A stretch of 63,636 nucleotides of DNA, the filler included, from Candidatus Tectimicrobiota bacterium (GTDB lineage: Bacteria; JACPSX01), in assembly GCA_016193065.1 (NCBI GenBank). It is 6 parts of 6 records of this genome, joined end to end, with 100 filler letters (N's around TTAATTAATTAA, not from the genome) between each part and the next. Parts side by side here need not be neighbours in the genome. Positions count along the whole stretch, not along the records: positions 19,081 to 39,691 come from JACPSX010000039.1; 5 more parts are not named here. One strand, written 5' to 3'. The position numbers were made by a program, and so were the translations under genes. Shown one piece after another: positions 1 to 63,636 of this stretch. How positions within the stretch are numbered: the stretch's first letter is position 1; each line of letters begins with the position of its first letter. The notes beneath the pieces are model-generated. The model worked only from the letters and a program-made list of their open reading frames with translations. It was not told where the DNA came from and searched no databases.

Positions 1-79
1 TGAAAAATCGGTGCCAACAAGACGGGCTTCTTGAACAATGGATTGAAACGACCTTGCAGGTCGTCTCAATCCTTATAGG

Positions 80-967
80 TTAGCCCCGTTCGCGGTTGAG
101 CAACGTTGATAGCGCCTTGGTCAGTTCGGCCTCGTCCTTCAATGCTTGGGCGAGGCGCTCCGAGAGTTCGGAAAGTACGATACGGACGCTACTGGCGAGT
201 TCGAGACACTCCTCATCGGATCTGTCGTGAACCCCTTCACTCAAGGCACTATGCAACAGCGCAAGGGGGTTGTGCCCATTGATGAGGAGGCTCTGCGGGA
301 TAGCGGTCTTGACCATCGCGAGGGCCTTCGAAAACTGAGTCTCCGATACTGCCGCGTTGAGTTCCGAAATGGCGGTAGCGTCAGCGCCAAGTCTTTCAGC
401 GACTTTGATCACTTCGCCGATGATCCGATTCTTCTGGTTCTCGACAACACGTCGGTAGTAAATGAACGCGCCGACCCCAAGGCCCTGGTTCTCACAGCGT
501 CGACCCTTCAGGAACTCATCCCGGTCAGGTCCGATGAGCTTGATCAGTCTGGCGGGAGTAGGCGGCCCGAAGGTCGGTAGTTCACCGAACTTGTACCCCG
601 ATCCAGCCGCCTGCTGTCGCGCGTTCACCTTCGCAGCCAGCGAGAAGGTCTTCTGATTCTGTTGACAGTTCGAACAGCGGTAGGTCAGGTAAAAGAAGCT
701 GTAGTCGGTCAGAAGTCTAGGAGCATCGTCCCCCACGAAGCGAAAGAAGCGCGGGCCATTGCAGGACTCGTTCGTGCAGTGAAGCTGAAGCTCAGGCGTT
801 CGGATCTGGTCCACCTTCGTCCCGTAAAGACTGCTGTACCCCGCTTCGGCGAGATCCGGAACGCCGATGATCTGATTCGGCGGCGTGGACTCCAGAAACT
901 CGGCAAGGGGAAGGTGTATCGGCTCTCGCTTTACTGTGTTCGCGTCGTCGGCAGTAGGTGGCACCAT
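80..967 (-). CDS. Hypothetical cassette-like protein with Cys pairs (possible Zn finger) and a DUF4145/HEPN-like C-terminal half
   Basis: 295 aa ORF. CTNESC and CSNC motifs; 'GRRCENQGLGVGAFIYYRRVVE' resembles DUF4145 helices (inference). Stop TAA lies inside the R''-like GGGGCTAAC. Confidence 0.65.
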   Translation of the reverse strand: MVPPTADDANTVKREPIHLPLAEFLESTPPNQIIGVPDLAEAGYSSLYGTKVDQIRTPELQLHCTNESCNGPRFFRFVGDDAPRLLTDYSFFYLTYRCSNCQQNQKTFSLAAKVNARQQAAGSGYKFGELPTFGPPTPARLIKLIGPDRDEFLKGRRCENQGLGVGAFIYYRRVVENQKNRIIGEVIKVAERLGADATAISELNAAVSETQFSKALAMVKTAIPQSLLINGHNPLALLHSALSEGVHDRSDEECLELASSVRIVLSELSERLAQALKDEAELTKALSTLLNRERG

Positions 968-986
968 AAGGCCCTCGTTCTAGGGG

Positions 987-1067
987 CTATTGAGTATACC
1001 GATCAGCATAGCACGGTTGCCGAAACGTCCCGCAACAGCCACGATTCTCTTGCCTTTCCAAGGAGTT
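987..1067 (-). promoter_or_regulatory. 81-bp left-border/promoter module, copy 1
   Basis: 71/81 identical to 4699-4779. Minus strand has extended -10 TGCTATGCT, a short inverted repeat, then ACTCAA|TAG at the cargo junction. Confidence 0.75.
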
Positions 1068-1262
1068 ATCAAGAGATCTTCCACTTCCCCAACGGACGTG
1101 AAACACTGCCGTCATGGACGGCATAATCCACTTATGGCTGCCGCAGGTTCGCCAACCCCGTCAATCCGTCTGCCGGACTACGAACCCCTCTCCCTCCTCG
1201 ATTCAAGACATGAGTGTAAATCGTCGTGGTCACGTCCCGATGACCCGACGAAAAGGGCGAGG

Positions 1263-1540
1263 AGGGGACGTTGTTTCCGGGTGGACTTAACGATATCGCT
1301 CAAGACCCGGCAGATCATCGGATCGAGCCGCCCGGACAACCGCGGAGGTTGTCACCCCCAGAAATCAAGGAACTTGTGCTCCAGGATTCTCCATCTTGCC
1401 GATGGCGAGTTGGCAAAACAGCCTCCTTCTCCGAAAAAGAGGCTGGGTCCCGGGGGCATCCAATCTCGACTGTCTGGTCATGCCCTCTCATTCCCCCAAG
1501 GTGGTGAACCTGTCAAGTTCATGCAGAAACAACGTCCCCT
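1263..1540 (-). mobile_element. Mini-element with TIRs derived from a Y1/HUH (RAYT-like) transposase gene, copy 1
   Basis: Ends AGGGGACGTTGTTT...AAACAACGTCCCCT. The minus strand encodes MTRQSRLDAPGT (from 1481) joined to a decayed C-terminal HTH 'LFCQLAIGKMENPGAQVP*FLGVTTSAVVRAA'. Confidence 0.8.
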
Positions 1541-1559
1541 ATCGCGCGCCGACAATTCA

Positions 1560-1680
1560 ATTCCTTCCCCCCGGGTACCCCGGGTGCCCTCTGGGCGTGC
1601 GGGGAAGGGCAGCCTGCCTGCCGCCTGCCTGTGCGTCACACGCAGACAGGCGCTTGCGGCGCAGGCAGGGATGGGGGTGT
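1560..1680. repeat. Nested REP-like palindromic micro-repeats
   Basis: Hairpin ttccttccccc...ggggaaggg contains gggtaccccgggtgccctctgggcgtgc (also at ~14136-14164), followed by cctgcctg...caggcagg units (related unit at ~42393-42421). Confidence 0.65.
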
Positions 1681-1788
1681 TCTTCCAAATCAGAGCGGAA
1701 TCACTTCCGGAAGCGATATCGTCGCGGAAACGAAGATCTTTTCGTCAACGGAGTTTTCTGCCCCTTGACGACAGGGCGATCAGAGGGG

Positions 1789-2082
1789 TTAGAGCCTGCC
1801 CAGCCAATACTCAGGCCGGCGTCGTTGGTGTGCCACAGCCAGAACTTGAACAACCTCGCCGACCTCTCGGTACAAGATAGTGTATGGAAAGCGTTGCAGT
1901 GTGGCTCGCCGAATGTCCGGGCGCCGCTCTACTGGGTAACGATGCGGGGCCTGGCACACGTTCTCCATGGCAGACTCAAACTCAGCCAAATAGGAAGCAC
2001 CAAGACCTGGTTGCCTCGACTCGTAGTAGGCGACGGATTCGAGATGCTCTGCCTCCGCCGCTGTGTGAAACTCGTAGTTCAC
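1789..2082 (-). CDS. Type II toxin, RelE/ParE family
   Basis: 97 aa with 'FHTAAEAE...YYESRQPGLG...RFPYTILYR...VLAVAHQRRRPEYW'. Overlaps the antitoxin by ATGA. Confidence 0.9.
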   Translation of the reverse strand: MNYEFHTAAEAEHLESVAYYESRQPGLGASYLAEFESAMENVCQAPHRYPVERRPDIRRATLQRFPYTILYREVGEVVQVLAVAHQRRRPEYWLGRL

Positions 2083-2303
2083 CGGAGGAGCGCCCGAGCC
2101 TTACGCCTGACTTCTTCGGCCGGGATCGGCTGCACCTCGCCTCGATCAATCTCCCGCGCGCGCCGCTCCGCTTCGATGAGCCATGATTCTCTAATTTGTT
2201 CCTCCGAAAGCGACTCAAGGCTCAAGAGAAGCTTCTGTGCAAGCTTGGCACGGTCTTCCGGCGACAGGTTAAGCGCTTCCTGTTCAATTGCCGTCAAATC
2301 CAT
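2079..2303 (-). CDS. Addiction-module antitoxin
   Basis: 74 aa with 'ALNLSPEDRAKLAQKLLLSL...W..EAERR'; lies directly upstream of the ParE-like toxin. Confidence 0.88.
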   Translation of the reverse strand: MDLTAIEQEALNLSPEDRAKLAQKLLLSLESLSEEQIRESWLIEAERRAREIDRGEVQPIPAEEVRRKARALLR

Positions 2304-2583
2304 AACTCCACCTCACTCCCAATCTCTTCGATCTCTAACGTATAGCTTCTTATCCCTAATGCCGAAGCGGAAGAAAAGCTAAGGTCACGCCCCCGAGGGC
2401 ATTGGGAATAAAGCGTGCTGGACAAAACCGCTGAGCGAAAATCTACCGCTTCCCATGGGGATTGTAAAGCGCAAAGGTGACGGAGGTGGGAGCAAAGAGA
2501 AGGGTACGGATGCGGGTTTTGAGAGGGATTGGGTCCGAGCCGATCCCTTCCAGGATTGTGCGGTACGACCCCAGACGGGACGA

Positions 2584-2850
2584 GGGGGACGTTGTTGCCG
2601 GGTGGACTTAACGATATCGCTCAAGACCCGGAAGATCGTCGGATCAAGCCGCCCAGACAACCGCGGAGGTCGTCCCCCCCGGAAACCTAGCAACCTGGGC
2701 GCCAGGATACCCCATCCTGCCTATGGCGAGACCTCCTTCTCCGAAAAAGAGGCAGGGTCCCGGGGGCATCCAATCTCGACTGTCTGGGCATGCCCTCTCA
2801 TCTTCCCCAAGAAGTGAACCTGTCAAGTTCATTCAGAAACAACGTCCCCT
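2584..2850 (-). mobile_element. Mini-element with TIRs derived from a Y1/HUH transposase gene, copy 2
   Basis: Same orientation and same internal deletion as 1263-1540. Encodes MPRQSRLDAPGTL (from 2791) and 'LAIGRMGYPGAQVARF.G.TTSAV'. Confidence 0.8.
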
Positions 2851-2934
2851 CGCGCTGCAAGCATCAAAAAGCAATTATGCAGGCCTGATCCTTCATTCCT
2901 TATAGGTTATCTGCTATCGCGGACTTTCATCGCT

Positions 2935-3681
2935 CTATAGAAACTTAAGGTAATCTATGTATCTAACTTTATAGCCATAGGCTTCAATGCCGTCTTCCAA
3001 TATATGCAAGAATGCGGCAAAATCTTCCGCTTCTCCGACCGAAAAGGCGGGATGCCTATAACGTCGCCTATCTTCATTAAGAGGCTTCTGCAAACATCTG
3101 CTTCTGAAAAGAGCACCTGATCTATTTCTCCCCAGTACCAGGCCAACGTCTTGATCAAAAAATTCCAGCATCGCATTCTGTAACAGTTTCTCTCCTTCTC
3201 CCGTGGTGATACTGACCCCTGAATCAAGAAGCAGAACAACATCCACGACAAAAGGAACAACTCTGTTGAGAGCCGAAGCCAAAAAGTTTCCTTTGGAGAC
3301 ATACCTGACGCTGTGGGGAGATGATTCGAGGAATAAAATACCATTGTCTCTGCAATACTGCATTATTTTCTCCTTGTGGGGGTGTGCGGAATAACATACA
3401 CACCAAGTGCTGATTCTTTTGGCAGTAAGATCGCCAATTAACTGTGAATCTCGTGAGTGATGTAAGCCGTGGTGCTCTGCGATGTTCTTGGCTATTATGG
3501 TACGTACCAGCGCACAACTTGCAAGAGTGAGACAAGCAGAATCGTGGCTTTCCGACTGAACTAAAACTACGGAGCTTAAGAAAGGGAGCATCAATTGTGA
3601 GATGCGCTCCTTCGTGTACGGCGGGTTGTCGTCATAGATGATCTCCTTTTGTTCCCTTCTTAGGAAGTCGAACAACCCCAT
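2935..3681 (-). CDS. Hypothetical protein in a low-GC cassette
   Basis: ATG 3681 (MGLFDFLRR) with GGAG RBS. AT-richer than the host genes. Bounded on the minus strand by GTTATCTGC (3722-3714) and its exact complement GCAGATAAC (2914-2906). Confidence 0.7.
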   Translation of the reverse strand: MGLFDFLRREQKEIIYDDNPPYTKERISQLMLPFLSSVVLVQSESHDSACLTLASCALVRTIIAKNIAEHHGLHHSRDSQLIGDLTAKRISTWCVCYSAHPHKEKIMQYCRDNGILFLESSPHSVRYVSKGNFLASALNRVVPFVVDVVLLLDSGVSITTGEGEKLLQNAMLEFFDQDVGLVLGRNRSGALFRSRCLQKPLNEDRRRYRHPAFSVGEAEDFAAFLHILEDGIEAYGYKVRYIDYLKFL

Positions 3682-3828
3682 GATCTGAATCTCCATGCGG
3701 AAGAGCTGCAATGGCAGATAACGGCGCGGCGCGCCAGAGCAGCCAGTTGTTCGTAGGTTCCTATCCTCAGAACTCTATGCGGTCGCCCGGACGCTTATCT
3801 GTTGCGAGCCCCGTTCTATTCACCGCGA

Positions 3829-4680
3829 CTACCTGACGACAGGAACCAAGTCTATCTTGTTGCCTGGTATTTCGCCGTCAGGCCAACTAATGACGACCAG
3901 TTCGTAGTGGTGGTAGTCTCGGGGTAACGCCCCTTTGTTGACTGTTTCGCTCACCAGGAGTCCGGTAGCTACATCGCGAACAAACGATGAAATGAAGACT
4001 ACCTTACCGTCCTCATAGCAGTACTCTTCGCCCGAAAAACCCCAAGGACGTTCACTCCACGTCTGAGAAATGACCAGACGGCTGAAATCCTTTGCCAACT
4101 GTGATGACACTGTGCCTTTGGGTTTTCCGCCGCTCAGGGCCACCAGTTTAATGTTCTTCGTTTCCGCAACCCTTTTGCCTGTTGTCAGGTCGTAAGTCTC
4201 GACGCGGGGAATCCCCAAACGAAGATCGGCGTCTTCATTCTGGAAGATGTACCGTGTTTCCCACCGTTGGTCCAAGGTGGCCTTCCGAATCTGAGCCCCT
4301 TGCCCCGTGAAGCGGAAGCGGGCCACGATGGAGCACCGCCGGCTTCCTTCGCATGGGAGGTCAAACGTAACCCTTAATCTTCGCTCCCGATCTTCGTCAA
4401 ACAATTCCGCCCCGTGAGCTACGGCGAAAGGTTCCCCGTTCTCGACAGTCCTGAATTTGGCCTCCGAGGCGATGTCATGCCCAACGTCTCCACCATACGA
4501 ATATGTTACCGAGATGGTGGGTGCAGAAGCGATAGAACTTCCCGGTGTCCTGGCAACTGCATGACCGCTTGTCTTCTTGTGATCACCAGAAGCCGTCTTT
4601 GTATCCTCGGTGCAACCAGCAACGACAAGAACTGCGAATAGGAGGGCGCATGCCAGCCTTCTCAGCAGGGCTTTCATCAT
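3829..4680 (-). CDS. Hypothetical lipoprotein
   Basis: 283 aa with signal peptide and lipobox LVVAG|C; AAGGAGG RBS. Starts just after the ACTCAA|TAG junction. Confidence 0.7.
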   Translation of the reverse strand: MMKALLRRLACALLFAVLVVAGCTEDTKTASGDHKKTSGHAVARTPGSSIASAPTISVTYSYGGDVGHDIASEAKFRTVENGEPFAVAHGAELFDEDRERRLRVTFDLPCEGSRRCSIVARFRFTGQGAQIRKATLDQRWETRYIFQNEDADLRLGIPRVETYDLTTGKRVAETKNIKLVALSGGKPKGTVSSQLAKDFSRLVISQTWSERPWGFSGEEYCYEDGKVVFISSFVRDVATGLLVSETVNKGALPRDYHHYELVVISWPDGEIPGNKIDLVPVVR

Positions 4681-4698
4681 TATCCTCCTTCCTGCGAA

Positions 4699-4779
4699 CT
4701 ATTGAGTATGCTGGTCAGCATAGCACGGTTGCCAAAACTTCCCACAACAGCCCCGCTTCTCTTGCCCTTCCAGGGAGTT
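4699..4779 (-). promoter_or_regulatory. 81-bp left-border/promoter module, copy 2
   Basis: Repeat of 987-1067. Perfect inverted repeat TATGCTG-AC-CAGCATA immediately before CTCAA|TAG. Confidence 0.75.
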
Positions 4780-4985
4780 GAGAAAACACATCCCGCCTGA
4801 GCGCACTTCATGAGAAACAATCTCTGCGATCCATCCCCGACTTTCTGGTGGAGCAAGAGTTTAACCCGAAGAGGAGCTGGTAGTTGTCGGTGGGCCAATT
4901 TTAACCCCTTCCGGTCTGGGGGCACAAGGGGATTTTTCAGCGTCCGGAACGATTCCAAAGCCCTCGGGGGGGGCGGGAGGTCTTC

Positions 4986-5079
4986 CGTTCATCCTTCGAC
5001 ACACTCAGGACGAACGGAGGAAGTCTTGAAATTGCTGAGGATTTACCGCTTGTGGTTCGACAGGCTCACCACGAACGGA
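4986..5079. repeat. REP-like palindromes (CCGTTC...TTCGACAGGCTCACCACGAACGG family)
   Basis: Two units; the same motif occurs inside the MITEs at 39849 and 42231. Confidence 0.7.
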
Positions 5080-5143
5080 AAAGGTCCGATGGAGGAAAGG
5101 CCCCCTGAATGTAGGGAGGACTTTCAAGTTGCTCCTCATCAGG

Positions 5144-5488
5144 TCAGGGAACAAACATTTCCTGCAGAACCGCCAGTACTGAAGCCACCGCGCTGGGTGC
5201 TAAGCGTCCCAATGGTCTCACCAATCGCTCGGTGTCAACCGTGCGTAACTGGTCGACTGCAACGAATCCCGCCCGCCCCTGAAAGCGGCATCGAACGCGC
5301 CATGGATAGGCACGTCCTCCCGTTGTCATAGGGGCGACAATTACTGTGCGAAGATGATGATTCAATTCGTCAGGAGAAACCACGAGGCAGGGACGCGTCT
5401 TGCGAATTTCGCTGCCGCGCGTGGGATCGAGCTGGACCAGGTAAACCTCGCCGCGAAACGGGGTGTCCCGCTCTATCGCCACTCCCAT
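5144..5488 (-). CDS. mazF: MazF/PemK family endoribonuclease toxin
   Basis: 'RGEVYLVQLDPTRGSEIRKTRPCLVVSPDELN...DQLRTVD' PemK signature. Confidence 0.93.
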   Translation of the reverse strand: MGVAIERDTPFRGEVYLVQLDPTRGSEIRKTRPCLVVSPDELNHHLRTVIVAPMTTGGRAYPWRVRCRFQGRAGFVAVDQLRTVDTERLVRPLGRLAPSAVASVLAVLQEMFVP

Positions 5489-5724
5489 TCCTCTTCGTCA
5501 AACCGCGTCGTTGTCGGCGGGTCAAGAAGCCGGTCGTCGCCCTGCTTCCGCATCCGCCGGGCTGCAGCCGCCCAACCTGCCCGAGGTCGGGCCGCTCTGC
5601 GTATCACAATGCGCCCAGGCTCGGCTTGCAGTTCGACTTCGTCCGGGAGCTGAGATTCCTCCAACAGCACCTTGGGGAGGCGTATACCGCGTGAATTACC
5701 GATCCGCACAATGCGAGTCTTCAT
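5473..5724 (-). CDS. mazE: AbrB/MazE family antitoxin
   Basis: 'MKTRIVRIGNSRGIRLPK' AbrB fold; overlaps the toxin start. Confidence 0.93.
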   Translation of the reverse strand: MKTRIVRIGNSRGIRLPKVLLEESQLPDEVELQAEPGRIVIRRAARPRAGWAAAARRMRKQGDDRLLDPPTTTRFDEEEWEWR

Positions 5725-5749
5725 CAGACACCTCAGTCAACGTGCTTAT

Positions 5750-5779
5750 ATTGTAATCACGCAGCAAACCGGTTGGCAA
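5750..5779 (-). promoter_or_regulatory. Putative sigma70 promoter of mazEF
   Basis: TTGCCA-18 bp-TACAAT, 26 bp upstream of the ATG. Confidence 0.6.
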
Positions 5780-5833
5780 GAGCATTCATGAGGGGGTATT
5801 TCCCGCTGCGTACGGGGGATTGGTCTTGCCGTC

Positions 5834-6200
5834 TCAATGATTGGCGGGGCGGGCGGACACGAACCACTCCTTGCCCTGACGCCCGGGGGCCGAGTTCGAT
5901 GGCTCGTACGCCGTGAGGAACGAAAAGAAAGGGCCGAAGAGGCGCTCGATTTCGTCGCGCCGGACCGGGAAAGGTGGGCCGCCCGTGCCATCCCGCACCG
6001 GCCAGAAGTTTGCCAGAAAGTAACCTCCGGGTTTCAGGATCTGGAGAACCATCTGGACATACTCGGGGCGCCTCTTGGGATAGCCCAGCCGGGAGAAGAG
6101 TCAGGGGGGGCGGATCTTTTTTCAAGTGAGCGACCAGTGGAGGTGTACCCGCACCCAGCTCCTAGTGGTCCTTATTGCTGTTGTAGAGAGTTTCCCAGAA
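5834..6200 (-). pseudogene. Thiopurine S-methyltransferase-like pseudogene, copy A
   Basis: FWETLYNSNKDH*ELG...; two internal deletions relative to the copy at ~8182-8770, including loss of SAM motif I. Confidence 0.75.
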
Positions 6201-6361
6201 CTACGGGTCACTCACAGAAGATCCGGGAGGGTGAGCAACTGTCTATTCACGGTGCGTTCCTACGTACAGACGCCGAAATGTCTTTTACTTCTTGCCCGAC
6301 CGCCCCTCACCCTTCCCCTCTCCGCACCCAAAGGGTACCCGGGGAGAGGGATGGGGAAAGG

Positions 6362-6402
6362 AAAGGCGGTGCTGTGGTCCACCGAGGTGCGCAGAACCGG
6401 CA
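6362..6402 (-). pseudogene. Duplicated fragment of the pdxA 3' region
   Basis: Encodes LPVLRTSVDHSTAF; near-identical to ~8926-8966 (LPVLRTSVDHGTAF). Confidence 0.7.
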
Positions 6403-6461
6403 GAGAAAAGAGGATGGACAGTCGCGTTGGGGGGAGAGTCAGACATGACTCACGATCCTGC

Positions 6462-6749
6462 CTAAGCTGCCGACAATCGCACGACGCGCAATTTCTTCCG
6501 GCGCCGCTCCGCCCGCCACAGATCATACTGCACCTGCTGGTTGAGCCAGCTTTCCGCCGTCGTATTGAAGGCAATCGACAGGCGAACGGCCATCTCAGGG
6601 CTGATCCCAGCGCGGCCGTTCAGGATGCCGGACAGGGTCTTGCGGCTCACGCCCAAGGCCTTTGCGGCGGCGGTCACACTCAAACCCAACGGCTCCAGAC
6701 ACAACTTTCGGAGCACTTCACCAGGGTGGGGAGGATTGTGCATCAACAT
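6462..6749 (-). CDS. higA: HigA family antitoxin (XRE HTH)
   Basis: '[12 protein letters not shown]...[31 protein letters not shown]'. Confidence 0.92.
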
Positions 6750-6758
6750 GCTCTCACC

Positions 6759-6812
6759 TCAATGATAGTCCTCGTAATCTACTTCCTCGGCATTTTTTCC
6801 CCCAGAGGAAAA
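6759..6812 (-). pseudogene. higB: 3' remnant of higB toxin
   Basis: Reads GKNAEEVDYEDYH* just upstream of higA, the canonical HigB C-terminus. The rest of the gene is missing and an in-frame TAA lies upstream. Confidence 0.75.
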
Positions 6813-6873
6813 TTATCTCTGGGAGCGATGTTGTCGCTGCGACGAGGAGTTTTTCGGCGTGGACGGCTTTGGA

Positions 6874-7194
6874 CTAGGGCATCAACTGCACCAGTCGGTC
6901 ACGGACCGAATCGCGAAACAACACTTCGATCTCAGCGATGTCGTCGTGCAACACATCCACGATTAGAAATCCTTCTTCCGGGTGAAGTGCAATCGTGCGG
7001 TGCCCTTTACCCCAAGGCCCTTTCGGATGCGGCAACGCGTACATTGTGGCGCAAAAATCGTCTCCGCACCGACAGCGGTCAACCACGTTCAAGCTGCTCA
7101 CTCTTTGCGCCAAGGCAATCTCGCCCTGGGCGTCGAGAAGTCGCGCCAGTTCAGCAGCCAACTCTGGAAACTGTTCTGCCAAACTGAACTTCAT
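6874..7194 (-). CDS. Hypothetical protein with a CxCxxxxC motif, probable cassette gene
   Basis: 106 aa with 'VVDRCRCGDDFCAT'; follows a degenerate attC. Confidence 0.7.
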   Translation of the reverse strand: MKFSLAEQFPELAAELARLLDAQGEIALAQRVSSLNVVDRCRCGDDFCATMYALPHPKGPWGKGHRTIALHPEEGFLIVDVLHDDIAEIEVLFRDSVRDRLVQLMP

Positions 7195-7237
7195 GCTTAG
7201 GCACCTTTTCTAAGTCGTGAGTCGTTGTCCTAGGCTC

Positions 7238-7292
7238 CAGGTGAGCCGCGAGAGCTTTGCGAGCGGAGCTCAGCCGCCGCCTTTGTTAGCCG
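7238..7292 (-). repeat. Degenerate attC site
   Basis: GGCTAAC-AAAGGC...TGAGC..CGC / GCGGCTCA-CCTGGAGCC-TAGG. R'' and inner arms are recognisable; the GTT of R' is lost. Confidence 0.55.
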
Positions 7293-7501
7293 GTCTCGGG
7301 ACTCCGTACCTTCTTTATTGCCGCCAGGATCTCATCAAGCGTCAGATCCTTGAACACGTCTTCGCGTTCCTCCGTGTAGTCTCCGTAACCTGTCGTGAAC
7401 TGGTTCAGAAACCGCACGGTGTCTACTATGCCCATCTCCTTAGAGAGCAGGTCAATCGCGTGTCGCGTAATCTCACTCAAGGGTTTTGCCTGGACATTCA
7501 C
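7286..7501 (-). CDS. Putative antitoxin partner of the PIN toxin
   Basis: 71 aa with 'RFLNQFTTGYGDYTEER'; 4-bp overlap with the PIN gene; stop lies in R''. Confidence 0.8.
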   Translation of the reverse strand: MNVQAKPLSEITRHAIDLLSKEMGIVDTVRFLNQFTTGYGDYTEEREDVFKDLTLDEILAAIKKVRSPETG

Positions 7502-7938
7502 TGCGTCACCTCCGCAATCAGCTCAAGCGGGGACACCACTTTGGTCTGTCCCGTATCCACCGCTTTGGCTCGTTTCAGAAATTGATCGTCGCATGTACAG
7601 AAGTAATCGGCCTTTGCTGCCACCGCCGAGGCCAGATGGAGCGCATCAACGGGTTTGATCCCTTCCGGTTGTAGTGCTCGTGCGCGTTCTTCCACTTGGT
7701 TGTCGATGGGAATGAACACTGTCGCTTTGCTTAATACTTTGAGGGCATACTCTTTTCGTACTGGATGCGGGTTGCGCTCGAGCTCGAATACAAGCGTATC
7801 GGAGGCCATCAACTCCACTTGCCCGGCTTCACAGAGCGCCAGGACCCCCAAAATAGCTTCCGCTTCTACTGCAATCCGAGGCTTCGTCTTGGTGTCAAGT
7901 GGGCGCTGAATGCTGCACATGTCGAGGTAAATCTTCAT
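7498..7938 (-). CDS. PIN-domain (VapC-like) toxin
   Basis: 'KIYLD...RP.D...EAEA...DALHLASA...DYFCTCDD' PIN acidic residues. Confidence 0.9.
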   Translation of the reverse strand: MKIYLDMCSIQRPLDTKTKPRIAVEAEAILGVLALCEAGQVELMASDTLVFELERNPHPVRKEYALKVLSKATVFIPIDNQVEERARALQPEGIKPVDALHLASAVAAKADYFCTCDDQFLKRAKAVDTGQTKVVSPLELIAEVTQ

Positions 7939-8181
7939 AATAAGAGTCTACCTTTTGACTTCTTGGGTAGCGATGTACCGCGAAGAACGGCTATTGAGTC
8001 TACTGCGTCTATTCCTGCTGTATATCTCGCAGAGTTCTCCCTTGCGAGAAAAAGCCAATTCCATTGCAATATCGATTACTTACCTTGGATTTGTCAAGCA
8101 TCTTCTCATCCCCCCACACTGCCGATCTTGCAGTCTATCCGGGTATCAAGCCGCAGTGTATCCCCGGGCGAACCCCAAGCC

Positions 8182-8770
8182 CCTCACAGCCGATCGGCGG
8201 GGCCGGCGGACACGAACCACTCCTTGCCTTGGCGCCCGGGGGCGAGTTCGATGGCTCGTACGCCGTGAGGAACGAGAAGAAGGGGCCGAAGAGACGCTCG
8301 ATCTCGTCGCGCCGGACCGGGAAAGGTGGGCCGCCCGTGCCATCCCGCACCGGCCAGAAGTTGGCCAGAAAGTGTCCTCCGGGTTTCAGGATCTGGAGAA
8401 CCATCTGGACGTAATCAGGGCGCCTCTTCGGATCGATCGCGCAAAAGCAGGTGTATTCCCAGATCACGTCGAAGAAAGCAGGATAAATCTCCGGCAACTC
8501 GAAAATATCCCGGCATTCGAAGCGGAGGCGCCCGTCCCGATCCCCGCCGATCTTCTTGGCCTCGTTGATCGCGGTCTCGGAGAAGTCAAATCCCCAGACC
8601 TCATAACCCAGCCGGGAGAAGAGCCGGGCGTCGTGGCCGCGCCCGCACCCGAGAACGGCAACCTTGCCTTTCGAGGGTGGATCTTTTCTTAGGTGAGCGA
8701 CCAGTGGGGGTGCGGCGGCACCCAGCTCCCAGTGGTCCGCATCGCTGTGGTAGAGGGTTTCTCAAAATCG
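8182..8770 (-). pseudogene. Thiopurine S-methyltransferase-like pseudogene, copy B
   Basis: F*ETLY (TGG>TGA)...VAVLGCGRGHDA...WEYTCFCAIDP...GGPPF. A 1-bp deletion near 8240 shifts the C-terminus; no start codon seen. Confidence 0.8.
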
Positions 8771-8814
8771 CTGATCGCTAACGGATAATTCTGAGAGTGA
8801 AGGATTGTTCGGAT

Positions 8815-9837
8815 TCACAGTGTGATCCCCGCTTCTCTTTTCCGGCGCTTCCGGGCCAGTTGGGCGGCGACTTTGATGGCCTCGATCATGCTCTTGGGGC
8901 TGGCAACTCCTTGCCAGGCAATGTCGAAGGCGGTGCCGTGGTCCACCGAGGTGCGCAGTACGGGCAAGCCCAGGGTTACCGAGACGCTCCCCTCAAAGTC
9001 GTAGGTCTTGGCCGCAATGTGTCCCTGATCGTGGTAGAGGGAGAGCACGCAATCGTATTTGCCCGCCAGCGCCAGATGGAAGACCGAATCGGCCGCCACC
9101 GGGCCATCCACTGCAACCCCGCGACGCCGGGCATCCTTGATCGCGGGTCCGATTTTTTCGATTTCCTCCCGCCCCAGAAGTCCTCCATCTCCTGCGTGGG
9201 GATTGAGGGCGGCAACTGCGATGCGCGGACGGGGCGTGCCGAGTGCTCTCATCTCTTCACGGATGCGGAGCAGGGTAGTGAGTACATTCTTGTATGTGAC
9301 TTCTCTCAAGGCGGCGCGCAGTGACAAATGACGCGTGAGGAAGAAAATCTTGAGCCTGCCGCACACGAACAGCGTGAGCGGCTCGCCGCCGCCGGAAAGC
9401 TCCGCCAGAAGTTCCGTGTGCCCGATCCCGCGGGCGCCGGCCCGGTGAATCGCCTCCTTGTGGATGGGCGCGGTGGCAATGGCGTCCACGATGCCCGCGC
9501 GAGCCAGTTCGAAGGCCTTTTCCAGGTAAAGGAGGGATGCCTTGCCCGCGGCGGCCGATATCTTCCCCGGCACCAGCTTGCGGGTTCCGAGCCCCGCAAC
9601 TTCAAAAACCGTCACGGTGTTTGGTCCAGTTTTCAGCGTCTCCAATGTGCGCACGCTTTTCAGATTTGCCTTGATTCCCACGGCCCGGGCGCACTCTTTC
9701 AGAATTTTGGTTTCTCCGATGATGATCGGATGACACACCCGGTGGAGACTGCGGGAGGCAAGAGCCTTGAGCGTGATTTCAGGACCGATGCCAGCCGGGT
9801 CTCCCGGGGTGACGGCAATGACCGGCTTTCTCTTCAT
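8815..9837 (-). CDS. pdxA: PdxA/PdxA2 family 4-phosphohydroxy-acid dehydrogenase
   Basis: GDPAGIGPE, GHTE, NPHAG, YHDQGH and RTSVDHGTAFDIAW motifs. Confidence 0.93.
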   Translation of the reverse strand: MKRKPVIAVTPGDPAGIGPEITLKALASRSLHRVCHPIIIGETKILKECARAVGIKANLKSVRTLETLKTGPNTVTVFEVAGLGTRKLVPGKISAAAGKASLLYLEKAFELARAGIVDAIATAPIHKEAIHRAGARGIGHTELLAELSGGGEPLTLFVCGRLKIFFLTRHLSLRAALREVTYKNVLTTLLRIREEMRALGTPRPRIAVAALNPHAGDGGLLGREEIEKIGPAIKDARRRGVAVDGPVAADSVFHLALAGKYDCVLSLYHDQGHIAAKTYDFEGSVSVTLGLPVLRTSVDHGTAFDIAWQGVASPKSMIEAIKVAAQLARKRRKREAGITL

Positions 9838-10039
9838 GGTTTGTCGTTTACACCGACCTTCTCTCTGTTGGGAATTCTTCGCTACAGAATGATTGGCGTC
9901 TATTATAGATGATCCGGGAAAAATTGCATTGACTTCCCGGGGTTAAATTCTTTGTGCGGAGCAAAAAAAGGGGGCGTTTTTCCCTGATGATCCGCACAGG
10001 CGTGTTTAGCCGGTTCATTTCCGCAGGAGGATGATCTAG

Positions 10040-11140
10040 ATGGAGACTGGGAGGCTGATGGGTATGGCCCGTTCACTTCTCCACGGGCGCAGGCGAGATT
10101 GTCTTCAGGCTCCAGCGAGAGCGGCAGTGCTATTGCTGGCGGCGTTTCTGCTGGCCCCCGCCTTGCTCGCGGCGGCTCCTGCCGGCACGGGCCTGCAGGC
10201 CGTCAGCGACGGGGCCAGGAAAGAAGGGACGCTCAAGCTCTACGCGCCTTCCACGCTGGGCCCCAGAGGAGCCCACCTCCTTCAGGAAGGAGTAAAGAAA
10301 AAATACGGGGTGGATCTGAACATCGCTTACACCTCCTCGGGCTCCATGACCCGGGACGTGGCGAAGGTGGTCACCGAGCTGGCCGCCGGCGCCCGCCCCA
10401 CCTGGGACATAATGCTGGTTACGGACGCCCACTACATTACTCTCGTGGAAAATGATTTTTTGGAGCGTGCCGATTACGGAGCGCTGGGCATCGATCCCAA
10501 GGCCATTGTCTATGACGGCGCCGCCGTGGCTTATGCCACCCAGTTCGTGGCTCCGGCCTACAACACGCAGCTCATCAAGCCGGCGGACGTTCCCAAGAAA
10601 TGGGAAGATCTGCTGGATCCGAAATGGAAGGGAAAAATCGGGGTCAGCACGGCCACTCACCACTGGGGCCGGCTCGCCCAGGTCTGGGGGGATGAGAAGA
10701 CGACCAAGTACGTGCGGGCCCTGGCCGAGCAGAAGATCGTCAGAGCACGGCTCCCTGAAGTCTATACCCGGCTTCAGTTGGGGGAAGTGCTGATTGCCGC
10801 GACCATGACGGACAGCCACATCGACGAGGCCAAGGAGAAGGGGGCGCCCATCGGCTTTATTGAAGCGGTTGAACCGATCATTGCCACCCACTACCTGGCG
10901 GCGCCTCTCAAGGGAGCGGAGCACAAGAATGCGGCGTTGCTCCTCGTCGCGTTCCTGGTGAGCCCGGAGGGCCAGGCGATCTGGGGCAAGGAGCAGGGTC
11001 AGACTTCCATGTTTGCCAAGGGGAGCCCGGCTTATAACTATGTGCAGAAGAAGAACGCCGTCTCGCTGGAGAAGAAATTCGCCTTGGGACGGTTTGAGGA
11101 TCTCACGAACAAGTACGGGAAGCTTCTGGGCTTCCGGTAA
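10040..11140 (+). CDS. ABC transporter substrate-binding protein (Fe3+/AfuA-like)
   Basis: Signal peptide; 'YNT.LI...P..WEDLLDPKWKGKI'; AGGAGG RBS. Confidence 0.85.
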   Translation: METGRLMGMARSLLHGRRRDCLQAPARAAVLLLAAFLLAPALLAAAPAGTGLQAVSDGARKEGTLKLYAPSTLGPRGAHLLQEGVKKKYGVDLNIAYTSSGSMTRDVAKVVTELAAGARPTWDIMLVTDAHYITLVENDFLERADYGALGIDPKAIVYDGAAVAYATQFVAPAYNTQLIKPADVPKKWEDLLDPKWKGKIGVSTATHHWGRLAQVWGDEKTTKYVRALAEQKIVRARLPEVYTRLQLGEVLIAATMTDSHIDEAKEKGAPIGFIEAVEPIIATHYLAAPLKGAEHKNAALLLVAFLVSPEGQAIWGKEQGQTSMFAKGSPAYNYVQKKNAVSLEKKFALGRFEDLTNKYGKLLGFR

Positions 11141-11165
11141 GCAACCGGCTTTGGGAGGGATAGTC

Positions 11166-12218
11166 ATGATGGGGCGGCTAGTTGCATTTTTTGCCTGCGC
11201 CGTTTTCGCCGCGGGAGTTCCGGGATTCGTGGAGGACGCGCCTGCGGCAACGGCCGCCAAAGTTTCTCTGCAATCGGTCATCGACGGGGCCAGGAAGGAG
11301 GGGGTCCTGGAATTCTACGCCTCCGCGGCCATGGGGCCTGAGGGGGGGCGCGCCATCAAAGACGCGCTCAATGGCAAGTTTAGGCTCAACCTGGATCTCA
11401 AGTTCACCGGCTCGGGTTCCATGACCCGGGATGTTGCCAAGGTCGTTACGGAGTTGTCGGCCGGGGCCCCTGCTACCTGGGACATCATGGTGGTCAACGA
11501 CGCGCACTACGCGACCCTGGTGAATAACGAGGCCCTGGACTCGGTGGATTGGGGGGGGAGTTTCGGAATTGAACCCAAGGCGATCTTTTATAACGGGCTG
11601 GCGGTGGCTGTCGCTACGCAGTTCGTGTCCCCGGCCTACAACAATCAACGGGTCAAGCCGGCCGACGCCCCCAAACGGTGGGAGGATCTCCTGGATCCCA
11701 AGTGGAAGGGGAAGATCGGTGTTTCCTCGGCAACTCACCACTGGGCCCGCCTGGCCCAGGTCTGGGGGGACGAGAAGACCACCAAGTTTGTGGAAGCGCT
11801 CGCCAAGCAAAGCCCCGCGCTGGGACGCGTTCCCGAGGTTTACACCCGCCTGCAGTTGGGGGAAACCTTGGTGGCGGCGACCATGGTGGATGATTACATC
11901 GACCAGGCCAAGAAAACCGGGGCTCCCGTGGTGTTCATTGACAATCCCGATCCGATCATTGCCACGCACTTCCTGGCCGCTCCTCTCAAGCGCGCCAAGC
12001 ACAGAAACGCCGCCATTCTCATAACAGCCTTCCTGGCCAGCCCGGAGGGGCAGGCGGTGTGGGCGAAGATCATGGGGCAGACGTCGATGTACTTCCAGGG
12101 AACCCCCGCCTACCAATTTGCCCAGAAGAAAAACGTGGTGCCTCTCGACTACAAGTTCGCCCTGACCCAGTTAGAGGACCTGAGCAGCAAATACGGCAGG
12201 CTGATCGGATACCGGTAA
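11166..12218 (+). CDS. ABC transporter substrate-binding protein, tandem paralogue
   Basis: Highly similar to the upstream protein; ATG 11166 follows GGGAGG. Confidence 0.85.
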   Translation: MMGRLVAFFACAVFAAGVPGFVEDAPAATAAKVSLQSVIDGARKEGVLEFYASAAMGPEGGRAIKDALNGKFRLNLDLKFTGSGSMTRDVAKVVTELSAGAPATWDIMVVNDAHYATLVNNEALDSVDWGGSFGIEPKAIFYNGLAVAVATQFVSPAYNNQRVKPADAPKRWEDLLDPKWKGKIGVSSATHHWARLAQVWGDEKTTKFVEALAKQSPALGRVPEVYTRLQLGETLVAATMVDDYIDQAKKTGAPVVFIDNPDPIIATHFLAAPLKRAKHRNAAILITAFLASPEGQAVWAKIMGQTSMYFQGTPAYQFAQKKNVVPLDYKFALTQLEDLSSKYGRLIGYR

Positions 12219-12314
12219 AAGAAACTCCTGAAAACAATCCCTTGATCCCGCCCAGGGCTGGATTCATGGGATGGGCTACCGGAAAGAGAAACGCGGTGAC
12301 GGCAGCGGGCAGCG

Positions 12315-14102
12315 ATGAGCTCTGAACCCTCGGACATCTCCGCGCTCGATTCGCTCCCGGGTGTGCAAAGGCCGGCCAGGGCCTGGGGGCGTGTGCGCCG
12401 TCTTACGCTGGGGCAGTTCGTGGTTGGAGCGCTGACCCTGGTCATCGGGTTTGTCGTCTGCGTCCCCGTGGTCACCGTGTTTCTCATGAGCTTCCGAAAG
12501 GGGTTGCCGGGTCGGGCGGGTGCCCTGACCCTGGCGAACTATCGGGAAGTTTTCTTTGATCCTTTCACCTACCATGTCCTTCTCAACACGGCCTTCTTCG
12601 CCATCTGCACCCTGGCCGTCACCCTCCTGTTTGCGGTCCCCATCGTCTGGCTCCTCTACCGCACGGACCTGCCGTACAGGAGAACCGTCTACTTGCTGAT
12701 GACCGCGGGGATTCTCATCCCCACCTTTTTGCGCACCATCGGCTGGATCCTGCTGCTGAGTCCCCAGATCGGGCTCGTGAACCAGCTTGCCATGAGACTC
12801 CTGGGCCTCCAGGAGCCTCCCTTTAGCCTGTACAACATTCCGGGCATGGCGTTCGTGCAGGGAATTTCCTTTGTCCCCGCGGCCTTCTTCATGCTGTCGG
12901 CCGCCTACAGTGCCATGGATCCTGCGCTGGAGGAGGCCGCCTACGCCTCGGGAGTGAGCAAGATCCGGACGTTTTGCAAAATTAATCTGCCCATTACGGT
13001 TCCCGCCATTGCCGCGGTCATGGTCTATCTATTGATGACCGCCCTTTCCGTCTTTGAGGCTCCCGCTATCTTGGGGCTGCCCTCCGGGATCTTCGTTCTG
13101 AGCTCTCTGATCTATTTTGCCGTTACCCCCCAGGTGGGGCTCCCCAAGTACGGACTGGCCGGAGCGTACGGTCTCATCATGGTGGTCCTGGGACTGGTGG
13201 CGAGCTTTCTTTACTTCCGGATTGTCCGGGAAAGCCGCAAGTACGTGGTAGTGACGGGGCGGGGCTACCGCCCCAAGCTCATCGAGCTGGGCCGCTACAA
13301 ATCCGTGGCCGTGGCCTTCATCCTCGTTTACTTCTTATTTGAGATCTTTCTGCCCTTCGCGGTCTTGATCTGGGCCTCCCTTCTGCCGTACCTGCAGGTC
13401 CCCTCCCTGGGGGCGCTGTCCCAGGTGACGCTGACCAACTACCGGAACATTCCAAACTATTCCGGTTTGCGCCCGTTTCTAAACACGCTCACCTTGATCT
13501 CCTTCGGGCCGGCCCTGGCCATGGCACTGAGCATCGTGATCTCCTGGATCGTCGTTCGCACCCGCTTCCGCGTGCGGGGCTTCCTGGACGCCTTTGCCTT
13601 TCTTCCCCATGCGGTTCCGCACATCCTGTTTGCCGTGGCCCTGGCGTACCTGGCCCTTGTTTACCGCACCGTGATCCCCATCTATGGCAGCATCTTCATC
13701 ATCATCATCGCCCACGCGATCAGCTACATCAGTTACGGCACTCGGGCCATGAACAGCGCCCTGATCCAGATCCATCCGGAACTGGAGGAGGCGGGCCGGG
13801 CCTGTGGCGCCTCCACCGTGCGTGTGGTGGGCCGGATCACGGTTCCTCTGGTCTCGGCGGCGATTTTCAACGGCTGGCTCTGGATCGCCTTGCTCTCCTA
13901 TCGAGAGGTGACGATGGCGCTGGTTCTCTATTCTCCCGGCAGCGAGGTGGTCTCCACCCTGATCTGGAAAATGTGGGGCTCCGCTTACGTTCCCCAGGTG
14001 TCTGCGCTCGGGGTCGTGATGATCCTGATTGTTCTGATTCTGGTGATGGTCCTGCGCTCCGTCTTCCTGCGGGTCCGGGCCGGCACCCATGTTCCCGGTT
14101 GA
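12315..14102 (+). CDS. ABC transporter permease (FbpB-like, duplicated TM domains)
   Basis: Two EAA loops (LEEAAYASG; LEEAGRACG). Confidence 0.9.
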   Translation: MSSEPSDISALDSLPGVQRPARAWGRVRRLTLGQFVVGALTLVIGFVVCVPVVTVFLMSFRKGLPGRAGALTLANYREVFFDPFTYHVLLNTAFFAICTLAVTLLFAVPIVWLLYRTDLPYRRTVYLLMTAGILIPTFLRTIGWILLLSPQIGLVNQLAMRLLGLQEPPFSLYNIPGMAFVQGISFVPAAFFMLSAAYSAMDPALEEAAYASGVSKIRTFCKINLPITVPAIAAVMVYLLMTALSVFEAPAILGLPSGIFVLSSLIYFAVTPQVGLPKYGLAGAYGLIMVVLGLVASFLYFRIVRESRKYVVVTGRGYRPKLIELGRYKSVAVAFILVYFLFEIFLPFAVLIWASLLPYLQVPSLGALSQVTLTNYRNIPNYSGLRPFLNTLTLISFGPALAMALSIVISWIVVRTRFRVRGFLDAFAFLPHAVPHILFAVALAYLALVYRTVIPIYGSIFIIIIAHAISYISYGTRAMNSALIQIHPELEEAGRACGASTVRVVGRITVPLVSAAIFNGWLWIALLSYREVTMALVLYSPGSEVVSTLIWKMWGSAYVPQVSALGVVMILIVLILVMVLRSVFLRVRAGTHVPG

Positions 14103-14200
14103 TCCCTGTTCACTCCCTCCCTTTCCCTCCCCCCGGGGTACCCCGGGTGCCCTCTGGGCGTGCGGGAGGGATGGGTGGGGGGCGTTTTCGGATTGGAGTT

Positions 14201-15199
14201 ATGACCCTTTTGCTAAACAATGAAGAAATTGCTCAACTGATCTCCATGCGCGAGTGCATCGATGTCCTGCGGGACGGCTACCGCGAGCACGGATTGGGAA
14301 GGGTCGCCCACCGCCGGCGCAGCAACATCGTCGTCCCGACCGGGGAGGGGAGAACCTACGTCTTTGCGAACTTTGAGGGCACCGTGATCAAACATGGGTA
14401 TCATGCCATCCGGCTGCGCTCGGACGTCAACGTGTGGCGCGATAAGGCCGGAGACCGGGCCATCAAGTACGCCTCACGTCCGGGGCTCTACTGCGGCTTG
14501 GTGCTTCTCTACAACATCCAGACCGGAGAGCTCGACGGGATCCTGAATGACGGCTATCTCCAGCTCATGCGGGTTTCTGCCACCAGCGCCTTAGCCGCGA
14601 GCTATCTCAGTCGTGAGGACTCCCGTGTCCTTGGCATGGTCGGTGCCGGCAGCCAGGCACGCAGCCACGTGGAGGCCATGTGCGCGATCAGGCCGATTGA
14701 GAAGGTCAAGGTGTACAGCTTGCGACGGGAGAGGCGGGAGTCCTTCGCCCGGGAGACGGCGGCGAAGCTGGGTGTGGGGGTTACGGCGGTTGGCAGTCCG
14801 CAGGCGGCTTTTGAGGAGTGCGACATTGTCTGCACCTGCACGGATTCACCCCGTCCCTTTGTAAAAAGTGAGTGGATTGGAGCCGGGATGCACATGAGCA
14901 GCGTGCGGCCCTTCGGCGAAGTAGGCCTCCCCGTCGTCTCCAAGGAGCGAGGCGATGGACCACGGGCGGTGGGCGGCAAAGACGAAAGGGATCTCCCGTC
15001 CGGAATGACTCTTGCCGAGTTGTGTGCCGGCCATGGGGCGGGCAGGACCAACCCCTTGCAGAGAACCTATTTTGCCAACAATGAGGGGCATGGCGTCCAA
15101 TTCTCCGCTGCCGGCGCCTTCGTCCTCAAACGTGCCAGAGAACTCGGGATCGGGCGGGATCTGCCCACGAGGTGGTTCCTGCAGGACATTACGACGTGA
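14201..15199 (+). CDS. Ornithine cyclodeaminase/mu-crystallin family protein
   Basis: 'MTLLLNNEEI', 'RVSATSALAASYLSR', Rossmann GAGSQA. Confidence 0.88.
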   Translation: MTLLLNNEEIAQLISMRECIDVLRDGYREHGLGRVAHRRRSNIVVPTGEGRTYVFANFEGTVIKHGYHAIRLRSDVNVWRDKAGDRAIKYASRPGLYCGLVLLYNIQTGELDGILNDGYLQLMRVSATSALAASYLSREDSRVLGMVGAGSQARSHVEAMCAIRPIEKVKVYSLRRERRESFARETAAKLGVGVTAVGSPQAAFEECDIVCTCTDSPRPFVKSEWIGAGMHMSSVRPFGEVGLPVVSKERGDGPRAVGGKDERDLPSGMTLAELCAGHGAGRTNPLQRTYFANNEGHGVQFSAAGAFVLKRARELGIGRDLPTRWFLQDITT

Positions 15200-15224
15200 G
15201 AAGCGGAAGGGAGTATTGGGTCCC

Positions 15225-16319
15225 ATGATCGAGATTCAAGGTGTGCGGAAATCCTACGCCACTGAATACGGGCCGGTGGAAGCCGTGCGGGGGCTGGATC
15301 TCCAGGTGCGCAAGGGAGAGTTTTGCGTCCTTCTCGGACCCAGCGGCTGTGGCAAGACGACGACGCTGCGCTGCGTGGCGGGGCTGGAGAGGCCGGACAG
15401 CGGCCGCATTGTCATTGGAGATCGGGTCGTCAACAGCAGCGCTTCAGGGGTCTTCGTGCCGGTGGAGAAACGAGATATCGGCATGGTCTTCCAGAGCTAT
15501 GCGGTGTGGCCCCACATGAGCGTCTTCCGCAATGTGGCCTTTCCTCTGACCGACGGCTGGCGCCGCGTCCCCCGTGCGGAAGTCGTAAAGCGAGTTAGTC
15601 GTGCCCTGGAGCGGGTCCACCTGGAAGGTCTGGAAAACCGCCCCTCCACCACGCTCAGCGGGGGCCAGCAGCAGCGCGTGGCCCTGGCCCGGGCCATTGT
15701 GACGGAGCCGGGAGTCCTGCTCATGGATGAGCCTCTTTCAAACCTCGATGCCCGGCTGCGGGAGGAGATGCGCGGCGAGATCCGCCGCCTGACTCAGAAT
15801 CTGGGGATGACCACCCTCTATGTGACTCATGACCAGTCCGAGGCTCTTGAGATGGGGGATATGATCTGCGTCATGAACCAGGGGGAGATTTTGCAGACCG
15901 GGACTGCGGAGGAGATCTATCAAAAACCCGCCAGCCGGTTCGTGGCCGAGTTTGTAGGGAAGATGAATTTTATCAAAGGACGCGTGGCAGCGGGCGGTGT
16001 GGTGGAGTCGCCCCTGGGCGGGATCCGTTGCCCGGTTCCTCCAGGCCTGCGGGAAGGACAGGAAGTTATCCTGGCCATCCGTCCGGAGCACCTGGAACTC
16101 CGCAAGGACGGGGACGGTTTCGGGGGCGAGGGCAATGCCGTCCAGGGTGAGTTGACAGCCTACTGGTACCAGGGCGACACGGCATTCTGGGAAGTTCGCG
16201 CGGGAGAGACGAACCTGGTGGCCAAGGTCTCCGCCGACCTCCGCGCCGGGATTGGCGCCAGGGTGAAGCTCGGCCTCCCCGCGGAACGCTTGCGGGTTTT
16301 TGCGGATTCCCCCGGATAA
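15225..16319 (+). CDS. ABC transporter ATP-binding protein with TOBE domain
   Basis: GPSGCGKTT, LSGGQQQR and MDEP motifs. Confidence 0.93.
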   Translation: MIEIQGVRKSYATEYGPVEAVRGLDLQVRKGEFCVLLGPSGCGKTTTLRCVAGLERPDSGRIVIGDRVVNSSASGVFVPVEKRDIGMVFQSYAVWPHMSVFRNVAFPLTDGWRRVPRAEVVKRVSRALERVHLEGLENRPSTTLSGGQQQRVALARAIVTEPGVLLMDEPLSNLDARLREEMRGEIRRLTQNLGMTTLYVTHDQSEALEMGDMICVMNQGEILQTGTAEEIYQKPASRFVAEFVGKMNFIKGRVAAGGVVESPLGGIRCPVPPGLREGQEVILAIRPEHLELRKDGDGFGGEGNAVQGELTAYWYQGDTAFWEVRAGETNLVAKVSADLRAGIGARVKLGLPAERLRVFADSPG

Positions 16320-16345
16320 CCCGCATCAACGACTCTTCTCTTCCC

Positions 16346-17281
16346 TCAGGTGCCGCGCGCCATGGAGTGTTGCCAGGTTTTGGCAATCGCGTTCCGCAGT
16401 GCCTGACGGACCTCGACGGGACCCCGGCTCGGCTTGAAACCCAGGCGTTCACGGATCCGCCGGTCGTCCAGTTTCCACTGGTCGGCCAGGAAGGCTGCAC
16501 CTGTCCAGTCCGGCGGGGGAACAACCATCACCCCCGCGGAGGACCCCGTCACTTCGGTCGCCATGCGGGCGATCTCCTCCCACGTCACGTACGCGCTGGC
16601 CAGATTGAAGATCTCCCCGAAGCCGGCGGGATTGAGGAGGATCAACTCCACGGCCCGGTTGAAGTCCTCCATGGAGAGAAAGCTGCCGCCGCAGTCCGCG
16701 GGAACCATCAGAGGCTGGCCGGAGGCCGCCGTCTGCAACATCTCCCGCAGGTGTCGGCCCCCGATCTCCTCTCCGAATGCCCACCAAAACCGGAGGATCG
16801 TGGCCGGAATGTTGTGGGTTTTCGCGGCCAGGAGAGTCAGCTTTTCCGCGAACTCCTTGGCCACGCCGTAGGCCGGTTTACGGGCTTCCAGGACGCGCAG
16901 CGGGTGGTCTTCATCAATGGGGATACGGAAGGGTTTCCCGTACACGACGGCCGTGCTCGTGTAAATGAAGTGCCGGATTTCCTGGGAGCGCGCCGCCTCC
17001 AGGAGCAACAGGTGACCGCGCAGGTCCTGTTCCAGGAGCACCCGCGGGTCCTCCGAGAACGACCAGGCGAGATGGATGATCGCCTCCACCCCGCGGGCGG
17101 CTTCGGCCACGGCGGCCGCCTCCTCCACCCCCCCCGGGACCAGCTCCAGCACCGGGTGATCCAGGCCCCGGAACGCCTGGAGATCCTTATCCAGCACGAC
17201 CACGTTGTGGCCGCGGAACAGAAGGGCCGGAACCAGTTCACGCCCCACGCTGCCGTTGCCGCCGGTCACCAGAATCCTCAT
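16346..17281 (-). CDS. NAD-dependent epimerase/dehydratase
   Basis: TGGNGSVG; YGVAK (YxxxK). Confidence 0.88.
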   Translation of the reverse strand: MRILVTGGNGSVGRELVPALLFRGHNVVVLDKDLQAFRGLDHPVLELVPGGVEEAAAVAEAARGVEAIIHLAWSFSEDPRVLLEQDLRGHLLLLEAARSQEIRHFIYTSTAVVYGKPFRIPIDEDHPLRVLEARKPAYGVAKEFAEKLTLLAAKTHNIPATILRFWWAFGEEIGGRHLREMLQTAASGQPLMVPADCGGSFLSMEDFNRAVELILLNPAGFGEIFNLASAYVTWEEIARMATEVTGSSAGVMVVPPPDWTGAAFLADQWKLDDRRIRERLGFKPSRGPVEVRQALRNAIAKTWQHSMARGT

Positions 17282-17352
17282 GTGCCACCTCCGGACATCC
17301 CGTCGTGTCGGGAAATCACCTCCGGCCAGGGGAAATTCCTGCGGGAAACCCG

Positions 17353-18156
17353 CTACTCTCTGTACACGCGAATCTGGTTATCGAGCGACCGAATCCCGTC
17401 CACGCTTTTCGCAATCTTCTCCGCCGCCTCTTTGGCCCCCCCGGAAAACACCAGCCCCTTGAGGGCCACGTTGCCGCTCTCGCACACGATTATAAGATCG
17501 AGCCGCATCGTCTCCCGGTCCGCCTTAAAGGCCGCCCTGATCCTGGCCTCCAGGCTGCGGTCTCGCAGCTTGGCCCGCGAGTCCTCCGTGGGTTGAAACT
17601 CCGGGTGGCGCGCAAGCTCCAGTATCTGCTGCACCGCCAGGTCCGGCGGAACGCGCTCGCTGTTCACCACCAGGTCGTAGAGAAGCGGATCCCCCCACTG
17701 CACGTCGAAAAACTGCCGGATCCGGGAACTGGCCCCTTCGTCCGCCTTGCGAATCAGCTTGGCGGCCTCGTCCCGGTCGAGGGATCGTCGGGCCATCACC
17801 CTGGGAATTCTCGTTTCCATGGGGGCGCACACTCGCACCCGGATGCAGTGCCGGATCGACCGGAGCAGGAGAGTCGCCCACCTCCCCATGATGACCACAT
17901 TGTCCTGCTCCGCAAGCCGGTAGACCTCGGACGCCAGCAGGGCAAATTCCACCTGGGTCTCCTCGGCCAGGCTGTCCCAGAAGCCCCGCTTGCTTTCCAC
18001 CACCGCGATCAGCTCGTCCTCGGCCACCCCGTACGTCTCCGCCGCTTCCTTGGTGATTTGATCGCGGATGTACTCATAACCGAGGCCCTGAGCCGCCTTC
18101 ATCGCGATGGCGGTGGCGCCGCTTCCATATTCCCGAGTGAAAGCCACGATCGGCAT
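17353..18156 (-). CDS. Cytidylate-kinase-like family protein with C-terminal BON domain
   Basis: 'IVAFTREYGSG' start at 18156 with GAGG RBS; C-terminal 'GNVALKG...DGIRSLDNQI' is BON-like. Confidence 0.82.
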   Translation of the reverse strand: MPIVAFTREYGSGATAIAMKAAQGLGYEYIRDQITKEAAETYGVAEDELIAVVESKRGFWDSLAEETQVEFALLASEVYRLAEQDNVVIMGRWATLLLRSIRHCIRVRVCAPMETRIPRVMARRSLDRDEAAKLIRKADEGASSRIRQFFDVQWGDPLLYDLVVNSERVPPDLAVQQILELARHPEFQPTEDSRAKLRDRSLEARIRAAFKADRETMRLDLIIVCESGNVALKGLVFSGGAKEAAEKIAKSVDGIRSLDNQIRVYRE

Positions 18157-18318
18157 GGGAGAACCTCCTCTTCCGCGAATCTGCGGCGTTTTCCGGACGA
18201 CCAGAACTTCCTCCACTTCCTCCCTAAGGCGGGCTTTGCCCGCAACCCAAGTGTCAGTGTGAGCGTCTGTAGTCATCTGTCCGTGACAAGGCGGCGTCTT
18301 GCAAGAGTTTTCAAGGCC

Positions 18319-18396
18319 GTCATCCCGGCGAAGGCCGGGATCCAGTGTCTTCAACGATTCTCAAAATAGCTGGACCTCGGTTTCCACCGGGGTGAC
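18319..18396. repeat. REP-like inverted pair GTCATCCCGGCGAAGGCCGGGATCCAG
   Basis: Palindrome followed by an imperfect reverse copy CTGGACCTCGG...CCGGGGTGAC. Confidence 0.75.
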
Positions 18397-18457
18397 GACT
18401 TCTGACCAGACGATGAAAGATGCGACGCATTTGCGTCACATCTTACGACGGAACAGT

Positions 18458-18980
18458 CTAAGCGGAACCCGTTTCCGGCTGCTCCCTTTCCTTCGCCTTG
18501 CGCTTGACCAGCTTTTTCACCCTCGTGCCCAGGAACGGCCAGAAGAAGATGATCGCCGCCGCGATGACCAGCGGCAGGGCTATCGGTGGTTGCAGGAAGA
18601 TCAGCAGCGATCCCCCGGACATGATCAGGCTCTGGCGCATCGCCGATTCCGCCATGTCTCCCAGAACCAGGGCAAGCAGCATGGGAGCCATGTTGTAGTC
18701 CAGCTTCTTGAAGGCCCACCCGATGACACCGAAGATCATCATGTACCAGATGTCGATCATCCGGTTGTTCACGGCGTAGGCCCCGATGGCGCAGATGAAG
18801 ATGAGCAGCGGCATCAGAATTGGGAAGGGTGTGCGGAGCACGGCCGCGAAGAGCGGCGCGAACGCCAGAACCACGAAGAGCCCCAAGAAGCTGGCGATCC
18901 AGGTGCTCCCGATGAGACCCCACACGAAGTCGGGATTGTCCTTGAAGAGCATGGGACCCGGCGTGAGTCCCCAGATCATG
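18458..18980 (-). CDS. Tripartite tricarboxylate transporter permease TctA family, 5' cut by contig end
   Basis: 'WGLTPGPMLF...VWGLIGS...APMLLALVLGDMAE..MRQSL'. Confidence 0.88.
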
Positions 18981-19080
18981 NNNNNNNNNNNNNNNNNNNN
19001 NNNNNNNNNNNNNNNNNNNNNNNNTTAATTAATTAANNNNNNNNNNNNNNNNNNNNNNNNNNNNNNNNNNNNNNNNNNNN
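18981..19080. other. Artificial contig linker (also at 39692-39791, 44131-44230, 52803-52902, 58889-58988)
   Basis: Identical N44-TTAATTAATTAA-N44 six-frame-stop spacer; genes are cut at its edges. Confidence 0.97.
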
Positions 19081-19081
19081 C

Positions 19082-19246
19082 GGCGACAAGGCCCTCTTCA
19101 ACCTAGCCCTGGTTTATGAAAAAACAGGCAAAAAGCAGGAAGCCATTCGAGCCTGGAAAAACTACCTGACCCTGGTCCTGGAAGGAGAAAACGCTCAGAT
19201 GGCCAAAGAGCACATCGCGGTATTGGAAAGGGAGAAAGCCCCCTGA
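19082..19246 (+). CDS. TPR protein C-terminal fragment (not in the ORF track)
   Basis: GDKALFNLALVYEKTGKKQEAIRAWKNYL...AKEHI, TPR consensus. Confidence 0.8.
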   Translation, partial: GDKALFNLALVYEKTGKKQEAIRAWKNYLTLVLEGENAQMAKEHIAVLEREKAP

Positions 19247-19412
19247 GCATTGAGGGGACAAAGGCCCTGCCTCTCCACCTCCGGGTGGCCCCACCGGACC
19301 CGCCTTGGGACCCGATCGGAGAGGCCCGGGATTCTCGCCTCCAGGGCAAGATAGAGGGGGCAGTTCTCAGAGTCGAGGCAAGGGGAAATAATCACTCTCG
19401 CTGGTCTTCAGC

Positions 19413-19796
19413 TCACAGGTCATCGTCGAAATCGCTCGAATCTTCTTCCCGAGAGTGTCCAGAGAGGCCTTCTTCGCCGCCGTGAGACTCTCCTTCCATC
19501 ATCTCGTCCACCATGGCATCAAAATCTTCGCCGCCTTCCTCTCCCAGGGCACTCCCCATCTTTCTGGCCCAGCGGGCCAGATCCCGGGGATTCTCGGGGT
19601 CCCCGATCTTCGTCGGGTCCGCCAACTCCTCCATAATCGCCTCTTCGGAACGGACCCGGGCGATCCGGGAGATGAGTTTTCTGTAGTTCGTCCCTCCACA
19701 CCTCGGGCAAGAAGCGGCGACTTCATGGGCCGATACACCGACCAGGAGGGAAAACTTCCTGCGGCAATCGTGACAGAGGTACTCAAAGATGGGCAT
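19413..19796 (-). CDS. FmdB family zinc-ribbon protein
   Basis: MPIFEYLCHDC...CPRCG. Confidence 0.88.
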   Translation of the reverse strand: MPIFEYLCHDCRRKFSLLVGVSAHEVAASCPRCGGTNYRKLISRIARVRSEEAIMEELADPTKIGDPENPRDLARWARKMGSALGEEGGEDFDAMVDEMMEGESHGGEEGLSGHSREEDSSDFDDDL

Positions 19797-19813
19797 GCGG
19801 TTTCATTCCCCTG

Positions 19814-20983
19814 CTAAACAACAAGCCCGGGAGCGCCGGGGCCTGATTTAATAGACGACAGTTGATAGAACTCGGCGATCTTTTCCACGATATAACTCTG
19901 TGCTTCGGCGCTCAACTCCGGATAGATGGGCAAGGCCAGCGTCTCCCGGGCGGCCCGGGCCGCCTCCGGGCAATCCTCCTCCCGGTACCCCAAGTTACTG
20001 AAACAGGGCTGAGCATGCAAGGGCACAGGGTAGTAGATCATCGTGTCGACTCCCGAATCTTTCAGGAACCGCTGCAGCTCATCCCGGCGCGGCATTCGGA
20101 CAACGTACTGATGGAAGGTGTGGTCCCGCTTCGTCTTGGTGGTGGGAATGCGGATCGTCCCGAGCATACCGCGGCGGCGAATCTCCTGCTCATAAATCCT
20201 CGACTTTTCCACACGCCCGGCAATCCACCGGAGAACATGAGGGAGTTTCACCCGCAAGACGGCCGCCTGCAAAGCATCAAGGCGGAAGTTTCCCCCGATC
20301 AGGGAGTGGTAGTATTTCGGTTTGGAGCCGTGGGTGCGTAGAATTTCCACTCTTTCAGCCAGCGTCCGATCATTGGTCACCACCATGCCCCCATCCCCGA
20401 ACCCTCCCAGGGTCTTGCTGGGAAAGAACGAGAAGCACCCCAGGTCCCCCATGGTCCCGGCTCTCCGGGTTGAGCCAGCCAGGTTGTACTGGGCTCCAAT
20501 GGCCTGAGCCGCATCCTCCACCACCCAGAGCTTGTGCCGATGGGCCAGCTCCAGGACGGCATCCATGTCAGCACACTGGCCAAAGAGATGTACGGGGATA
20601 ATCCCGCGGGTCCGGGGGCCGATCCAGGACTCGACCTTGCGCACGTCTAGATTGAGAGTGTCGGGCTCCACGTCCACGAAAACGGGTCTTGCCCCGAGCC
20701 GGCTGATTACTCCCGCCGTGGCAAAGAAGCTGTAGCTCGTCGTGATCACCTCGTCTCCAGGGCCGACTCCCAGGGCCATCAGGGAGACCAGTAAGGCGTC
20801 GGTTCCGGAGGACACTCCCACCGCATGCTTCGCCTCGCAAAATGCCGCGACTTCTTTCTCGAGAGCCTCCACCGGTTTCCCCAGGATGAACTGCTGGCTA
20901 TCGCACAAACCGTCCATGGCAGCCCGCACTTCCTCCCGAATCGCGGCATACTGGCCCTGCAAATCGAGAAAGGGTATCTTCAC
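19814..20983 (-). CDS. DegT/DnrJ/EryC1/StrS aminotransferase (WbpE/WlbC-like)
   Basis: IPFLDL, SSGTDAL, EDAAQA, SFFPSK; GTG start overlaps the upstream stop. Confidence 0.92.
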
Positions 20984-22680
20984 TTTTTTACCCTTGCTGA
21001 CGGGATGGGCTCCACCTTCTCTCCCTTCATCCGGTAGCGCTCGCCGCAAGCGGAGCAGGAGAGTACGGTGCCGGCGGGCGAAGGTTTCTTGGTCTTTCCC
21101 TTGGCCCTGGGCTCCGAGTTCCCGGCCATCTTGACCCCGCACTGGCACATCCACCCCTGGATTCTACCCGGATTCCCCAGCACCAGGGCGTAATCGGGCA
21201 CATCCTTAGTCACCACGGCCCCGGCACCGATGAAGGCGGACTTCCCCACCGTATGCCCGCACACGATCGTCGCATTGGCGCCAATCGTGGCGCCCCGGCG
21301 CACCAGGGTTTTCCGGTACTCGTCCTTCCGCGAGACGTGGCTGCGCGGGTTGATCACATTGGTAAACACCATGGAAGGCCCGCAAAAGACGTCATCCTCC
21401 AGGGTCACTTCTTCGAAAACCGACACATCGTTCTGGATTTTGACGTTGTTGCCAACCACCACGTTCTTACCGATGAAAACGTTCTGTCCGATGGAGCAAT
21501 TGCGTCCGATCTTTGCTCCACTCATGACATGAGAGAAATGCCAGATGCGCGTCCCTTCTCCGATCTCGCAGGGCTCGTCGATGACCGCTGTGGGGTGAGC
21601 AAAATAGGGTTGCTCGGGGGCTTTCTCCAGCGCAACGATCTGGTTCTTCCCCTCCAGAGAAGATTGGGCCGCAGCCAGAACTTCCAAAACCTGCAGGCCG
21701 CTTTCTCCGTCGGTGAGAGGGCGACTCCGAGTCTCTACACAGCCCAGAAAATGCTCGCATTCGGCCCGCAGGGGCTCGGCTTCTTCGACAGGGACAATCT
21801 GAGCATCCTCCCGGCGGGGCACCGGGATCCGATCCACCCACTCGATCTTGTGGTTAAAAAGGAGGAGTTTCTCTCTGGGGGCCACGTCGTCGAAGACGGC
21901 CATCTGGCGGTCCCCGACGAGGACCAGCTTTTGCTCCTTGTAGGGGTGAAGCCAGCTTACGAAGATGTGAGCCCGCACTCCGCTCTTGAAGCTCATGGTA
22001 GTGACGGTCACGTCGGCAATGTCCCGATGCAGGTAGTTGCCCCCGTTGGCAGACACCGCCACCGGAACCTCTCCCAGCAGGTACAGGATGACGGCAATGT
22101 CGTGAGGGGCAAAGCTCCACAGGATGTTTTCCTCGTTTCGGAAGCGTCCCAGGTTGAGCCGGTTGGAGTAGACGTACTGGATCTTCCCCAGATCCCCCCG
22201 GGACACCATTTCCTTGAGCTTGAGGACCGCTGGGTGGTACCGCAAGACATGCCCCACCATGAGGATCAGACCCTTTTCTTTGGCCAGGTCGACGAGCGCT
22301 CTCCCTTCCGCCACCTTGAGGGAGAGGGGCTTCTCGACAAAGACGTCCTTGCCGGCGACCAGGGCCTGGCGGGCCATCTCGTAGTGCTGCTCGGCCCGAG
22401 TAGCGATGGCAACGGCCGGAATTGCGGGGTCAGCCAGAATTTCCTGGTAACCGGCCACCAGCCGCACTCCGGGTGCCACATTCTCGAAGGATTTCAGCCG
22501 TTGCGGGTCGCTCTCGCAGACCGCACTGAGCTTCCCCAGGGCGGCAAAGTTCCGAACCAAGTTTTTTCCCCAGTACCCGGCTCCTACGACTGCCACACCC
22601 ATACACTCTGCTCCCCAGCGCTCAACAACCAGCTTCGGTCTTCCATCTGACACCGAATTGCCCGAAGCCTGCATCTTCAT
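20980..22680 (-). CDS. Gfo/Idh/MocA oxidoreductase fused to a hexapeptide N-acetyltransferase (WbpB/WlbA + WbpD/WlbB-like)
   Basis: GAGYWG and EKP motifs; C-terminal left-handed beta-helix 'IWHFSHV...[14 protein letters not shown]'. Start uncertain. Confidence 0.9.
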
Positions 22681-22807
22681 GGGTCCCCCGCCTCCCGCCA
22701 TCGGGGCTGCTGCCAATTATCGGCAAAATGACGCAGGAATCAAGACGCTTATCAGGCGCGAATCGAGAAACTTCGGAGCCAGTCATCGTTCTCCCAGACA
22801 AGATATT

Positions 22808-23878
22808 TCATCCCGGCCGAACGGGTTTTGGTTTGGTGTCCGCCGGAACCGCTCTCAGCGTCCTCCACTTCTGCTCCCAGGTCCAGGCGCTCGCAATGAT
22901 GGTCTCCAAATCCGGGATGGCCGGCTCCCACCCCAGGACCCGGCGGGCCTTGGTGCTATCGCTAATGAGAACCGGGGGATCTCCCGGGCGGCGCCCCGCG
23001 CTGGCCAGCCGAATTTTTTCCCCTCGGACCCTCTCGGCCACCTGAATGACTTGACGGACCGAAAAGCCGTTGCCGTTTCCCAGGTTAAACACGCCACTTT
23101 CCCCGCCCTTCTCCAGATAATCCAGGGCCAGCATGTGCGCCGCTGCCACGTCGCTCACGTGAACGTAGTCCCGAATGCAGGTCCCATCCGCAGTGGGGTA
23201 ATCGCTGCCAAAGACTCTCAGAGCCTCACCCTCCCGCATTCCGGCCCGCAAGGCCAGCGGAATCAGGTGAGTCTCCGGATCATGGAGTTCGCCTGTTTCT
23301 CCTTCCGGGTCAGCTCCGGAAGCATTGAAGTAACGAAGACAGACGGCGCGAAATCCGTAGGCCCGGCAGTAATCCTCCAGAATCTCCTCCACCATCTGCT
23401 TGCTTTTGCCGTACGGAGACAGGGGGTTTTTGGGGTGATCTTCTTTGAGAGGGAGGGAGAGAGGAGTCCCGTAGACTGCGCAGCTGGAAGAAAAGATGAA
23501 AAGCTTCACCCCGGAGGCTCTCATGGCTTCCAGGAGCACCAGGGACTTGCCCACATTGTTCAGGTAGTAACGCCCCGGATCCCCCATGGATTCCCCCACA
23601 TAGGCGTGGGCGGCAAAATGCATGACAGCAGAGATCGGGTAGCGGGCAAACAGAGTTTTCACCCGCAGATCGTCTCCCACATCCCCCTTCTCAAAAGTCC
23701 CCCAACGAGCCAGTTCCACATGCCCCGTACTCAGGTTATCCAGGATGATCGGGTGAAACCCTGCCCTGGCGAGGGCCTTAGCCGCATGGGAACCCACATA
23801 TCCGGATCCTCCCGTAACCAGGATGAAGCGATCCTTTCGGGCAGAAGGGGCAGGGACATCTCTCCTTGCCCCTCTCAT
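22808..23878 (-). CDS. galE: UDP-glucose 4-epimerase
   Basis: TGGSGYVGSH, YGKSK, LRYFNA, DGTCIRDYVHV. Confidence 0.92.
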   Translation of the reverse strand: MRGARRDVPAPSARKDRFILVTGGSGYVGSHAAKALARAGFHPIILDNLSTGHVELARWGTFEKGDVGDDLRVKTLFARYPISAVMHFAAHAYVGESMGDPGRYYLNNVGKSLVLLEAMRASGVKLFIFSSSCAVYGTPLSLPLKEDHPKNPLSPYGKSKQMVEEILEDYCRAYGFRAVCLRYFNASGADPEGETGELHDPETHLIPLALRAGMREGEALRVFGSDYPTADGTCIRDYVHVSDVAAAHMLALDYLEKGGESGVFNLGNGNGFSVRQVIQVAERVRGEKIRLASAGRRPGDPPVLISDSTKARRVLGWEPAIPDLETIIASAWTWEQKWRTLRAVPADTKPKPVRPG

Positions 23879-24038
23879 CCGTCTCCTCCTCACTTTGCCC
23901 GTTCTCCCAGTAGGTTCCATTAAGCCTCCTCCCCTCAGCGGAGGATCTTTTTCATTTCCGGCAATGCAGGCCCAAGTCAATCCAATAGAGGAGCAACCCC
24001 ACCGGGCTCCTCTACCCTTCTCGACTGTGGTAAGCGCG

Positions 24039-24653
24039 TCACTCTTTTAAGCCTGCCAGATGGAAAGTCTGATTCAAGGTGATCAGGGAGGTCTGGCCGT
24101 TGGCAAACTCGATAATGTTGAGAGCCGCCTCGTCTTGACGGATGATTCGGTAGAGATTCAAGTCCATCTGCAGAAGCCTGCACAGGGTCACCCGGTTGAC
24201 CAGATTGTGGCTGACCACAACCACGCTCCCTTGCGGATGTTTCCCCACGATTTCCTCTATGGACCTCCAGGCCCGCTCCTGTAAAGACGCCAGGGATTCT
24301 CCGTCCGGGATCAGCACGCCGGCCGGAGCCTTCTTCCATTGCTCGATAAATGCCGGGTGGCGAGTGACAATTTCCTGATAAGTGAGCCCCTCCAGACGAC
24401 CCTGATCCAGTTCCATGAGTCCGGGGCGTGTCTGCACGGGGATTCCGCGGGACGCCGCAATGCCTTCGGCCATGTAGAGGGCTCGACCCAGAGGAGAGGA
24501 ATAGACGGCTTCGAGCGGCTCACCTTGCAGATGAAGCGCCACCCGCTGGCTTTGCTCTTCTCCGACCTTGGTCAGCTCCACGTCCGTGACGCCCTGCACG
24601 CGGCCTTCCCGGTTCCATCGCGTCTGGCCATGACGCAATAAAATTAAACGCAT
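24039..24653 (-). CDS. Histidine phosphatase family (CobC/PspA-like)
   Basis: LLRHGQT motif and second His in VVVSH. Confidence 0.9.
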   Translation of the reverse strand: MRLILLRHGQTRWNREGRVQGVTDVELTKVGEEQSQRVALHLQGEPLEAVYSSPLGRALYMAEGIAASRGIPVQTRPGLMELDQGRLEGLTYQEIVTRHPAFIEQWKKAPAGVLIPDGESLASLQERAWRSIEEIVGKHPQGSVVVVSHNLVNRVTLCRLLQMDLNLYRIIRQDEAALNIIEFANGQTSLITLNQTFHLAGLKE

Positions 24654-24810
24654 CGGCCCTCCTCCGATTCATTGCGGACGATTATACCCAAGAGTCACGT
24701 AGCGGCGCAACGCTCTTCGCTACCCACAGTTCTTGTCCGCGGAAGCGTGAGGGAGTACGAGAGTCTCATGCAAGGGGCAGTCCCCACAGGTGATTCAAGC
24801 ATCTGCAAGC

Positions 24811-24959
24811 GGAGACCGGGGTGCCCCTTGGGGCTCCAGTAAACTTTTGCGCGGGAGGGCGATTAGGGTCTCTTGCTTTTCGCATGCGAGAAGATTCAAG
24901 TCTTCCACGAGCGACGCCTGCAAAACTTTAAGTCGCCCTGCGGGGCACACCCGGTCTCC
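24811..24959 (-). ncRNA. Unassigned structured motif, copy A
   Basis: Long hairpin with conserved internal loops shared with 25010-25125 and 27192-27311. Confidence 0.55.
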
Positions 24960-25009
24960 CGGTCCATCTCCCCTTGCCACAATCAACCGATCAACCGCCA
25001 CCCTCCTTC

Positions 25010-25125
25010 TCCGAGGGGGCCGCCCCCGTAGGCGATCTAAGGGGTTGCGAGGAAGAGGACCCTCGATTCCGCCAACACAACTCGCGTCGTAAGCCCTTCG
25101 TGAGCCAAGGGGGCACCCCCTCGGA
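25010..25125 (+). ncRNA. Unassigned structured motif, copy C
   Basis: GCCCCC-GTA-GGC-GATCT-AAGGG-G-TTGCG...CGTAA-G-CCCTT-CGTGA-GCC-AA-GGGGGC. Confidence 0.55.
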
Positions 25126-25146
25126 ACTTGTCCTTGGGCCGATACC

Positions 25147-25908
25147 TCACGCGAAGCGGGGCAAATCAAAGAACGGCCGCAAGGAGATGGCCCTTCCCAT
25201 GCGGGTTTGAATGTAGCGCTCCAGGACCTCAAGGCAACTCTGCACGGCGGCAGACGGCCCGGGCAACCCCACAGGCGATCCTGGTTCCGCCCGCAGACCG
25301 CAACGCAGGGCGGCCAGCACTGGGGGAGAGATTTCCAACCGATCCGGTGCCAGGGGTGCGCATCCTGAACAGAGGATCCCCCCCAGCAACGGGCTAAAGG
25401 AGGGGGCATCCCCCGGAAGAGTCTTACTGCAATGCACACACTGCCCGAGCTGGGGTTCGTAACCGGTGAGGGCCAGCAGGTTGAGCACAAAGGGCACCAG
25501 CAGAGCGATTCCGTCAACCTCCCCTTCCAGAGCCCGCAGACTGCGTGCCAGCAGCCCATACAGGAGGGGTGTGGCTTCCCCTTCCCGGGTGAAGCGATCC
25601 ATAAGCTCAGACATTTTCAAGGCCGGGCCGAGCCGAGAGAGGTCCTCTCGCAGCGCCTGGAAGGAATGAATGAGATCGACGTGGTTTACCCGAGCCAGGG
25701 TCTTCCCCTCTCTAAGGAAGTACACCAGATCCACCTCCGAGAGAGGTTCCAGACGGCCCGCAAACGGGCTTGCTAATTTGCGGGCCCGGCGGGATACACC
25801 GCTCACCTTCCCGTAACGGGCACTCAAAAAGACCGTGATCCGGTCTGTCTCCCCCAGGTTGTAGTTGCGCAGGACAATAGCCGAGGTGCGATGCAGGGAC
25901 AAGCCCAC
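25147..25908 (-). CDS. recO: DNA repair protein RecO
   Basis: 'AIVLR..NLGETDRI.VFLS..YGKV', Zn motifs CVHC and CSGC. Confidence 0.93.
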   Translation of the reverse strand: MGLSLHRTSAIVLRNYNLGETDRITVFLSARYGKVSGVSRRARKLASPFAGRLEPLSEVDLVYFLREGKTLARVNHVDLIHSFQALREDLSRLGPALKMSELMDRFTREGEATPLLYGLLARSLRALEGEVDGIALLVPFVLNLLALTGYEPQLGQCVHCSKTLPGDAPSFSPLLGGILCSGCAPLAPDRLEISPPVLAALRCGLRAEPGSPVGLPGPSAAVQSCLEVLERYIQTRMGRAISLRPFFDLPRFA

Positions 25909-25982
25909 CCCCGAACAAAAAAACTCTTGCCCGCCTCCGGGTCAAGAGCTTCTATACCATCTTGCCAGTGGGCACCCGGGCC

Positions 25983-26090
25983 CTGGTGCCGTTCCAACTA
26001 TTTTGGGCTACGTTCCCATCTCCTCCAATCCATACCTCTTCTGCCACGTACATCGCTCAAATTGGGCGCAGCAAGTTGGAACGGTACTAG
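25983..26090. mobile_element. ~108-bp MITE (GTGCCGTTCCAACT...AGTTGGAACGGTAC), copy 1
   Basis: TIRs with CTGG/CTAG borders; homologous to 35413-35519. Confidence 0.8.
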
Positions 26091-27079
26091 CGGTTATCTT
26101 TTAAGGACCACCCCCCCCTCTGCCTCGCCTTGCGCTCCGCCTCTCGAGCCTTTTCTTCATCGTAATCTCGGGGAATGATGAGCGTCTGTCCCGGGCGCAG
26201 CAGATCAGGATCTTTCAGAGCATTTTCATTGGCTGTAAAAATCAAAGGCCACAGCCAGGGGTTGTTATACACCTCGGGCCTGGCAGCAATATTCCAGAGA
26301 CTGTCTCCAGGTTTGACCGTGTAAGTTTGCGGAGGAGGCGCCGCGGGTTCCTTCTCTACGGGCTTCGCTTGAGGCGCCGACGCCTGAACTTCTTCCGCAA
26401 CGGGACCCGCTTCAGGAGCGGGGGCCGGCACTTCCTTCTTGGCTTCCTCCGCTAACTTACGCTGCCTCTCTCTTTCCTGCAGGACAGCCTGAACCCTGGA
26501 AAGAGCCCCCTCGACTTGTCCGAGAGACTGGCGCACTCGGGAAACTTCGATGAGAGAACTTTGCGCATCTCCTCGGTCGTTTGCATTTTGAGCCCTGACC
26601 AGCGCCGACTGCGCTTCTGCCACCAAGCCTGTGGCGATCCTCAAATCTTCCTCCAGCGCACCCTGGTCGCGCCAGGTGGCCACAGCCTGGCGCGCGCGCT
26701 CCATCTGCTGTCGAACTTCCGCAATCGCCCGGGTTGCCGTCTCCTTCGCTCGAGCCTTAATCACCAGCGTTTCCGCTTCAGCCGCTTCCGCATTTTCCCG
26801 CGCCTCGTTGGCCAAAGCCCTACCCATTTCCTGGTGCCCATCCGTCAACTCTCGCTCCGATTGGCGGATTGCCTCCTGAGCACGCCGGTAACGGTCCGGG
26901 GAATAAACTTCCGCTCCTATACTGCGGGCCGCTTCCAGAGCCGCTTTGGCATCGATCAGTTCTTGCTGAGTATCCAGGGTGACACACCCGGCCAGCCAAA
27001 GCATCATTCCGGTGATCAAAACCCGCCCCGGTAACCCCGGCACTCGGATCTCCTCCGTCCCCCCCATCCTGGATTCCAC
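26087..27079 (-). CDS. Lipoprotein with DUF4398-like coiled region and C-terminal LysM domain
   Basis: LAGC lipobox; 'YTVKPGDSLWNIA...WPLIF.AN...PDLLRPGQTL.IP'. Confidence 0.85.
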   Translation of the reverse strand: MESRMGGTEEIRVPGLPGRVLITGMMLWLAGCVTLDTQQELIDAKAALEAARSIGAEVYSPDRYRRAQEAIRQSERELTDGHQEMGRALANEARENAEAAEAETLVIKARAKETATRAIAEVRQQMERARQAVATWRDQGALEEDLRIATGLVAEAQSALVRAQNANDRGDAQSSLIEVSRVRQSLGQVEGALSRVQAVLQERERQRKLAEEAKKEVPAPAPEAGPVAEEVQASAPQAKPVEKEPAAPPPQTYTVKPGDSLWNIAARPEVYNNPWLWPLIFTANENALKDPDLLRPGQTLIIPRDYDEEKAREAERKARQRGGWSLKDNR

Positions 27080-27103
27080 AAAAAAGTCCGCAAAGTTTTA
27101 AAA

Positions 27104-27132
27104 ACACTAGCATTCGCCCAATGGCCTGTCAA
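27104..27132 (-). promoter_or_regulatory. Putative sigma70 promoter of the LysM gene
   Basis: TTGACA-17 bp-TAGTGT with TGn extension. Confidence 0.65.
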
Positions 27133-27191
27133 GGACAAACTAGGACTTGCCCACCCCCAGTTTGCCTGCGAAGAATTGTTGCCTCCATCAG

Positions 27192-27311
27192 CTCCTCGGG
27201 GGAGCCCCCTTGGGCTCCCGAACGGCTTGCGGCGAGAATCTTCCCGGCTAAGTCGCGAGGAATCGAGCGCAACCCGTTATATCGCCTGCGGGGGCTACCC
27301 CCTCGGAGGAG
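27192..27311 (-). ncRNA. Unassigned structured motif, copy B
   Basis: GCCCCC-GCA-GGC-GATAT-AACGG-G-TTGCG...CGCAA-G-CCGTT-CGGGA-GCC-CAA-GGGGGC. Confidence 0.55.
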
Positions 27312-27699
27312 AGAGCACCGAGGGGACTGTGCTTCCTGCCCTGAGCGCAACTGCCGGGAGCAGCGCAACACCCGCAAAGCGGGTACCCGCACCGGGAGCG
27401 GCCAGGGATGGGAAACCGCGAAGCCAACACGCGCTTCCAGATAGCTGAAAACTTATCGTGGCGGTAGCGGAGGGATCCCACCCTGGGCGCCCCGTAAGGG
27501 TCCGCTGCGGGAGGCGTGGAGCGAAGGGCAGAAGACAGTCCCTTTGCTATGGATTCGCAAAAACTGGGTGTGGGCACCCCCGAGGGGCTGGGATGACGGT
27601 AGTACATTCAGCGAATCTCAGTGGACGACCCGCCCGCGAGAAAATGAGAAAGCAACACAGGCGGTAGCTCACCAGGCAAACAGAGGCTGGGAGAATTGA

Positions 27700-29493
27700 T
27701 TAAATCACCCGGATGTGCAGCTCACGAAGCTGGCGTTCATCCACATCGGAGGGGGCGTCGGAAAGCAGGCAGACCGCCTTCTGGGTTTTGGGAAAGGCGA
27801 TGACGTCGCGGATCGATTTGGCTCCCACCAGGAGGGCAACTAACCTGTCCATTCCAAAGGCGATGCCTCCATGGGGAGGAGTTCCGAACTCGAGAGCCTC
27901 CAGGAGAAATCCAAATTTCGCCTCAGCCTCCTCCATGGAGAGGCCCAGAGCAGAAAACATGAGCTTTTGCACTTCGCGTTGGTGGATCCGGATGCTCCCG
28001 CCTCCGATCTCCTGGCCGTTGAGCACCAGGTCGTAAGCTTGGGCCCTGATTTTGCCGGGGTCGGTTTGAAACAAGGGAATGTCCTCAGGCACGGGAGATG
28101 TAAACGGGTGGTGCATGGCCACATACCGGCCCAGTTCCTCATCAAGCTCGAGCAGAGGGAAATCGGTGATCCACGCCGTAGCGGTCTTCTCTTCCTGCAT
28201 CAGCCCCAGTCGTTGGGCTCCCTCCAGACGGAGCCGTCCCAGGACAGTAGCAGCGATCCGTCCCTGGTCCGCCACCAGGAGAAGCAGATCGGAGGATTTG
28301 GCCTTCATCCGGGCTTGCAGTGGTTCCGCTTCCCCGGCACTGAGGTGTTTCCCGATGGACGACTGCACCCCGCTCTCCCCCACCTTCAGCCAGACGAGGC
28401 CCGCGGCGCCCCAGCCCTTCACCTGCTCCGCCATCAGGTCCAATTCCCGCCGGGACAAATTCCCCAGCCCGGGAAGGGCCAGAGCACGGACCTCTCCTCC
28501 GTTTTCCAGACAGGCCCGGAAAGGGGAGAAGGAAGAAGCCTTAAAAATATCCGATACCTCCACGAGTTCGAGGGGGAACCGTAAGTCCGGCTTGTCACTT
28601 CCGTAGCGGGCCATGGCCTCGTCGTAGCGCAGGCGCGGGAAAGGAAGCGCCAGCTCCACCCCTTTGACCGCCTGAAAGATCGCCGCCACCATGCCCTCCA
28701 TGAGATCGAACAGGATTTCCCGGGTAAGAAAGGACATCTCAATGTCGATCTGGGTGAATTCGGGCTGCCGGTCGGCTCTCAGATCCTCATCGCGGAAGCA
28801 CTTCACGATCTGGTAGTACCGATCGAAGCCCGCCACCATGAGGAGTTGCTTGAAGAGCTGAGGGGATTGGGGCAAGGCGTAGAATTTGCCGGGATTGACC
28901 CGGCTGGGGACCAGATAATCGCGGGCGCCCTCCGGCGTGCTTTTGGTAAGAAATGGGGTCTCCACTTCGATGAAACCATGTTGATCCAGAAATTGGCGGA
29001 CGACCCGGCACACCTGGTGGCGCACCAGCAGGTTTCTCTGCAACACGGGCCTTCTCAGATCCAGGTAGCGATATTTCAAGCGCAAGCTTTCCGAAGCCTC
29101 GGACCCCTCCTCCTCAAGGGAGAACGGCAGTACCCGGGATTCATTCAGGATCTGCATCTGATCGGCCCGTACCTCCACCGCCCCGCTCCCCAAGGCAGGA
29201 TTCTGCGCCCCCTCGGGCCGCTCGACCACCCGGCCCCGGACGGCAATCACGAACTCGTTGCGCAGCGGCCTGGCACTACCATGAAGTTCCGGATCGGAAG
29301 ACGAATCAAACACCACCTGGGCGAGGCCCGTGCGGTCCCGCAGGTCGATAAAAATCAGGCCTCCATGGTCCCGGCGGCGATGAACCCACCCCATCAAAGT
29401 CACCTCGTGTCCTACCTGCTCACGGCGCAAATCGCCGCAATAATGGCTGCGGTCCCAATCCACCTTCCGCTCAACCTCCTCTGTGCCCGGCAT
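27700..29493 (-). CDS. aspS: Aspartate--tRNA ligase, probably non-discriminating
   Basis: RSHYCG, RRDHGG, ALPQSPQ, FRDEDLRADRQPEF, PPHGG. Start 29493 or 29463. Confidence 0.96.
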   Translation of the reverse strand: MPGTEEVERKVDWDRSHYCGDLRREQVGHEVTLMGWVHRRRDHGGLIFIDLRDRTGLAQVVFDSSSDPELHGSARPLRNEFVIAVRGRVVERPEGAQNPALGSGAVEVRADQMQILNESRVLPFSLEEEGSEASESLRLKYRYLDLRRPVLQRNLLVRHQVCRVVRQFLDQHGFIEVETPFLTKSTPEGARDYLVPSRVNPGKFYALPQSPQLFKQLLMVAGFDRYYQIVKCFRDEDLRADRQPEFTQIDIEMSFLTREILFDLMEGMVAAIFQAVKGVELALPFPRLRYDEAMARYGSDKPDLRFPLELVEVSDIFKASSFSPFRACLENGGEVRALALPGLGNLSRRELDLMAEQVKGWGAAGLVWLKVGESGVQSSIGKHLSAGEAEPLQARMKAKSSDLLLLVADQGRIAATVLGRLRLEGAQRLGLMQEEKTATAWITDFPLLELDEELGRYVAMHHPFTSPVPEDIPLFQTDPGKIRAQAYDLVLNGQEIGGGSIRIHQREVQKLMFSALGLSMEEAEAKFGFLLEALEFGTPPHGGIAFGMDRLVALLVGAKSIRDVIAFPKTQKAVCLLSDAPSDVDERQLRELHIRVI

Positions 29494-30709
29494 CCTCCCA
29501 AACCTCTGCACTGCCATGATCGAGAAGCTTAACAGAATCCCAGTGGCCGCACTGGGGGCATTTCCAGAATACGGCCACAGACCGATAGCCACAGTGGCTG
29601 CAGCCGAAGCGCTTCTCCTGGGCGCTCAAAATCTCCAACATGCGGGTCGTCTCTGCACTTGCCTCCTGCCACCGGCGCTCCTCCAAATAGGTCTGATGGA
29701 GGATTCGGTAAGCTTCCACCAGGGTTGGCTGGTGGTTCAACACTTCCTGGAACTCCCGGACGGCCTCCTCGTACATCTCCTTTTTCTGGTAGAGGCGAGC
29801 CAGAGCCATACGGGTTAGATAATCCCCGGGGTGGCGGCGCAGATGATCGAGATATTTTTCCCCCATGTGGTCGTAGCGACCCAATTCGAAATAGGCCTTC
29901 TCCATGCGCTCAAAAGCCAGAAACATGAAACTGGGATCCGCTTCCTTTACCTCCTCCCAGGCCTGGATGGCCTTCTCGTTCTTGCCCTGCCGCTCCAGGG
30001 CATCCCCGAACAGGAGGCGGGCTTCCACGCATTTCTTATCCAGGGCAATGGCGGTTTTGAAACAGCGCAGAGCCTCTTTGACCCGCCCCTGCCCCAGGTG
30101 GACTTTCCCCTCCTCGATCTTCAGGTGGGAGAGAACCTTGCCGTTGCCGCCTCCCCGCATCTTGTAGAGCTTCTTCTGAATCTCGTAGGCGGATTCCCAG
30201 TCGCCGGTTTCCTGGTACAGTCCAAGCATGGATTGGTAGACTTCCCGGTTGGTGGGATCGAGAGACGCGGCTCGCTCCAGGATCGACAGGGCCCGTTCGC
30301 AGTACCCCAGCGTCCTGCAGTCATGCGCCAGCTCCAGGAGAGCTTTCACCTTGACCCCGAGAGGAATCTCCGGGCGCACCGTCAGACTCTCGTGGATTCT
30401 CAGGGCTCTCTCCACCTCCCCTTTGGACCTGTAGAGCTGCCCCAAGCGCACGTAAATGTCCGTGTTCTCCGGGTTCATCCGGGCCACCAGAGAAAACTCC
30501 CGGATGGCCTGGTCGGTTTTGCCGTCCGATACGTAGTCCAGCCCGCGGCGGTAGGCCTCCAGCTCCGCCTCGCGGAGTTGCAGGCTGCGGTTGCCCGACC
30601 AGATCTTGGGGCGCCGGACCATCCAGCCGCCCAGCAGGATTCCAAGCAAGAGGGCGGCCACTCCCACCAGAAACAGGATATTTAGGGTATAGAGGGGGAT
30701 ACTGCTCAC
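29471..30709 (-). CDS. lapB: LPS assembly protein B (TM + TPRs + rubredoxin)
   Basis: N-terminal TM, TPRs, CSHCG...WKCPQC..W. Confidence 0.85.
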   Translation of the reverse strand: MSSIPLYTLNILFLVGVAALLLGILLGGWMVRRPKIWSGNRSLQLREAELEAYRRGLDYVSDGKTDQAIREFSLVARMNPENTDIYVRLGQLYRSKGEVERALRIHESLTVRPEIPLGVKVKALLELAHDCRTLGYCERALSILERAASLDPTNREVYQSMLGLYQETGDWESAYEIQKKLYKMRGGGNGKVLSHLKIEEGKVHLGQGRVKEALRCFKTAIALDKKCVEARLLFGDALERQGKNEKAIQAWEEVKEADPSFMFLAFERMEKAYFELGRYDHMGEKYLDHLRRHPGDYLTRMALARLYQKKEMYEEAVREFQEVLNHQPTLVEAYRILHQTYLEERRWQEASAETTRMLEILSAQEKRFGCSHCGYRSVAVFWKCPQCGHWDSVKLLDHGSAEVWEDAGHRGG

Positions 30710-31092
30710 GATTGATATCTCACCGGAACTTCTGCCGGGAATTCCTTGGTCGGCGGTTTTGTCCGGCCCTCCCCCACGGCCTCCCCCTTTTCGGACAACT
30801 CGGAAGTCAGGGGCAGATTGCGCAAGGAATAGAGCTCCTCTTCCATGCGTCGCATCTTCCTCTCCAGGGAGCGGATTGTGTACCGGAGCCGCAGCTGTTC
30901 CCCGACGGCAAACAGAAGGGAGATCAGGGCTCCCAGGACCAGGGAGCCGAAGATGACCAGGAACAGGGGCATGGGAACGGATTCCAGGCCAAAATAGTAA
31001 TGGAGAATCACGTCATCCCCATTTTTCACCGCGAAGCTCGCGACGATGGCCAGAACCAGAAGAAAAACCATAAACTTGACGATGGCCAGCAT
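30706..31092 (-). CDS. lapA: LPS assembly protein A family
   Basis: Two TM segments, coiled coil, 'LRNLP'; upstream of lapB. Confidence 0.8.
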   Translation of the reverse strand: MLAIVKFMVFLLVLAIVASFAVKNGDDVILHYYFGLESVPMPLFLVIFGSLVLGALISLLFAVGEQLRLRYTIRSLERKMRRMEEELYSLRNLPLTSELSEKGEAVGEGRTKPPTKEFPAEVPVRYQS

Positions 31093-31117
31093 AGGATTCT
31101 CCCGTGTCCCGTACTTC

Positions 31118-31603
31118 TTATTTCATTTCCAGAAAGAAAGGAGCCAGAGCTGCAAATGTGTCCTCGATCATCTGTGGAATGACCCGGGTCTCAGCCACGG
31201 AAGTCATGAAATTGGTGTCTCCCAACCAGCGCGGCACAACGTGGACATGAACATGATCGGCGATCCCGGCTCCCGCCACCTCACCGATGTTAATCCCCAC
31301 GTTGAACCCCTGGGGATTGAAGGCCCTGCGCAGTCGCTCCACGCTTTTTCCGGTCAGTTCCATCAGCTCGAAGATCTCCTGCCGTTCCAAGCGAGAGATG
31401 CAGTCCACATGGGAGTATGGGGCAACCATCAGGTGCCCGTTGTTATACGGGTACGCATTCAGGACGACGAAGGCTTTCTCTCCCCGGTACAGGATCCCGC
31501 TCTGCCGATCCTCCCTGGCAGCGGTGATCTTGCAGAGAACACACCCCTGGGGTTTTTCTTCCACGATATAGGACATCCGCCACGGGGCCCACAATCTCTT
31601 CAC
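31118..31603 (-). CDS. HIT family hydrolase
   Basis: LWAPWR, NAYPYNNGH, HVHVH. Confidence 0.92.
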   Translation of the reverse strand: MKRLWAPWRMSYIVEEKPQGCVLCKITAAREDRQSGILYRGEKAFVVLNAYPYNNGHLMVAPYSHVDCISRLERQEIFELMELTGKSVERLRRAFNPQGFNVGINIGEVAGAGIADHVHVHVVPRWLGDTNFMTSVAETRVIPQMIEDTFAALAPFFLEMK

Positions 31604-31626
31604 AAGTCGCTCCTGGGCGCGCTGAC

Positions 31627-32088
31627 CTACGAGCCGGCTACGATGCCGAGCAACTGCCGCTCCCGTCTCCGCATCTCCCGGCGCTGCCTCTCCGAACCCG
31701 TATGGTCGTATCCCAGAAGATGGAGCACCCCGTGAATCAGGAGTACGTCCATCTCCTTCTCCAAGGAATGCCTCCTGCGCCTGGCCTGCCGGCTGGCCGC
31801 ATCCATGGAAATGACCACGTCCCCCAGCAGAAAAGGGTGCACTCCGGAGTCCAGCCCTTCCTGCATGGGAAAGGACAGCACGTCCGTCGTGCGGTCCAGC
31901 CCTCGAAATCTTCGGTTCAGCTCCCGCATGATCTCGTCGCCAACGAACAAAACGCTCAGTTCCCTATCCGGACATCCCAAGGCGCCTAATAATTTCCCCA
32001 GCTTGCTCCTTATCCTCCGCCGATCGATCTTCACCTTCTTTTGCCGGTTTTCGACCTGAAGCACCATTGCCGTTGTAATGTTCCTCAT
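31627..32088 (-). CDS. ybeY: rRNA maturation endoribonuclease YbeY
   Basis: TDVLSF and HGVLHLLGYDH motifs. Confidence 0.94.
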   Translation of the reverse strand: MRNITTAMVLQVENRQKKVKIDRRRIRSKLGKLLGALGCPDRELSVLFVGDEIMRELNRRFRGLDRTTDVLSFPMQEGLDSGVHPFLLGDVVISMDAASRQARRRRHSLEKEMDVLLIHGVLHLLGYDHTGSERQRREMRRRERQLLGIVAGS

Positions 32089-34333
32089 CCCCGGAGCCGC
32101 GCTCCTCCGTCGCCGGATAACTGAGACGTTGATGGAAGATGCCCGTCAGGATCCTCACGAAACTTTTGGCAATCAGGTGAAGATCCCTGAGCGTCAGGTC
32201 ACACTCATCCATCTGTCCGTCAACAAAGCGGCTGTTGACAATCCTCTGGACGAGGCCCCGAATCCGGGCGGGGGTTGGGTCCACCAGAGCCCTGGAAGCC
32301 GCTTCAACCGGGTCGGCCAAGAGCACGATGGCGGCCTCCTTGCTCTGGGGCTTCGGGCCCGGGTAGCGGTAGTCTTCCTCCTTCACAAGACCATGCTCGG
32401 GATCCTCCTTCTCCTTGGCTTTGTTATAAAAATAGCCGATCAGGCCGGTACCGTGATGCTGCGGGATGATATCGATGATCTTCCGAGGCAGCTTGCTCTG
32501 GCGGGCCATCTCGATCCCCTCCTTGACGTGGGAGATCAAGACCAGGCTGCTCATGCTCGGAGAAAGCTTGTCATGCTTGTTCTTGGCCCCTGCCTGGTTC
32601 TCGACAAAATATTCCGGCCGGTTCGCTTTGCCGATGTCGTGGTAATAAGAGCCCACCCGCGCCAGCAGCGCATTGGCCCCGATGGCCGAGGCGGCTTCTT
32701 CCGCCAAGTTGCCAACCATGATGCTATGATGGTAAGTTCCCGGTGCCTGTACCGCCAGCCTGCGCAGCAAAGGATGGTTCAGATCGGCCAGCTCCAGCAG
32801 CTTGATGTCGCTGGTCATCCCAAACACGGACTCCACGATCGGCAAGGCCACCGACACCACCATGGCGGCCAGCACCCCTCCCAGGAACCCCAGGACGATC
32901 TCGAAGAAGGCTTTCGCCGACCACAATTCTCCGGAAATGAGATTGAGGGCCACGATGGTAACGATGTTGGCCAGCCCCACCAGCAATCCAGTCTCCGTAA
33001 TCGCGGATCGTTTCTTGTACTCTCCCACCCGGCTCGTAGCCACCAATCCGCCGATGAGAGCCACCAGAGGATAAGACCACCCTTCCCTCATCATGATGCC
33101 GATGAGAAGGGCCGAGATCAGGGAGTAAACCACCCCGACGTCGGCGGAAAACAAAATGACGATCACCATGGCTCCGGCCGTGTAGGGGAACGCATAGAAA
33201 TAAGAAGACATCTCGATATAGCTGACGCTCCGGGCCAAGGCACCTGCCATGAGCAGCGAAATCTTCACCAGAGCCAGATTGCCCACCAGGATCAAGCTCA
33301 GGAGTACGAGAGTGGGAAAATGGGTTGCCAGCTTGGGCTTGAATTTCTCCACGTAGCGCCAGATGATGTAAATAAGCAGAATGATCAGGATGTTCAGGCC
33401 GATGACGCCGAAGATTCCCCCGCCCTTCTTCCGGAAGGAATTGAGGGCGTTCAACTTGCTCAACTGTTCCGCGCTGATCTTTTCCCCTTCCCGAACGATC
33501 ATTTCTCCTTTTTGCACTTGCAAGTAAACAGGCTTCACGCCCTGATAGGCGGCTGTCTTCCTCTGCTCGGTCTCGCGCCGGTTCAAAGAAACATTGGGTT
33601 CGATGACAGCAGCCCCCAAAGCCGTCACGACCGGACGCAAGTGGCGCTCGCTGGCGGGAACCACGCCACGCAGCGCCCGGTCAATCACGGGCCTGATCCG
33701 GTTCACGTCGACCAGGGTTCCCGGGTCGGCCATCACGCTTTCGGTGTTGGCGGAGACCTCCCGCAGGACAATTCCCTTCTGCCGGTCCGTCTCGGTGATT
33801 TCCCCTCCCGCCGCCACCCCCGGCGCCATGACCCGCTGCACAAGTGTGGCGGCCAGATCTCCGATCCTGGCATTGAACCCTTGCTTCCGGAGCAGATCTC
33901 GGGTCTCCTCAGGCAAGGAAACGCCCAGGGTTTCCTCAAATTGACGATCGCTTCCTCCGCGGCGATTGGCCGCGGCAAAGGCGGCCTTCAGGCGCTCGAC
34001 GATCTCCGGGGCCAGCGTGCTGTCAAAGTCGTAAACGGAACGCACGCCCCGCATGGCCTCCTGCCTCCGCGTCAGCGTGGAAGCCACATCTTCCACCAGA
34101 AAACTTTCGGGAGCCTTGAAGTCTCTGGGGGCGATGCCCCCCACACCCAGAGGAGTCGAGGGGAGCTCGATCGTCGGGGCCAACAGGAACGTGAGGAGCA
34201 AGACAGTCCCCAGCCCCAGAAGCCAGCGGTACATCTGGTTCTTGTTCATCCAGAGAGTAGCCGGTATTGACGAGGACAGCGTCTTCTTTTTAGGAACGCT
34301 GGACTTATTGCGCAGGTTCTTGTCTGCTTCCAT
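31964..34333 (-). CDS. 7TM-HDIG phosphodiesterase (PgpH/YqfF-like)
   Basis: Extracellular domain, TM helices, APGTYHHS, YYHDIGK, HHGT. Confidence 0.92.
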   Translation of the reverse strand: MEADKNLRNKSSVPKKKTLSSSIPATLWMNKNQMYRWLLGLGTVLLLTFLLAPTIELPSTPLGVGGIAPRDFKAPESFLVEDVASTLTRRQEAMRGVRSVYDFDSTLAPEIVERLKAAFAAANRRGGSDRQFEETLGVSLPEETRDLLRKQGFNARIGDLAATLVQRVMAPGVAAGGEITETDRQKGIVLREVSANTESVMADPGTLVDVNRIRPVIDRALRGVVPASERHLRPVVTALGAAVIEPNVSLNRRETEQRKTAAYQGVKPVYLQVQKGEMIVREGEKISAEQLSKLNALNSFRKKGGGIFGVIGLNILIILLIYIIWRYVEKFKPKLATHFPTLVLLSLILVGNLALVKISLLMAGALARSVSYIEMSSYFYAFPYTAGAMVIVILFSADVGVVYSLISALLIGIMMREGWSYPLVALIGGLVATSRVGEYKKRSAITETGLLVGLANIVTIVALNLISGELWSAKAFFEIVLGFLGGVLAAMVVSVALPIVESVFGMTSDIKLLELADLNHPLLRRLAVQAPGTYHHSIMVGNLAEEAASAIGANALLARVGSYYHDIGKANRPEYFVENQAGAKNKHDKLSPSMSSLVLISHVKEGIEMARQSKLPRKIIDIIPQHHGTGLIGYFYNKAKEKEDPEHGLVKEEDYRYPGPKPQSKEAAIVLLADPVEAASRALVDPTPARIRGLVQRIVNSRFVDGQMDECDLTLRDLHLIAKSFVRILTGIFHQRLSYPATEERGSGDEEHYNGNGASGRKPAKEGEDRSAEDKEQAGEIIRRLGMSG

Positions 34334-34359
34334 CGCTCGTTTCCCGCGGCGGGGAAATT

Positions 34360-35340
34360 CTACCCGGCGACGGAGCCGCTGCTCCGTTTCTGACCGTTGT
34401 ACGCCCGGATGATTTCCTGCACCAGAGGGTGACGCACCACATCCCGCTCCGTGAAATAGATGAAGCGTAGGCCCGAAATATGCCCGAGCAGGGTTCGAGC
34501 TTCGATCAGCCCCGAAGGCTTTCCGTCCGGTAGGTCAACCTGGGTGATGTCTCCGGTGATGACAGCCTTGGAATTAAACCCCAGGCGCGTGAGAAACATC
34601 TTCATCTGCTCGGAGGTGGTATTTTGAGCTTCGTCGAGAATGACGAAGGAATCGTTCAGCGTGCGCCCGCGCATGAAGGCCAGCGGGGCAATTTCAATCG
34701 TCCCCCGTTCGATGAGTTTCTGGGCCCGCTCATAGTCCATCATGTCATACAGGGCGTCGTAGAGAGGACGCAGGTAAGGTAAGACCTTCTCGTAGAGGTC
34801 TCCGGGCAGATAGCCGAGCCTTTCTCCCGCCTCTACGGCCGGGCGGGCCAGAATGATCCGGCTGTACTCCTTGCGGGCCAGCCCGGAGACGGCCATCGCC
34901 ATCGCCAGATAGGTTTTCCCCGTTCCTGCCGGCCCGATTCCGAAAACCATATCGTACTGACGGATCGCCTGGATGTAGTCCCTTTGGCCCGGTCCCTTCG
35001 GGGTCACATAGCGGCCGCGGGACGGAACTTCGATCCGTTCGCTCAGAATGCTGGGAATCTCATCCTGGCGCCCTTCCGCAGCCAGCTTGATGAAAAAATG
35101 CAGGTCGTTCTTTTGCAGGGGGTGGCCCTTGTCCAGGATCTGGCCGAGCTGGCCGAGGAGGCTCTCAACCTGCTCAACCTGGCTCTGGCTGCCGTGAATG
35201 GCCAGATGGTGTTCCCGAGCCGTGATCCGCACTGAAAACGCTTTTTCCAAAACCTTAAGGGACTCATCGTGGATCCCGTAAAGTCCTTGGATATCCTTTC
35301 CTTCCAAGAAATCCACCTGTTTTGTGACCATTCCCCCCAA
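34360..35340 (-). CDS. phoH: PhoH-like ATPase
   Basis: GPAGTGKT, RPAVEAGE, MRGRTL, LDEAQN. Confidence 0.94.
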   Translation of the reverse strand: MGGMVTKQVDFLEGKDIQGLYGIHDESLKVLEKAFSVRITAREHHLAIHGSQSQVEQVESLLGQLGQILDKGHPLQKNDLHFFIKLAAEGRQDEIPSILSERIEVPSRGRYVTPKGPGQRDYIQAIRQYDMVFGIGPAGTGKTYLAMAMAVSGLARKEYSRIILARPAVEAGERLGYLPGDLYEKVLPYLRPLYDALYDMMDYERAQKLIERGTIEIAPLAFMRGRTLNDSFVILDEAQNTTSEQMKMFLTRLGFNSKAVITGDITQVDLPDGKPSGLIEARTLLGHISGLRFIYFTERDVVRHPLVQEIIRAYNGQKRSSGSVAG

Positions 35341-35412
35341 AGGGCCTCCTTTCCCGAATCCTTATCTACTATACCAGAATCCCCCTGCTTTCAAAAGGAG
35401 ATTCCCCCCAGG

Positions 35413-35519
35413 CTAGTGCCGTTCCAACTATTCTGAACTCCATGCCCGGTTTGCGAGGTCCATATTTTTGCGGCCAGGCGACTGCTCAAATTGGGCGCAT
35501 TCAGTTGGAACGGTACTAG
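35413..35519. mobile_element. ~107-bp MITE, copy 2
   Basis: CTAG-TGCCGTTCCAACT...AGTTGGAACGGTA-CTAG. Confidence 0.82.
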
Positions 35520-38287
35520 GCCGGGGAAGGCAACAGGGCTTCCCGGATCCCCTCCCGGACCGCCTGAATCTTCTCCTCCCCGACCATCTTCATCCCCTGG
35601 AGGTCGGTTACGTAGAAAACGTTGATGGCCCGGTTGGCCTCGGTGGAAATCTTGGCCAAGTAAATATCGATCCCGAGTTGGTAGAGCGCATTCGTGATCC
35701 GGTAGAGGTTCCCCATCAGGTCCGGGCAGACGACCTCGATGACCGTGTGGGTGTCAGAGGTCCGGTTGTCGAGTTCGATCCGGACCGGCACGGCAATCCC
35801 CGCCTCGCGCCGGAAAGGCGCCGAGCGCTGGCGGTTGGCCAGCAAGTCTTCGACCCGCTTCTCCCCTTCCAGGATCGCCAGCAGGTCTTCCCGGATGCTC
35901 TCCCAGACCCGCTCGTCGTAAATGGGAGTCCTCTCCAGGCTCTCTACCTGTAAGGTATCCACGGCAATGCCGTCGTTTCGGGTATAGATCTGGGCCCCCA
36001 GTATATTGATGTTCTTGGAGGTCAGGGTGCCGGCGATTTTGGAAAACACTCCCGCCTTGCCGATCGTGGAGACCATCAACTCCGAGTAACGAACCTCGTC
36101 GTTGTGGGTGTAGTGGATCCGCAACTTGTCATCCCCCAGGGAAGTGGTCAGACGCACGTGGCGCGTGATGGTCTCGGCGGGCATGGACAAAATGTACTTG
36201 TAGGGCATGGCCTGAAAGTAATCTTCTACCGCTTCCCGGCCCACCTCGCGAGCCAGGCGCCGGACGACTTCCTCCTTCATGCGGGCCACCTGCTCCTCGA
36301 TGGATGTCTCCGGCTCTTCCACTCCTTCCAGGACATCGAGCGCTTTGTGATAAATCTCCCAGAGGAGGGCCCCCTTCCAGACGGTCCACACATCGGGACC
36401 CACGGCCCGCAAGTCGGCGTAAGTGAGCAGGTAGAGCAGGCGCAGGTTCTCCACCGTGGACACCGTCTTGGCAAACTCGGCCACCACTTTTTTTTCGTTG
36501 ATGTTCAGGCGCTGGGCCGTATGGCTCATGAGGATGTGGTTTTCTACCAGAAGTTCCACCTGCTCGATGAGGCGAGAGGGAAACCCCATGCGTTCCATGG
36601 CCTCCCGAGCCATCCTTACGCTGTGGGGGATGTGCCCCCCTCCCCGCCCTTTGCCCACATCGTGAAACAGGACAGCCATCTGCAGAGGCAGGCGATTTTC
36701 CAGGTTCCGGTAAATGGCGGCCAGTTCCTGTAGTTCCGGCTCCTCCGCCGTCTCCAGATCGTCCAGGATCCGCAAGGCCAGCAGCGTGTGCTCATCCACC
36801 GTGTAGCGATGGTACAGGTCGTACTGCATATGGCAGATAATCGCCGCGAACTCGAGAATGTAGCGGCCCAGGACCCCGGTTTCGTGCATCAGGCGCAACG
36901 TCTCGGAATAGCCCGGCCTTTTTAGGATGCTCACGAGGATTTCACGGGCCTCGCTGGAGGACTGAAAGGCACCGTCGATAAGCCAGAGGTGGGAGTGGAT
37001 CAGCCGCTTGACATCCTCGCTCAACTGAGCCCCGTGATTCTGGCAGGGTTGGAAGATCCGCAGCAGCAGCAGCGGGTTCTCGACCAGGATGTTGCGCGAC
37101 TCCTCGGGAATCCGCAATTCCCTCCGGAACAGGTAGAGCCCCGGCTCGATCTCCTTTTGCCGGAGAACGCGCAGCACCCTGTTGACCAGCCGGCTCGGCT
37201 CCCGGCAGCGTTCCAGGACCATCTTCGAGTAGTGATGGATCGTGTTGGCCTGCACGTAGTAATCCTTCATGAAGTACTCGACGCCCAGTTGCTTCTCGTC
37301 ATCCTCGTAGCGGAGCCGCCTGGCCACCTCTCCCTGAATCTGCAAAACCAGGTGATCGAACTTGCGCCCGGACAGATAGTGGAGATCGTTGCGGACCCGC
37401 ATGAGGAAGTCGTAAGCCTCGGTGACCTCCTCGAGATCATCCCGGCCGATGAGGCCCTGGCGGTGCAGGTCTTCCGGATAACGGAATCCGAAACGTGCCA
37501 CGGCGGTCCACATGGCCATGTGGTAATCCCGCAACCCTCCCGGGCTCTCCTTGATGTTGGGCTCCAGGAGATTGGGCGCTTCGCCGTACTGGGTATAGCG
37601 AGCCTCGCGCTCGCGCAGTTTCTGCTCGATAAATGTGTTTACCCCCTTGCCCAGCACATGGCGCTTGCAGGCCGACGCGAAGGAATGAAAGATGCGGGCG
37701 TTGCCTTCCAGGAAGCGAGCCTCCATGAGAGAGGTCTTGGCGGTCAGGTCGGAGCTGGCAATCTTGAGACAGTTGGCGATGGACCGGCTGCTGTGTCCCA
37801 CTTCAAAGCCGATGTCCCACAGGAAGGTGAGAGTTTCCGTAACCACGGCATCCAGATACTGATCGGGTTTCTTGTCGTACAGGAACATGACATCCAGATC
37901 GGAAAAGGGGTTGAGCTCCCCCCGTCCGTAGCCACCCACAGCCACCACGGCGAAAGTCGGCTGGAACTTGCCAATTTTCCGCGCGCAGCCTGCCGCCGCC
38001 AGGCTGTATATCTCTTTGAGGACCACATCGACCAGCAGGCCGCTCCGGGTGGCAATCCGAACCCCGCCGGCCCCCCGTTCGTGCTCGGCTCGGATTTTCT
38101 CTTTCTCCTCGCCGACCAGATCGCGGGCCTTTCTGACGAGTTCCTGCCGCCCCGACTGGGTAAAATTAAAGGCCGCGCTGAGACCCTTCAGGCGAGAGCG
38201 AAACTCTCGATCTTCCCGAGACTCTATCTTGGCAACCCCGATGGCCACGATTCCTCCACCCTCCGCTTCCCCGCCCGGGGATGGCAC
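35516..38287 (-). CDS. glnD: [Protein-PII] uridylyltransferase/uridylyl-removing enzyme
   Basis: AVGGYGRGEL.P.SDLD, NIKESPGGLRD, YHRYTVDEH, HD, two ACT domains. Start may be GTG at 38248. Confidence 0.95.
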   Translation of the reverse strand: MPSPGGEAEGGGIVAIGVAKIESREDREFRSRLKGLSAAFNFTQSGRQELVRKARDLVGEEKEKIRAEHERGAGGVRIATRSGLLVDVVLKEIYSLAAAGCARKIGKFQPTFAVVAVGGYGRGELNPFSDLDVMFLYDKKPDQYLDAVVTETLTFLWDIGFEVGHSSRSIANCLKIASSDLTAKTSLMEARFLEGNARIFHSFASACKRHVLGKGVNTFIEQKLREREARYTQYGEAPNLLEPNIKESPGGLRDYHMAMWTAVARFGFRYPEDLHRQGLIGRDDLEEVTEAYDFLMRVRNDLHYLSGRKFDHLVLQIQGEVARRLRYEDDEKQLGVEYFMKDYYVQANTIHHYSKMVLERCREPSRLVNRVLRVLRQKEIEPGLYLFRRELRIPEESRNILVENPLLLLRIFQPCQNHGAQLSEDVKRLIHSHLWLIDGAFQSSSEAREILVSILKRPGYSETLRLMHETGVLGRYILEFAAIICHMQYDLYHRYTVDEHTLLALRILDDLETAEEPELQELAAIYRNLENRLPLQMAVLFHDVGKGRGGGHIPHSVRMAREAMERMGFPSRLIEQVELLVENHILMSHTAQRLNINEKKVVAEFAKTVSTVENLRLLYLLTYADLRAVGPDVWTVWKGALLWEIYHKALDVLEGVEEPETSIEEQVARMKEEVVRRLAREVGREAVEDYFQAMPYKYILSMPAETITRHVRLTTSLGDDKLRIHYTHNDEVRYSELMVSTIGKAGVFSKIAGTLTSKNINILGAQIYTRNDGIAVDTLQVESLERTPIYDERVWESIREDLLAILEGEKRVEDLLANRQRSAPFRREAGIAVPVRIELDNRTSDTHTVIEVVCPDLMGNLYRITNALYQLGIDIYLAKISTEANRAINVFYVTDLQGMKMVGEEKIQAVREGIREALLPSPA

Positions 38288-39162
38288 TGATCGTATACGG
38301 CGCGCAGGCGGTCCTGAACCACCTGAGTATAGATCTGTGTCGTCGTGATGGCGGAGTGGCCCAGCAGTTGCTGGACCACCCGCAAATCCGCCCCCCCCTC
38401 CAGCATGTGCGTAGCGAACGAATGCCGCAGGGAATGGGGCCCGATCTTCTTTCCCAGACCCGCCCTGCCGGCATATCTTTTAAGTATGCGCCAGAAACTT
38501 TGCCTCGACAACTTTCCTCCCCGGCGGTTCACGAACAGGACGCCGTGATCCTTGCCGCGAATCAGCTTCGGTCTTGAGGAGGCAAGATAGTGCAGCACTT
38601 GCCGGCGAGCCGGCGCCCCCACCGGCACGATCCTCTGCTTGCCTCCCTTCCCTGTGCAGATGAGGAAGCCAAGTCCCAGGTTCACGGCCGAAACCGTCAG
38701 GCTCAGCAGTTCGGAGACTCGCAGTCCCGTCGCATAGAGGAGCTCCAGCATCGCTTGGTCGCGAACCCCGATGGGAGTGTTTCCCTCCGGAACCTGCAGC
38801 AGCTTTTCCACTTCGGCACGGGAGAGAACCTGGGGGAGGCGGCGCCAGTGTCTGGGCGACTTGAGCTCGGAAGCCGGGTCCCAGGCCAGCCACCCCTCCC
38901 GGAAGGCAAATTGGAAAAAAGACTTAACGGCGGAGAGATGCCGGGCCAGAGAGGCGACCGACCTACCCCGCTTCTGCAATCGGGATAGGTACTCCACGAT
39001 GGCCGCAGGGGTAATCCCGCCCAGTTCTTCCACGGAGTTCACCCCGCAGGCCCCCAGGAATCCCACCAAGTCCCGGCGGTAAGCCTCCACAGAATTGGCC
39101 GCCAGTCGCTTCTCAACCCGGAGAAAATGGACGAACTCGGCGACCAGATCTTCTTTTTTCAT
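38224..39162 (-). CDS. xerD: Tyrosine recombinase XerD
   Basis: LYATGLRVSE, GKGGKQR, HSLRHSFATH, LGH..ITTTQIYT, HPRA; no IntI-specific insertion seen. Confidence 0.93.
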   Translation of the reverse strand: MKKEDLVAEFVHFLRVEKRLAANSVEAYRRDLVGFLGACGVNSVEELGGITPAAIVEYLSRLQKRGRSVASLARHLSAVKSFFQFAFREGWLAWDPASELKSPRHWRRLPQVLSRAEVEKLLQVPEGNTPIGVRDQAMLELLYATGLRVSELLSLTVSAVNLGLGFLICTGKGGKQRIVPVGAPARRQVLHYLASSRPKLIRGKDHGVLFVNRRGGKLSRQSFWRILKRYAGRAGLGKKIGPHSLRHSFATHMLEGGADLRVVQQLLGHSAITTTQIYTQVVQDRLRAVYDQCHPRAGKRRVEESWPSGLPR

Positions 39163-39691
39163 TGCCCCTTTCTGTGCAGCGCCGCCACCACGTACCGCAG
39201 TTCCTCGCTCCCCAACCAGCGGCAGACTGCCGTATAGACCCCCAACCCCAGAACCACGATTCCCATCAGTGTTGCCGTTCGAACAATCAAGGGCCGGGCC
39301 GGATCAAAGAACCCCACAGCCAGCGCAAAAATCGCCCCTCCCATCAGCAGGGAGGCCACCCCGGACCTCACCAGGGATTTGACCAGCCGGCGACTTCCCA
39401 GGCGCCCCATCCGCCGGCGCAGTTCGACCATCAGTAAAGTCGCGTTAAAGACCGAAGACAGGCTGGTGGCCAGAGCCAGGCCCCCGTGCTTGAGCGGCCC
39501 CATGAGCATCAGGTTCAGGACAATGTTGAGGAGCATGGCGCAGGCGGCAATTCCCACCGGGGTGCGGATGTCCTGCAGCGCATAAAAAACAGGGGCGATC
39601 ACCTTCACGGCCGTGAAGGCGCAAAGCCCCAGGGAAAAGAAGAGCAAGGCCCAGGCCGTTCCCTGGGTCGTCACCGGGTCGAACTTCCCCC
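39159..39691 (-). CDS. murJ: Lipid II flippase MurJ, 5' truncated
   Basis: 'FYALQDIRTPV...LKHGGLALATSLS'. Confidence 0.9.
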
Positions 39692-39848
39692 NNNNNNNNN
39701 NNNNNNNNNNNNNNNNNNNNNNNNNNNNNNNNNNNTTAATTAATTAANNNNNNNNNNNNNNNNNNNNNNNNNNNNNNNNNNNNNNNNNNNNCCCCTTTGA
39801 CGTCCTTCCCTCCTCCCCTGGGGAGCATGTATTTCACCCGTCCCCTGG

Positions 39849-39994
39849 AGACCTGTGTCATAAGTCCGTTCATGGTTCGACAGGCTCACCACGAACGGAC
39901 GACGACACACGGAAATCCAACCAATTACCCGTTCGTCCTCACCCGGAAACCGGGTACCCGGTCGAAGGGCGAACGGTGGATTGCGACACAGTCT
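39849..39994. mobile_element. ~146-bp MITE (AGACTGTGTC...GACACAGTCT), copy 1
   Basis: TIRs; flanked on both sides by CCTGG (target duplication); near-exact inverse of 42231-42375. Confidence 0.88.
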
Positions 39995-40058
39995 CCTGGC
40001 GGGAGGGGGTTGGGGGAGGGGGAAAAAGGAAAGGGTCAGGGTGAGGGTGGTAAGGAAG

Positions 40059-41117
40059 ATGAAACTTCCCGGGCTGGCGCTTTTCTTGTGCCTCTCACTT
40101 GCCTTTCACCTGGGGTTGTTTGTCCTGGCGGGCTCCGTGGGGAATTTCCCGGCGCGAATGTTGAAGCCACCGGCCCGGCTAAAGTTAATGACGGTTCGGA
40201 CTGTGAGCGCAACTCCACTTGCTCTTGCGCCTGCAAAGAAAGCGCCCCGGCCGCCCGTGGTTTCCCCGAAGCCGCGTTTTTCCCCTGTTTCAAGCGTCGC
40301 ACGCGCTGAGGACACAGTTCCAGCGGAAACTTCTGCGAACGGGGGTGGCTTCACCGAGGGCGCGGCAAGCAGCGACCCTACCGGGTACCCCCTGGGTGCT
40401 CCCGTGCTCTGGGAAGGTGCACTGCCATCCTCCACGAACGTCCTGCCAATTACTTCGGGGACCCCTGGGGGAACCCGGCTAATCCAACCTGCTTCTCCGC
40501 TTCTCCTGCCTGTGGATGATGAGGGCGGCGCCGAGGGTAAGGGGAAATCATCTTTTCCCGGGATGACTCCGATAGTGCCTTCCGCCTCCGATCCCAACTT
40601 CGCCAGAGTCTCCAGCAAAGCTCTCATCCACCTGCCCCCTCGCCCTCCCGGGGAGGGAGAGGGGCGGGGTGAGGGTGGAAATAAATCAGGCGGTCTCGGG
40701 CCGGCCACGTCGAGCCTGGGGCCGGGAGGATCCGGAACAGGCGGGACCGGATCTCGCGGAGGGGAAGGTCCAGGAAAAGCCATGAGCGGGATTCCTAAAG
40801 GAAACGGGGGCGGCCTCAACGGGGAAGAAGCATTTGTCCCACTAAGAATCGTTGGACTTAAAAAGCCGGTCTACCCGGAGGATTCCCGCCGTGGAAGGCT
40901 GGGAGAGGAAGGGACCGTGATCCTGGGAGTTTCAGTGGGCGCTGACGGCAAGCGGGAAAAGATCCGAGTCGTCAAATCCAGCGGCTTTTCAAGGCTCGAC
41001 CAGGCCGCCATTGCCGCCCTGGAGAGCGCCACCTTCGTGCCGGCCACCCGAGGAGGAAAGCCGGTTCCCATGGAGAAAAAGATCTCATTTACGTTCCGTT
41101 TGGAAGATGAACCATGA
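40059..41117 (+). CDS. TonB family energy transducer
   Basis: N-terminal TM with SLAFH, Pro/Gly linker, C-terminal 'PVYP..SRR..EEGTV...KSSGFSRLDQAA'. Confidence 0.85.
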   Translation: MKLPGLALFLCLSLAFHLGLFVLAGSVGNFPARMLKPPARLKLMTVRTVSATPLALAPAKKAPRPPVVSPKPRFSPVSSVARAEDTVPAETSANGGGFTEGAASSDPTGYPLGAPVLWEGALPSSTNVLPITSGTPGGTRLIQPASPLLLPVDDEGGAEGKGKSSFPGMTPIVPSASDPNFARVSSKALIHLPPRPPGEGEGRGEGGNKSGGLGPATSSLGPGGSGTGGTGSRGGEGPGKAMSGIPKGNGGGLNGEEAFVPLRIVGLKKPVYPEDSRRGRLGEEGTVILGVSVGADGKREKIRVVKSSGFSRLDQAAIAALESATFVPATRGGKPVPMEKKISFTFRLEDEP

Positions 41118-42286
41118 GTGAGAAGGCCGCGAGGATCGGAAAAATGTTTCGTGCCTGGACCCCTGCGGACGGACCTTTCTTTCCCGTCCTAGTCGTGACG
41201 GTCATTTTCAGTGCAACGTTTCTTGCCCGGGTAGCATTCTTTGGGAGCCTCCCCCGCGCGGAAGAGCTTCCTTCTCCCAACGCAGCGAGTGCGAAGGGTA
41301 CCCAGTTCTGCGCCCGCATCGTTTCCCTGGCTCCGAGCATTACGGAAGTGTTATTTGCCCTCGGGTTCGGGGACCAGATCGTGGGGGTTTCCGAGTACAC
41401 CCGGTATCCCCCCGAGGCCATCGGAAAGCCCAGGATCGGGGGGTACATCAATCCCAATTACGAGGCGATCGTCCGGCTTGATCCAACGCTGGTGGTCCTG
41501 CTGGGTGAACACTGGGGGGCCAGGAAAGCCCTGGAGGAGCTGGGATTGAGGACTCTCCTCGTAAACCACAAGACGGTGGAGGGGATTCTCGATTCCATGC
41601 GGCGGCTGGGGGCTGCTTGCGGCAAGGAGCGGCAGGCTGCAGAAGTCGTGAGCCGGATTGAGGAAAGGGTGCAGTCAATCCAGGAGAGGACCCGAGGGCT
41701 GCCGCGGCCTCGGGTGATGATTTCCGTGGGGCGCAACTTTAGCGGGGAGAATCTGGTGGACGTTTACGTCTCGGGCAGAGACGGTTTTTACAATGAGCTC
41801 CTGACGCTCGCCGGTGGGGTCAACGTCTATGAGGGAGAGACGGCAAAGCTTCCGGTGCTTTCCCGGGAAGGGCTCCTGCATCTGAACCCGGAGGTGATCA
41901 TCGACATGATCGGTGACAAAGTAAACAACCACATAGGCGATGAGGAAGTTCTGCGCTTGTGGCGGAGTGTGCCGGGGATCGAAGCGGTGCGCCGGGGGCG
42001 AGTCTACGTCTTTCACCAGGACTATGCCGTGATTCCAGGGCCCCGGTTCGTCCTCCTGCTCGAAGACCTGGCCCGGACCTTGCACCCCGAAGCATTCCGA
42101 AAGGATTCCCTCTCCTTTCTGTTGCCCTCACCCCATATCGATTCCCCTCTCCCCACCCGGGGAAGACAGTCCCTTTCTTCCTCCCTCACTGAGGTGGAGG
42201 ATAGGCCCTTTTTCTCTCCCTCCCCCCTTGAGACTGTGTCGCAATCCACCGTTCGCCCTTCGACCGGGTACCCGGTTTCCGGGTGA
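41114..42286 (+). CDS. Helical-backbone (BtuF/cobalamin-heme-siderophore) substrate-binding protein with repeat-derived C-terminal tail
   Basis: RIVSLAPSITEVLFALG, PNYEAI, PGPR. Confidence 0.87.
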   Translation: MSEKAARIGKMFRAWTPADGPFFPVLVVTVIFSATFLARVAFFGSLPRAEELPSPNAASAKGTQFCARIVSLAPSITEVLFALGFGDQIVGVSEYTRYPPEAIGKPRIGGYINPNYEAIVRLDPTLVVLLGEHWGARKALEELGLRTLLVNHKTVEGILDSMRRLGAACGKERQAAEVVSRIEERVQSIQERTRGLPRPRVMISVGRNFSGENLVDVYVSGRDGFYNELLTLAGGVNVYEGETAKLPVLSREGLLHLNPEVIIDMIGDKVNNHIGDEEVLRLWRSVPGIEAVRRGRVYVFHQDYAVIPGPRFVLLLEDLARTLHPEAFRKDSLSFLLPSPHIDSPLPTRGRQSLSSSLTEVEDRPFFSPSPLETVSQSTVRPSTGYPVSG

Positions 42287-42375
42287 GGACGAACGGGTAA
42301 GTGGTTGGATTTCCGTGTGTCGTCGTCCGTTCGTGGTGAGCCTGTCGAACCATGAACGGACTTATGACACAGTCT
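42231..42375. mobile_element. 145-bp MITE, copy 2 (inverted)
   Basis: TIRs; flanked on both sides by CCTTG. Confidence 0.88.
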
Positions 42376-42454
42376 CCTTGGGGAGAGGGTCAGCCTGCCG
42401 CCGCGCCCGCGGCGCAGGCAGGGGTGAGGGGTCCTTGGAACACTAAGGACCAGC

Positions 42455-43246
42455 ATGGCAGAGCCTCTCGTCCAAATTAAGAATTATTCCTTTCACTTCG
42501 GTCACACGATGGTTCTGGATCACGTGAACCTGACCCTGGAGAAGGGTGAGTTTCTGTCCATCGTGGGCCCCAATGGCGCCGGCAAGACGACGCTCCTCAA
42601 GTGCCTGGATCGCATTCTCACGGGGGGTCGTGGCCTGATAACGATCAGAGGAAGACTCCTCGATGACTATTCCCAGAAAGAACTGGCGAAATGGATCGGA
42701 TACGTCCCGCAGGCCAGTGGTCCTGTTCCGCCCTTCACCGTGGAAGAGTTCGTGAGGATGGGAAGGTACCCCTACCGGGGCCTGTTTACTCCCATGACCC
42801 CCAAGGATGAATCTGCAGTCTTGGAAGCGCTGGAGGTGACCGGCGTCCGGGAGTTTTCCCCTCGCCCACTTACAGCTCTGAGCGCCGGCGAACGCCAGAA
42901 GGTTACCATTGCAGCAGCCCTGGCGCAGGGGACGGAGCTCTTGCTCCTGGATGAACCTGCCACCTTTCTCGACCCCAAGCACCAGGATGAGATTTACGCC
43001 CTCCTGCACCGGGTCAACCGGGATCGCGGGGTCACCATTCTCCAGGTGACCCACGATCTCAACCAGGCGGTCCTGGTCAGTGGGCGCGTGGTGGCGCTGG
43101 TGCGGGGGAAGATTATGTTCACAGGCTCTGGCGCCGACTTGATGGACAACCGGATCCTGGAGAAGATCTATCAGAAATCCTTCCGGTTCGTGACGGACCC
43201 TCAAACCGGAATGCGCCTGGTCCTGCCCGAGGTGGCCGGGGGATGA
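42455..43246 (+). CDS. Iron/cobalamin ABC ATP-binding protein
   Basis: GPNGAGKTT, LSAGERQ, LLDEP, THDLN. Confidence 0.92.
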   Translation: MAEPLVQIKNYSFHFGHTMVLDHVNLTLEKGEFLSIVGPNGAGKTTLLKCLDRILTGGRGLITIRGRLLDDYSQKELAKWIGYVPQASGPVPPFTVEEFVRMGRYPYRGLFTPMTPKDESAVLEALEVTGVREFSPRPLTALSAGERQKVTIAAALAQGTELLLLDEPATFLDPKHQDEIYALLHRVNRDRGVTILQVTHDLNQAVLVSGRVVALVRGKIMFTGSGADLMDNRILEKIYQKSFRFVTDPQTGMRLVLPEVAGG

Positions 43247-44130
43247 TCCGCGAGAAAAACAAAAGGGTCTTCCTCACCGGCTGTGCTCTCCTCACTCTTG
43301 GAATCCTGGTGATAACCCCGCTGATTGGCATCGAGACAATTTCCCCGACTGCCGTGCTGGATCCGGTCCGGGGTGGTTCGGACTTCCAGCTTTTCTGGCA
43401 GCTCCGCTTCCCCCGTGTCCTCATTGCCATGCTGGCCGGAGCGGGTCTGGCGGTCAGCGGCATGGCCTACCAGGCCCTGTTCCGCAACCCCATGGCCACT
43501 CCGTTCACACTGGGAGTTTCCAGCGGAGCCTCTCTGGGGGCTGCCCTCTACGTCAGCGCCGGGCTCTCGTTTTCTCTGCTGGGGGTGTCGGGGATCTCTC
43601 TGGCAGCGTTTGCGGGCTCCATCTTATCGATTCTCTTTGTTTACGGGTTCACGCGGGTGAGCCGCGGGTTCTCCACCACGACGATGCTGCTGGCCGGAAT
43701 TGCCGCCAGCTTCTTTTTCTCCAGCGTCATCTTGTTCCTGCAATACGTCAGCGACTTCACCCAGTCCTTTCTCATCTTGCGCTGGCTGATGGGGGGTCTG
43801 GGGGTGGTGGGATACCGCTCTGTCCTCGATGTGCTCCCGTTTGTTCTCAGCGGCGGAGCGATTACCGTGGCCCTCACCCACGAGCTGAACCTGCTCGTTA
43901 GCGGCGAGGAAATTGCGGTCAGCCGGGGCGTCAACGCGGTTCGTGTCCGGAAGCTGATCTTCTTTGCCACCTCGCTTATGGTAGGGGGAATCGTGGCCAT
44001 CACGGGCCCCATCGGCTTTGTGGGGATGATGGTGCCCCACATCTGCCGTCTGATCCTCGGGCCGGATCACCGCCAACTGATCCCTGCCACACTTCTTCTG
44101 GGAGGCGCATTCCTGGCGATCTGCGATACC
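43243..44130 (+). CDS. FecCD/BtuC family permease, 3' truncated
   Basis: LRFPRV, FRNPMATPFTLGVSSGA, GPIGFVG. Confidence 0.92.
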
Positions 44131-44378
44131 NNNNNNNNNNNNNNNNNNNNNNNNNNNNNNNNNNNNNNNNNNNNTTAATTAATTAANNNNNNNNNNNNNN
44201 NNNNNNNNNNNNNNNNNNNNNNNNNNNNNNTTTATCTTTGAGATTCGAATTGTACCTCAACATGTCTCGATCCTCTCAAAATCCCCCCTGCCCCCCTTTT
44301 TCAAAGGGGGGTTATGTTAGCGCTTATGCCCTCTGGGGGAAAGGGGATCTCGATTGCGCGAATTTCTGACTCAGGACA

Positions 44379-45392
44379 TTAGAGGGCGGATTCTTTTACC
44401 AGCTTTTCCAGGGCCTCCAGGCTCCGGGGGATGATTTCCGCGATTTCCCGGCTTGATCCCAGGGCGTTTGTGAGGATCTGGTGAAATTCGGGACGGATCT
44501 CGCGGCGGACCTCCTCGGGAAGGGCAGCGAACATCCGTGTCATGTTCCCTACCCAGTCGTCGTAGATTCCGGGGTCCACCTGTTTGCGCTCGTAGAGGTA
44601 CCCCTCAAAGCAGCCGGTCTTTGCGGCCAGGGCGAAGAGTTCAGCGTAGAGTGACATGGCGCCTCCTGTCCATAGTGTCCTTGCCGTTTCCTGAGAGAAA
44701 AATGTGAGCCGGGCGATGGCTTCCATGGCCCGGGACATCAGGGCGACCCCTTCTTCAGGCCCTCGGGCGTAAAGGGCGGGACCGATCCGGACCTCGACTC
44801 GCCGCGGCCACCTCCCCCGATAGCGAATCCCCACAGGGATGAAGGGGAGCGGCGCCGCGGATTCCTCTTTCCAAAATTTCAACAGGTGCTCGACGAGGCG
44901 GGTTTTTCCGGGACCCATCCGCTCCGGGAAATAGGTGCCCTCGGGAAAGATGACTATAAATTGCCTCTCGTGCAGCAAGGTGCGCAGGTAGCGGAAGGAA
45001 TCCACGTGAGATTCGGGGTGCTCGCGGTCCAGGGGAATGCCTCCGAGCAGGGTCATGAGGCGGGCCCGAGGAGGAAATTGGAAGAGTTCTTTTTTCGCCA
45101 CGAAGTGAAGATCTCGCGGGATGGCCAGGGTCACCGCCGGGGTATCCATCCAGTGCTGGTGTTTGACCAGGAAGATCCCGGGACCTTCCGGCGGCAGGAT
45201 TTCCCGGCCTTCCACGTGAAAGCGGTATTTCAGGGAAAGGAGGATCCGGCCAACCCCTTTGATGGCTTTCAGCAGTGCGGGGCTCCGGCGGATGGAGGAT
45301 CTGCGGATTGCAAAGCGTTCGGGAGCAGCTCCTTCAGATTTCATCTCAAAGACCGGGTGGCCGGATGACCTGTTCCTGCAAAGAGGATTCAT
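44379..45392 (-). CDS. Lysophospholipid acyltransferase (PlsC-like) running in frame into a small helical protein
   Basis: HQHWMD (HX4D), FVAKKELF, FPEGT. Internal AGGAGG RBS and ATG at 44657. Confidence 0.8.
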   Translation of the reverse strand: MNPLCRNRSSGHPVFEMKSEGAAPERFAIRRSSIRRSPALLKAIKGVGRILLSLKYRFHVEGREILPPEGPGIFLVKHQHWMDTPAVTLAIPRDLHFVAKKELFQFPPRARLMTLLGGIPLDREHPESHVDSFRYLRTLLHERQFIVIFPEGTYFPERMGPGKTRLVEHLLKFWKEESAAPLPFIPVGIRYRGRWPRRVEVRIGPALYARGPEEGVALMSRAMEAIARLTFFSQETARTLWTGGAMSLYAELFALAAKTGCFEGYLYERKQVDPGIYDDWVGNMTRMFAALPEEVRREIRPEFHQILTNALGSSREIAEIIPRSLEALEKLVKESAL

Positions 45393-45411
45393 GTCTTGAG
45401 GATAGGCCCGC

Positions 45412-46023
45412 TCAGAAAAGCGTCATCTGCTCGCTTACCCGGGTCGGCTCGATGCCCGCCTCCAAAAGGGTCTTTAGATAGCTGAAATCTTCCTTGAGGG
45501 AGACCAGAAGCCCTCCCTGGTGCAGGGCGGCCGCGGGATGGTACATAGGGACCACCACGTAGCCGTCGACTTGAAACGACTGGCCCCGCAGTTTGCTGAC
45601 CCCGACTTTCTTTTTGAGAAGAAGCTGGGTCGAAAAGTTTCCCAAGGTGCACACGATCTTGGGTTTGATCAGCTCGATCTGCTTCAAGAGGTAGGGCTTG
45701 CAGCTTTCAATTTCTTCCGGAAGAGGATTGCGGTTTCCCGGAGGGCGGCATTTGATCACGTTGGCGATGTAGACGTCGGTTCGCTTCATGCCGATGTTTT
45801 CCAGAAGCTCGGAGAGCAGCCGGCCGGCGGAGCCCACGAAGGGCTCCCCTTTGAGATCCTCGTGGTAGCCAGGGGCCTCGCCCACGAACATGATCCGGGC
45901 CCTGTGATTCCCTGCCCCGAAGACCACCTGGGTGCGGGATTGCGACAGGGGGCAAAGCGTGCAACCCTTGGCCTGTTCTCCGAGGTCCTCAAGAGTATTC
46001 ACCCGTTCCTCCTCTTCCCTCAT
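45412..46023 (-). CDS. Family 4 uracil-DNA glycosylase
   Basis: CTLC, VGEAPG, PFVG, KCRPPGNR, YHPAA. Confidence 0.94.
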   Translation of the reverse strand: MREEEERVNTLEDLGEQAKGCTLCPLSQSRTQVVFGAGNHRARIMFVGEAPGYHEDLKGEPFVGSAGRLLSELLENIGMKRTDVYIANVIKCRPPGNRNPLPEEIESCKPYLLKQIELIKPKIVCTLGNFSTQLLLKKKVGVSKLRGQSFQVDGYVVVPMYHPAAALHQGGLLVSLKEDFSYLKTLLEAGIEPTRVSEQMTLF

Positions 46024-46754
46024 GTTTGCCCCTCCTTGATGGCCTTGACGATGAGATGACCCCGGACCGTTAACCGGCAACCTTCCCTCTGGAAAGAATC
46101 GAGCAGCCCCGCCCAGCGCCCGTCCCTCTCCCATTTTTCCCGAAGCTGCCCCGAGACCAGCCCGGATTGCAGGAATTCTTCTTTGCCGCGGAAGCGCACC
46201 GCGTCCTGTTCGACTCCGAGGTACTCGATCCGGAAACCCAACTCCCGCAGGCAGGCCGCCATGTCCTCCTCGTTCCATGCGAACCGGGAAAGGATGCCCG
46301 TTTCTTGCCACTGACTGCGGTGGAACGCCTCGAACAGGAAGACGCCGACTGGAGCCAGGGCCCGGTAGGCACGAGCCATAATCGCAGAGGACATGCACAA
46401 ATTGGCTGCCACCAAGTGAACGGGGCTTCCAGCGACCAGGTCCCGGTATTCGATCTGTTCCGCGTCCGCGCAGACAAACCCAACGCGGGTGCAATGTAAC
46501 TCTTCCGCCCGCGTTCTGGCAAGATCAATCTGAGACGGGTCCCAGTCGATTCCCACAACCCGTGCGGCCCGGGCCGCCAGGTGGAGAGCCAGCCGGCCCC
46601 GGCCGCAGCCCACATCAATCGCCGTGAAATTCTCAAGTCCCACGATGCCATCGATGAGCACCGTGAAGGTCGAGCTGAGGTCGTGTTCCGCGGCGCTCCA
46701 CCCAACTTGGGGATCATACTCGAATTCCCGCCTCTGGAAGGGGACGTAAGTCAT
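46020..46754 (-). CDS. Class I SAM-dependent methyltransferase
   Basis: IDVGCGRG motif I. Confidence 0.85.
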   Translation of the reverse strand: MTYVPFQRREFEYDPQVGWSAAEHDLSSTFTVLIDGIVGLENFTAIDVGCGRGRLALHLAARAARVVGIDWDPSQIDLARTRAEELHCTRVGFVCADAEQIEYRDLVAGSPVHLVAANLCMSSAIMARAYRALAPVGVFLFEAFHRSQWQETGILSRFAWNEEDMAACLRELGFRIEYLGVEQDAVRFRGKEEFLQSGLVSGQLREKWERDGRWAGLLDSFQREGCRLTVRGHLIVKAIKEGQT

Positions 46755-46832
46755 GCCGACTCACCTTGTGGGTAAGACCTGCTCTCAGAGGTCTCCCGTT
46801 GCCTCGGGGATGTGAGAGAAGATGTTCCGGAC

Positions 46833-47645
46833 TCAGCGGCGGCGCAGGGCGATCACTTCCGTGCGAGGGGGCAAGGTCTTCTTGTTCACCACCAGGGTGT
46901 CGGAATCGGAGCGCACGCTCCGCCAGTTCCCCTTCAGGAACTCCGCCAAGAGGCTCTCGCTGTCGTAGTAGTGCATGGGAATCGCGATCTTGGCCTTGAT
47001 CTGAGCCATCACCTCTTTGGCCGTGATGGGGTCCATCGTGTACCGTCCACCGATGGGGATAAGGACCACGTCGACCTTGCCCAGTGCAGCCAACTGATCC
47101 TCGTTCATCTCGCTGCCTAGATCTCCCAGGTGGGCGATGCAGAGGTCGTCCACCTCGAAGACGAAGGCGGAGCCTTTGTATTGCCCCTCAAACCCTCTCT
47201 GGTAGATGGGGATGTTGAAGATGTGGGTGTCCCGGACGTGGGTATCCACCCGATTCCACTCCGTTCCCCCCGCCGCCAGTCCCCGGAGAACCGGCGGCCT
47301 TCCCCCCACCAGGTGGGCGCTGTTGTGATTGGGGTGCTCGCGCCCTATGGTAATCACGTGGGGGTAGATTTCAGGAATGGGATAGCCGATGAAACCGAAG
47401 GGATCGGTGGCGATCCGCGTTCCTTGACTGGTGGTGATCTGGAAATAGCTGTGGCCGAACCACTGGATGGTTACGTCTCCCTGGGCCGCCGCCGCCTTCT
47501 TGGGGGCAAAGAGCTTCAGGAAGGTTCGAGGGAGCTTCTGGACCAGGTTTAGGTCCTTGCAGCCTGCCGCTGCCGGACCCGCTGAAGCCGCCAGAAGCAA
47601 AAAGCAGGAGACCAGGATCAAAAGGGCAAACCGGCCTCGTTTCAT
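46833..47645 (-). CDS. Secreted MBL-fold hydrolase
   Basis: Signal peptide; WFGHS, TDPF, HPNH, HLGD, IPMHY. Confidence 0.85.
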   Translation of the reverse strand: MKRGRFALLILVSCFLLLAASAGPAAAGCKDLNLVQKLPRTFLKLFAPKKAAAAQGDVTIQWFGHSYFQITTSQGTRIATDPFGFIGYPIPEIYPHVITIGREHPNHNSAHLVGGRPPVLRGLAAGGTEWNRVDTHVRDTHIFNIPIYQRGFEGQYKGSAFVFEVDDLCIAHLGDLGSEMNEDQLAALGKVDVVLIPIGGRYTMDPITAKEVMAQIKAKIAIPMHYYDSESLLAEFLKGNWRSVRSDSDTLVVNKKTLPPRTEVIALRRR

Positions 47646-47827
47646 AGCCCCCTCCTCGTGCAGTTGACCACCCGGAAAACACTCCCTTTTAGGGTCTAGA
47701 CGATTTTTTATTATACGCACGGGACCCGGTCGCAGCAAGAATGGTTTTCAAGGCGGTTGTGGATCAGGAGGATTTGGATTGGGGTACGACACCGGTCACT
47801 TCCTCGGCCGTCCTGGGGAAGGCGGCG

Positions 47828-47965
47828 CTCCGCGATGTCCATGATGATGTCTTTCGCCAGGTGGTCGATCGATTCATCGACGTCCCGATAATACTTCTTG
47901 ATAGCGTCGAGAATATTCCCTCGCGTAGCCACTGCAGGCTTGACGTCGCAGCCGCTGCTAAAGCG
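47828..47965 (-). pseudogene. Fragment of a PilB/GspE ATPase N-terminal domain
   Basis: RFSSGCDVKPAVATRGNILDAIKKYYRDVDESIDHLAKDI matches the PilB 'F.TG..V.P.VA....I..AI.KYY' pattern; no start codon or ATPase domain. Confidence 0.6.
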
Positions 47966-47980
47966 GCGTTTTTCAGCAGC

Positions 47981-48751
47981 CTAAATAAGGGAGCGGGATT
48001 GGGATCCATCCACGGCAATGGAGGCGCCCGAGACCAAGCTCGCCTTTTCAGAGGCCAGGAAAACCACCATGTGGGCTACTTCCTCGGGGCGGCCGAAGCG
48101 CCCCAGGGGGAGTTCCTGCTCGACAAAGCGAGCGATGGCCTCCGGGTTTTCTTGCCGGCGGCGCTCCCAGCTCCCTCCGGGAAAGAGAATGGAGCCCGGC
48201 GCGACGCTGTTGACCAGGATGTTGTGAGGGGCGAGTTCCCTCGACAGGAACTTGGAAAAGCTGATGACTCCGGCCTTGGCTGCATTGTAGATCATGGAGC
48301 CCCCCCACTCGCGGCCGAAGACGGAGGCGATGTTGATGATGCGGCCGGCGCGGCGCTCCTTCATCCCGGGGACGACGAGCCGGCACATCCGCACCGTCGA
48401 CAGGAGGTTGATCTCCAGGATCTCGGACCAGTCCCGATCTTGCGTTTCCAGAACCCCTCCGGACCTTGACCCCCCCACGTTGTTTACCAGGACGTCGATG
48501 CTTCCGAACTGACGTGTTGCCTCTTCCACGAAGGCCTTGGCCTCTTCGTCGCGGGTCACATCGGCGCGGAAAGCAACAACTGTGGCTCCGAGGCCTCGCC
48601 ATTCCCCGGCCGCCGATTCCAGCCTCTCTTGCCCGCGGGCGCAGATGGCGACCCGGCACCCTTCGGCGGCAAATCCGGCGGCGATGGCCTTGCCGAGACC
48701 CCGGCTTCCTCCCGTGATGAGAACAGCCTTGTCCCTGAGCCCCAGGTCCAT
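47981..48751 (-). CDS. SDR family oxidoreductase
   Basis: TGGSRGLG, NNVG, YNAAK. Confidence 0.92.
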   Translation of the reverse strand: MDLGLRDKAVLITGGSRGLGKAIAAGFAAEGCRVAICARGQERLESAAGEWRGLGATVVAFRADVTRDEEAKAFVEEATRQFGSIDVLVNNVGGSRSGGVLETQDRDWSEILEINLLSTVRMCRLVVPGMKERRAGRIINIASVFGREWGGSMIYNAAKAGVISFSKFLSRELAPHNILVNSVAPGSILFPGGSWERRRQENPEAIARFVEQELPLGRFGRPEEVAHMVVFLASEKASLVSGASIAVDGSQSRSLI

Positions 48752-48813
48752 GTGGATTTCCTCACATAAGCTGTGCACTGTTCAGCCATGGTGCGGCAGT
48801 TGCCCTACGCTTG

Positions 48814-49686
48814 TCAATCTTTACTCTTGGTTGGACCTGAGATCTCGGTGAGTCCCCGCCCCGTTTCCTTGTCCAGAACCGTGGAGGCTGTAGGATCAAA
48901 GCCGTAAGGGCTAGGCTCGACATGGTTCTCTCGTATATTCAGGATCACGATGTCAACCCGCCGATTCATTCCCCTGCCTTCCTCGGAATCATTGGACACC
49001 AGCGGGCGAAATTCACCGTAGCCTGCGGCTGAGAGCCGGCGGGGGTCGATGCCGGAGCGCTCGCTCAGATACCGGACCAGGTTGACAGCTCGAGCTGTAG
49101 ATAGATCCCAGTTGGAGGGATAGGCCTTTGTTAAAACGGGTGTGTTATCCGTATGTCCTTCAATGCGGATAGGGATTTTCAGGGGTTTTAGGATTTCCGC
49201 GAGTTTGTCCACTACCGGCACGAGGTTGGGAACCAGCGTGGTCTCTCCCGGACGGTAGAACTCGCTGGCTGCCAGGCTCACCACCAGCCCTCGTTCGTCC
49301 ACGCGCAGGCGGGCCAGGTCTCGGATCTTGCGAACCTGGATTTCTTCTCTCAGAGTTTTAAAAATTTCATTCTGGATCTGGGCCAGAATGACGTCGTAGC
49401 CCCCTTCCCCTTCCCCGCGCCCGGCGGCCTTTTCCCCCAAGGGGAGGCTGACGGCCTGCTGTTTCTGCTCGGCGGGGAAGATGGAGGCCTTTCCCTGACC
49501 AGCCAGGCCGATGAAGTTGAAGGCGGCCTGGAAGGACGACCCCACCCTTTTCAGCTTCTTCGCGTTGACTTCGGAGATGGAGTACATGACCACGAAAAAA
49601 GCAAACAGGAGGGTGATGACGTCCGCGTAAGAGACCAGCCATCGTTCCTGATTTTCGGGGGCTTCTTCTTTTTTCTTGCGGGCCAT
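48814..49686 (-). CDS. motB: Flagellar stator MotB
   Basis: WLVSYADVITLL with conserved Asp; OmpA domain GHTD, NWDLSTARA, NRRV. Confidence 0.92.
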   Translation of the reverse strand: MARKKKEEAPENQERWLVSYADVITLLFAFFVVMYSISEVNAKKLKRVGSSFQAAFNFIGLAGQGKASIFPAEQKQQAVSLPLGEKAAGRGEGEGGYDVILAQIQNEIFKTLREEIQVRKIRDLARLRVDERGLVVSLAASEFYRPGETTLVPNLVPVVDKLAEILKPLKIPIRIEGHTDNTPVLTKAYPSNWDLSTARAVNLVRYLSERSGIDPRRLSAAGYGEFRPLVSNDSEEGRGMNRRVDIVILNIRENHVEPSPYGFDPTASTVLDKETGRGLTEISGPTKSKD

Positions 49687-49699
49687 CGTACCGGTTCCC

Positions 49700-50467
49700 T
49701 CAAGCGGCCTTGGCCGGCTCCTCTTTCTTCTCCAGGTAAATCTTCAGGCGCTCTTCCACAATGCGGGGGTTGATCCCCTCCTGGATAGCGAGCACCCCCT
49801 CCATGATCATTTCCTGGATAATCCCCCGCAGCCTGAGCTTGCGCTTCAGCTTGTTCGCCATGGGGAGGAACACGAGGTTGGCGGAGCCGACCCCGTAGAC
49901 AGTCGCTACGAAGGCCACCGCGATCCCCTCTCCGATCTTGCTAGGGTCGGCCAGATTTTCCATGGTGTGGATCAGACCAAGGACGGCCCCTAGGATGCCG
50001 ATCGTGGGGGCGAACCCTCCCGCCGCTTCGAAAATCTTCAGGGCAGCCTCTTCCTTGCTTTCGTTGATGTCGATCTCGGACTCCAGGAGAGCTTTAATGA
50101 ACGCGGGTTCCAGGCCATCCACCACGTGGCGGAGAGCCTTCCCGATCAGGGGGTCCGGGGTGTCGTGGAGGCGATTTTCCAGGGCCAGCACCCCATCCCG
50201 GCGGGCTACCGAGGATACCTCGACCAGGAACGTCTTGATCTCTTCCGCGTTGGACTTGGGTTCGAAAAAGACCTTGCGGATCAGCCCGAGTCCCCGCAGG
50301 AAATCTGCCATTGGGGTGCTGAGCATCGTGGCCCCGATGCTGCCGCCCATAACGATGATCAAGGCAGTGGGCTGGATGATGGAGCTGACCTTTCCACCCT
50401 CCAAAACCTGGCCGCCGATGATGGCCACAAACCCCAGAATGAGCCCGATGACGCTCGCTATATCCAT
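49700..50467 (-). CDS. motA: Flagellar stator MotA
   Basis: RRDGVLALE, APTIGILGAVLGLI, ATVYGV. Confidence 0.92.
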   Translation of the reverse strand: MDIASVIGLILGFVAIIGGQVLEGGKVSSIIQPTALIIVMGGSIGATMLSTPMADFLRGLGLIRKVFFEPKSNAEEIKTFLVEVSSVARRDGVLALENRLHDTPDPLIGKALRHVVDGLEPAFIKALLESEIDINESKEEAALKIFEAAGGFAPTIGILGAVLGLIHTMENLADPSKIGEGIAVAFVATVYGVGSANLVFLPMANKLKRKLRLRGIIQEMIMEGVLAIQEGINPRIVEERLKIYLEKKEEPAKAA

Positions 50468-50673
50468 TCAATTTGCCCAGTAAGAGGTGTCAGCCGTGTT
50501 CCTGCTCCCAGGTATTCTGTGTGCAGGTTCTTATCGACCGTCCGGTCCGCTTTCATTAGAAGTACTTAAAGCGATCCCGGCGTTTCTTATTGATTTTCCG
50601 TGGGTCAGGCGGGCTGGGTGGGGCGGGAAATCCTACGCAGCGGAGGGTAATTTGCCCGCTCGGGGGACTCTCG

Positions 50674-51084
50674 TCAAACCTTCTTGAGGGCGTCGATCAT
50701 TTTCTTGGCCTTGTCCAGGTGCACGGCGACTGTGGACAGGTGCTTTGAGGTGCGCTCGACCCTCTTCACCAGCGATTCGATCAGCAGGCGTACACCGCGG
50801 GGCAGATTCGCGAATTTCTCGTCGAAGGTGGTGTAGTCAATTACTCCGACGACGAGGTCGTCTATGGCGGTGACGGTGGCGGAACGCAGGCCCTTGGAGA
50901 TCAGTCCCATCTCCCCGAATATCTCCCCTTCGGAAAGTTGTTCTATGATCACGCGCTTGCCGTCGAGCTGCCTGGACACCTCCACCTTCCCCGAGAGAAC
51001 CATATAGGCGGCGTCGCTGACGGAGCCTTCCCTGAGGATCACGTCCCCCTTCTTGAATTTTTCCTCGTGATGGATTCCCTCCAT
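50674..51084 (-). CDS. Cyclic nucleotide-binding domain protein
   Basis: FGEMGLI...RSATV. Confidence 0.88.
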   Translation of the reverse strand: MEGIHHEEKFKKGDVILREGSVSDAAYMVLSGKVEVSRQLDGKRVIIEQLSEGEIFGEMGLISKGLRSATVTAIDDLVVGVIDYTTFDEKFANLPRGVRLLIESLVKRVERTSKHLSTVAVHLDKAKKMIDALKKV

Positions 51085-51292
51085 GTTAGCTCTCCCCGTC
51101 TGTTGCCGGTTCTCGCCTCGGAGGACAAGCAGTCGTCCGATTGTAATGCAACAGGTGTGCCACCTGGATTCTCATCGGCTCGGAAAGAAGATCCTTGAGT
51201 TGTGGGGGGTTGGGGGAAAGGCACACGGAGAAAAAAGCGTCCGGAATCCGGACAGGGACACATGGGTCGCAAATTGAGACTGTGAAGAGATC

Positions 51293-51613
51293 TTAAGGAT
51301 TGGGCTGGCGGATCGCCAGGATCTGGCGCTCTCTCTCCTCAATGAGGGAGTGCTTCTCCTTTTCAAATTGCGCCTTCAGAGCGGCGATAGCCCCCATTGC
51401 TTCTCCGGGCGATCCCTGGAGCAGGATCTGCTTGATCTTGGCTTCCAGCATGACCTCTTTTTCAGCAATCTTGGCCTTGTATTCCCTTTCGATCTCCGCG
51501 ACCCTCTCCTTTTGTTCCGCAGTCAAGGGAGTATAGTGTTCCTTCTCTTCCTGGTGGAGTTTCTCCGTCCTTTCCATGGCCAGGTCTCGGGCGCTCTTCA
51601 AGCCTTCGTTCAT
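51293..51613 (-). CDS. Hypothetical coiled-coil protein
   Basis: 'LKSARDLAMER'; GGAGG RBS. Confidence 0.7.
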   Translation of the reverse strand: MNEGLKSARDLAMERTEKLHQEEKEHYTPLTAEQKERVAEIEREYKAKIAEKEVMLEAKIKQILLQGSPGEAMGAIAALKAQFEKEKHSLIEERERQILAIRQPNP

Positions 51614-51649
51614 GATGTAGTCCTCCCGGTTCTCAGGGGAATTCCTTCC

Positions 51650-52644
51650 CTAATCGACAGCGGGGAGAATTTCCCGGGCAAAAAAGCGCATCTGCTCCGC
51701 CGGTTTGGGGGATGCAAAGCGCAGCACCAGGGAACGCGCTCCCTGCCGGATGAACTCTCGAAGCCAGTCCCTGCATTCCGCCGGCGCCCCGGCACAACAC
51801 CCCTGCATCTGGGACATCACCGTGTAAGGGACCCCGTAGTAAGCCTCCATGTAGGCTTCCATTTCCCGGCGAGCCTGGTTGCGGTCGGCGTGAGCCGTGA
51901 GGGTCACGTACAGAGCCGGGGTCAAGGTCTCAGGAGGGCGCCCGGCTTCGGCGACCAGAGCTTGAATTTTGGTCCAGCCTTCGGCGAAGACTTGGGGAGT
52001 TGGACTGATNNNNNNNNNNNNNNNNNNNNNNNNNNNNNNNNNNNNNNNNNNNNNNNNNNNNNNNNNAAAGCGACTCTGCGGTAGGCGTTTCCCCCCCTGC
52101 CTGCCAGCCATACGGGAGGGCCCAGGGGCTGCCTGGGGCGAAGTCCCAGGGAGCACCCGTCCACCTCGAAGTATTTTCCCCGAAAATCGACCTGCTCCCC
52201 CTTCCACAGGCGCCGCATGATCGCGATGCCCTCTTCGAAACGGCCTACCCTCTGGCCGATCGGGACGCCGCAGTTGGCAAATTCCTGTTCGACGGAGGGA
52301 TTGCGAGAGCCGATTCCCAGACCGAGGATAATCCGCCCCCCGGAAAGGATGTCCAGGTTGGCAATTGTGTTGGCCAGGAGAACCGGATGGCGCAGGGGGG
52401 AGAGGTAAACGGCGGTTCCCAGCTTGACGTTTCGGGTGCGAGTGGCCACTGCCGCCAGCGTGGTCAAAGCTTCGAACCTGGGTCTGGCCAGTACACTGTC
52501 ACCGACCCAGACGGAATGGTATCCGAGTTCCTCGGCTTCTACGGCCATCTCCAAGAGAGGAGTGAAGTCTGGTGGTGAACTGCTCTCCATCACAGCTCCT
52601 CGGGTGGGAAGAAGAAATCCAAACTGCAGAGCCTTGAGGGACAT
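51650..52644 (-). CDS. LLM-class flavin-dependent oxidoreductase spanning an N gap (52010-52066)
   Basis: AEELGYHSVWVGD, LRHPVLLA, LDILSGGR. The apparent frame change comes from the estimated gap length. Confidence 0.88.
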
Positions 52645-52903
52645 GGAAAACCTCCTGTGGAGAGGTAGAGGTTGACTTGGCGAGGCCTAAATTGAACCCG
52701 GGCCGATCCCCAACAAGTATAGGGGGACAGCGCCAGGCTGTCAACGAAGCTTGTCCAGAGTGTTCCAGGTCAGGGCGATTCGGCATTGACTCGCCCTGGA
52801 GGNNNNNNNNNNNNNNNNNNNNNNNNNNNNNNNNNNNNNNNNNNNNTTAATTAATTAANNNNNNNNNNNNNNNNNNNNNNNNNNNNNNNNNNNNNNNNNN
52901 NNC

Positions 52904-53401
52904 TTGGCCGCCTTGATGTCGGGCCAGGTCAAGGCCGTGCCGCTGCTCGATCCCGCCACCACCAAGGCGCGAGAGCAGGGACTGAACCCGCTGGTGGATC
53001 TGGCTGCCGACAAGGTGCCCTGGGTCTTCGATTCCATCGTGGTGAGGCGCAACTATCAGGAGGCGCAGCGCGAAACCCTCACGCGGTTTCTCAAAGCCTA
53101 CATTGAGGGTGCTTACCTGGCCCTGTCCGACGAGAAGCGCGCCAAGGAGCTGATCGCCCAGCAGTTCAGAACCAACGACGGCAAGGTCATCAGCGCCACC
53201 TACAACGACTTCAAGCGTCTTATGCCGCTGGATGCAGAGCCGTCCCGGGCGGGCGCCGAAAACGTGATCGAGCAGCTCCAAGCCATCGGCATCCAGGTGG
53301 GGAGCAAGAACCTGGATGACTATCTCGATACCCGCATCATTCAGAACTTGAAAAGAGAGGGGTTCTTCACCGCGCTCAAGCAGCAATACGGCGTGCAGTA
53401 A
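52904..53401 (+). CDS. NMT1/TauA-type substrate-binding protein, 5' truncated
   Basis: 'AALMSGQV.A...RFLKAYIEG...YLDTRII..L..EGF'. Confidence 0.8.
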   Translation: MAALMSGQVKAVPLLDPATTKAREQGLNPLVDLAADKVPWVFDSIVVRRNYQEAQRETLTRFLKAYIEGAYLALSDEKRAKELIAQQFRTNDGKVISATYNDFKRLMPLDAEPSRAGAENVIEQLQAIGIQVGSKNLDDYLDTRIIQNLKREGFFTALKQQYGVQ

Positions 53402-53445
53402 TCACGGGCGCAGGCGGGCTGTAGGGAAACTGACCGGCGCCGACT

Positions 53446-53748
53446 TCAGTCCAGGGCGCCGATGTCTTCCATCTCCACTGGGTAGAAGCGGGGAGCCGGC
53501 TGGGACTGGGGGTAAGTCTTGAAGAACTCACGGGCCTTTTGCGCGTAATGGCTCCACTCGGCGGGGACTTTATCCTCGGGGTAGATCCCGCCCATTAGGC
53601 AAGCTTCGCGGCACAAATCGCGGTCCGTGCAGTCCTCCGGATGGATGTAGCATTGGCCTTGCCCCCGGTAAATGCAGGTCTCCGGGCAGACCTCCACGCA
53701 ACTGCCGTCCAGGATTCCCTCACAAGGCTCACAGATGACGTAGGCCAT
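53446..53748 (-). CDS. 7Fe (FdxA-type) ferredoxin with altered second cluster motif
   Basis: MAYVICEPC...SCVEVCP..CIY...YIHPEDCTDRDLCREAC. Confidence 0.8.
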   Translation of the reverse strand: MAYVICEPCEGILDGSCVEVCPETCIYRGQGQCYIHPEDCTDRDLCREACLMGGIYPEDKVPAEWSHYAQKAREFFKTYPQSQPAPRFYPVEMEDIGALD

Positions 53749-54008
53749 TTTCTACCTCCTGAGTATGCCGGATAACCCCCTTTTCCAATATGACAAGGAA
53801 GGGGCGCGAAAATCAAGGGAATAATTTCACAAAGCGGAAGAAGATGCAGATCAAGGAGAAAGGGTGCAATAGGAGTCAGATGAAAGAGTGGATTGTTCCT
53901 CGTGCTGTGAAGCAGTATAATCCGGCCACGCTTGAGCGGGACCCCAGCACAGGTTGTTTCAGGAGACCGCAAGTTTCCGCTGCCTCCACCTCGCAGGAGA
54001 AAAAAGAA

Positions 54009-55742
54009 TTGAACGCCATCGACCTGGAAGTGATTTACCAATCGACGCTGCAAATTGCCCGGGAGCTGACACTGAACATGCTGCGCACGGGCTACTCGAC
54101 CATCATCAAAGAAAGCCAGGATTTCACCTTTGCTATCTTCGATGCGCGCGGGCGCATGGTGGCCCAGGGGATCCCCCAGCCGCTGCACATCGGCCCTCTG
54201 GCAGCCCAGATCCAGGAAATCCGCCGGGTTTACCGGGGGAAGATCGAGCCCGGGGATGCGTTTATTGTGAATCATCCGTACCGGGCCTGTCAGAATCATG
54301 CCACGGACATTACGATCATCTCCCCCATGTTTGTCGGAGAACGACTCACGGGGTTCATCGGCAACATCGCTCACAAACCCGATCTGGGGGGAAAGGTCCC
54401 CGGCACGAACAGCGGCGATGCGACGGACCTCTTCCAGGAAGGCCTTCTGATCCCGCCCTTAAAGCTTCTGCGCCGGGGCGAACTCAACAGTGATCTCTAC
54501 GAGATGATTTGCGCCAATACCCGCACGCCGGAGGTCACCTGGGGAGACATCAACGCCCAGGCCAACACGAACGTCTACGGCCTGGAGAGATTCACCGAGC
54601 TCTTCGGGAAGTATGGGGTGGACAAGGTTCTGTCCTGCTGGGAGCGCTGGATGGAGATCTGTGAGACCGAGCTGCGCAAGGAAATTGCCAAGGTGCCTGC
54701 GGGGCTCTACGGCCCCGAGTCCGATTATCTCGACGACGATGGGGTGGATCTGGATCGACCCTACCGGATTACGGCTTCCCTCGAGGTTAAAGGGGACAGG
54801 CTACATTTCATCCTGGACAGCGACCCGCAGGCGCGCGGGCCCATCAACCTGCGCCCCTGCGTTTCCCGCAACTTCATCGAGTGCTGCGTCAAGATGGTCT
54901 TTGCTCCCCAGCTCCCGGTCAACGACGGGTTGTCGCGCCCGGTCCGCATTTCCTATCCGCCGGAGGGTTCCCTTCTCAACCCCCGCTACCCGGCCCCGGT
55001 GAACATGTACGTGCGCCCGAGCCAGATCACCACCTCGGTGATCGTCCGGGTGCTGGCCCATGCGCTGCCCGGCCGCGTCCCGGCGCCGGGCAGCGCCGCC
55101 GGCGGCTCCCTCAGCACCGCGGGATATCACCCGAGGTGGGGGCGCTGGTACTCCCAGTACGAGATTTTCTCTGGCGGCTCCGGAGCGCGGCCCCACGGCG
55201 ACGGGGTGAGCGCCATGGACGAGCTGGTGGTCAACGTCATGAACACCCCCGTGGAGGCCGTCGAGAGCGAGTTCCCGGTGCGGGTCGAATCCTACGAGCT
55301 GGTGCCCGACTCGGCGGGCCCCGGCACGTTCCGCGGCGGGCTGGGCACCCGCCGGCAGTGGAGGATTCTGGCCGAGGAGTCCGTCATCAATCTGCGCACG
55401 GATCGCTTCAAGTTCTCCTCTCCCGGAGTGTTTGGCGCCAAGCCTGCTCGGCCCTCCCAGGCCTGCTTGAATCCAGGAACGCCGCAGGAGCGACCGTTGA
55501 CCTCGAAGGTCGCGAACCTGCGCCTCAAGAAAGGGGACCTGCTGTCCTGGGAGCTGGCCGGCGGCGGAGGCTGGGGGGATCCCTTACAGCGGGACCCCGA
55601 GCGGGTCCGCCAGGATGTCCTCTGTGGATATGTCTCCTTGGAAGTGGCCAGGACGGACTACGGGGTGGTGCTGAACCCTGAGGATCTGAGCATTGATCGG
55701 GAAGCCACAGCCCGCTTGCGTGCGGAGGGCGCCCGGTCATGA
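54009..55742 (+). CDS. Hydantoinase B/oxoprolinase family
   Basis: STIIKESQDF, NHPY, H..D.GG, FQEG, NTPVE..E..FP; TTG start after AGGAG. Confidence 0.92.
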   Translation: MNAIDLEVIYQSTLQIARELTLNMLRTGYSTIIKESQDFTFAIFDARGRMVAQGIPQPLHIGPLAAQIQEIRRVYRGKIEPGDAFIVNHPYRACQNHATDITIISPMFVGERLTGFIGNIAHKPDLGGKVPGTNSGDATDLFQEGLLIPPLKLLRRGELNSDLYEMICANTRTPEVTWGDINAQANTNVYGLERFTELFGKYGVDKVLSCWERWMEICETELRKEIAKVPAGLYGPESDYLDDDGVDLDRPYRITASLEVKGDRLHFILDSDPQARGPINLRPCVSRNFIECCVKMVFAPQLPVNDGLSRPVRISYPPEGSLLNPRYPAPVNMYVRPSQITTSVIVRVLAHALPGRVPAPGSAAGGSLSTAGYHPRWGRWYSQYEIFSGGSGARPHGDGVSAMDELVVNVMNTPVEAVESEFPVRVESYELVPDSAGPGTFRGGLGTRRQWRILAEESVINLRTDRFKFSSPGVFGAKPARPSQACLNPGTPQERPLTSKVANLRLKKGDLLSWELAGGGGWGDPLQRDPERVRQDVLCGYVSLEVARTDYGVVLNPEDLSIDREATARLRAEGARS

Positions 55743-57790
55743 GGCTGCGCATCGGGATTGATGTGGGCGGGACGTTTACGGACCTGACCGCCTTCGATGA
55801 GGACCAGGGGGAAGTTGTCGTGATCCGGAAGTACCTCTCCAACCCAGCGCAGCTCATGGCGGTCATGGAAAAGATCACCCAGGAACTGGCGCAGGAGTTT
55901 GGAGAGAACTCGGTCTCCCTGATTCTGCACGGCTCCACAGCGGCCCTCAATACGCTGCTGGAGGAGAAGGGAGTGAAGGTCGGACTGCTGACGACCCGGG
56001 GGTTTCGGGATGTCTACGAGATCGGACGCCAGTGGCGCGGAGAGGAAGTGTTTAACTTCTTTGCCCCGGCTCCCAAGATGCTCCTGACCCGGGATCGGAT
56101 CTGCGAAATCCGGGAGCGCTTGGATTACCAGGGCGAGGTTCTGGAGCCTCTGGTCCCTGAAGACGTCGTCCAGGCCGTCCGCAAGCTCCTGGCAGACAGC
56201 GTCCAGTCCATTGCGGTTTCTTTTCTCTTCTCCTACGCGAACCCTGCCCACGAAAACGCCGCCGCCCGGATCATCCGGGAGATTGCCCCGGATCTGTATC
56301 TCTCTTTTTCCAGCGAGGTAAACCCGGAGTGGCGGGAGTACGAGCGCACGGCTTCGACCGTGGCGAACGCATATATCGGACCTCCGGTGTCCCGCTACCT
56401 CCACGATCTCGAAAATCTTTCCGCCGGGAGCTTCCCGCAGGCTCGGGTCCTCATGATGAAGTCCAACGGCGGGGCGGCCAGCGCTGCGATGCTTTCCCAG
56501 ACCCCGATCCAGACCATCATGTCGGGACCCGTTGCCGGCGTCATCGGCAGCCGCTACCTGGGGGACGTGAAGGGGATCGAGAAACTGATCTCCTTGGACA
56601 CGGGGGGAACGAGCTGCGACATGGCGGTGATTCCCGGCCGACCCCTGTTTAAATCAGAAGTGTCCGTGGGGCGGCACCCGTTGCGAACCCATACGGTCGA
56701 CATCGAGACCATCGGGGCCGGCGGCGGCAGCATCGCCTCCATTCAACTCGGGGGAGTCCTCAAGGTAGGACCCCAGAGTGCGGGGGCGGATCCAGGTCCG
56801 GCTTGCTATGATCTGGGCGGCACCGACGCCACTCTCACGGACGCTCTGGTCGTGCTGGGCCATCTGAACCCATATGCGCTCCTGGAGGGTGCCATGCCGA
56901 TCTCCAGCGAGAAGGCCCTGGAGGCCGTGACCCGGCGGGTGGCCGACCCCCTGGGGATGTCTCCCGTGGAGGCTGCCTGGGGGATCTTGACGGTGCTGTC
57001 CACAAACGTAATGGCTGCCATGCGCACGATCACCATCGAGCGAGGCTATGATCCTCGCGAGTTCACCCTGATCCCGTTTGGCGGGATGGGGCCCACGATT
57101 GCCGGAAAAATCGCCCCCGAGCTCGGCCTCGGCCGCATCCTGATTCCCCGCGACCCGGGGACCTTCAGCGCTTACGGCATGCTGGTCACCGATGTACAGC
57201 AGGAGCGCAGCTTCACCCGCATCACCCTTCTGGGCCAGGCCAGCCCCGCGGATCTGGAAGCCATCTACCGGAGAATGGAAGAGGCGGCCATGGCGGATCT
57301 GTTGCGCGAAAAAATTCCTCGGGAACGCCTGCAGGCTCTGCGCTACGCCGACATGCGCTACTGCGGCCAGTCCTACGAGGTGAGCGTTCCGGTCTCCAGC
57401 CTGCGAGGGCCGGAAGACTTGGCGGAATTGGCTCGCCGTTTTCACGAAGCCCACCACAGGCGCTACGGGCACATGGCCGGGGGAGAGCCGATAGAAATCG
57501 TGAACTTCAAAGTCACCGGCATCGGGGTCATTCCCAAGCCCGCCATGAAGACGTTTGCGCTCAGCTCCGGGAGGCTTCCCTCCCCGGAAGAGGTCAGGCA
57601 GGTTTATTTCGATTCCAGAAATTCGCTCCCGGTCCCTGTGTTTCGCCGCAGTCTCCTGGAACCTGGAGCGAGAATCGAGGGGCCGGCGGTTATCGAGGAG
57701 AAGACCTCAACGACGGTTCTCTACCCGGGCCAGAGCGCCCGCCTGGACGAATATCTCAATATAGAGGTGGATCTGGAAAAATCGCAGTAG
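55739..57790 (+). CDS. Hydantoinase A/oxoprolinase family
   Basis: IDVGGTFTD, REYER, SGPVAG, DTGGTS, GAGGGS, SAGADPGPACY. Confidence 0.93.
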   Translation: MRLRIGIDVGGTFTDLTAFDEDQGEVVVIRKYLSNPAQLMAVMEKITQELAQEFGENSVSLILHGSTAALNTLLEEKGVKVGLLTTRGFRDVYEIGRQWRGEEVFNFFAPAPKMLLTRDRICEIRERLDYQGEVLEPLVPEDVVQAVRKLLADSVQSIAVSFLFSYANPAHENAAARIIREIAPDLYLSFSSEVNPEWREYERTASTVANAYIGPPVSRYLHDLENLSAGSFPQARVLMMKSNGGAASAAMLSQTPIQTIMSGPVAGVIGSRYLGDVKGIEKLISLDTGGTSCDMAVIPGRPLFKSEVSVGRHPLRTHTVDIETIGAGGGSIASIQLGGVLKVGPQSAGADPGPACYDLGGTDATLTDALVVLGHLNPYALLEGAMPISSEKALEAVTRRVADPLGMSPVEAAWGILTVLSTNVMAAMRTITIERGYDPREFTLIPFGGMGPTIAGKIAPELGLGRILIPRDPGTFSAYGMLVTDVQQERSFTRITLLGQASPADLEAIYRRMEEAAMADLLREKIPRERLQALRYADMRYCGQSYEVSVPVSSLRGPEDLAELARRFHEAHHRRYGHMAGGEPIEIVNFKVTGIGVIPKPAMKTFALSSGRLPSPEEVRQVYFDSRNSLPVPVFRRSLLEPGARIEGPAVIEEKTSTTVLYPGQSARLDEYLNIEVDLEKSQ

Positions 57791-57894
57791 GGGAGTTGGA
57801 CTCCGCAGATCCGTATTCCGGATTTGTTCCGAAGGGTAAGAGCTGAGGGGGATTGATTTGATTCAGCTTTGCGCCGCAGGGCAGGAAGGTTTTT

Positions 57895-58764
57895 ATGTTG
57901 GCACTCAACGTGGACTTGTATCTGAGAAGGCGACCGAAGTCCTTCTTGATGGCGCTGGGATTCATCCTCCTCGGGTTGATCGGCGAGATGGACTACTGGA
58001 CGGGCCGGGAAATCTCGCTTTCCATTTTTTATCTGGTGCCGATTTTTCTGGTCACCTGGTACGTGGACCGGCGGTCCGGCGCCCTCATCTCCGTCGCCGG
58101 CGCCCTGGTGTGGTATATCGTGGACTGGATGGGGGCAATCAAATACTCGCAGTCCAGCTATCCCTACTGGAANNNNNNNNNNNNNNNNNNNNNNNNNNNN
58201 NNNNNNNNNNNNNNNNNNNNNNNNNNNNNNNNNNNNNNNNNNNNNNNNNNNNNNNNNNNAAAAGCGCTGGCCAGGACGGATTCTCTGACCGGGGTGATCA
58301 ATCGTAGATATTTTTTTGAGCTGGCTCAAAGGGAAAACAGCCGGGCCCATCGCCACAAGCAGCCGTTTACCGTCATGTTCATCGACTTGGACAATTTCAA
58401 GGATGTAAACGACGTGTCCGGGCACATGACCGGCGATGCGCTCCTGCGCCTGGTGGGCGAAACGATGCGGAAAAATCTCCGGCAGACCGACATTATCGCC
58501 CGGCTCGGGGGTGACGAGTTCGCCGTCTTGCTGCCCGAGACCGGGCCTGAACCGTCCGTCCACATCGTCATGCGGAAGCTCCAGGAAAACCTATTGCAGG
58601 TCATGGAGAAGAACGGCTGGCCCGTCACCTTCAGCATCGGGGCCGTGACGTTTCTTCGTCCCCCTTCCTCGGTGGACGAGATGATCCGCTTGCCCGATGA
58701 TCTCATGTATTCGGTCAAGGGCAAGGGGAAGAATATGATCAAGTACGCGGTGTTTGACGGCTGA
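57895..58764 (+). CDS. Membrane-anchored diguanylate cyclase (internal N gap)
   Basis: TM N-terminus; DSLTG, DLDNFK, intact GGDEF. Confidence 0.9.
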   Translation: MLALNVDLYLRRRPKSFLMALGFILLGLIGEMDYWTGREISLSIFYLVPIFLVTWYVDRRSGALISVAGALVWYIVDWMGAIKYSQSSYPYWXXXXXXXXXXXXXXXXXXXXXXXXXXXXXXKALARTDSLTGVINRRYFFELAQRENSRAHRHKQPFTVMFIDLDNFKDVNDVSGHMTGDALLRLVGETMRKNLRQTDIIARLGGDEFAVLLPETGPEPSVHIVMRKLQENLLQVMEKNGWPVTFSIGAVTFLRPPSSVDEMIRLPDDLMYSVKGKGKNMIKYAVFDG

Positions 58765-58988
58765 GGGGCGGGCTCATGCATATATTCCCTTCCCCCTGGA
58801 TGGGGGAGGGCTGGGTGGGGGTGAAGAGGAAGGATATTCTCATGGCAGTGGGACAGGTGTAAAATTGAGCCACAGAAAGCCCATCGTANNNNNNNNNNNN
58901 NNNNNNNNNNNNNNNNNNNNNNNNNNNNNNNNTTAATTAATTAANNNNNNNNNNNNNNNNNNNNNNNNNNNNNNNNNNNNNNNNNNNN

Positions 58989-60032
58989 TACTACACCGAG
59001 TACCGCTACCGCCCGGTTAAGGAGATCGCCAAGGCTTCCCAGACCGGAGCCGCCACCAACATCATCACGGGCTTCGCCGTGGCCTTGGAATGTACGGCTC
59101 TCCCCGTCCTCGTGCTGGCGGTAGCTCTGATCACCTCCTACTCCTTAGGCCAGTGGAGCGGGTTGACGAACTCCAGCGGTCAGTTGATCGGAGGCCTTTA
59201 CGGAACCGCCATTGCCACCATGGGCATGCTGGCCACGGCCGCTTACATTCTGGCCATGGACACCTTCGGCCCTATTACAGACAACGCGGGAGGGATCGTG
59301 GAAATGTCCGGGCAATCCGAAGAAGTCCGCAAGAAAACCGACCGATTGGATTCCGTGGGGAACACGACGAAGGCCCTGACCAAAGGATATGCCATCGGCA
59401 GTGCTGCATTGGCGGCCTTTCTGCTCTTCTCCGCTTATATGGACGAAGTAACAAACCTCACCGGCAAAGCCTTCCATGTTGTGGACATCGCCAAGGTGGA
59501 GGTCTTTATTGGCGGGTTGCTGGGAGCTATGTTGATCTTCCTGTTCAGCGCCCTGGCTATCCGCGCCGTGGGCAAAGCGGCACATACGGTCATCAAAGAA
59601 GTAAGGCGGCAATTCCAGGAAAACCCCGGTATCATGAAGGGAGAATCCAAACCCGACTATGCCCGCTGCGTGGACATCGTGACACGGGGGGCGCTGAAAG
59701 CGATGGTGCTGCCCGGCATCTTGGCCGTTGCGATGCCGATCCTGGTCGGGATTATCCTGAAGGCAGAAGCTGCAGCAGCCCTGCTTATGGTGGGTACGAT
59801 CGGCGGTATTTTGCTGGCCACTCTGATGAACAACGGCGGGGGAGCCTGGGACAATGCCAAGAAGTTTATTGAGTCAGGAGCCTACGGGGGCAAGGGATCC
59901 GAAACACACAAAGCCGCCGTGGTCGGGGACACCGTCGGGGATCCGTTCAAGGACACGGCCGGTCCCTCCCTGCACGTGTTGATTAAACTCCTGAGCACCG
60001 TCACGCTGGTTTTCGCCCCCCTGTTTATCTAG
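58989..60032 (+). CDS. hppA: Membrane H+-translocating pyrophosphatase, 5' truncated
   Basis: [37 protein letters not shown]. Confidence 0.95.
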
Positions 60033-60056
60033 GGGAACGACGGGTTTGAATTCCCA

Positions 60057-60710
60057 ATGAAAGTAAAGCTGGGCGGCATCAAGACCAAGATCATTACCGG
60101 ACTCGTGATTGTGGTCCCCCTGTGGGCCACCTATCTCGTCCTGCGGGCATTCTTCGAGACCCTGGACGGCCTTTTGGGACCTTACCTCAAGCCCCTGGTC
60201 CAGAGCCTCCTGCCAAACATTGAGAATATTCCCGGACTGGGGATCCTGGCAGCCCTCCTGGTCCTGTACCTGATCGGCCTGGTGACCGCCAACATCATCG
60301 GCCGCCGATTCGTCCATCGCATGGATGCGCTCATGAAGAGGATCCCTTTGGTGAAAACCATCTACAGCGCCACAAAGCAGATCACGGAGGCCCTGGCCAC
60401 TCCTGCGAAAACAGCCTTTAAGAAGGTCGTGCTTGTGGAACTCCCTTACCCGGGAACATATGTCCTGGCCTTTATAACCAACAGCATTCGGGATGAACAG
60501 GGCCGGGAGCTGCCGGTGGTTTTTGTCCCCTGCAGTCCAAACCCCACCACAGGTTTTACACTGGTCATGCCCCCGGAGAAGGTGATCGAGTCCAACATGA
60601 CCGTGGAGGAGGGGATGAAGGTGATCCTTTCGATGGGAATCATCTTTCCCGGTATCTCCGCCCTTCAGGCCATCCCCCGAGACCGCCCCGTTGCTGGCGT
60701 CAAGCCATGA
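60057..60710 (+). CDS. DUF502 membrane protein
   Basis: 'IPLVKTIY..KQI', 'VFVPCSPNPTTG', 'MTVEEG'. Confidence 0.88.
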   Translation: MKVKLGGIKTKIITGLVIVVPLWATYLVLRAFFETLDGLLGPYLKPLVQSLLPNIENIPGLGILAALLVLYLIGLVTANIIGRRFVHRMDALMKRIPLVKTIYSATKQITEALATPAKTAFKKVVLVELPYPGTYVLAFITNSIRDEQGRELPVVFVPCSPNPTTGFTLVMPPEKVIESNMTVEEGMKVILSMGIIFPGISALQAIPRDRPVAGVKP

Positions 60711-61364
60711 CCGGGACCAGGCGGGAAGCCTCCTCGTATACCGCGTTGATGTTGACGGGCTTTTACGTGGCCTGCGAACTGATCGCCAACGTGACGGCCG
60801 CCAAGCCCATCGACTTGGGGATCANNNNNNNNNNNAGTCCCGGCGGGCGTGTTCATCTACGCGCTGACTTTTACGCTGATCGACCTGATCAATGAACTCC
60901 TGGGCAAACGAGGAGCCCGTAGGGTCGTTTTCATTGCCTTTGCCGCCAATCTGCTGCTGGCTCTCTATACCCAGCTTAGCGTGGTGATTCCCGCTGCCTC
61001 CTTCTACCCTCACTCGCAAGCCTACGCCGCGGTTCTGGGCTCCACCCTGAGAATTGTCCTGGCCAGCTTGACCGCATATCTCCTCAGTTCTCTTTTGGAC
61101 GTCCACATCTTTGCCTGGTGGAGGGAGAAGATCCGGGGCCCGAAGTGGTTGCGGGTGGTGGCCAGCAATGCAGTGTCCACCTTGGTCGACAGTGCCCTCT
61201 TTATCACCCTGGCATTTGCGGGTTCTCTGCCCATAGTCCCACTGATCCAGGGACAGTACCTGGCCAAGATGGGGATCACCCTGATTTCCTTGCCTTTGAT
61301 CTACCTGGTTCGGGGACTCCCCCTGGAGAGCCAGGCGATGGGTCTTGAGCACTCACCCTCCTGA
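60707..61364 (+). CDS. Queuosine-precursor transporter (YhhQ/VUT family) spanning a small N gap
   Basis: 'IANVTAAK', 'YALTF..DLINE..G', 'RIVLASL.AYL.S', 'DSALF..LAF'. Confidence 0.85.
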
Positions 61365-61397
61365 GAGCTTGGAAACCTGGAGGGACGGAGAAACCTG

Positions 61398-61508
61398 ATG
61401 GCCGAAAAGCATAGTTTTTGGGATCTCCTGGTCTTTTATAGTTTTCTTGGGGTCACCCTGGCAAGCGTGGCGGTCCTGGTGGTCTTTGTAATGCTCAAGG
61501 GCCGCTGA
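61398..61508 (+). CDS. Small single-TM protein, 36 aa (not in the ORF track)
   Basis: GGAG RBS; MAEKHSFWDLLVFYSFLGVTLASVAVLVVFVMLKGR. Confidence 0.55.
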   Translation: MAEKHSFWDLLVFYSFLGVTLASVAVLVVFVMLKGR

Positions 61509-61574
61509 GGCTCAGCCCTTGCCAGCAGGCAGCCCTCGACCCCCGGAGTACCGCGTTCCCGGAGGACCTCTCTC

Positions 61575-62648
61575 ATGAAGGCCATGATTCTAGCAGCGGG
61601 AAAGGGGGAGCGCTTGCGCCCCTTGACGGAAATCCTCCCCAAGCCCGCTCTGCCGGTGGGAAACTCTCCTCTGCTCCTCTATACCGCGGCTTTCCTCAGA
61701 GCGGCCGCCGTTAGCGAGGTGGGAATCAATCTCCACCACCTGGCCCCGCATGTGCGTCAGGTTCTGGGTGATGGATCGCAAAGCGGCCTTCAGATCACGT
61801 ACTCCTATGAGCCCACTCTTCTGGGAACCGCCGGCGGGATCAAGCAACTGGAGCCTTTCTGGGGGCAGGAACCCTTCTTCGTCATCAACGGGGATACCCT
61901 GACCCGCATCGACTTGGGAAAGCTCCGGGATTTCCACAATCGGGTTGGATCCGCTCTCACCCTGGCACTGAGAGAAGACCCGCGAGCCCCATCCTTCGGC
62001 CTCGTGGGAGTCGACGAAGAAGGCAGAATCTGTCGCCTTTGTGACCACAAACGGCACCCGGAAAAGCCGGCAGCCGCCGAATACATGTTCAGCGGAGTTC
62101 ATCTATGGGAGCCCGAGATCCTCAGCGAAATTCCTGCCCATGTTCCTTGGGACTTCAGCCGCCAGCTTTTCCCCCACCTCCTCCAGCGGGGTTTCCCGCT
62201 CTACGGCTTCCCAGTGGACGGATACTGGAACGACATCGGCACCCCGCAAAGGTATCTGGACACCCACTGGGATCTTCTGAAGGGAGAGTTCTCCAGGCCG
62301 GGTCTCCCTCCCATGGAGCCCGGGTCAGTTGTGCGGGATGAAAACTCGGAGATCTCCCCCACCGCTTTACTGAAGCCGCCTGTCCTTCTGGGCGCAGGTT
62401 GCTCCATCGGAGAAAATGCAACGGTGGGGCCTTGGGTCGTGCTGGGCCCCAGTGTGCGCATCGGGGCCGGGGCCAGGGTTACCCGCACGGTTCTGTGGTC
62501 GGGGGCGAGCCTGGATCCGGAAACGGTGCTGGAAGGAGCCATCGTCGCCAGTCGGAGCCGGGTACCCCGGGGCCGGCACTATCGTAAGCTCATACTGACC
62601 GCCGGAAGCGCGGGAGAACTGCTGGCCTCACCCTTCAAAAACTCATAG
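61575..62648 (+). CDS. NDP-sugar pyrophosphorylase (mannose-1-P guanylyltransferase-like)
   Basis: ILAAGKGERLRPLT..PKP, LGTAGG, NGD, WNDIG; C-terminal beta-helix. Confidence 0.9.
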   Translation: MKAMILAAGKGERLRPLTEILPKPALPVGNSPLLLYTAAFLRAAAVSEVGINLHHLAPHVRQVLGDGSQSGLQITYSYEPTLLGTAGGIKQLEPFWGQEPFFVINGDTLTRIDLGKLRDFHNRVGSALTLALREDPRAPSFGLVGVDEEGRICRLCDHKRHPEKPAAAEYMFSGVHLWEPEILSEIPAHVPWDFSRQLFPHLLQRGFPLYGFPVDGYWNDIGTPQRYLDTHWDLLKGEFSRPGLPPMEPGSVVRDENSEISPTALLKPPVLLGAGCSIGENATVGPWVVLGPSVRIGAGARVTRTVLWSGASLDPETVLEGAIVASRSRVPRGRHYRKLILTAGSAGELLASPFKNS

Positions 62649-63224
62649 GGCCGGTGAATCCTCTGCAGAATCGAGGAGGTGCAAGATCTCCCGCAGCAGT
62701 TTCCGGACCTCCACGACTTGATCCCGGGAAAGGGCTCCTTTACCTTTCAGAACGCTGCGGATCCGCCGCCTCAAATCCGGCAACGAAGCCGCGGCGTATT
62801 GGCCCGCAGACTCCGCAACGCGAGGGACGCTGCGGAGCTGACCTCCCCTCGGAAGGGGAGAGGGGGAATAGCGGCGAGCGGCCAGGGAAATCACCTCGGC
62901 AAGGAAGGGAAGATCGCGGTCCGGGACCCTTTGCAGTGCCTCCCAGATTTCCCTTGCTCGGTGCCCCGCAAGAGCATCCTGCCCGGTGCCCTCTGAGCCC
63001 TCGAGCCTGGAAGCGAAAAAGGTGTCCACGGGGACTTCCAGGACCTTGCCGAGTTTCTGCAGCATCTTGAGAGAAGGATTTTGCTCGCCGCGCTCAATCT
63101 TGCCGATATAGGAAAGATCCATCCCCCCCTCTACCCGCTCGGCCAGCTCCCTCTGGGTCATTCCGCGCTGGAGCCGCAGTTGGCGCAATCTCTTCCCCAC
63201 TTCCACGATGACCCGCTCGGACAT
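62643..63224 (-). CDS. XRE-family HTH regulator
   Basis: 'GKRLRQLRLQRGMTQRELAE...YIGKIERGEQNPSL'. Confidence 0.85.
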   Translation of the reverse strand: MSERVIVEVGKRLRQLRLQRGMTQRELAERVEGGMDLSYIGKIERGEQNPSLKMLQKLGKVLEVPVDTFFASRLEGSEGTGQDALAGHRAREIWEALQRVPDRDLPFLAEVISLAARRYSPSPLPRGGQLRSVPRVAESAGQYAAASLPDLRRRIRSVLKGKGALSRDQVVEVRKLLREILHLLDSAEDSPAL

Positions 63225-63596
63225 TCTCCAGACCCTATTCCGAGTCCCCCGAGACAAGAGAACCCGACAAAAGCCGGTGGCCGCTGGCGCCGTTTCAAAT
63301 TAGATGCGCCGAATCGGAGCCGCCTGCTCTGCGGCAAAGACCGCGATTGCGTGAGCCGAACCAGTTGGCACAAATAGCACAAATAAAAGAAACGGCATTA
63401 GTTAAACCGATCCTTCCGGAAAGTCAACCTTTGAAGGAACCCAACCTGCGTTTCTCAAACTGGTCCTCAGAACAGGATAAATAAGCATTGTTTCTAGATT
63501 AAATAAGGTATATATATCCACAGAGGAACCGCGGAAAATCTTCCGGGATCCGGTGGGCCGGGGCATCCGGCCTGCCCGCTAGGTGGAAGGGGAAGC

Positions 63597-63636
63597 ATGG
63601 GAAAGCGGTTGGTTCTGGTCGTAGACGATGACCAGG
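63597..63636 (+). CDS. Start of a response-regulator receiver domain (cut by window end)
   Basis: MGKRLVLVVDDDQ after a purine-rich RBS. Confidence 0.65.
   Translation, partial: MGKRLVLVVDDDQ

Follow-up and report, generated by a model that had tools for sequence, protein, structure and literature searches.

AAT junctions in a probable, decayed integron-type cassette array of an uncultured groundwater bacterium

Cargo that lies on one strand and includes toxin-antitoxin modules is typical of chromosomal integrons. Insertion sequences of the IS200/IS605 type have ends that share their hairpin, and in IS608 a target tetranucleotide precedes the left-end hairpin while TCAA follows the right-end hairpin. 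PMC8876359 describes promoter-bearing cassettes that lack an ORF, as well as fused cassettes that have lost part of attC. In Treponema, according to PMC3607928, intI is transcribed toward attI and the cassettes, and PMC2811028 reports that the GTT triplet tolerates changes.

We analyzed one stretch of DNA of 63,636 nucleotides (the window) from an uncultured groundwater bacterium, and within it a hypervariable region located 3' of pdxA and a TPMT-like methyltransferase gene. Positions 1-8200, read on the minus strand, probably represent a decayed and atypical integron-type cassette array, with borders that are small promoter-bearing non-coding modules having an attC-like end; we favor this reading with some reserve. 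Directly shown are the layout of the region, the leftover piece of intI, the co-variation of R'' with cassette starts and the polymorphism in the population. The units of the array are gene cassettes holding toxin-antitoxin pairs and orphan genes, with all cargo on one strand and four toxin-antitoxin modules among it (Table 1). The region is ordinary in kind, save for three junctions that carry AAT where integrons normally have GTT. Some cassette ends have kept an R'' box (...CTAAC) over the stop codon, an AAC...GTT-flanked hairpin, or first bases complementary to their own R''. The proposed history is that IntI-type single-strand recombination placed the cassettes behind the border modules, from which they would be transcribed. 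In this reading, the integrase gene has been worn down to its last ~30 codons, and the insertion of two MITE-like repeats and the duplication of part of the pdxA-TPMT flank have scrambled the array. Either the AAT junctions would be fused or dead sites, or the crossover would be shifted by one base in this lineage.

Table 1. Features of the cassette region and its flank (a slash marks a junction).
Feature	Position	Strand	Evidence or remarks
pdxA (conserved, chromosomal), upstream of the variable region	8815..9837	-	Pfam PdxA, E 4.3e-100
TPMT-family methyltransferase frame	8135..8760	-	Pfam TPMT on 8135-8497
Border 3	7991..8104	-	promoter-like site 8097-8068, then ...GTAGACTCAATAG
Cargo 3	7285..7990	-	PIN toxin 7498-7938 (Pfam PIN) and 71-aa partner 7286-7501
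106-aa orphan ORF	6874..7194	-	no family match in Pfam, NCBIfam, PADLOC
HigA-like HTH antitoxin without toxin partner	6462..6749	-	Pfam HTH_3
Degenerate pdxA 3' end and TPMT duplicate	5839..6402	-	77-93% identity, deletions; repeat families D2, D7, D10, D13, D17
MazE-MazF pair	5144..5724	-	Pfam; promoter-like site 5779-5750 in front
Border 2	4699..4779	-	second 81-nt repeat copy, ACTCAATAG at end
Cargo 2, predicted lipoprotein-like orphan, 283 aa	3829..4680	-	no family above threshold
Canonical-looking cassette	2906..3722	-	start G/TTATCTGC, end R'' box GCAGATAAC; 258-aa orphan ORF 2935-3711
attC family member 2	2836..2914	-	GCAGATAAC CTATAAGGAATGA ... GTTGTTT; D15; hairpin poor, z 0.6; abuts repeat A
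MITE-like repeat A, about 271 nt	2585..2855	-	terminal inverted repeats AGGGGACGTTGTTTC; D3, D4, I3
ParE toxin and antitoxin pair	1789..2303	-	Pfam ParE_toxin, Unstab_antitox
MITE-like repeat B	1264..1547	-	repeat analysis
intI remnant	1135..1250	-	last 28-36 codons; catalytic-Tyr motif IYTHV...NRGGRGVRSPADGL
Border module 1, non-coding	989..1156	-	starts G/TTGGCGAA at 1156, the population breakpoint
Cargo 1, 295-aa orphan ORF	80..967	-	start TAGCCCC (989-983), R'' box 87-79
attC-like hairpin	30..85	-	GGCTAAC, CTATAA, 15-bp stem, GCA, stem, ATT, GTTCAAG

A sequence-only reading of this DNA had proposed integron-type cassettes without attC. The first half of that proposal was supported, since the genes are co-oriented, the stop codon lies in an R''-like ...CTAAC box and the start complements R''; the "without attC" half was not. 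The complementarity can be read directly in the sequence. In the canonical-looking cassette, GTTATCTGC (3722-3714) complements its R'' box (2914-2906) at 9 of 9 positions. Cargo 1 matches at 7 of 7 (TAGCCCC with GGGGCTA, 87-81) and cargo 3 at 6 of 6 (TAGCCG, 7993-7988, with CGGCTA, 7292-7287), the R''-like box of the latter being CGGCTAAC (7292-7285). Border module 1 also pairs with itself, its start GTTGGCGAA (1156-1148) being complementary to TTCGGCAAC (1024-1016) at 8 of 9 positions. For cargo 2 the match is loose, as had been conceded (TAGTTCG against CGAACAA, 6/7), and start and end are not complementary. At two homologous ends, the variable N7 (R'') co-varies with how its own cassette begins: GCAGATAAC goes with the canonical G/TTATCTGC, and GGGGCTAAC goes with AATAGCCCC. 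This second pairing places AA in the position of GT, and the replacement that had been described at the junction is real and in register.

Both recurrent motifs exceed chance, TAACCTATAAGG occurring twice (82-71 and 2909-2898) where 0.02 copies were expected. The copy at 82-71 forms the 5' arm of a 56-nt hairpin (85-30) that has AAC and GTT at its flanks and starts in the stop codon, so the plainer explanation that the sequence-only reading had set against itself, an arm of an ordinary attC, applies to this copy. Positions 78-66, said to stand in place of an attC stem, are the start of that hairpin. Its folding energy was -17.3 kcal/mol, versus -7.4 +/- 2.2 in shuffles (z -4.49, 0 of 200 shuffles as good), and its stem was the longest found when the whole window was scanned. 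With a 15-bp stem and a z of -4.5, it is therefore attC-like. The stem is perfect, including one G-T pair, and has no bulged or extrahelical bases; the sole asymmetry is a 6-nt versus a 3-nt spacer, and the R' (GTTCAAG) departs from consensus. The pattern RYYYAAC...GTTRRRY is approximated here (GGCTAAC...GTTCAAG) and through the 3722/2906 pair, while the ACTCAATAG junctions read AAT. The two module ends are homologous at 24 of 30 positions (CCGCGA-N7-TAACCTATAAGGAWTGA), and both TAACCTATAAGG ends belong to one putative attC family. Five of the six intergenic folds tested were no better than shuffles, and a strict consensus attC scan gave 8 matches in the whole window, 2 of them within 1-8200 and neither convincing. 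We also built a covariance model (R2) from 50 of 66 candidate sites beside IntI genes, a proxy of our own that derives from one attC type and differs from the IntegronFinder model; as a control it found 188 sites in 80 IntI-bearing loci, training sites included. With filters off and E <= 10, this model found no site inside 1-8200, hairpin 85-30 included, and only two matches in the window, of 8.0 and 7.5 bits, both outside 1-8200.

The motif ACTCAATAG occurs three times on the minus strand (995-987, 4707-4699 and 7999-7991), where 0.18 copies were expected and 0 of 100 shuffles reached three. That the same motif precedes three modules, as had been claimed, holds for the 9-mer and less so for its surroundings. 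Copies 1 and 2 are the ends of an 81-nt repeat (987-1067 and 4699-4779, 88% identity), whereas copy 3 has only its last 13-19 nt in common with borders 1 and 2; when the 9-mer was removed, the alignment score of border 3 was that of chance (62/500 and 262/500 shuffles as good). The "left borders" are the 3' ends of small modules without coding sequence, and two of these modules have a predicted sigma-70-like promoter: consensus-type promoter-like sites at 1072-1044 and 8097-8068 lie upstream of two of the three ACTCAATAG junctions. Border module 1 also holds a hairpin, and its promoter-like site is followed by the R''-like TTCGGCAAC; its 3' end consists of CGTGC, a 7-bp hairpin, CTC and AAT (991-989). 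The module ends resemble a miniature attC (AAC, 5 nt, 7-bp hairpin, 3 nt, triplet), and they can be compared with ORF-less cassettes that bear a promoter, or with a docking site of the attI kind. As to attI, which is expected beside intI with its crossover at G/TT, the breakpoint at the GTT of 1156 directly adjoins the intI remnant, and the ACTCAATAG junction 165 nt further on is AAT. Against the array reading, the border mini-hairpin is only 7 bp, AAT is unable to pair with AAC, and the AAT is common to three different cargos, which a canonical G/TT crossover does not predict. Relatives of the border or of hairpin 85-30 were found nowhere else.

It had been stated that the window holds no intI. 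This is correct for an intact gene, as tblastn with 38 full-length IntI proteins found none in the 63.6 kb; it is incorrect for the last 28-36 residues, which remain at 1250-1135. All 38 queries matched 1135-1250 and nowhere else except XerD. The remnant matched TIGR02249 with an E value of 6.8e-8 at profile positions 287-315 of 315, integron integrases were the only families matched, and IntI4 in the PDB (2a3v) matched as well. Of 459 candidate homologues, 421 had E <= 0.001; for several of them the source gives the name integron integrase. An integron platform would have an intI gene whose product includes the family-specific extra domain, and here only a C-terminal piece is left. We considered XerD (38224-39162) as an extra recombinase and found it to be an ordinary XerD. 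The borders had been called non-integron, a label that is not supported: only 70 nt separate border 1 from the remnant upstream of it, the canonical 3722/2906 cassette is in the same array, and a breakpoint falls at the GTT at 1156. The adjacency of remnant and border 1 may be secondary, because the remnant is on the far side of that breakpoint.

The breakpoint emerged from the contigs of four groundwater runs, all belonging to a single study that is possibly the window's own source. In two of the four runs, contigs carried a variant without 1157-8191, in which 8192 is joined to 1156 with 11 other letters between and 7035 nt are skipped. The joint is at the GTT at 1156, and the haplotypes therefore diverge at that GTT. 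On the other side, the breakpoint 8192 is the 3' end of the TPMT frame, whose last codons are out of register relative to the duplicate copy. The source population is highly polymorphic at this region, with at least 20 joints, and contigs break at repeats, for example at 1062. Each module was covered by other pieces in all four runs, and among the pieces listed none spans the whole region; contigs from X3 (6323-7089) and X4 (6323-7235) independently bridge HigA into the pdxA' fragment.

These features could also be explained by a strain-variable islet 3' of TPMT, in which the borders are a duplicated segment of promoter and 5' leader, and Campbell-type recombination between strains stacked three versions in tandem. 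Different strains would then carry different genes, and the start/end complementarity would have arisen by chance, made easier by the common TAG and CTAAC. We regard this as unlikely, though a serious contender. A single crossover with a related strain would leave just such a degenerate inner copy of the pdxA 3' end and TPMT as we observed, TPMT is followed by border 1 within ~170 nt in the population variant and by border 3 within ~195 nt in the window, and promoter-like hexamers are present in two borders (1 and 3) and also follow TPMT'. Moreover, if TAG and CTA are taken as fixed, only 4 + 3 complementary bases are informative. However, the right-hand conserved motif, at 13-17 nt and with unrelated sequence after it, does not have the length that homologous exchange needs, and at two homologous ends, including one with a canonical GTT...AAC pair, the variable bases of R'' co-vary with those that open the cassette. 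The intI remnant and the variant breakpoint at a GTT also speak against an islet. An assembly chimera, with the tandem of three TPMT-downstream versions an artefact of co-existing strains, is the least probable explanation. The many joints in the population and the contig breaks at repeats would suit it, but the independent contigs that bridge HigA and pdxA', and the coverage of every module in four of four runs, all of one study, argue against it.

Only slightly less improbable is the distinct capture system that the sequence-only reading had put forward, in which an HUH enzyme (IS200/IS605-like) or a non-IntI tyrosine recombinase joins cassettes to dedicated ends; its cuts in single-stranded DNA would follow ...TCAA at the border hairpin and, ahead of the right-hand hairpin, TAAC. 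The grammar is indeed IS608-like (TAAC/CTATAA-hairpin and hairpin-C-TCAA/TAG), and the short ORF MPRQSRLDAPGT... that opens both MITE-like repeats presumably resembles the N-terminus of IS200/REP-associated transposases over roughly 12 residues. This resemblance is the whole of the HUH-like trace, and Pfam returned no match for either ORF fragment even at E <= 10. We found no HUH or other dedicated recombinase gene in the region, and no evidence for such an enzyme. The left and right hairpins (1010-995 and 72-40) are unrelated in sequence, the right-hand one has AAC/GTT flanks, and, again, an intI remnant is present.

Within the integron reading, it is possible but rather doubtful that the locus represents a variant, the second option of the sequence-only reading, with AAT docking sites in place of GTT and strand exchange offset by one base (AA/T joined to GT/T). 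Inserted cassettes would therefore keep TAG... and not TTAG..., and since the AAT sites are on small promoter modules, each captured gene would arrive with its own promoter. Such a system would be active, or recently so, in the groundwater population. In an unrelated integron locus (L150) the attI junction is ...GGATAG/TAGGGC, one T shorter than the ...GGATAG/TTAGG of its relatives, which hints that such a one-base shift may occur elsewhere too. Should the AAT junctions be no more than scars, the locus would be another decayed chromosomal array of cassettes, and its interest would be local. Should they work, integron-type recombination can use a non-GTT core with a shifted cut, and attC-like sites can escape current detection models; cassette arrays would then be under-counted in poorly sampled phyla, and the natural rules for cleavage sites would be less strict than those of class 1 integrons. 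The locus yields a concrete, sequence-defined prediction, the circle junction.

Compared with known systems, the region shares with IS200/IS605 ends the subterminal hairpins and the cut after a fixed tetranucleotide (TCAA, TAAC). It differs in having neither a Y1 HUH transposase nor matching left and right hairpins, and its neighboring features are integron-type. The order of intI 3' end, short spacer, junction and first cassette on one strand is that of the Treponema-type attI described in PMC3607928, and three IMG/VR loci (L140, L156 and L157) show the same order with attI directly after the stop codon. In those attI sites (...GGATAG/TT) the GTT is canonical and the sequence bears no relation to that of the border, and the integrase here is a stump with a recombination breakpoint between it and the border. 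The exception to this dissimilarity is the 8-mer ATAAGGAT, common to those attI sites and the right-hand motif of the window. Like the ORF-less and fused cassettes in PMC8876359, the border is a short element without coding sequence whose predicted sigma-70-like promoter stands before a promoterless gene, its own R''-like box complements its own start, and the next junction is no longer canonical. The ORF-less cassettes described there end in a classical attC, whereas the border has a 7-bp hairpin and AAT, and the same border end is joined to three different cargos.

Sedentary chromosomal integrons and CALINs (attC clusters lacking integrase) differ from this array in that it has no site fitting the canonical attC model, a best hairpin without extrahelical bases, three AAT junctions for GTT, and inter-gene spacers that mostly fold at chance. 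It resembles them in its small cassettes, which share one orientation and hold many toxin-antitoxin pairs and orphan genes, in the stop codon inside an R''-like ...YTAAC box, the AAC/GTT-flanked hairpin and the start that complements its own R'', and in the decayed intI nearby and the strain-level gain and loss.

Beyond pdxA and a TPMT-family methyltransferase frame, all genes of the region studied lie on the minus strand, and elsewhere the window contains ordinary chromosomal genes (GlnD, AspS, XerD, LapB, GalE). Within the region, the pdxA 3' end and TPMT recur in degenerate form at 5839-6402, with 77-93% identity and deletions. PADLOC returned only a weak PIN-type match for six cargo proteins. 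Relatives of pdxA, the best 54% identical, were scattered over many phyla, with no close genome in the collection. In its last ~15 codons the TPMT-like frame (8135-8260) is shifted in register against the duplicate copy; since the contig of one groundwater run carries an extra A at 8241, this frameshift may be a strain difference. A 29-nt insertion polymorphism lies at 9939, just upstream of pdxA, in contigs of three of four runs. Beyond pdxA, two adjacent paralogous stretches of ~810 nt (10330-11140 and 11405-12218, 70% identity) form a tandem gene duplication, over which many run contigs diverge at 11670-11720. The window's 13 N runs (595 bases, masked) are mostly 44-N pairs 12 bases apart; their sites include 18981-19080, 39692-39791, 44131-44230, 52803-52902 and 58889-58988, and none is in the region studied.

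Genes of the region studied and its flank
Feature	Position	Strand
pdxA	8815-9837	minus
TPMT-family methyltransferase frame	~8760-8135	minus
PIN toxin and 71-aa partner (cargo 3)	downstream of TPMT frame	minus
106-aa orphan		minus
Lone HigA-like antitoxin		minus
MazEF		minus
283-aa lipoprotein-like orphan (cargo 2)	3829-4680	minus
258-aa orphan		minus
ParE/antitoxin pair		minus
295-aa orphan (cargo 1)	80-967	minus

At the right-hand ends, the variable part and the TAAC after it pair with the start of their own cassette. For GCAGATAAC (2914-2906) the partner is G|TTATCTGC (3722-3714), which forms a canonical integron boundary; for GGGGCTAAC (87-79) it is AATAGCCCC (991-983). Cargo 3 shows such a pair as well (AATAGCCG with CGGCTAAC); in cargo 2 this pairing of start and R'' box was absent. 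Co-variation of this kind between homologous right-hand ends is the classical signature of cassettes, and it puts AA exactly at the position expected for GT. The complementarities listed in the sequence-only reading are present, and its proposal that AA had replaced GT is borne out, the co-variation of GGGGCTAAC with AATAGCCCC fixing the register. A canonical G|TT exchange predicts ...ATTAGCCCC, whereas ...AATAGCCCC is observed, which fits a cut that lies one base later (AA|T with GT|T), or sites from a family with a different triplet. Were the one-base offset true, the circle of cargo 1 would read ...ATTGT+TAGCCCC; were the cut canonical and the triplet mismatched, it would read ...ATTG+ATAGCCCC.

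The two right-hand ends share 24 of 30 positions (CCGCGA-N7-TAACCTATAAGGAWTGA, repeat family D15) and are homologous, and TAACCTATAAGG occurs in both (82-71 and 2909-2898) against 0.02 copies expected, in agreement with the identical module ends noted earlier. The same reading had placed these ends where an attC stem should be, and here it fails: TAACCTATAAGG at 82-71 opens a 56-nt hairpin (85-30) composed of GGCTAAC, CTATAA, a 15-bp stem, GCA, the return stem, ATT and GTTCAAG. Its fold of -17.3 kcal/mol (shuffled, -7.4 +/- 2.2) was equalled by none of 200 shuffles, and its stem is the longest among all AAC...GTT candidates in the window, while five other spacers folded no better than shuffles. 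A loose attC heuristic was discarded as unspecific, with 63 and 66 candidates per strand.

For comparison with canonical sites we collected 80 IMG/VR loci encoding IntI relatives at 42-58% identity, in which 74 candidate attC sites (66 distinct) lie upstream of intI. Fifty of the 66 were aligned, after removal of ten sites above 75 nt and six whose folds were atypical, and gave a covariance model of 20 pairs that represents one attC type only and stands in for IntegronFinder. On the 80 loci at E <= 0.01 the model found 188 sites, training sites included, 180 of them opposite the intI strand and 8 on it. On the window (E <= 10, filters off) it made two matches (8.0 and 7.5 bits), both outside 1-8200; as none falls within that region, the 85-30 hairpin is by this model not a canonical attC of the modelled type. 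The hairpin has no extrahelical bases and diverges in sequence from that type. No match at E <= 1e-3 was made by tblastn between 12 cargo and flank proteins and the 80 loci, and blastn of the borders and the hairpin against them gave a best E of 0.15.

The motif that ends the left borders, ACTCAATAG, occurs three times on the minus strand (995-987, 4707-4699, 7999-7991) against 0.18 expected, and none of 100 shuffles reached three, so the shared border motif reported earlier holds. The first two copies each close one unit of an 81-nt direct repeat (987-1067 and 4699-4779, 88% identity; alignment score 112 versus 14.6 in shuffles). The third border has only the final 13-19 nt in common with the other two, and minus the 9-mer its similarity is at chance level (equalled by 62 and 262 of 500 shuffles). 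Border module 1 starts with GTTGGCGAA (1156-1148), to which the internal TTCGGCAAC (1024-1016) is complementary at 8 of 9 positions; CGTGC, a 7-bp hairpin (1010-995), CTC and AAT follow, an end arranged as a small-scale version of the 85-30 site. In border 3, AAC, hairpin and AAT come in the order of border 1. Promoter-like hexamers lie at 1072-1044 (9/12) and 8097-8068 (10/12), and none were found in border 2. Border folding energies were no better than shuffles. A structured-RNA reading of the 81-nt repeat was rejected as too little to claim (fold z -0.75, 0.27 and -0.06; in the two-sequence alignment, two double-sided changes, both outside the 81-nt core), and Rfam gave no meaningful family on the whole window (gathering threshold) or on 1-9000 (E <= 5). 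The exact border 19-mer had no match in the genome contig collection and two in metagenome contigs, both unrelated and eukaryote-looking. The surplus depth at the borders may stem from cross-mapping of one copy onto the other.

The stretch 1250-1135 encodes GHRDVTTTIYTHVLNRGGRGVRSPADGL..., whose family matches are to integron-integrase models only (TIGR02249, E 6.8e-8, profile positions 287-315 of 315, and NF011946); the product also matches the solved IntI4 structure (2a3v). This stump is matched by 421 of 459 longer database proteins, several of them called integron integrase by their sources, and tblastn with 38 full-length relatives found it and otherwise only the ordinary XerD at 38224-39162. 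The window thus once had intI and has no working copy now; the earlier statement that no intI is present is right for a working gene and wrong for this C-terminal remnant. A likeness of the intI tail with the stop-codon region to locus L150 (11 of 12 nt only) was treated as chance.

A MITE-like repeat of ~280 nt is present twice (1264-1547 and 2585-2855, 86% identity) with 15-bp terminal inverted repeats, AGGGGACGTTGTTTC. It contains a short ORF beginning MPRQSRLDAPGT that is perhaps transposase-like, but Pfam matched it to no family at E <= 10. A GC-rich palindrome of 44 nt, which looks REP-like, is shared at 95% by 1561-1603 in the cassette region and 14123-14166, an intergenic site far from it. 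A 27-nt exact repeat occurs three times in the window (5053-5079, 39873-39899, 42326-42352), next to hairpins of the ...CCGTTCGTCCTGAG...GAACGG type; as summed contig depth over its bin (4801-5200) reaches ~5000 in the groundwater runs, this stretch belongs to a repeat of very high abundance in that metagenome.

Of the words of 1-9000, 71-90% are present in four groundwater-metagenome runs (X1-X4), all from one study, and the contigs of these runs were aligned onto positions 1-12000. In X2 and X3 (side 37), 8192 is joined to 1156 with 11 other letters between and 7035 nt skipped. The TPMT homology stops at 8192, and 1156 is the G of GTTGGCGAA, so the two haplotypes differ left of a GTT and agree right of the same GTT, a divergence resembling that after IntI-type exchange. 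In the shorter haplotype, TPMT continues without a change of frame into the final eight codons of the intI remnant. The joints 2893->4697 (side 27), 1087->1669 (side 20) and 1761->987 fit the proposed boundaries loosely and were not counted, as with short sides or undefined letters between (the last) they may come from repeats. Contigs of X3 and X4 run across from HigA to the pdxA' fragment, evidence against a simple chimera. Among the contig pieces listed, none covers the whole region; an assembly artefact is very improbable.

On balance we favour the reading that the anatomy fits, a decayed integron-type array; its "left borders" would be small non-coding modules that carry a promoter and have an end resembling attC. 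That an AAT-triplet or offset-cut variant is active within such an array seems unlikely. A less likely but serious alternative is that a promoter segment was duplicated within an islet that varies between strains, the complementarity being coincidence. With TAG and CTA treated as invariant, 4 + 3 bases of the complement carry information, about 1 in 16,000 before correcting for choices made while looking; with both taken as free, the odds of a chance complement are far lower. The separate HUH or other system raised by the sequence-only reading we consider improbable.

An intI pointing at the cassettes is described for Treponema in PMC3607928. Loci L140 and L156/L157 have attC matches downstream on the intI strand and, right after the stop codon, ATTGATAAGGATAG|TT... 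followed by a cassette with matching R''. L150 has GTGGATAAGGATAG|TAGGGC there, one T short, where L140/L156 have TTAGG or TTCGAG. At 7000-7030 of L150, where intI faces the cassettes, this attI-like junction shows the same kind of departure as the window's, and a later junction also reads ...TTTAG|TAGAAAGG. A viral-contig scan gave at least 118 ATTGATAAGGATAG stretches, with no new IntI-adjacent site among those listed; one had an upstream YxH-type motif, its upstream frame full of stops. The attI sequences of L140, L150, L156 and L157 are unrelated to the window border, and have the 8-mer ATAAGGAT alone, perhaps by chance, in common with the window's right-hand motif. The literature already describes ORF-less promoter-bearing and fused cassettes (PMC8876359), attI-derived sites within arrays (PMC12901181) and, in class 1 assays, tolerance of changes to the GTT triplet (PMC2811028); three different cargos behind one AAT are what these known arrangements leave unexplained.

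Follow-up and report, generated by a model that had tools for sequence, protein, structure and literature searches.

The window analysed here is a 63,636-nt stretch of DNA from Candidatus Tectimicrobiota bacterium (GCA_016193065.1), an uncultured groundwater/soil organism, and the part of it that comes from JACPSX010000039.1 contains three copies of a structured repeat. Copy A occupies positions 24811–24960 on the minus strand (150 nt, A-type subfamily), copy B positions 25009–25125 on the plus strand (117 nt, B-type) and copy C positions 27192–27308 on the minus strand (117 nt, C-type). Copy A was called from its folds and 163.8 bits with covariance model R2, copy B from its fold and 97.6 bits with model R1, and copy C from 137.5 bits with R1; these boundaries differ by 1–3 nt from those of the first-pass annotation, which had placed three copies of an RNA-like motif here. 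A pattern derived from the common 5′ arm matches exactly three places, namely copies A, B and C, with 0.00 expected from 100 shuffles. A covariance model built without copy A recovers it (E 0.004), and a model built from A-type copies alone recovers B (E 1.9e-5) and C (E 5e-4) on the claimed strands. Copies A and C had been described as back to back; the adjacent pair is in fact A and B, whose 5′ ends face each other across a 48-nt spacer (24961–25008), and copy C lies about 2.07 kb away. Copy B starts 21 nt beyond the recO stop codon with both neighbouring genes antisense to it, and the 3′ end of copy C lies 112 nt upstream of the start of a LysM/DUF4398 gene. A promoter had also been predicted beside copy B, where a simple promoter scan found none; the sole site in 24500–27800 is at 26979–27007(+).

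Further repeat modules surround copy C. A downstream module (AATTCTTCGCAGGC plus AAACTGGGGGTGGGCAAG) follows core C on the minus strand at 27146–27177, and the same module, with at most two substitutions, stands 30–45 nt 3′ of the core in seven of the 12 B/C-type copies examined. Hairpin D (27320–27545), a second and longer imperfect hairpin repeat with z of −4.4 and −4.0, is placed between core C and an inverted copy of the downstream module carrying the end of a 3′ arm (CTGGGTGTGGGCACCCCCGAGG; 27553–27590, plus strand, with pattern matches at 27561–27576(+) and 27570–27585(+)). The modules at 27146–27177 and 27553–27590 are inverted relative to each other and enclose hairpin D and core C as outer repeats. 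A downstream-module-like remnant at 27671–27699(+) comes directly after the aspS stop codon; the call is based on inverted repeat I5, whose arms at 27150–27168 and 27673–27691 are 84% complementary.

All three copies fold into the layout originally claimed for them, with z from −4.0 to −6.3, and they have in common a hairpin of five helices whose stems covary and whose internal loops are invariant. In copy A, the outer stem is GGAGACCGGG/CCCGGTCTCC, and the 5′ arm continues with GCCCC, GCA, GGGC, GACT and TAAA-G-TTTTGC; an apex of 69 nt comes next, and then a 3′ arm that mirrors the 5′ arm. The stems AAGGG/CCCTT, AACGG/CCGTT and TAAA/TTTA are present as first described, as are the 1×1 G.G mismatch in each of the three copies, GGAAGA and CTCGC in all three apices, and CTCGATTCC in the apices of B and C. 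Two conserved inverted arms flank a variable apex, a single hairpin is predicted with RNA folding, and DNA parameters predict the same fold as RNA parameters. The best-conserved positions lie within the arms and loops and not at the ends of the element. Both arms carry a local palindrome, GGGGG-NN-(G)CCCCC (G5-NN-C5), and 12 of 14 5′ arms have a G(C/T)AG tag 3′ of that palindrome (the exceptions are C174 with CCAG and C324 with CUCG), a tag that the 3′ arm does not have. In some copies an extra hairpin replaces the CAA loop and yields three-way-junction variants. The hairpins of the better-preserved copies reach −57 to −74 kcal/mol.

Covariation among the copies is real by comparison with shuffled alignments. 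In the B/C-type set (10 copies), 89.7% of cells pair vs 84.5% after shuffling, none of 500 shuffles being as high, and both sides have changed in 9 of 32 pairs; in the A-type set (four copies), the corresponding values are 94.8% vs 90.0%, with both sides changed in 5 of 29 pairs. At most two of 500 shuffles reached the observed covariation values in either set. Two alignments were left out, one with A-type 3′ arms misaligned by MAFFT (A2) and one with antisense rows (A4). On the other hand, a G.U pair had been offered as evidence for the strand, and this fails family-wide: the helices contain four G.U vs six A.C cells, the minimum free energies of sense and antisense strands are about equal, and the antisense strands fold as well. 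The statement that the motif matches no known riboswitch, 6S, SRP, tmRNA or RNase P stands, as Rfam 15, its HEARO and ribozyme families included, gave no match at gathering score over the whole window; with E allowed up to 10, positions 24600–27750 returned only a 17-bit chance match to mir-9033.

A related MAG of 2.7 Mb, G001, whose AspS and PhoH are 85% and 93% identical to those of the window, contains 18 further copies: eight full B/C-type copies, seven A-type copies and three half-copies (C93, C387 and C132). The covariance-model search with R1 returned the eight strong B/C-type copies together with weaker ones, and that with R2 the seven A-type copies. Copy C is 85–96% identical to G001 copies at unrelated loci, copy A is 76–78% identical to C83 and C311, and the apex type of copy B is common to C1, C174 and C46. 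The 247-nt unit of copy A, spacer and copy B is found again at the nuoA locus of G001, where window positions 24809–25049 align with L008 1591–1821 at 78% over 247 columns. When window proteins were used as queries, those of the recO and LysM loci were not found in G001; aspS and phoH were, and the G001 contig ends within the repeat region there. At least one position, the one downstream of aspS, seems to hold repeats in both genomes, which would fit a conserved function too.

All 21 copies, three in the window and 18 in G001, are intergenic and stand beside unrelated genes, with neighbours that include cinA, nuoA, lon-N, 3HCDH, lptD, ispG, anmK, uvrB/uvrC and ilvD. Eleven copies are sense to all known neighbours, seven are antisense and three are mixed, and the family shows no strand bias.

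Some copies are furthermore rearranged or decayed, in several ways. L016, L020 and L022 are 3′ half-copies, C174 is A-type at its 5′ end and C-type at its 3′ end, and C150 and C92 carry GCAGGGGTGCCCCTACA in place of the 5′ arm. At C227 of G001, an A-type copy is nested in the apex of a B-type copy with downstream modules flanking. The modules of the window recur in the same mosaic fashion: the one at 27553–27590 matches the 3′ end of C174 at 22 of 22 positions and shares 80% identity across 55 nt with the sequence directly upstream of C330, and the 3′ half of hairpin D is common to the region upstream of C46 (76–81% identity). A separate small module, the reverse complement of GTAGGGGCACCCC, lies beside five G001 copies, and the canonical REP tag order is found only there.

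One transposase gene is linked to the family. G001 has two Y1-like matches, of which the stronger is the sole PF01797 match and otherwise matches only NF047646 (REP-associated tyrosine transposase, RAYT). This remnant is 82–94% identical to many full-length proteins of 237 aa, and two of the four full-length homologues tested pass the NF047646 cut-off. The gene is decayed, its middle having been lost; its natural stop is followed, 15 nt on, by a 3′ half-element, and the other flank is beyond the contig end. No intact RAYT gene with element repeats on both flanks was seen. The second Y1-like ORF of G001 (C80) is also decayed and has no repeats nearby, TnpB (PF07282) was not found in G001, and the 64 window ORFs scanned (10 + 54) include no transposase.

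With model R1 at E ≤ 0.001, the element matched G001 only among 60 genomes, probably distant ones. When a search across the phylum was centred on G001, it gave nothing but G001 itself, and none of 199 other "relatives" has a RAYT match above 51% identity, so the genomes compared are probably distant; the element may be lineage-restricted, a conclusion that these comparisons test weakly. Plasmid and phage collections matched neither the A+B region nor the region of copy C and hairpin D. Four loci were rejected. L005 (genome scan) and L024 (metagenome scan) are chance matches that neither fold nor align like the element, L028 is a fold-back of the assembly, with flanks that are reverse complements of each other, and L032 seems to be chimeric, drawn from two loci. 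The other metagenome-scan loci mostly repeat G001 loci and were therefore left out of the copy count.

Metagenome depth was taken from four groundwater DNA runs of one study. Summed contig depth over copies A, B and C is 22–62 times that of the flanking genes, a sum that takes in all contigs at least 85% alike and may include other organisms; this excess suggests tens of copies. In the bin 27350–27483, within hairpin D, depth is about 104–168 times the flank. Each run gave 283–423 contig pieces over the elements, 107–172 of which continue into unlike sequence; where contigs come from the window's own population, they break off at the repeats. Among the contigs reported from these runs, none spans an empty site.

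The first-pass annotation offered three options, a new ncRNA family, a protein-binding RNA, or the structured non-coding end of a mobile element such as an IS110-type. The last comes closest, given a dispersed, decaying mosaic with 18 copies in G001 and a 22–62-fold depth excess, although the IS110 example finds no support: the 64 window ORFs scanned gave no transposase, and the only linked enzyme is the decayed Y1 RAYT of G001. We consider that the family, which is dispersed, multi-copy and intergenic, is probably a lineage-specific, non-autonomous hairpin repeat similar to REPINs and BIMEs, with its conserved mismatches acting as recognition features on folded single-stranded DNA. REPINs consist of inverted REP pairs around a variable spacer, form hairpins in single-stranded DNA or mRNA, and commonly show compensatory changes (PMC3116915). 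Hence, the covariation is real and yet does not by itself separate RNA genes from REPIN-like elements. For TnpA-REP, conserved stem mismatches are needed, and recognition on single-stranded DNA is strand-specific (PMC8266576).

A mechanism along these lines can be proposed. The unit would fold when its DNA is single-stranded, as on the lagging-strand template, and a RAYT (Y1/HUH) enzyme would recognise the fold by its invariant irregularities, namely the GCA/CAA loop, the tandem G.A beside GGC/GCC, and the G.G mismatch. Cutting and rejoining of the unit by this enzyme may then carry new copies to intergenic sites and to the loops of existing ones; mobility is inferred here from dispersal and nesting, as no empty site or excision product has been observed. 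Under this proposal, compensatory stem changes would be kept because the fold is what is recognised. Since the linked transposase gene is decayed, the G001 population is probably eroding into half-copies and chimeras. Inserted copies would be transcribed passively within mRNAs, and their hairpins may affect mRNA ends.

The likeness to the REPINs of Pseudomonas fluorescens SBW25 (PMC3116915) covers the inverted arms, the less conserved spacer, the predicted hairpin and the compensatory changes, as well as extragenic dispersal, singlets arising by decay, and, going by the one decayed gene of G001, a possible association with a Y1 RAYT gene. Compared with those REPINs, the present units have greater length and irregularity (117–150 nt, five helices, invariant asymmetric loops and a G.G mismatch), copies per MAG are fewer (18 in 2.7 Mb), the only RAYT is decayed with one flanking half-copy, and extra modules (the downstream module and hairpin D) build mosaics. 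With the GTAG-tagged REP superfamily and the BIMEs of E. coli (PMC3733652, PMC8266576), the family shares short G/C-rich arm palindromes with 2–3-nt loops and G(Y)AG, head-to-head dimers with 20–100-bp spacers that can form one large stem-loop, subfamilies defined by complementary stem changes, and mosaics with other motifs. It also shares conserved stem mismatches, which matter for TnpA-REP (PMC8266576). Canonical REPs carry GTAG 5′ of the palindrome (PMC3733652, PMC8266576); in the present family the tag comes after the local palindrome, on its 3′ side, and only the 5′ arm has it. Overall, with 117–150 nt, five helices and strongly conserved loops, the units are more elaborate than typical REP pairs. 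Three motif strings of the element had no match in the literature searched, supplementary files aside, and the REP consensus tables of PMC3733652 (its Figure 1 and additional files) may include a family like it.

An unlikely alternative is a multi-copy structured ncRNA family, trans-acting or protein-binding, in which the copies are paralogous RNA genes and the loops are RNA motifs such as tandem sheared G.A pairs. Internal loops and a G.G mismatch that stay invariant while the stems covary in three subfamilies would suit such a family, as would the stability of the better-preserved hairpins, three-way-junction variants of the kind seen in many RNA families, and the repeats downstream of aspS in both genomes; lacking an Rfam match, it would be new. 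However, the flanks of 20 copies contain no conserved promoter upstream of the copies and no T-run after the cores, and none of three terminator-like sites from a simple scan abuts a copy. The mixed orientation, G.U cells no more frequent than A.C, antisense strands that fold equally well, the half-copies, chimeras and nested copy, a depth excess pointing to tens of copies, and the presence of the element in G001 only among 60 genomes all argue against RNA genes as well. There is a small chance that the core (GCCCCC / GCA-CAA / GGC-GCC / tandem G.A / G.G) is a functional module read by a dedicated protein and expressed as discrete RNAs, in which case a bacterial lineage that is almost unsampled would have a class of structured RNA that is mobile and multi-copy, and the element would be more than inert REPIN-like DNA.

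It is similarly improbable that the family is a MITE of a DDE-type IS, in which a transposase from another locus would bind terminal inverted repeats, formed by either the outer stem or the outer "CTTGCCCACCCCCAGTTT" modules. Outer inverted modules do bracket the core in the window and at C330 and C227 of G001, and dispersal into intergenic DNA in both orientations with nested and truncated copies is what a MITE would produce. Against this stand the lack of target-site duplications in the flanks of 20 copies, inspected by eye, the peak of conservation within arms and loops and not at the termini, the lack of a transposase with matching ends among the window ORFs and of such an IS at the loci examined, and a Y1 RAYT remnant as the only linked enzyme. 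Correia/NEMIS-type MITEs of Neisseria are intergenic units of about 100–150 bp that occur in both orientations and in subfamilies and form long hairpins when transcribed, and they have defined terminal inverted repeats with a TA target duplication. Unlike them, the copies here show no target duplication around them. The ends of IS200/IS605 elements and their gene-less derivatives (PATEs) form imperfect hairpins with unpaired or mismatched bases. A Y1 HUH enzyme recognises such single-stranded hairpins on one strand (PMC8266576); unlike these elements, no tnpA or tnpB adjoins the present copies, and left and right ends are not distinguishable.

It is very unlikely, in our estimation, that the element is no selfish repeat but a cis element selected by the host for what it does to adjacent genes, for instance a hairpin protecting mRNA ends or a site bound by a nucleoid or regulatory protein. 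Such mRNA-end protection or protein-binding roles are described for REPs in E. coli (PMC3733652, PMC3479197), all copies are intergenic, and several sit between co-directional genes (uvrB/uvrC, feoA/anmK and adh/ispG). On the other hand, the neighbours are functionally unrelated, in seven of 21 cases every known neighbour runs antisense to the copy, some copies are decayed or nested, and no termination T-run was seen in the flanks looked at. Also rejected were a riboswitch-like cis-regulatory leader RNA, on its unrelated neighbours and the 11/7/3 orientation; riboswitch, ribozyme, retron, attC and bridge-RNA readings, for want of an Rfam match or a nearby partner gene and for mixed orientation; and an IS110-type end with bridge RNA, as no transposase domain was detected in the 64 window ORFs scanned or in the ORFs beside the G001 copies.

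If the REPIN/BIME-like reading holds, an apparent new covarying RNA would be explained as a selfish or domesticated hairpin DNA repeat. What is new would be a well-resolved repeat family that comprises three subfamilies and shows invariant mismatches, nesting and a RAYT in decay, in a poorly sampled groundwater/soil lineage that could serve for studying how Y1 enzymes read irregular hairpins and how repeats erode after enzyme loss. In practice, these repeats fragment the assemblies of this lineage, and both G001 and Logan contigs end at them.

The three-copy structured motif in the window is a real observation and was well described. Copies A (24811-24960, minus strand), B (25009-25125, plus strand) and C (27192-27308, minus strand) lie where the first-pass annotation had placed them, and a pattern drawn from their shared 5' arm matches the 63.6-kb window only at these three positions, with 0.00 matches expected from 100 shuffles. 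On folding, all three give one long imperfect hairpin (fold z -6.3, -5.4 and -4.0 for A, B and C), in which the reported layout was recovered: GCCCC(C), G(C/T)A, GG(G)C, a loop starting with GA, a stem ending in TTGC, a variable apex and a mirror 3' arm, together with the G.G mismatch of each copy and the apex words GGAAGA, CTCGC and CTCGATTCC. Pairwise identity is so low (83/159, 82/152 and 87/129 aligned columns) that the common fold is not a matter of mere recent duplication. Three details of the earlier description did not hold, one of them the G.U argument discussed below. It is A and B that are neighbours, their facing 5' ends separated by 48 nt, instead of A and C back to back, and a promoter scan placed no site beside B, which had been put upstream of a predicted promoter.

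The copies are set among minus-strand genes for a histidine phosphatase (24039-24653), recO (25147-25908), a LysM/DUF4398 protein (26087-27079) and aspS (27700-29592), relative to which A and C are sense and B antisense. The remaining window carries ordinary diderm chromosomal genes, such as lapA/lapB, tonB, motA/motB, glnD and phoH; no tRNA or tmRNA gene was found in it, and no transposase among 54 further window ORFs scanned. The claim that the motif resembles no known riboswitch, 6S, SRP, tmRNA or RNase P RNA was borne out, as Rfam 15 gave 0 matches at the gathering score over the whole window; at E up to 10, the single match in 24600-27750 was to a microRNA model at 17 bits and is due to chance. 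At the window's start (1-8700), 11 of 12 predicted ORFs are without a Pfam match at E 1e-8, the exception being one PIN domain; these may be real novel genes or spurious frames of GC-rich DNA.

When 185,579 species genomes were scanned with the shared-arm pattern, six loci were returned: one chance match and five in a 2.7-Mb metagenome-assembled genome, G001 (DATEAK01). With AspS 85% and PhoH 93% identical to the window's proteins and one syntenic contig, G001 is, as judged by sequence, a close relative of the window's genome. A covariance model built from seven B/C-type copies (R1) found eight strong copies and weaker ones in G001, and another built from four A-type copies (R2) found seven of the A type, giving 18 distinct G001 copies including three 3' half-copies (C93, C387 and C132). 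The apex splits the family into three subfamilies, A-type, B-type and C-type, of which the window has one member each; their homology follows from R2, which contains no B- or C-type copy yet picks up B and C, on the strands claimed. A metagenome scan yielded 10 loci, mostly G001 loci again, plus one chance match and one rejected candidate: a contig with half an A-type copy followed by a reversal, whose flanks are mutual reverse complements, and which is a fold-back assembly artefact due to the hairpin. Among 60 'relatives', the element was detected at E up to 0.001 in G001 only. Its narrow distribution is weakly tested by this set, whose members are probably distant, since a search of the phylum around G001 turned up no genome but G001 and the best matches to REP-associated tyrosine (Y1) transposases (RAYTs) in them are at most 51% identical. 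The lineage of G001 may have no other representative in the genome set searched, or the search method may fail to place it.

The motif region was found in no RNA run but in four groundwater DNA runs of one study, where abundance was followed by summed contig depth, which counts all contigs of at least 85% likeness, possibly from other organisms, and is not a copy number: it reached 16/28/11/4.7 over the left flanking genes, 9.8/24/9/4.1-4.7 over the LysM gene, and 354/1728/502/235, 459/871/291/118 and 288/1037/301/145 in bins over A, B and C, i.e., 22-62 times the flank. Hairpin D, a 225-nt long imperfect hairpin repeat at 27320-27545, exceeds all three (1647/3602/1346/487 in the bin 27350-27483, about 104-168 times the flanking genes). 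Each run contributed 283-423 contig pieces, 107-172 of which continue into unlike sequence, and long contigs of the window's own population end at the repeats. The depth shows that the copies are numerous and their flanks diverse.

All 21 copies, window and G001 together, are intergenic, and their neighbours are unrelated. In G001 they include cinA/adenosine kinase, nuoA/outer-membrane efflux protein, lon-N/FAD oxidase, 3-hydroxyacyl-CoA dehydrogenase, lptD, amidohydrolase, adh/ispG, feoA/anmK, uvrB/uvrC, ubiD/luciferase-like, DUF192/ABC, a PilZ protein, ilvD, a GTPase and enoyl-CoA hydratase/MFS. Relative to all known neighbours, eleven copies run sense and seven antisense; the other three lie between genes of opposite direction. 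Unrelated neighbours and mixed orientation rule out a leader or riboswitch-like role, and the arrangement is the pattern of a dispersed repeat.

Pairing is maintained across the family. When 10 B/C copies are aligned to the model, paired cells make up 89.7%, compared with 84.5% when shuffled, nine pairs have changed on both sides, the covariation score was reached by 0 of 500 shuffles, and pairing falls to 35-51% when partners are slid; four A-type copies show 94.8% against 90.0%, with five pairs changed on both sides. These counts are biased toward the structure of the model, and the copies have a common ancestry. Compensatory stem variants include AACGG/CCGUU, AAGGG/CCCUU, AAGCG/CGCUU and AAGAG/CUCUU, UUGCG/CGCAA versus UUUCG/CGAAA, and, in the outer stem, CUCC/GGAG, GUCC/GGAC, GGAGAC/GUCUCC and GGGGAC/GUCCCC. 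Little changes in the GCCCC(C)/GGGG(G)C and GGC/GCC helices or in the flanking GA...GA, and the G.G mismatch is likewise stable, 12 of 14 full copies retaining it. Under the fitted model, such covariation indicates that pairing is maintained, not the reason for it. A multi-copy structured RNA would be one reason, yet we consider it unlikely, and a new ncRNA family, as proposed earlier, is unsupported by the tests of strand, orientation and context. Antisense strands fold equally well, and DNA parameters predict an identical fold. The G.U pair once taken as strand evidence fails across the family: helices defined in both alignments hold four G.U and six A.C cells, contrary to selection for RNA on that strand, where G.U should outnumber A.C. 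In the flanks inspected, neither a common upstream promoter-like motif nor a T-run 3' of the cores (the main hairpins) was found, and none of the three terminator-like sites of the scanned region abuts a copy.

The copies also decay, recombine and nest. One (C174) is a hybrid, A-type at its 5' end and C-type at its 3' end, with an unpaired outer stem. A small palindrome, GCAGGGGTGCCCCTACA, lies beside five G001 copies (L007 921-933, L011 240-252, L016 7-19, and the 5' ends of copies in L046 and L047), preceding those of C35, C19 and C93 and substituting for the A-type 5' arm in C150 and C92; read on the opposite strand, it gives GTAG + GGGCACCCC, the order found in canonical REPs. Five G001 copies have one or two additional small hairpins where the CAA loop would be; the inserted sequence is GGGUACCCAUCCUGGGU in four of them and is longer in C330. 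Of 12 B/C copies examined, 7 are followed by a downstream module, AATTC...AAACTGGGGGTGGGCAAG. The module occurs in the window at 27146-27177(-), 27553-27590(+) and 27671-27699(+) and at G001 loci L009, L011-L014, L020 and L043, and stands inverted upstream at C330, at C227 and at window 27553-27590. Direct and inverted modules together form outer inverted repeats around cores. At C227, an A-type copy is nested in the apex of a B-type copy, itself bracketed by downstream modules. A 247-nt unit corresponding to the window's A-spacer-B pair, with 78% identity, stands at nuoA in G001, an unrelated locus. Hairpin D separates core C from the inverted module; the C330 copy is without it, and G001 has five weak partial matches, of which the best, immediately upstream of the C46 copy, reaches 81% over 88 nt.

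The one G001 match to Pfam Y1_Tnp (25.9 bits against a cut-off of 23) lies at the end of contig C132, where a decayed Y1/RAYT-like gene occupies L022 1481-1711. Its sole NCBIfam match is NF047646, a REP-associated tyrosine transposase (27 bits over 50 aa, cut-off 80), and the fragment is 82-94% identical to many 237-aa metagenome proteins, some named RayT by their sources. Full-length relatives form 89 metagenome clusters, mostly on contigs of 1-3 kb, and two of four tested pass the NF047646 cut-off; compared with them, the C132 gene keeps residues ~30-79 and the last ~29, the middle (third) being lost. A 3' half-element lies 15 nt past its natural stop, an adjacency that is unlikely by chance (roughly 1-2%, given ~18 copies for a few thousand intergenic regions), although this is a single case and the contig does not extend over the gene's other side. 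Another decayed Y1/RAYT-like ORF (contig C80, L039 1417-1944) had no repeats found near it, and no TnpB was found in G001.

We read the elements as REPIN-like non-autonomous repeats. The evidence favours the mobile-element option of the first-pass annotation, albeit of the REP/REPIN kind rather than the IS110 end suggested there. What is published on REP/RAYT pairs agrees with this interpretation. Passages of PMC3116915 describe REPINs as two REPs in inverted arrangement whose spacer varies and in which compensatory changes are common, and parts of PMC3733652 describe REP dimers 20-100 bp apart that can form one large stem-loop, and REP families dividing into subfamilies through complementary changes. 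According to portions of PMC8266576, E. coli TnpA-REP recognises one folded DNA strand and requires conserved stem mismatches, activity being abolished when a perfect stem is restored; a natural function would thereby fall to the G.G mismatch and the loops that do not vary here. Unlike canonical REPs, the elements carry their tag on the opposite side of the local palindrome, and their units are unusually elaborate for the kind. Also at odds with the reading, no intact RAYT flanked by repeats, no empty site and no excision product was found, and both genomes seem to have repeats downstream of aspS. The unit would fold as single-stranded DNA, its irregular fold would be recognised by a RAYT-type Y1 enzyme, copies would spread to intergenic DNA and to loops of other copies, and the repeat population would erode once the enzyme decays. 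That the repeats are a DDE-type MITE seems slightly less probable than a structured RNA, and a host-selected cis element is the least probable of these readings.

Between recO and the LysM gene (25983-26090), the window also holds 17-nt inverted arms, CTGGTGCCGTTCCAACT and AGTTGGAACGGTACTAG, 74 nt apart, where contigs break at 26015-26087 and contig depth is about twice that of the flank.
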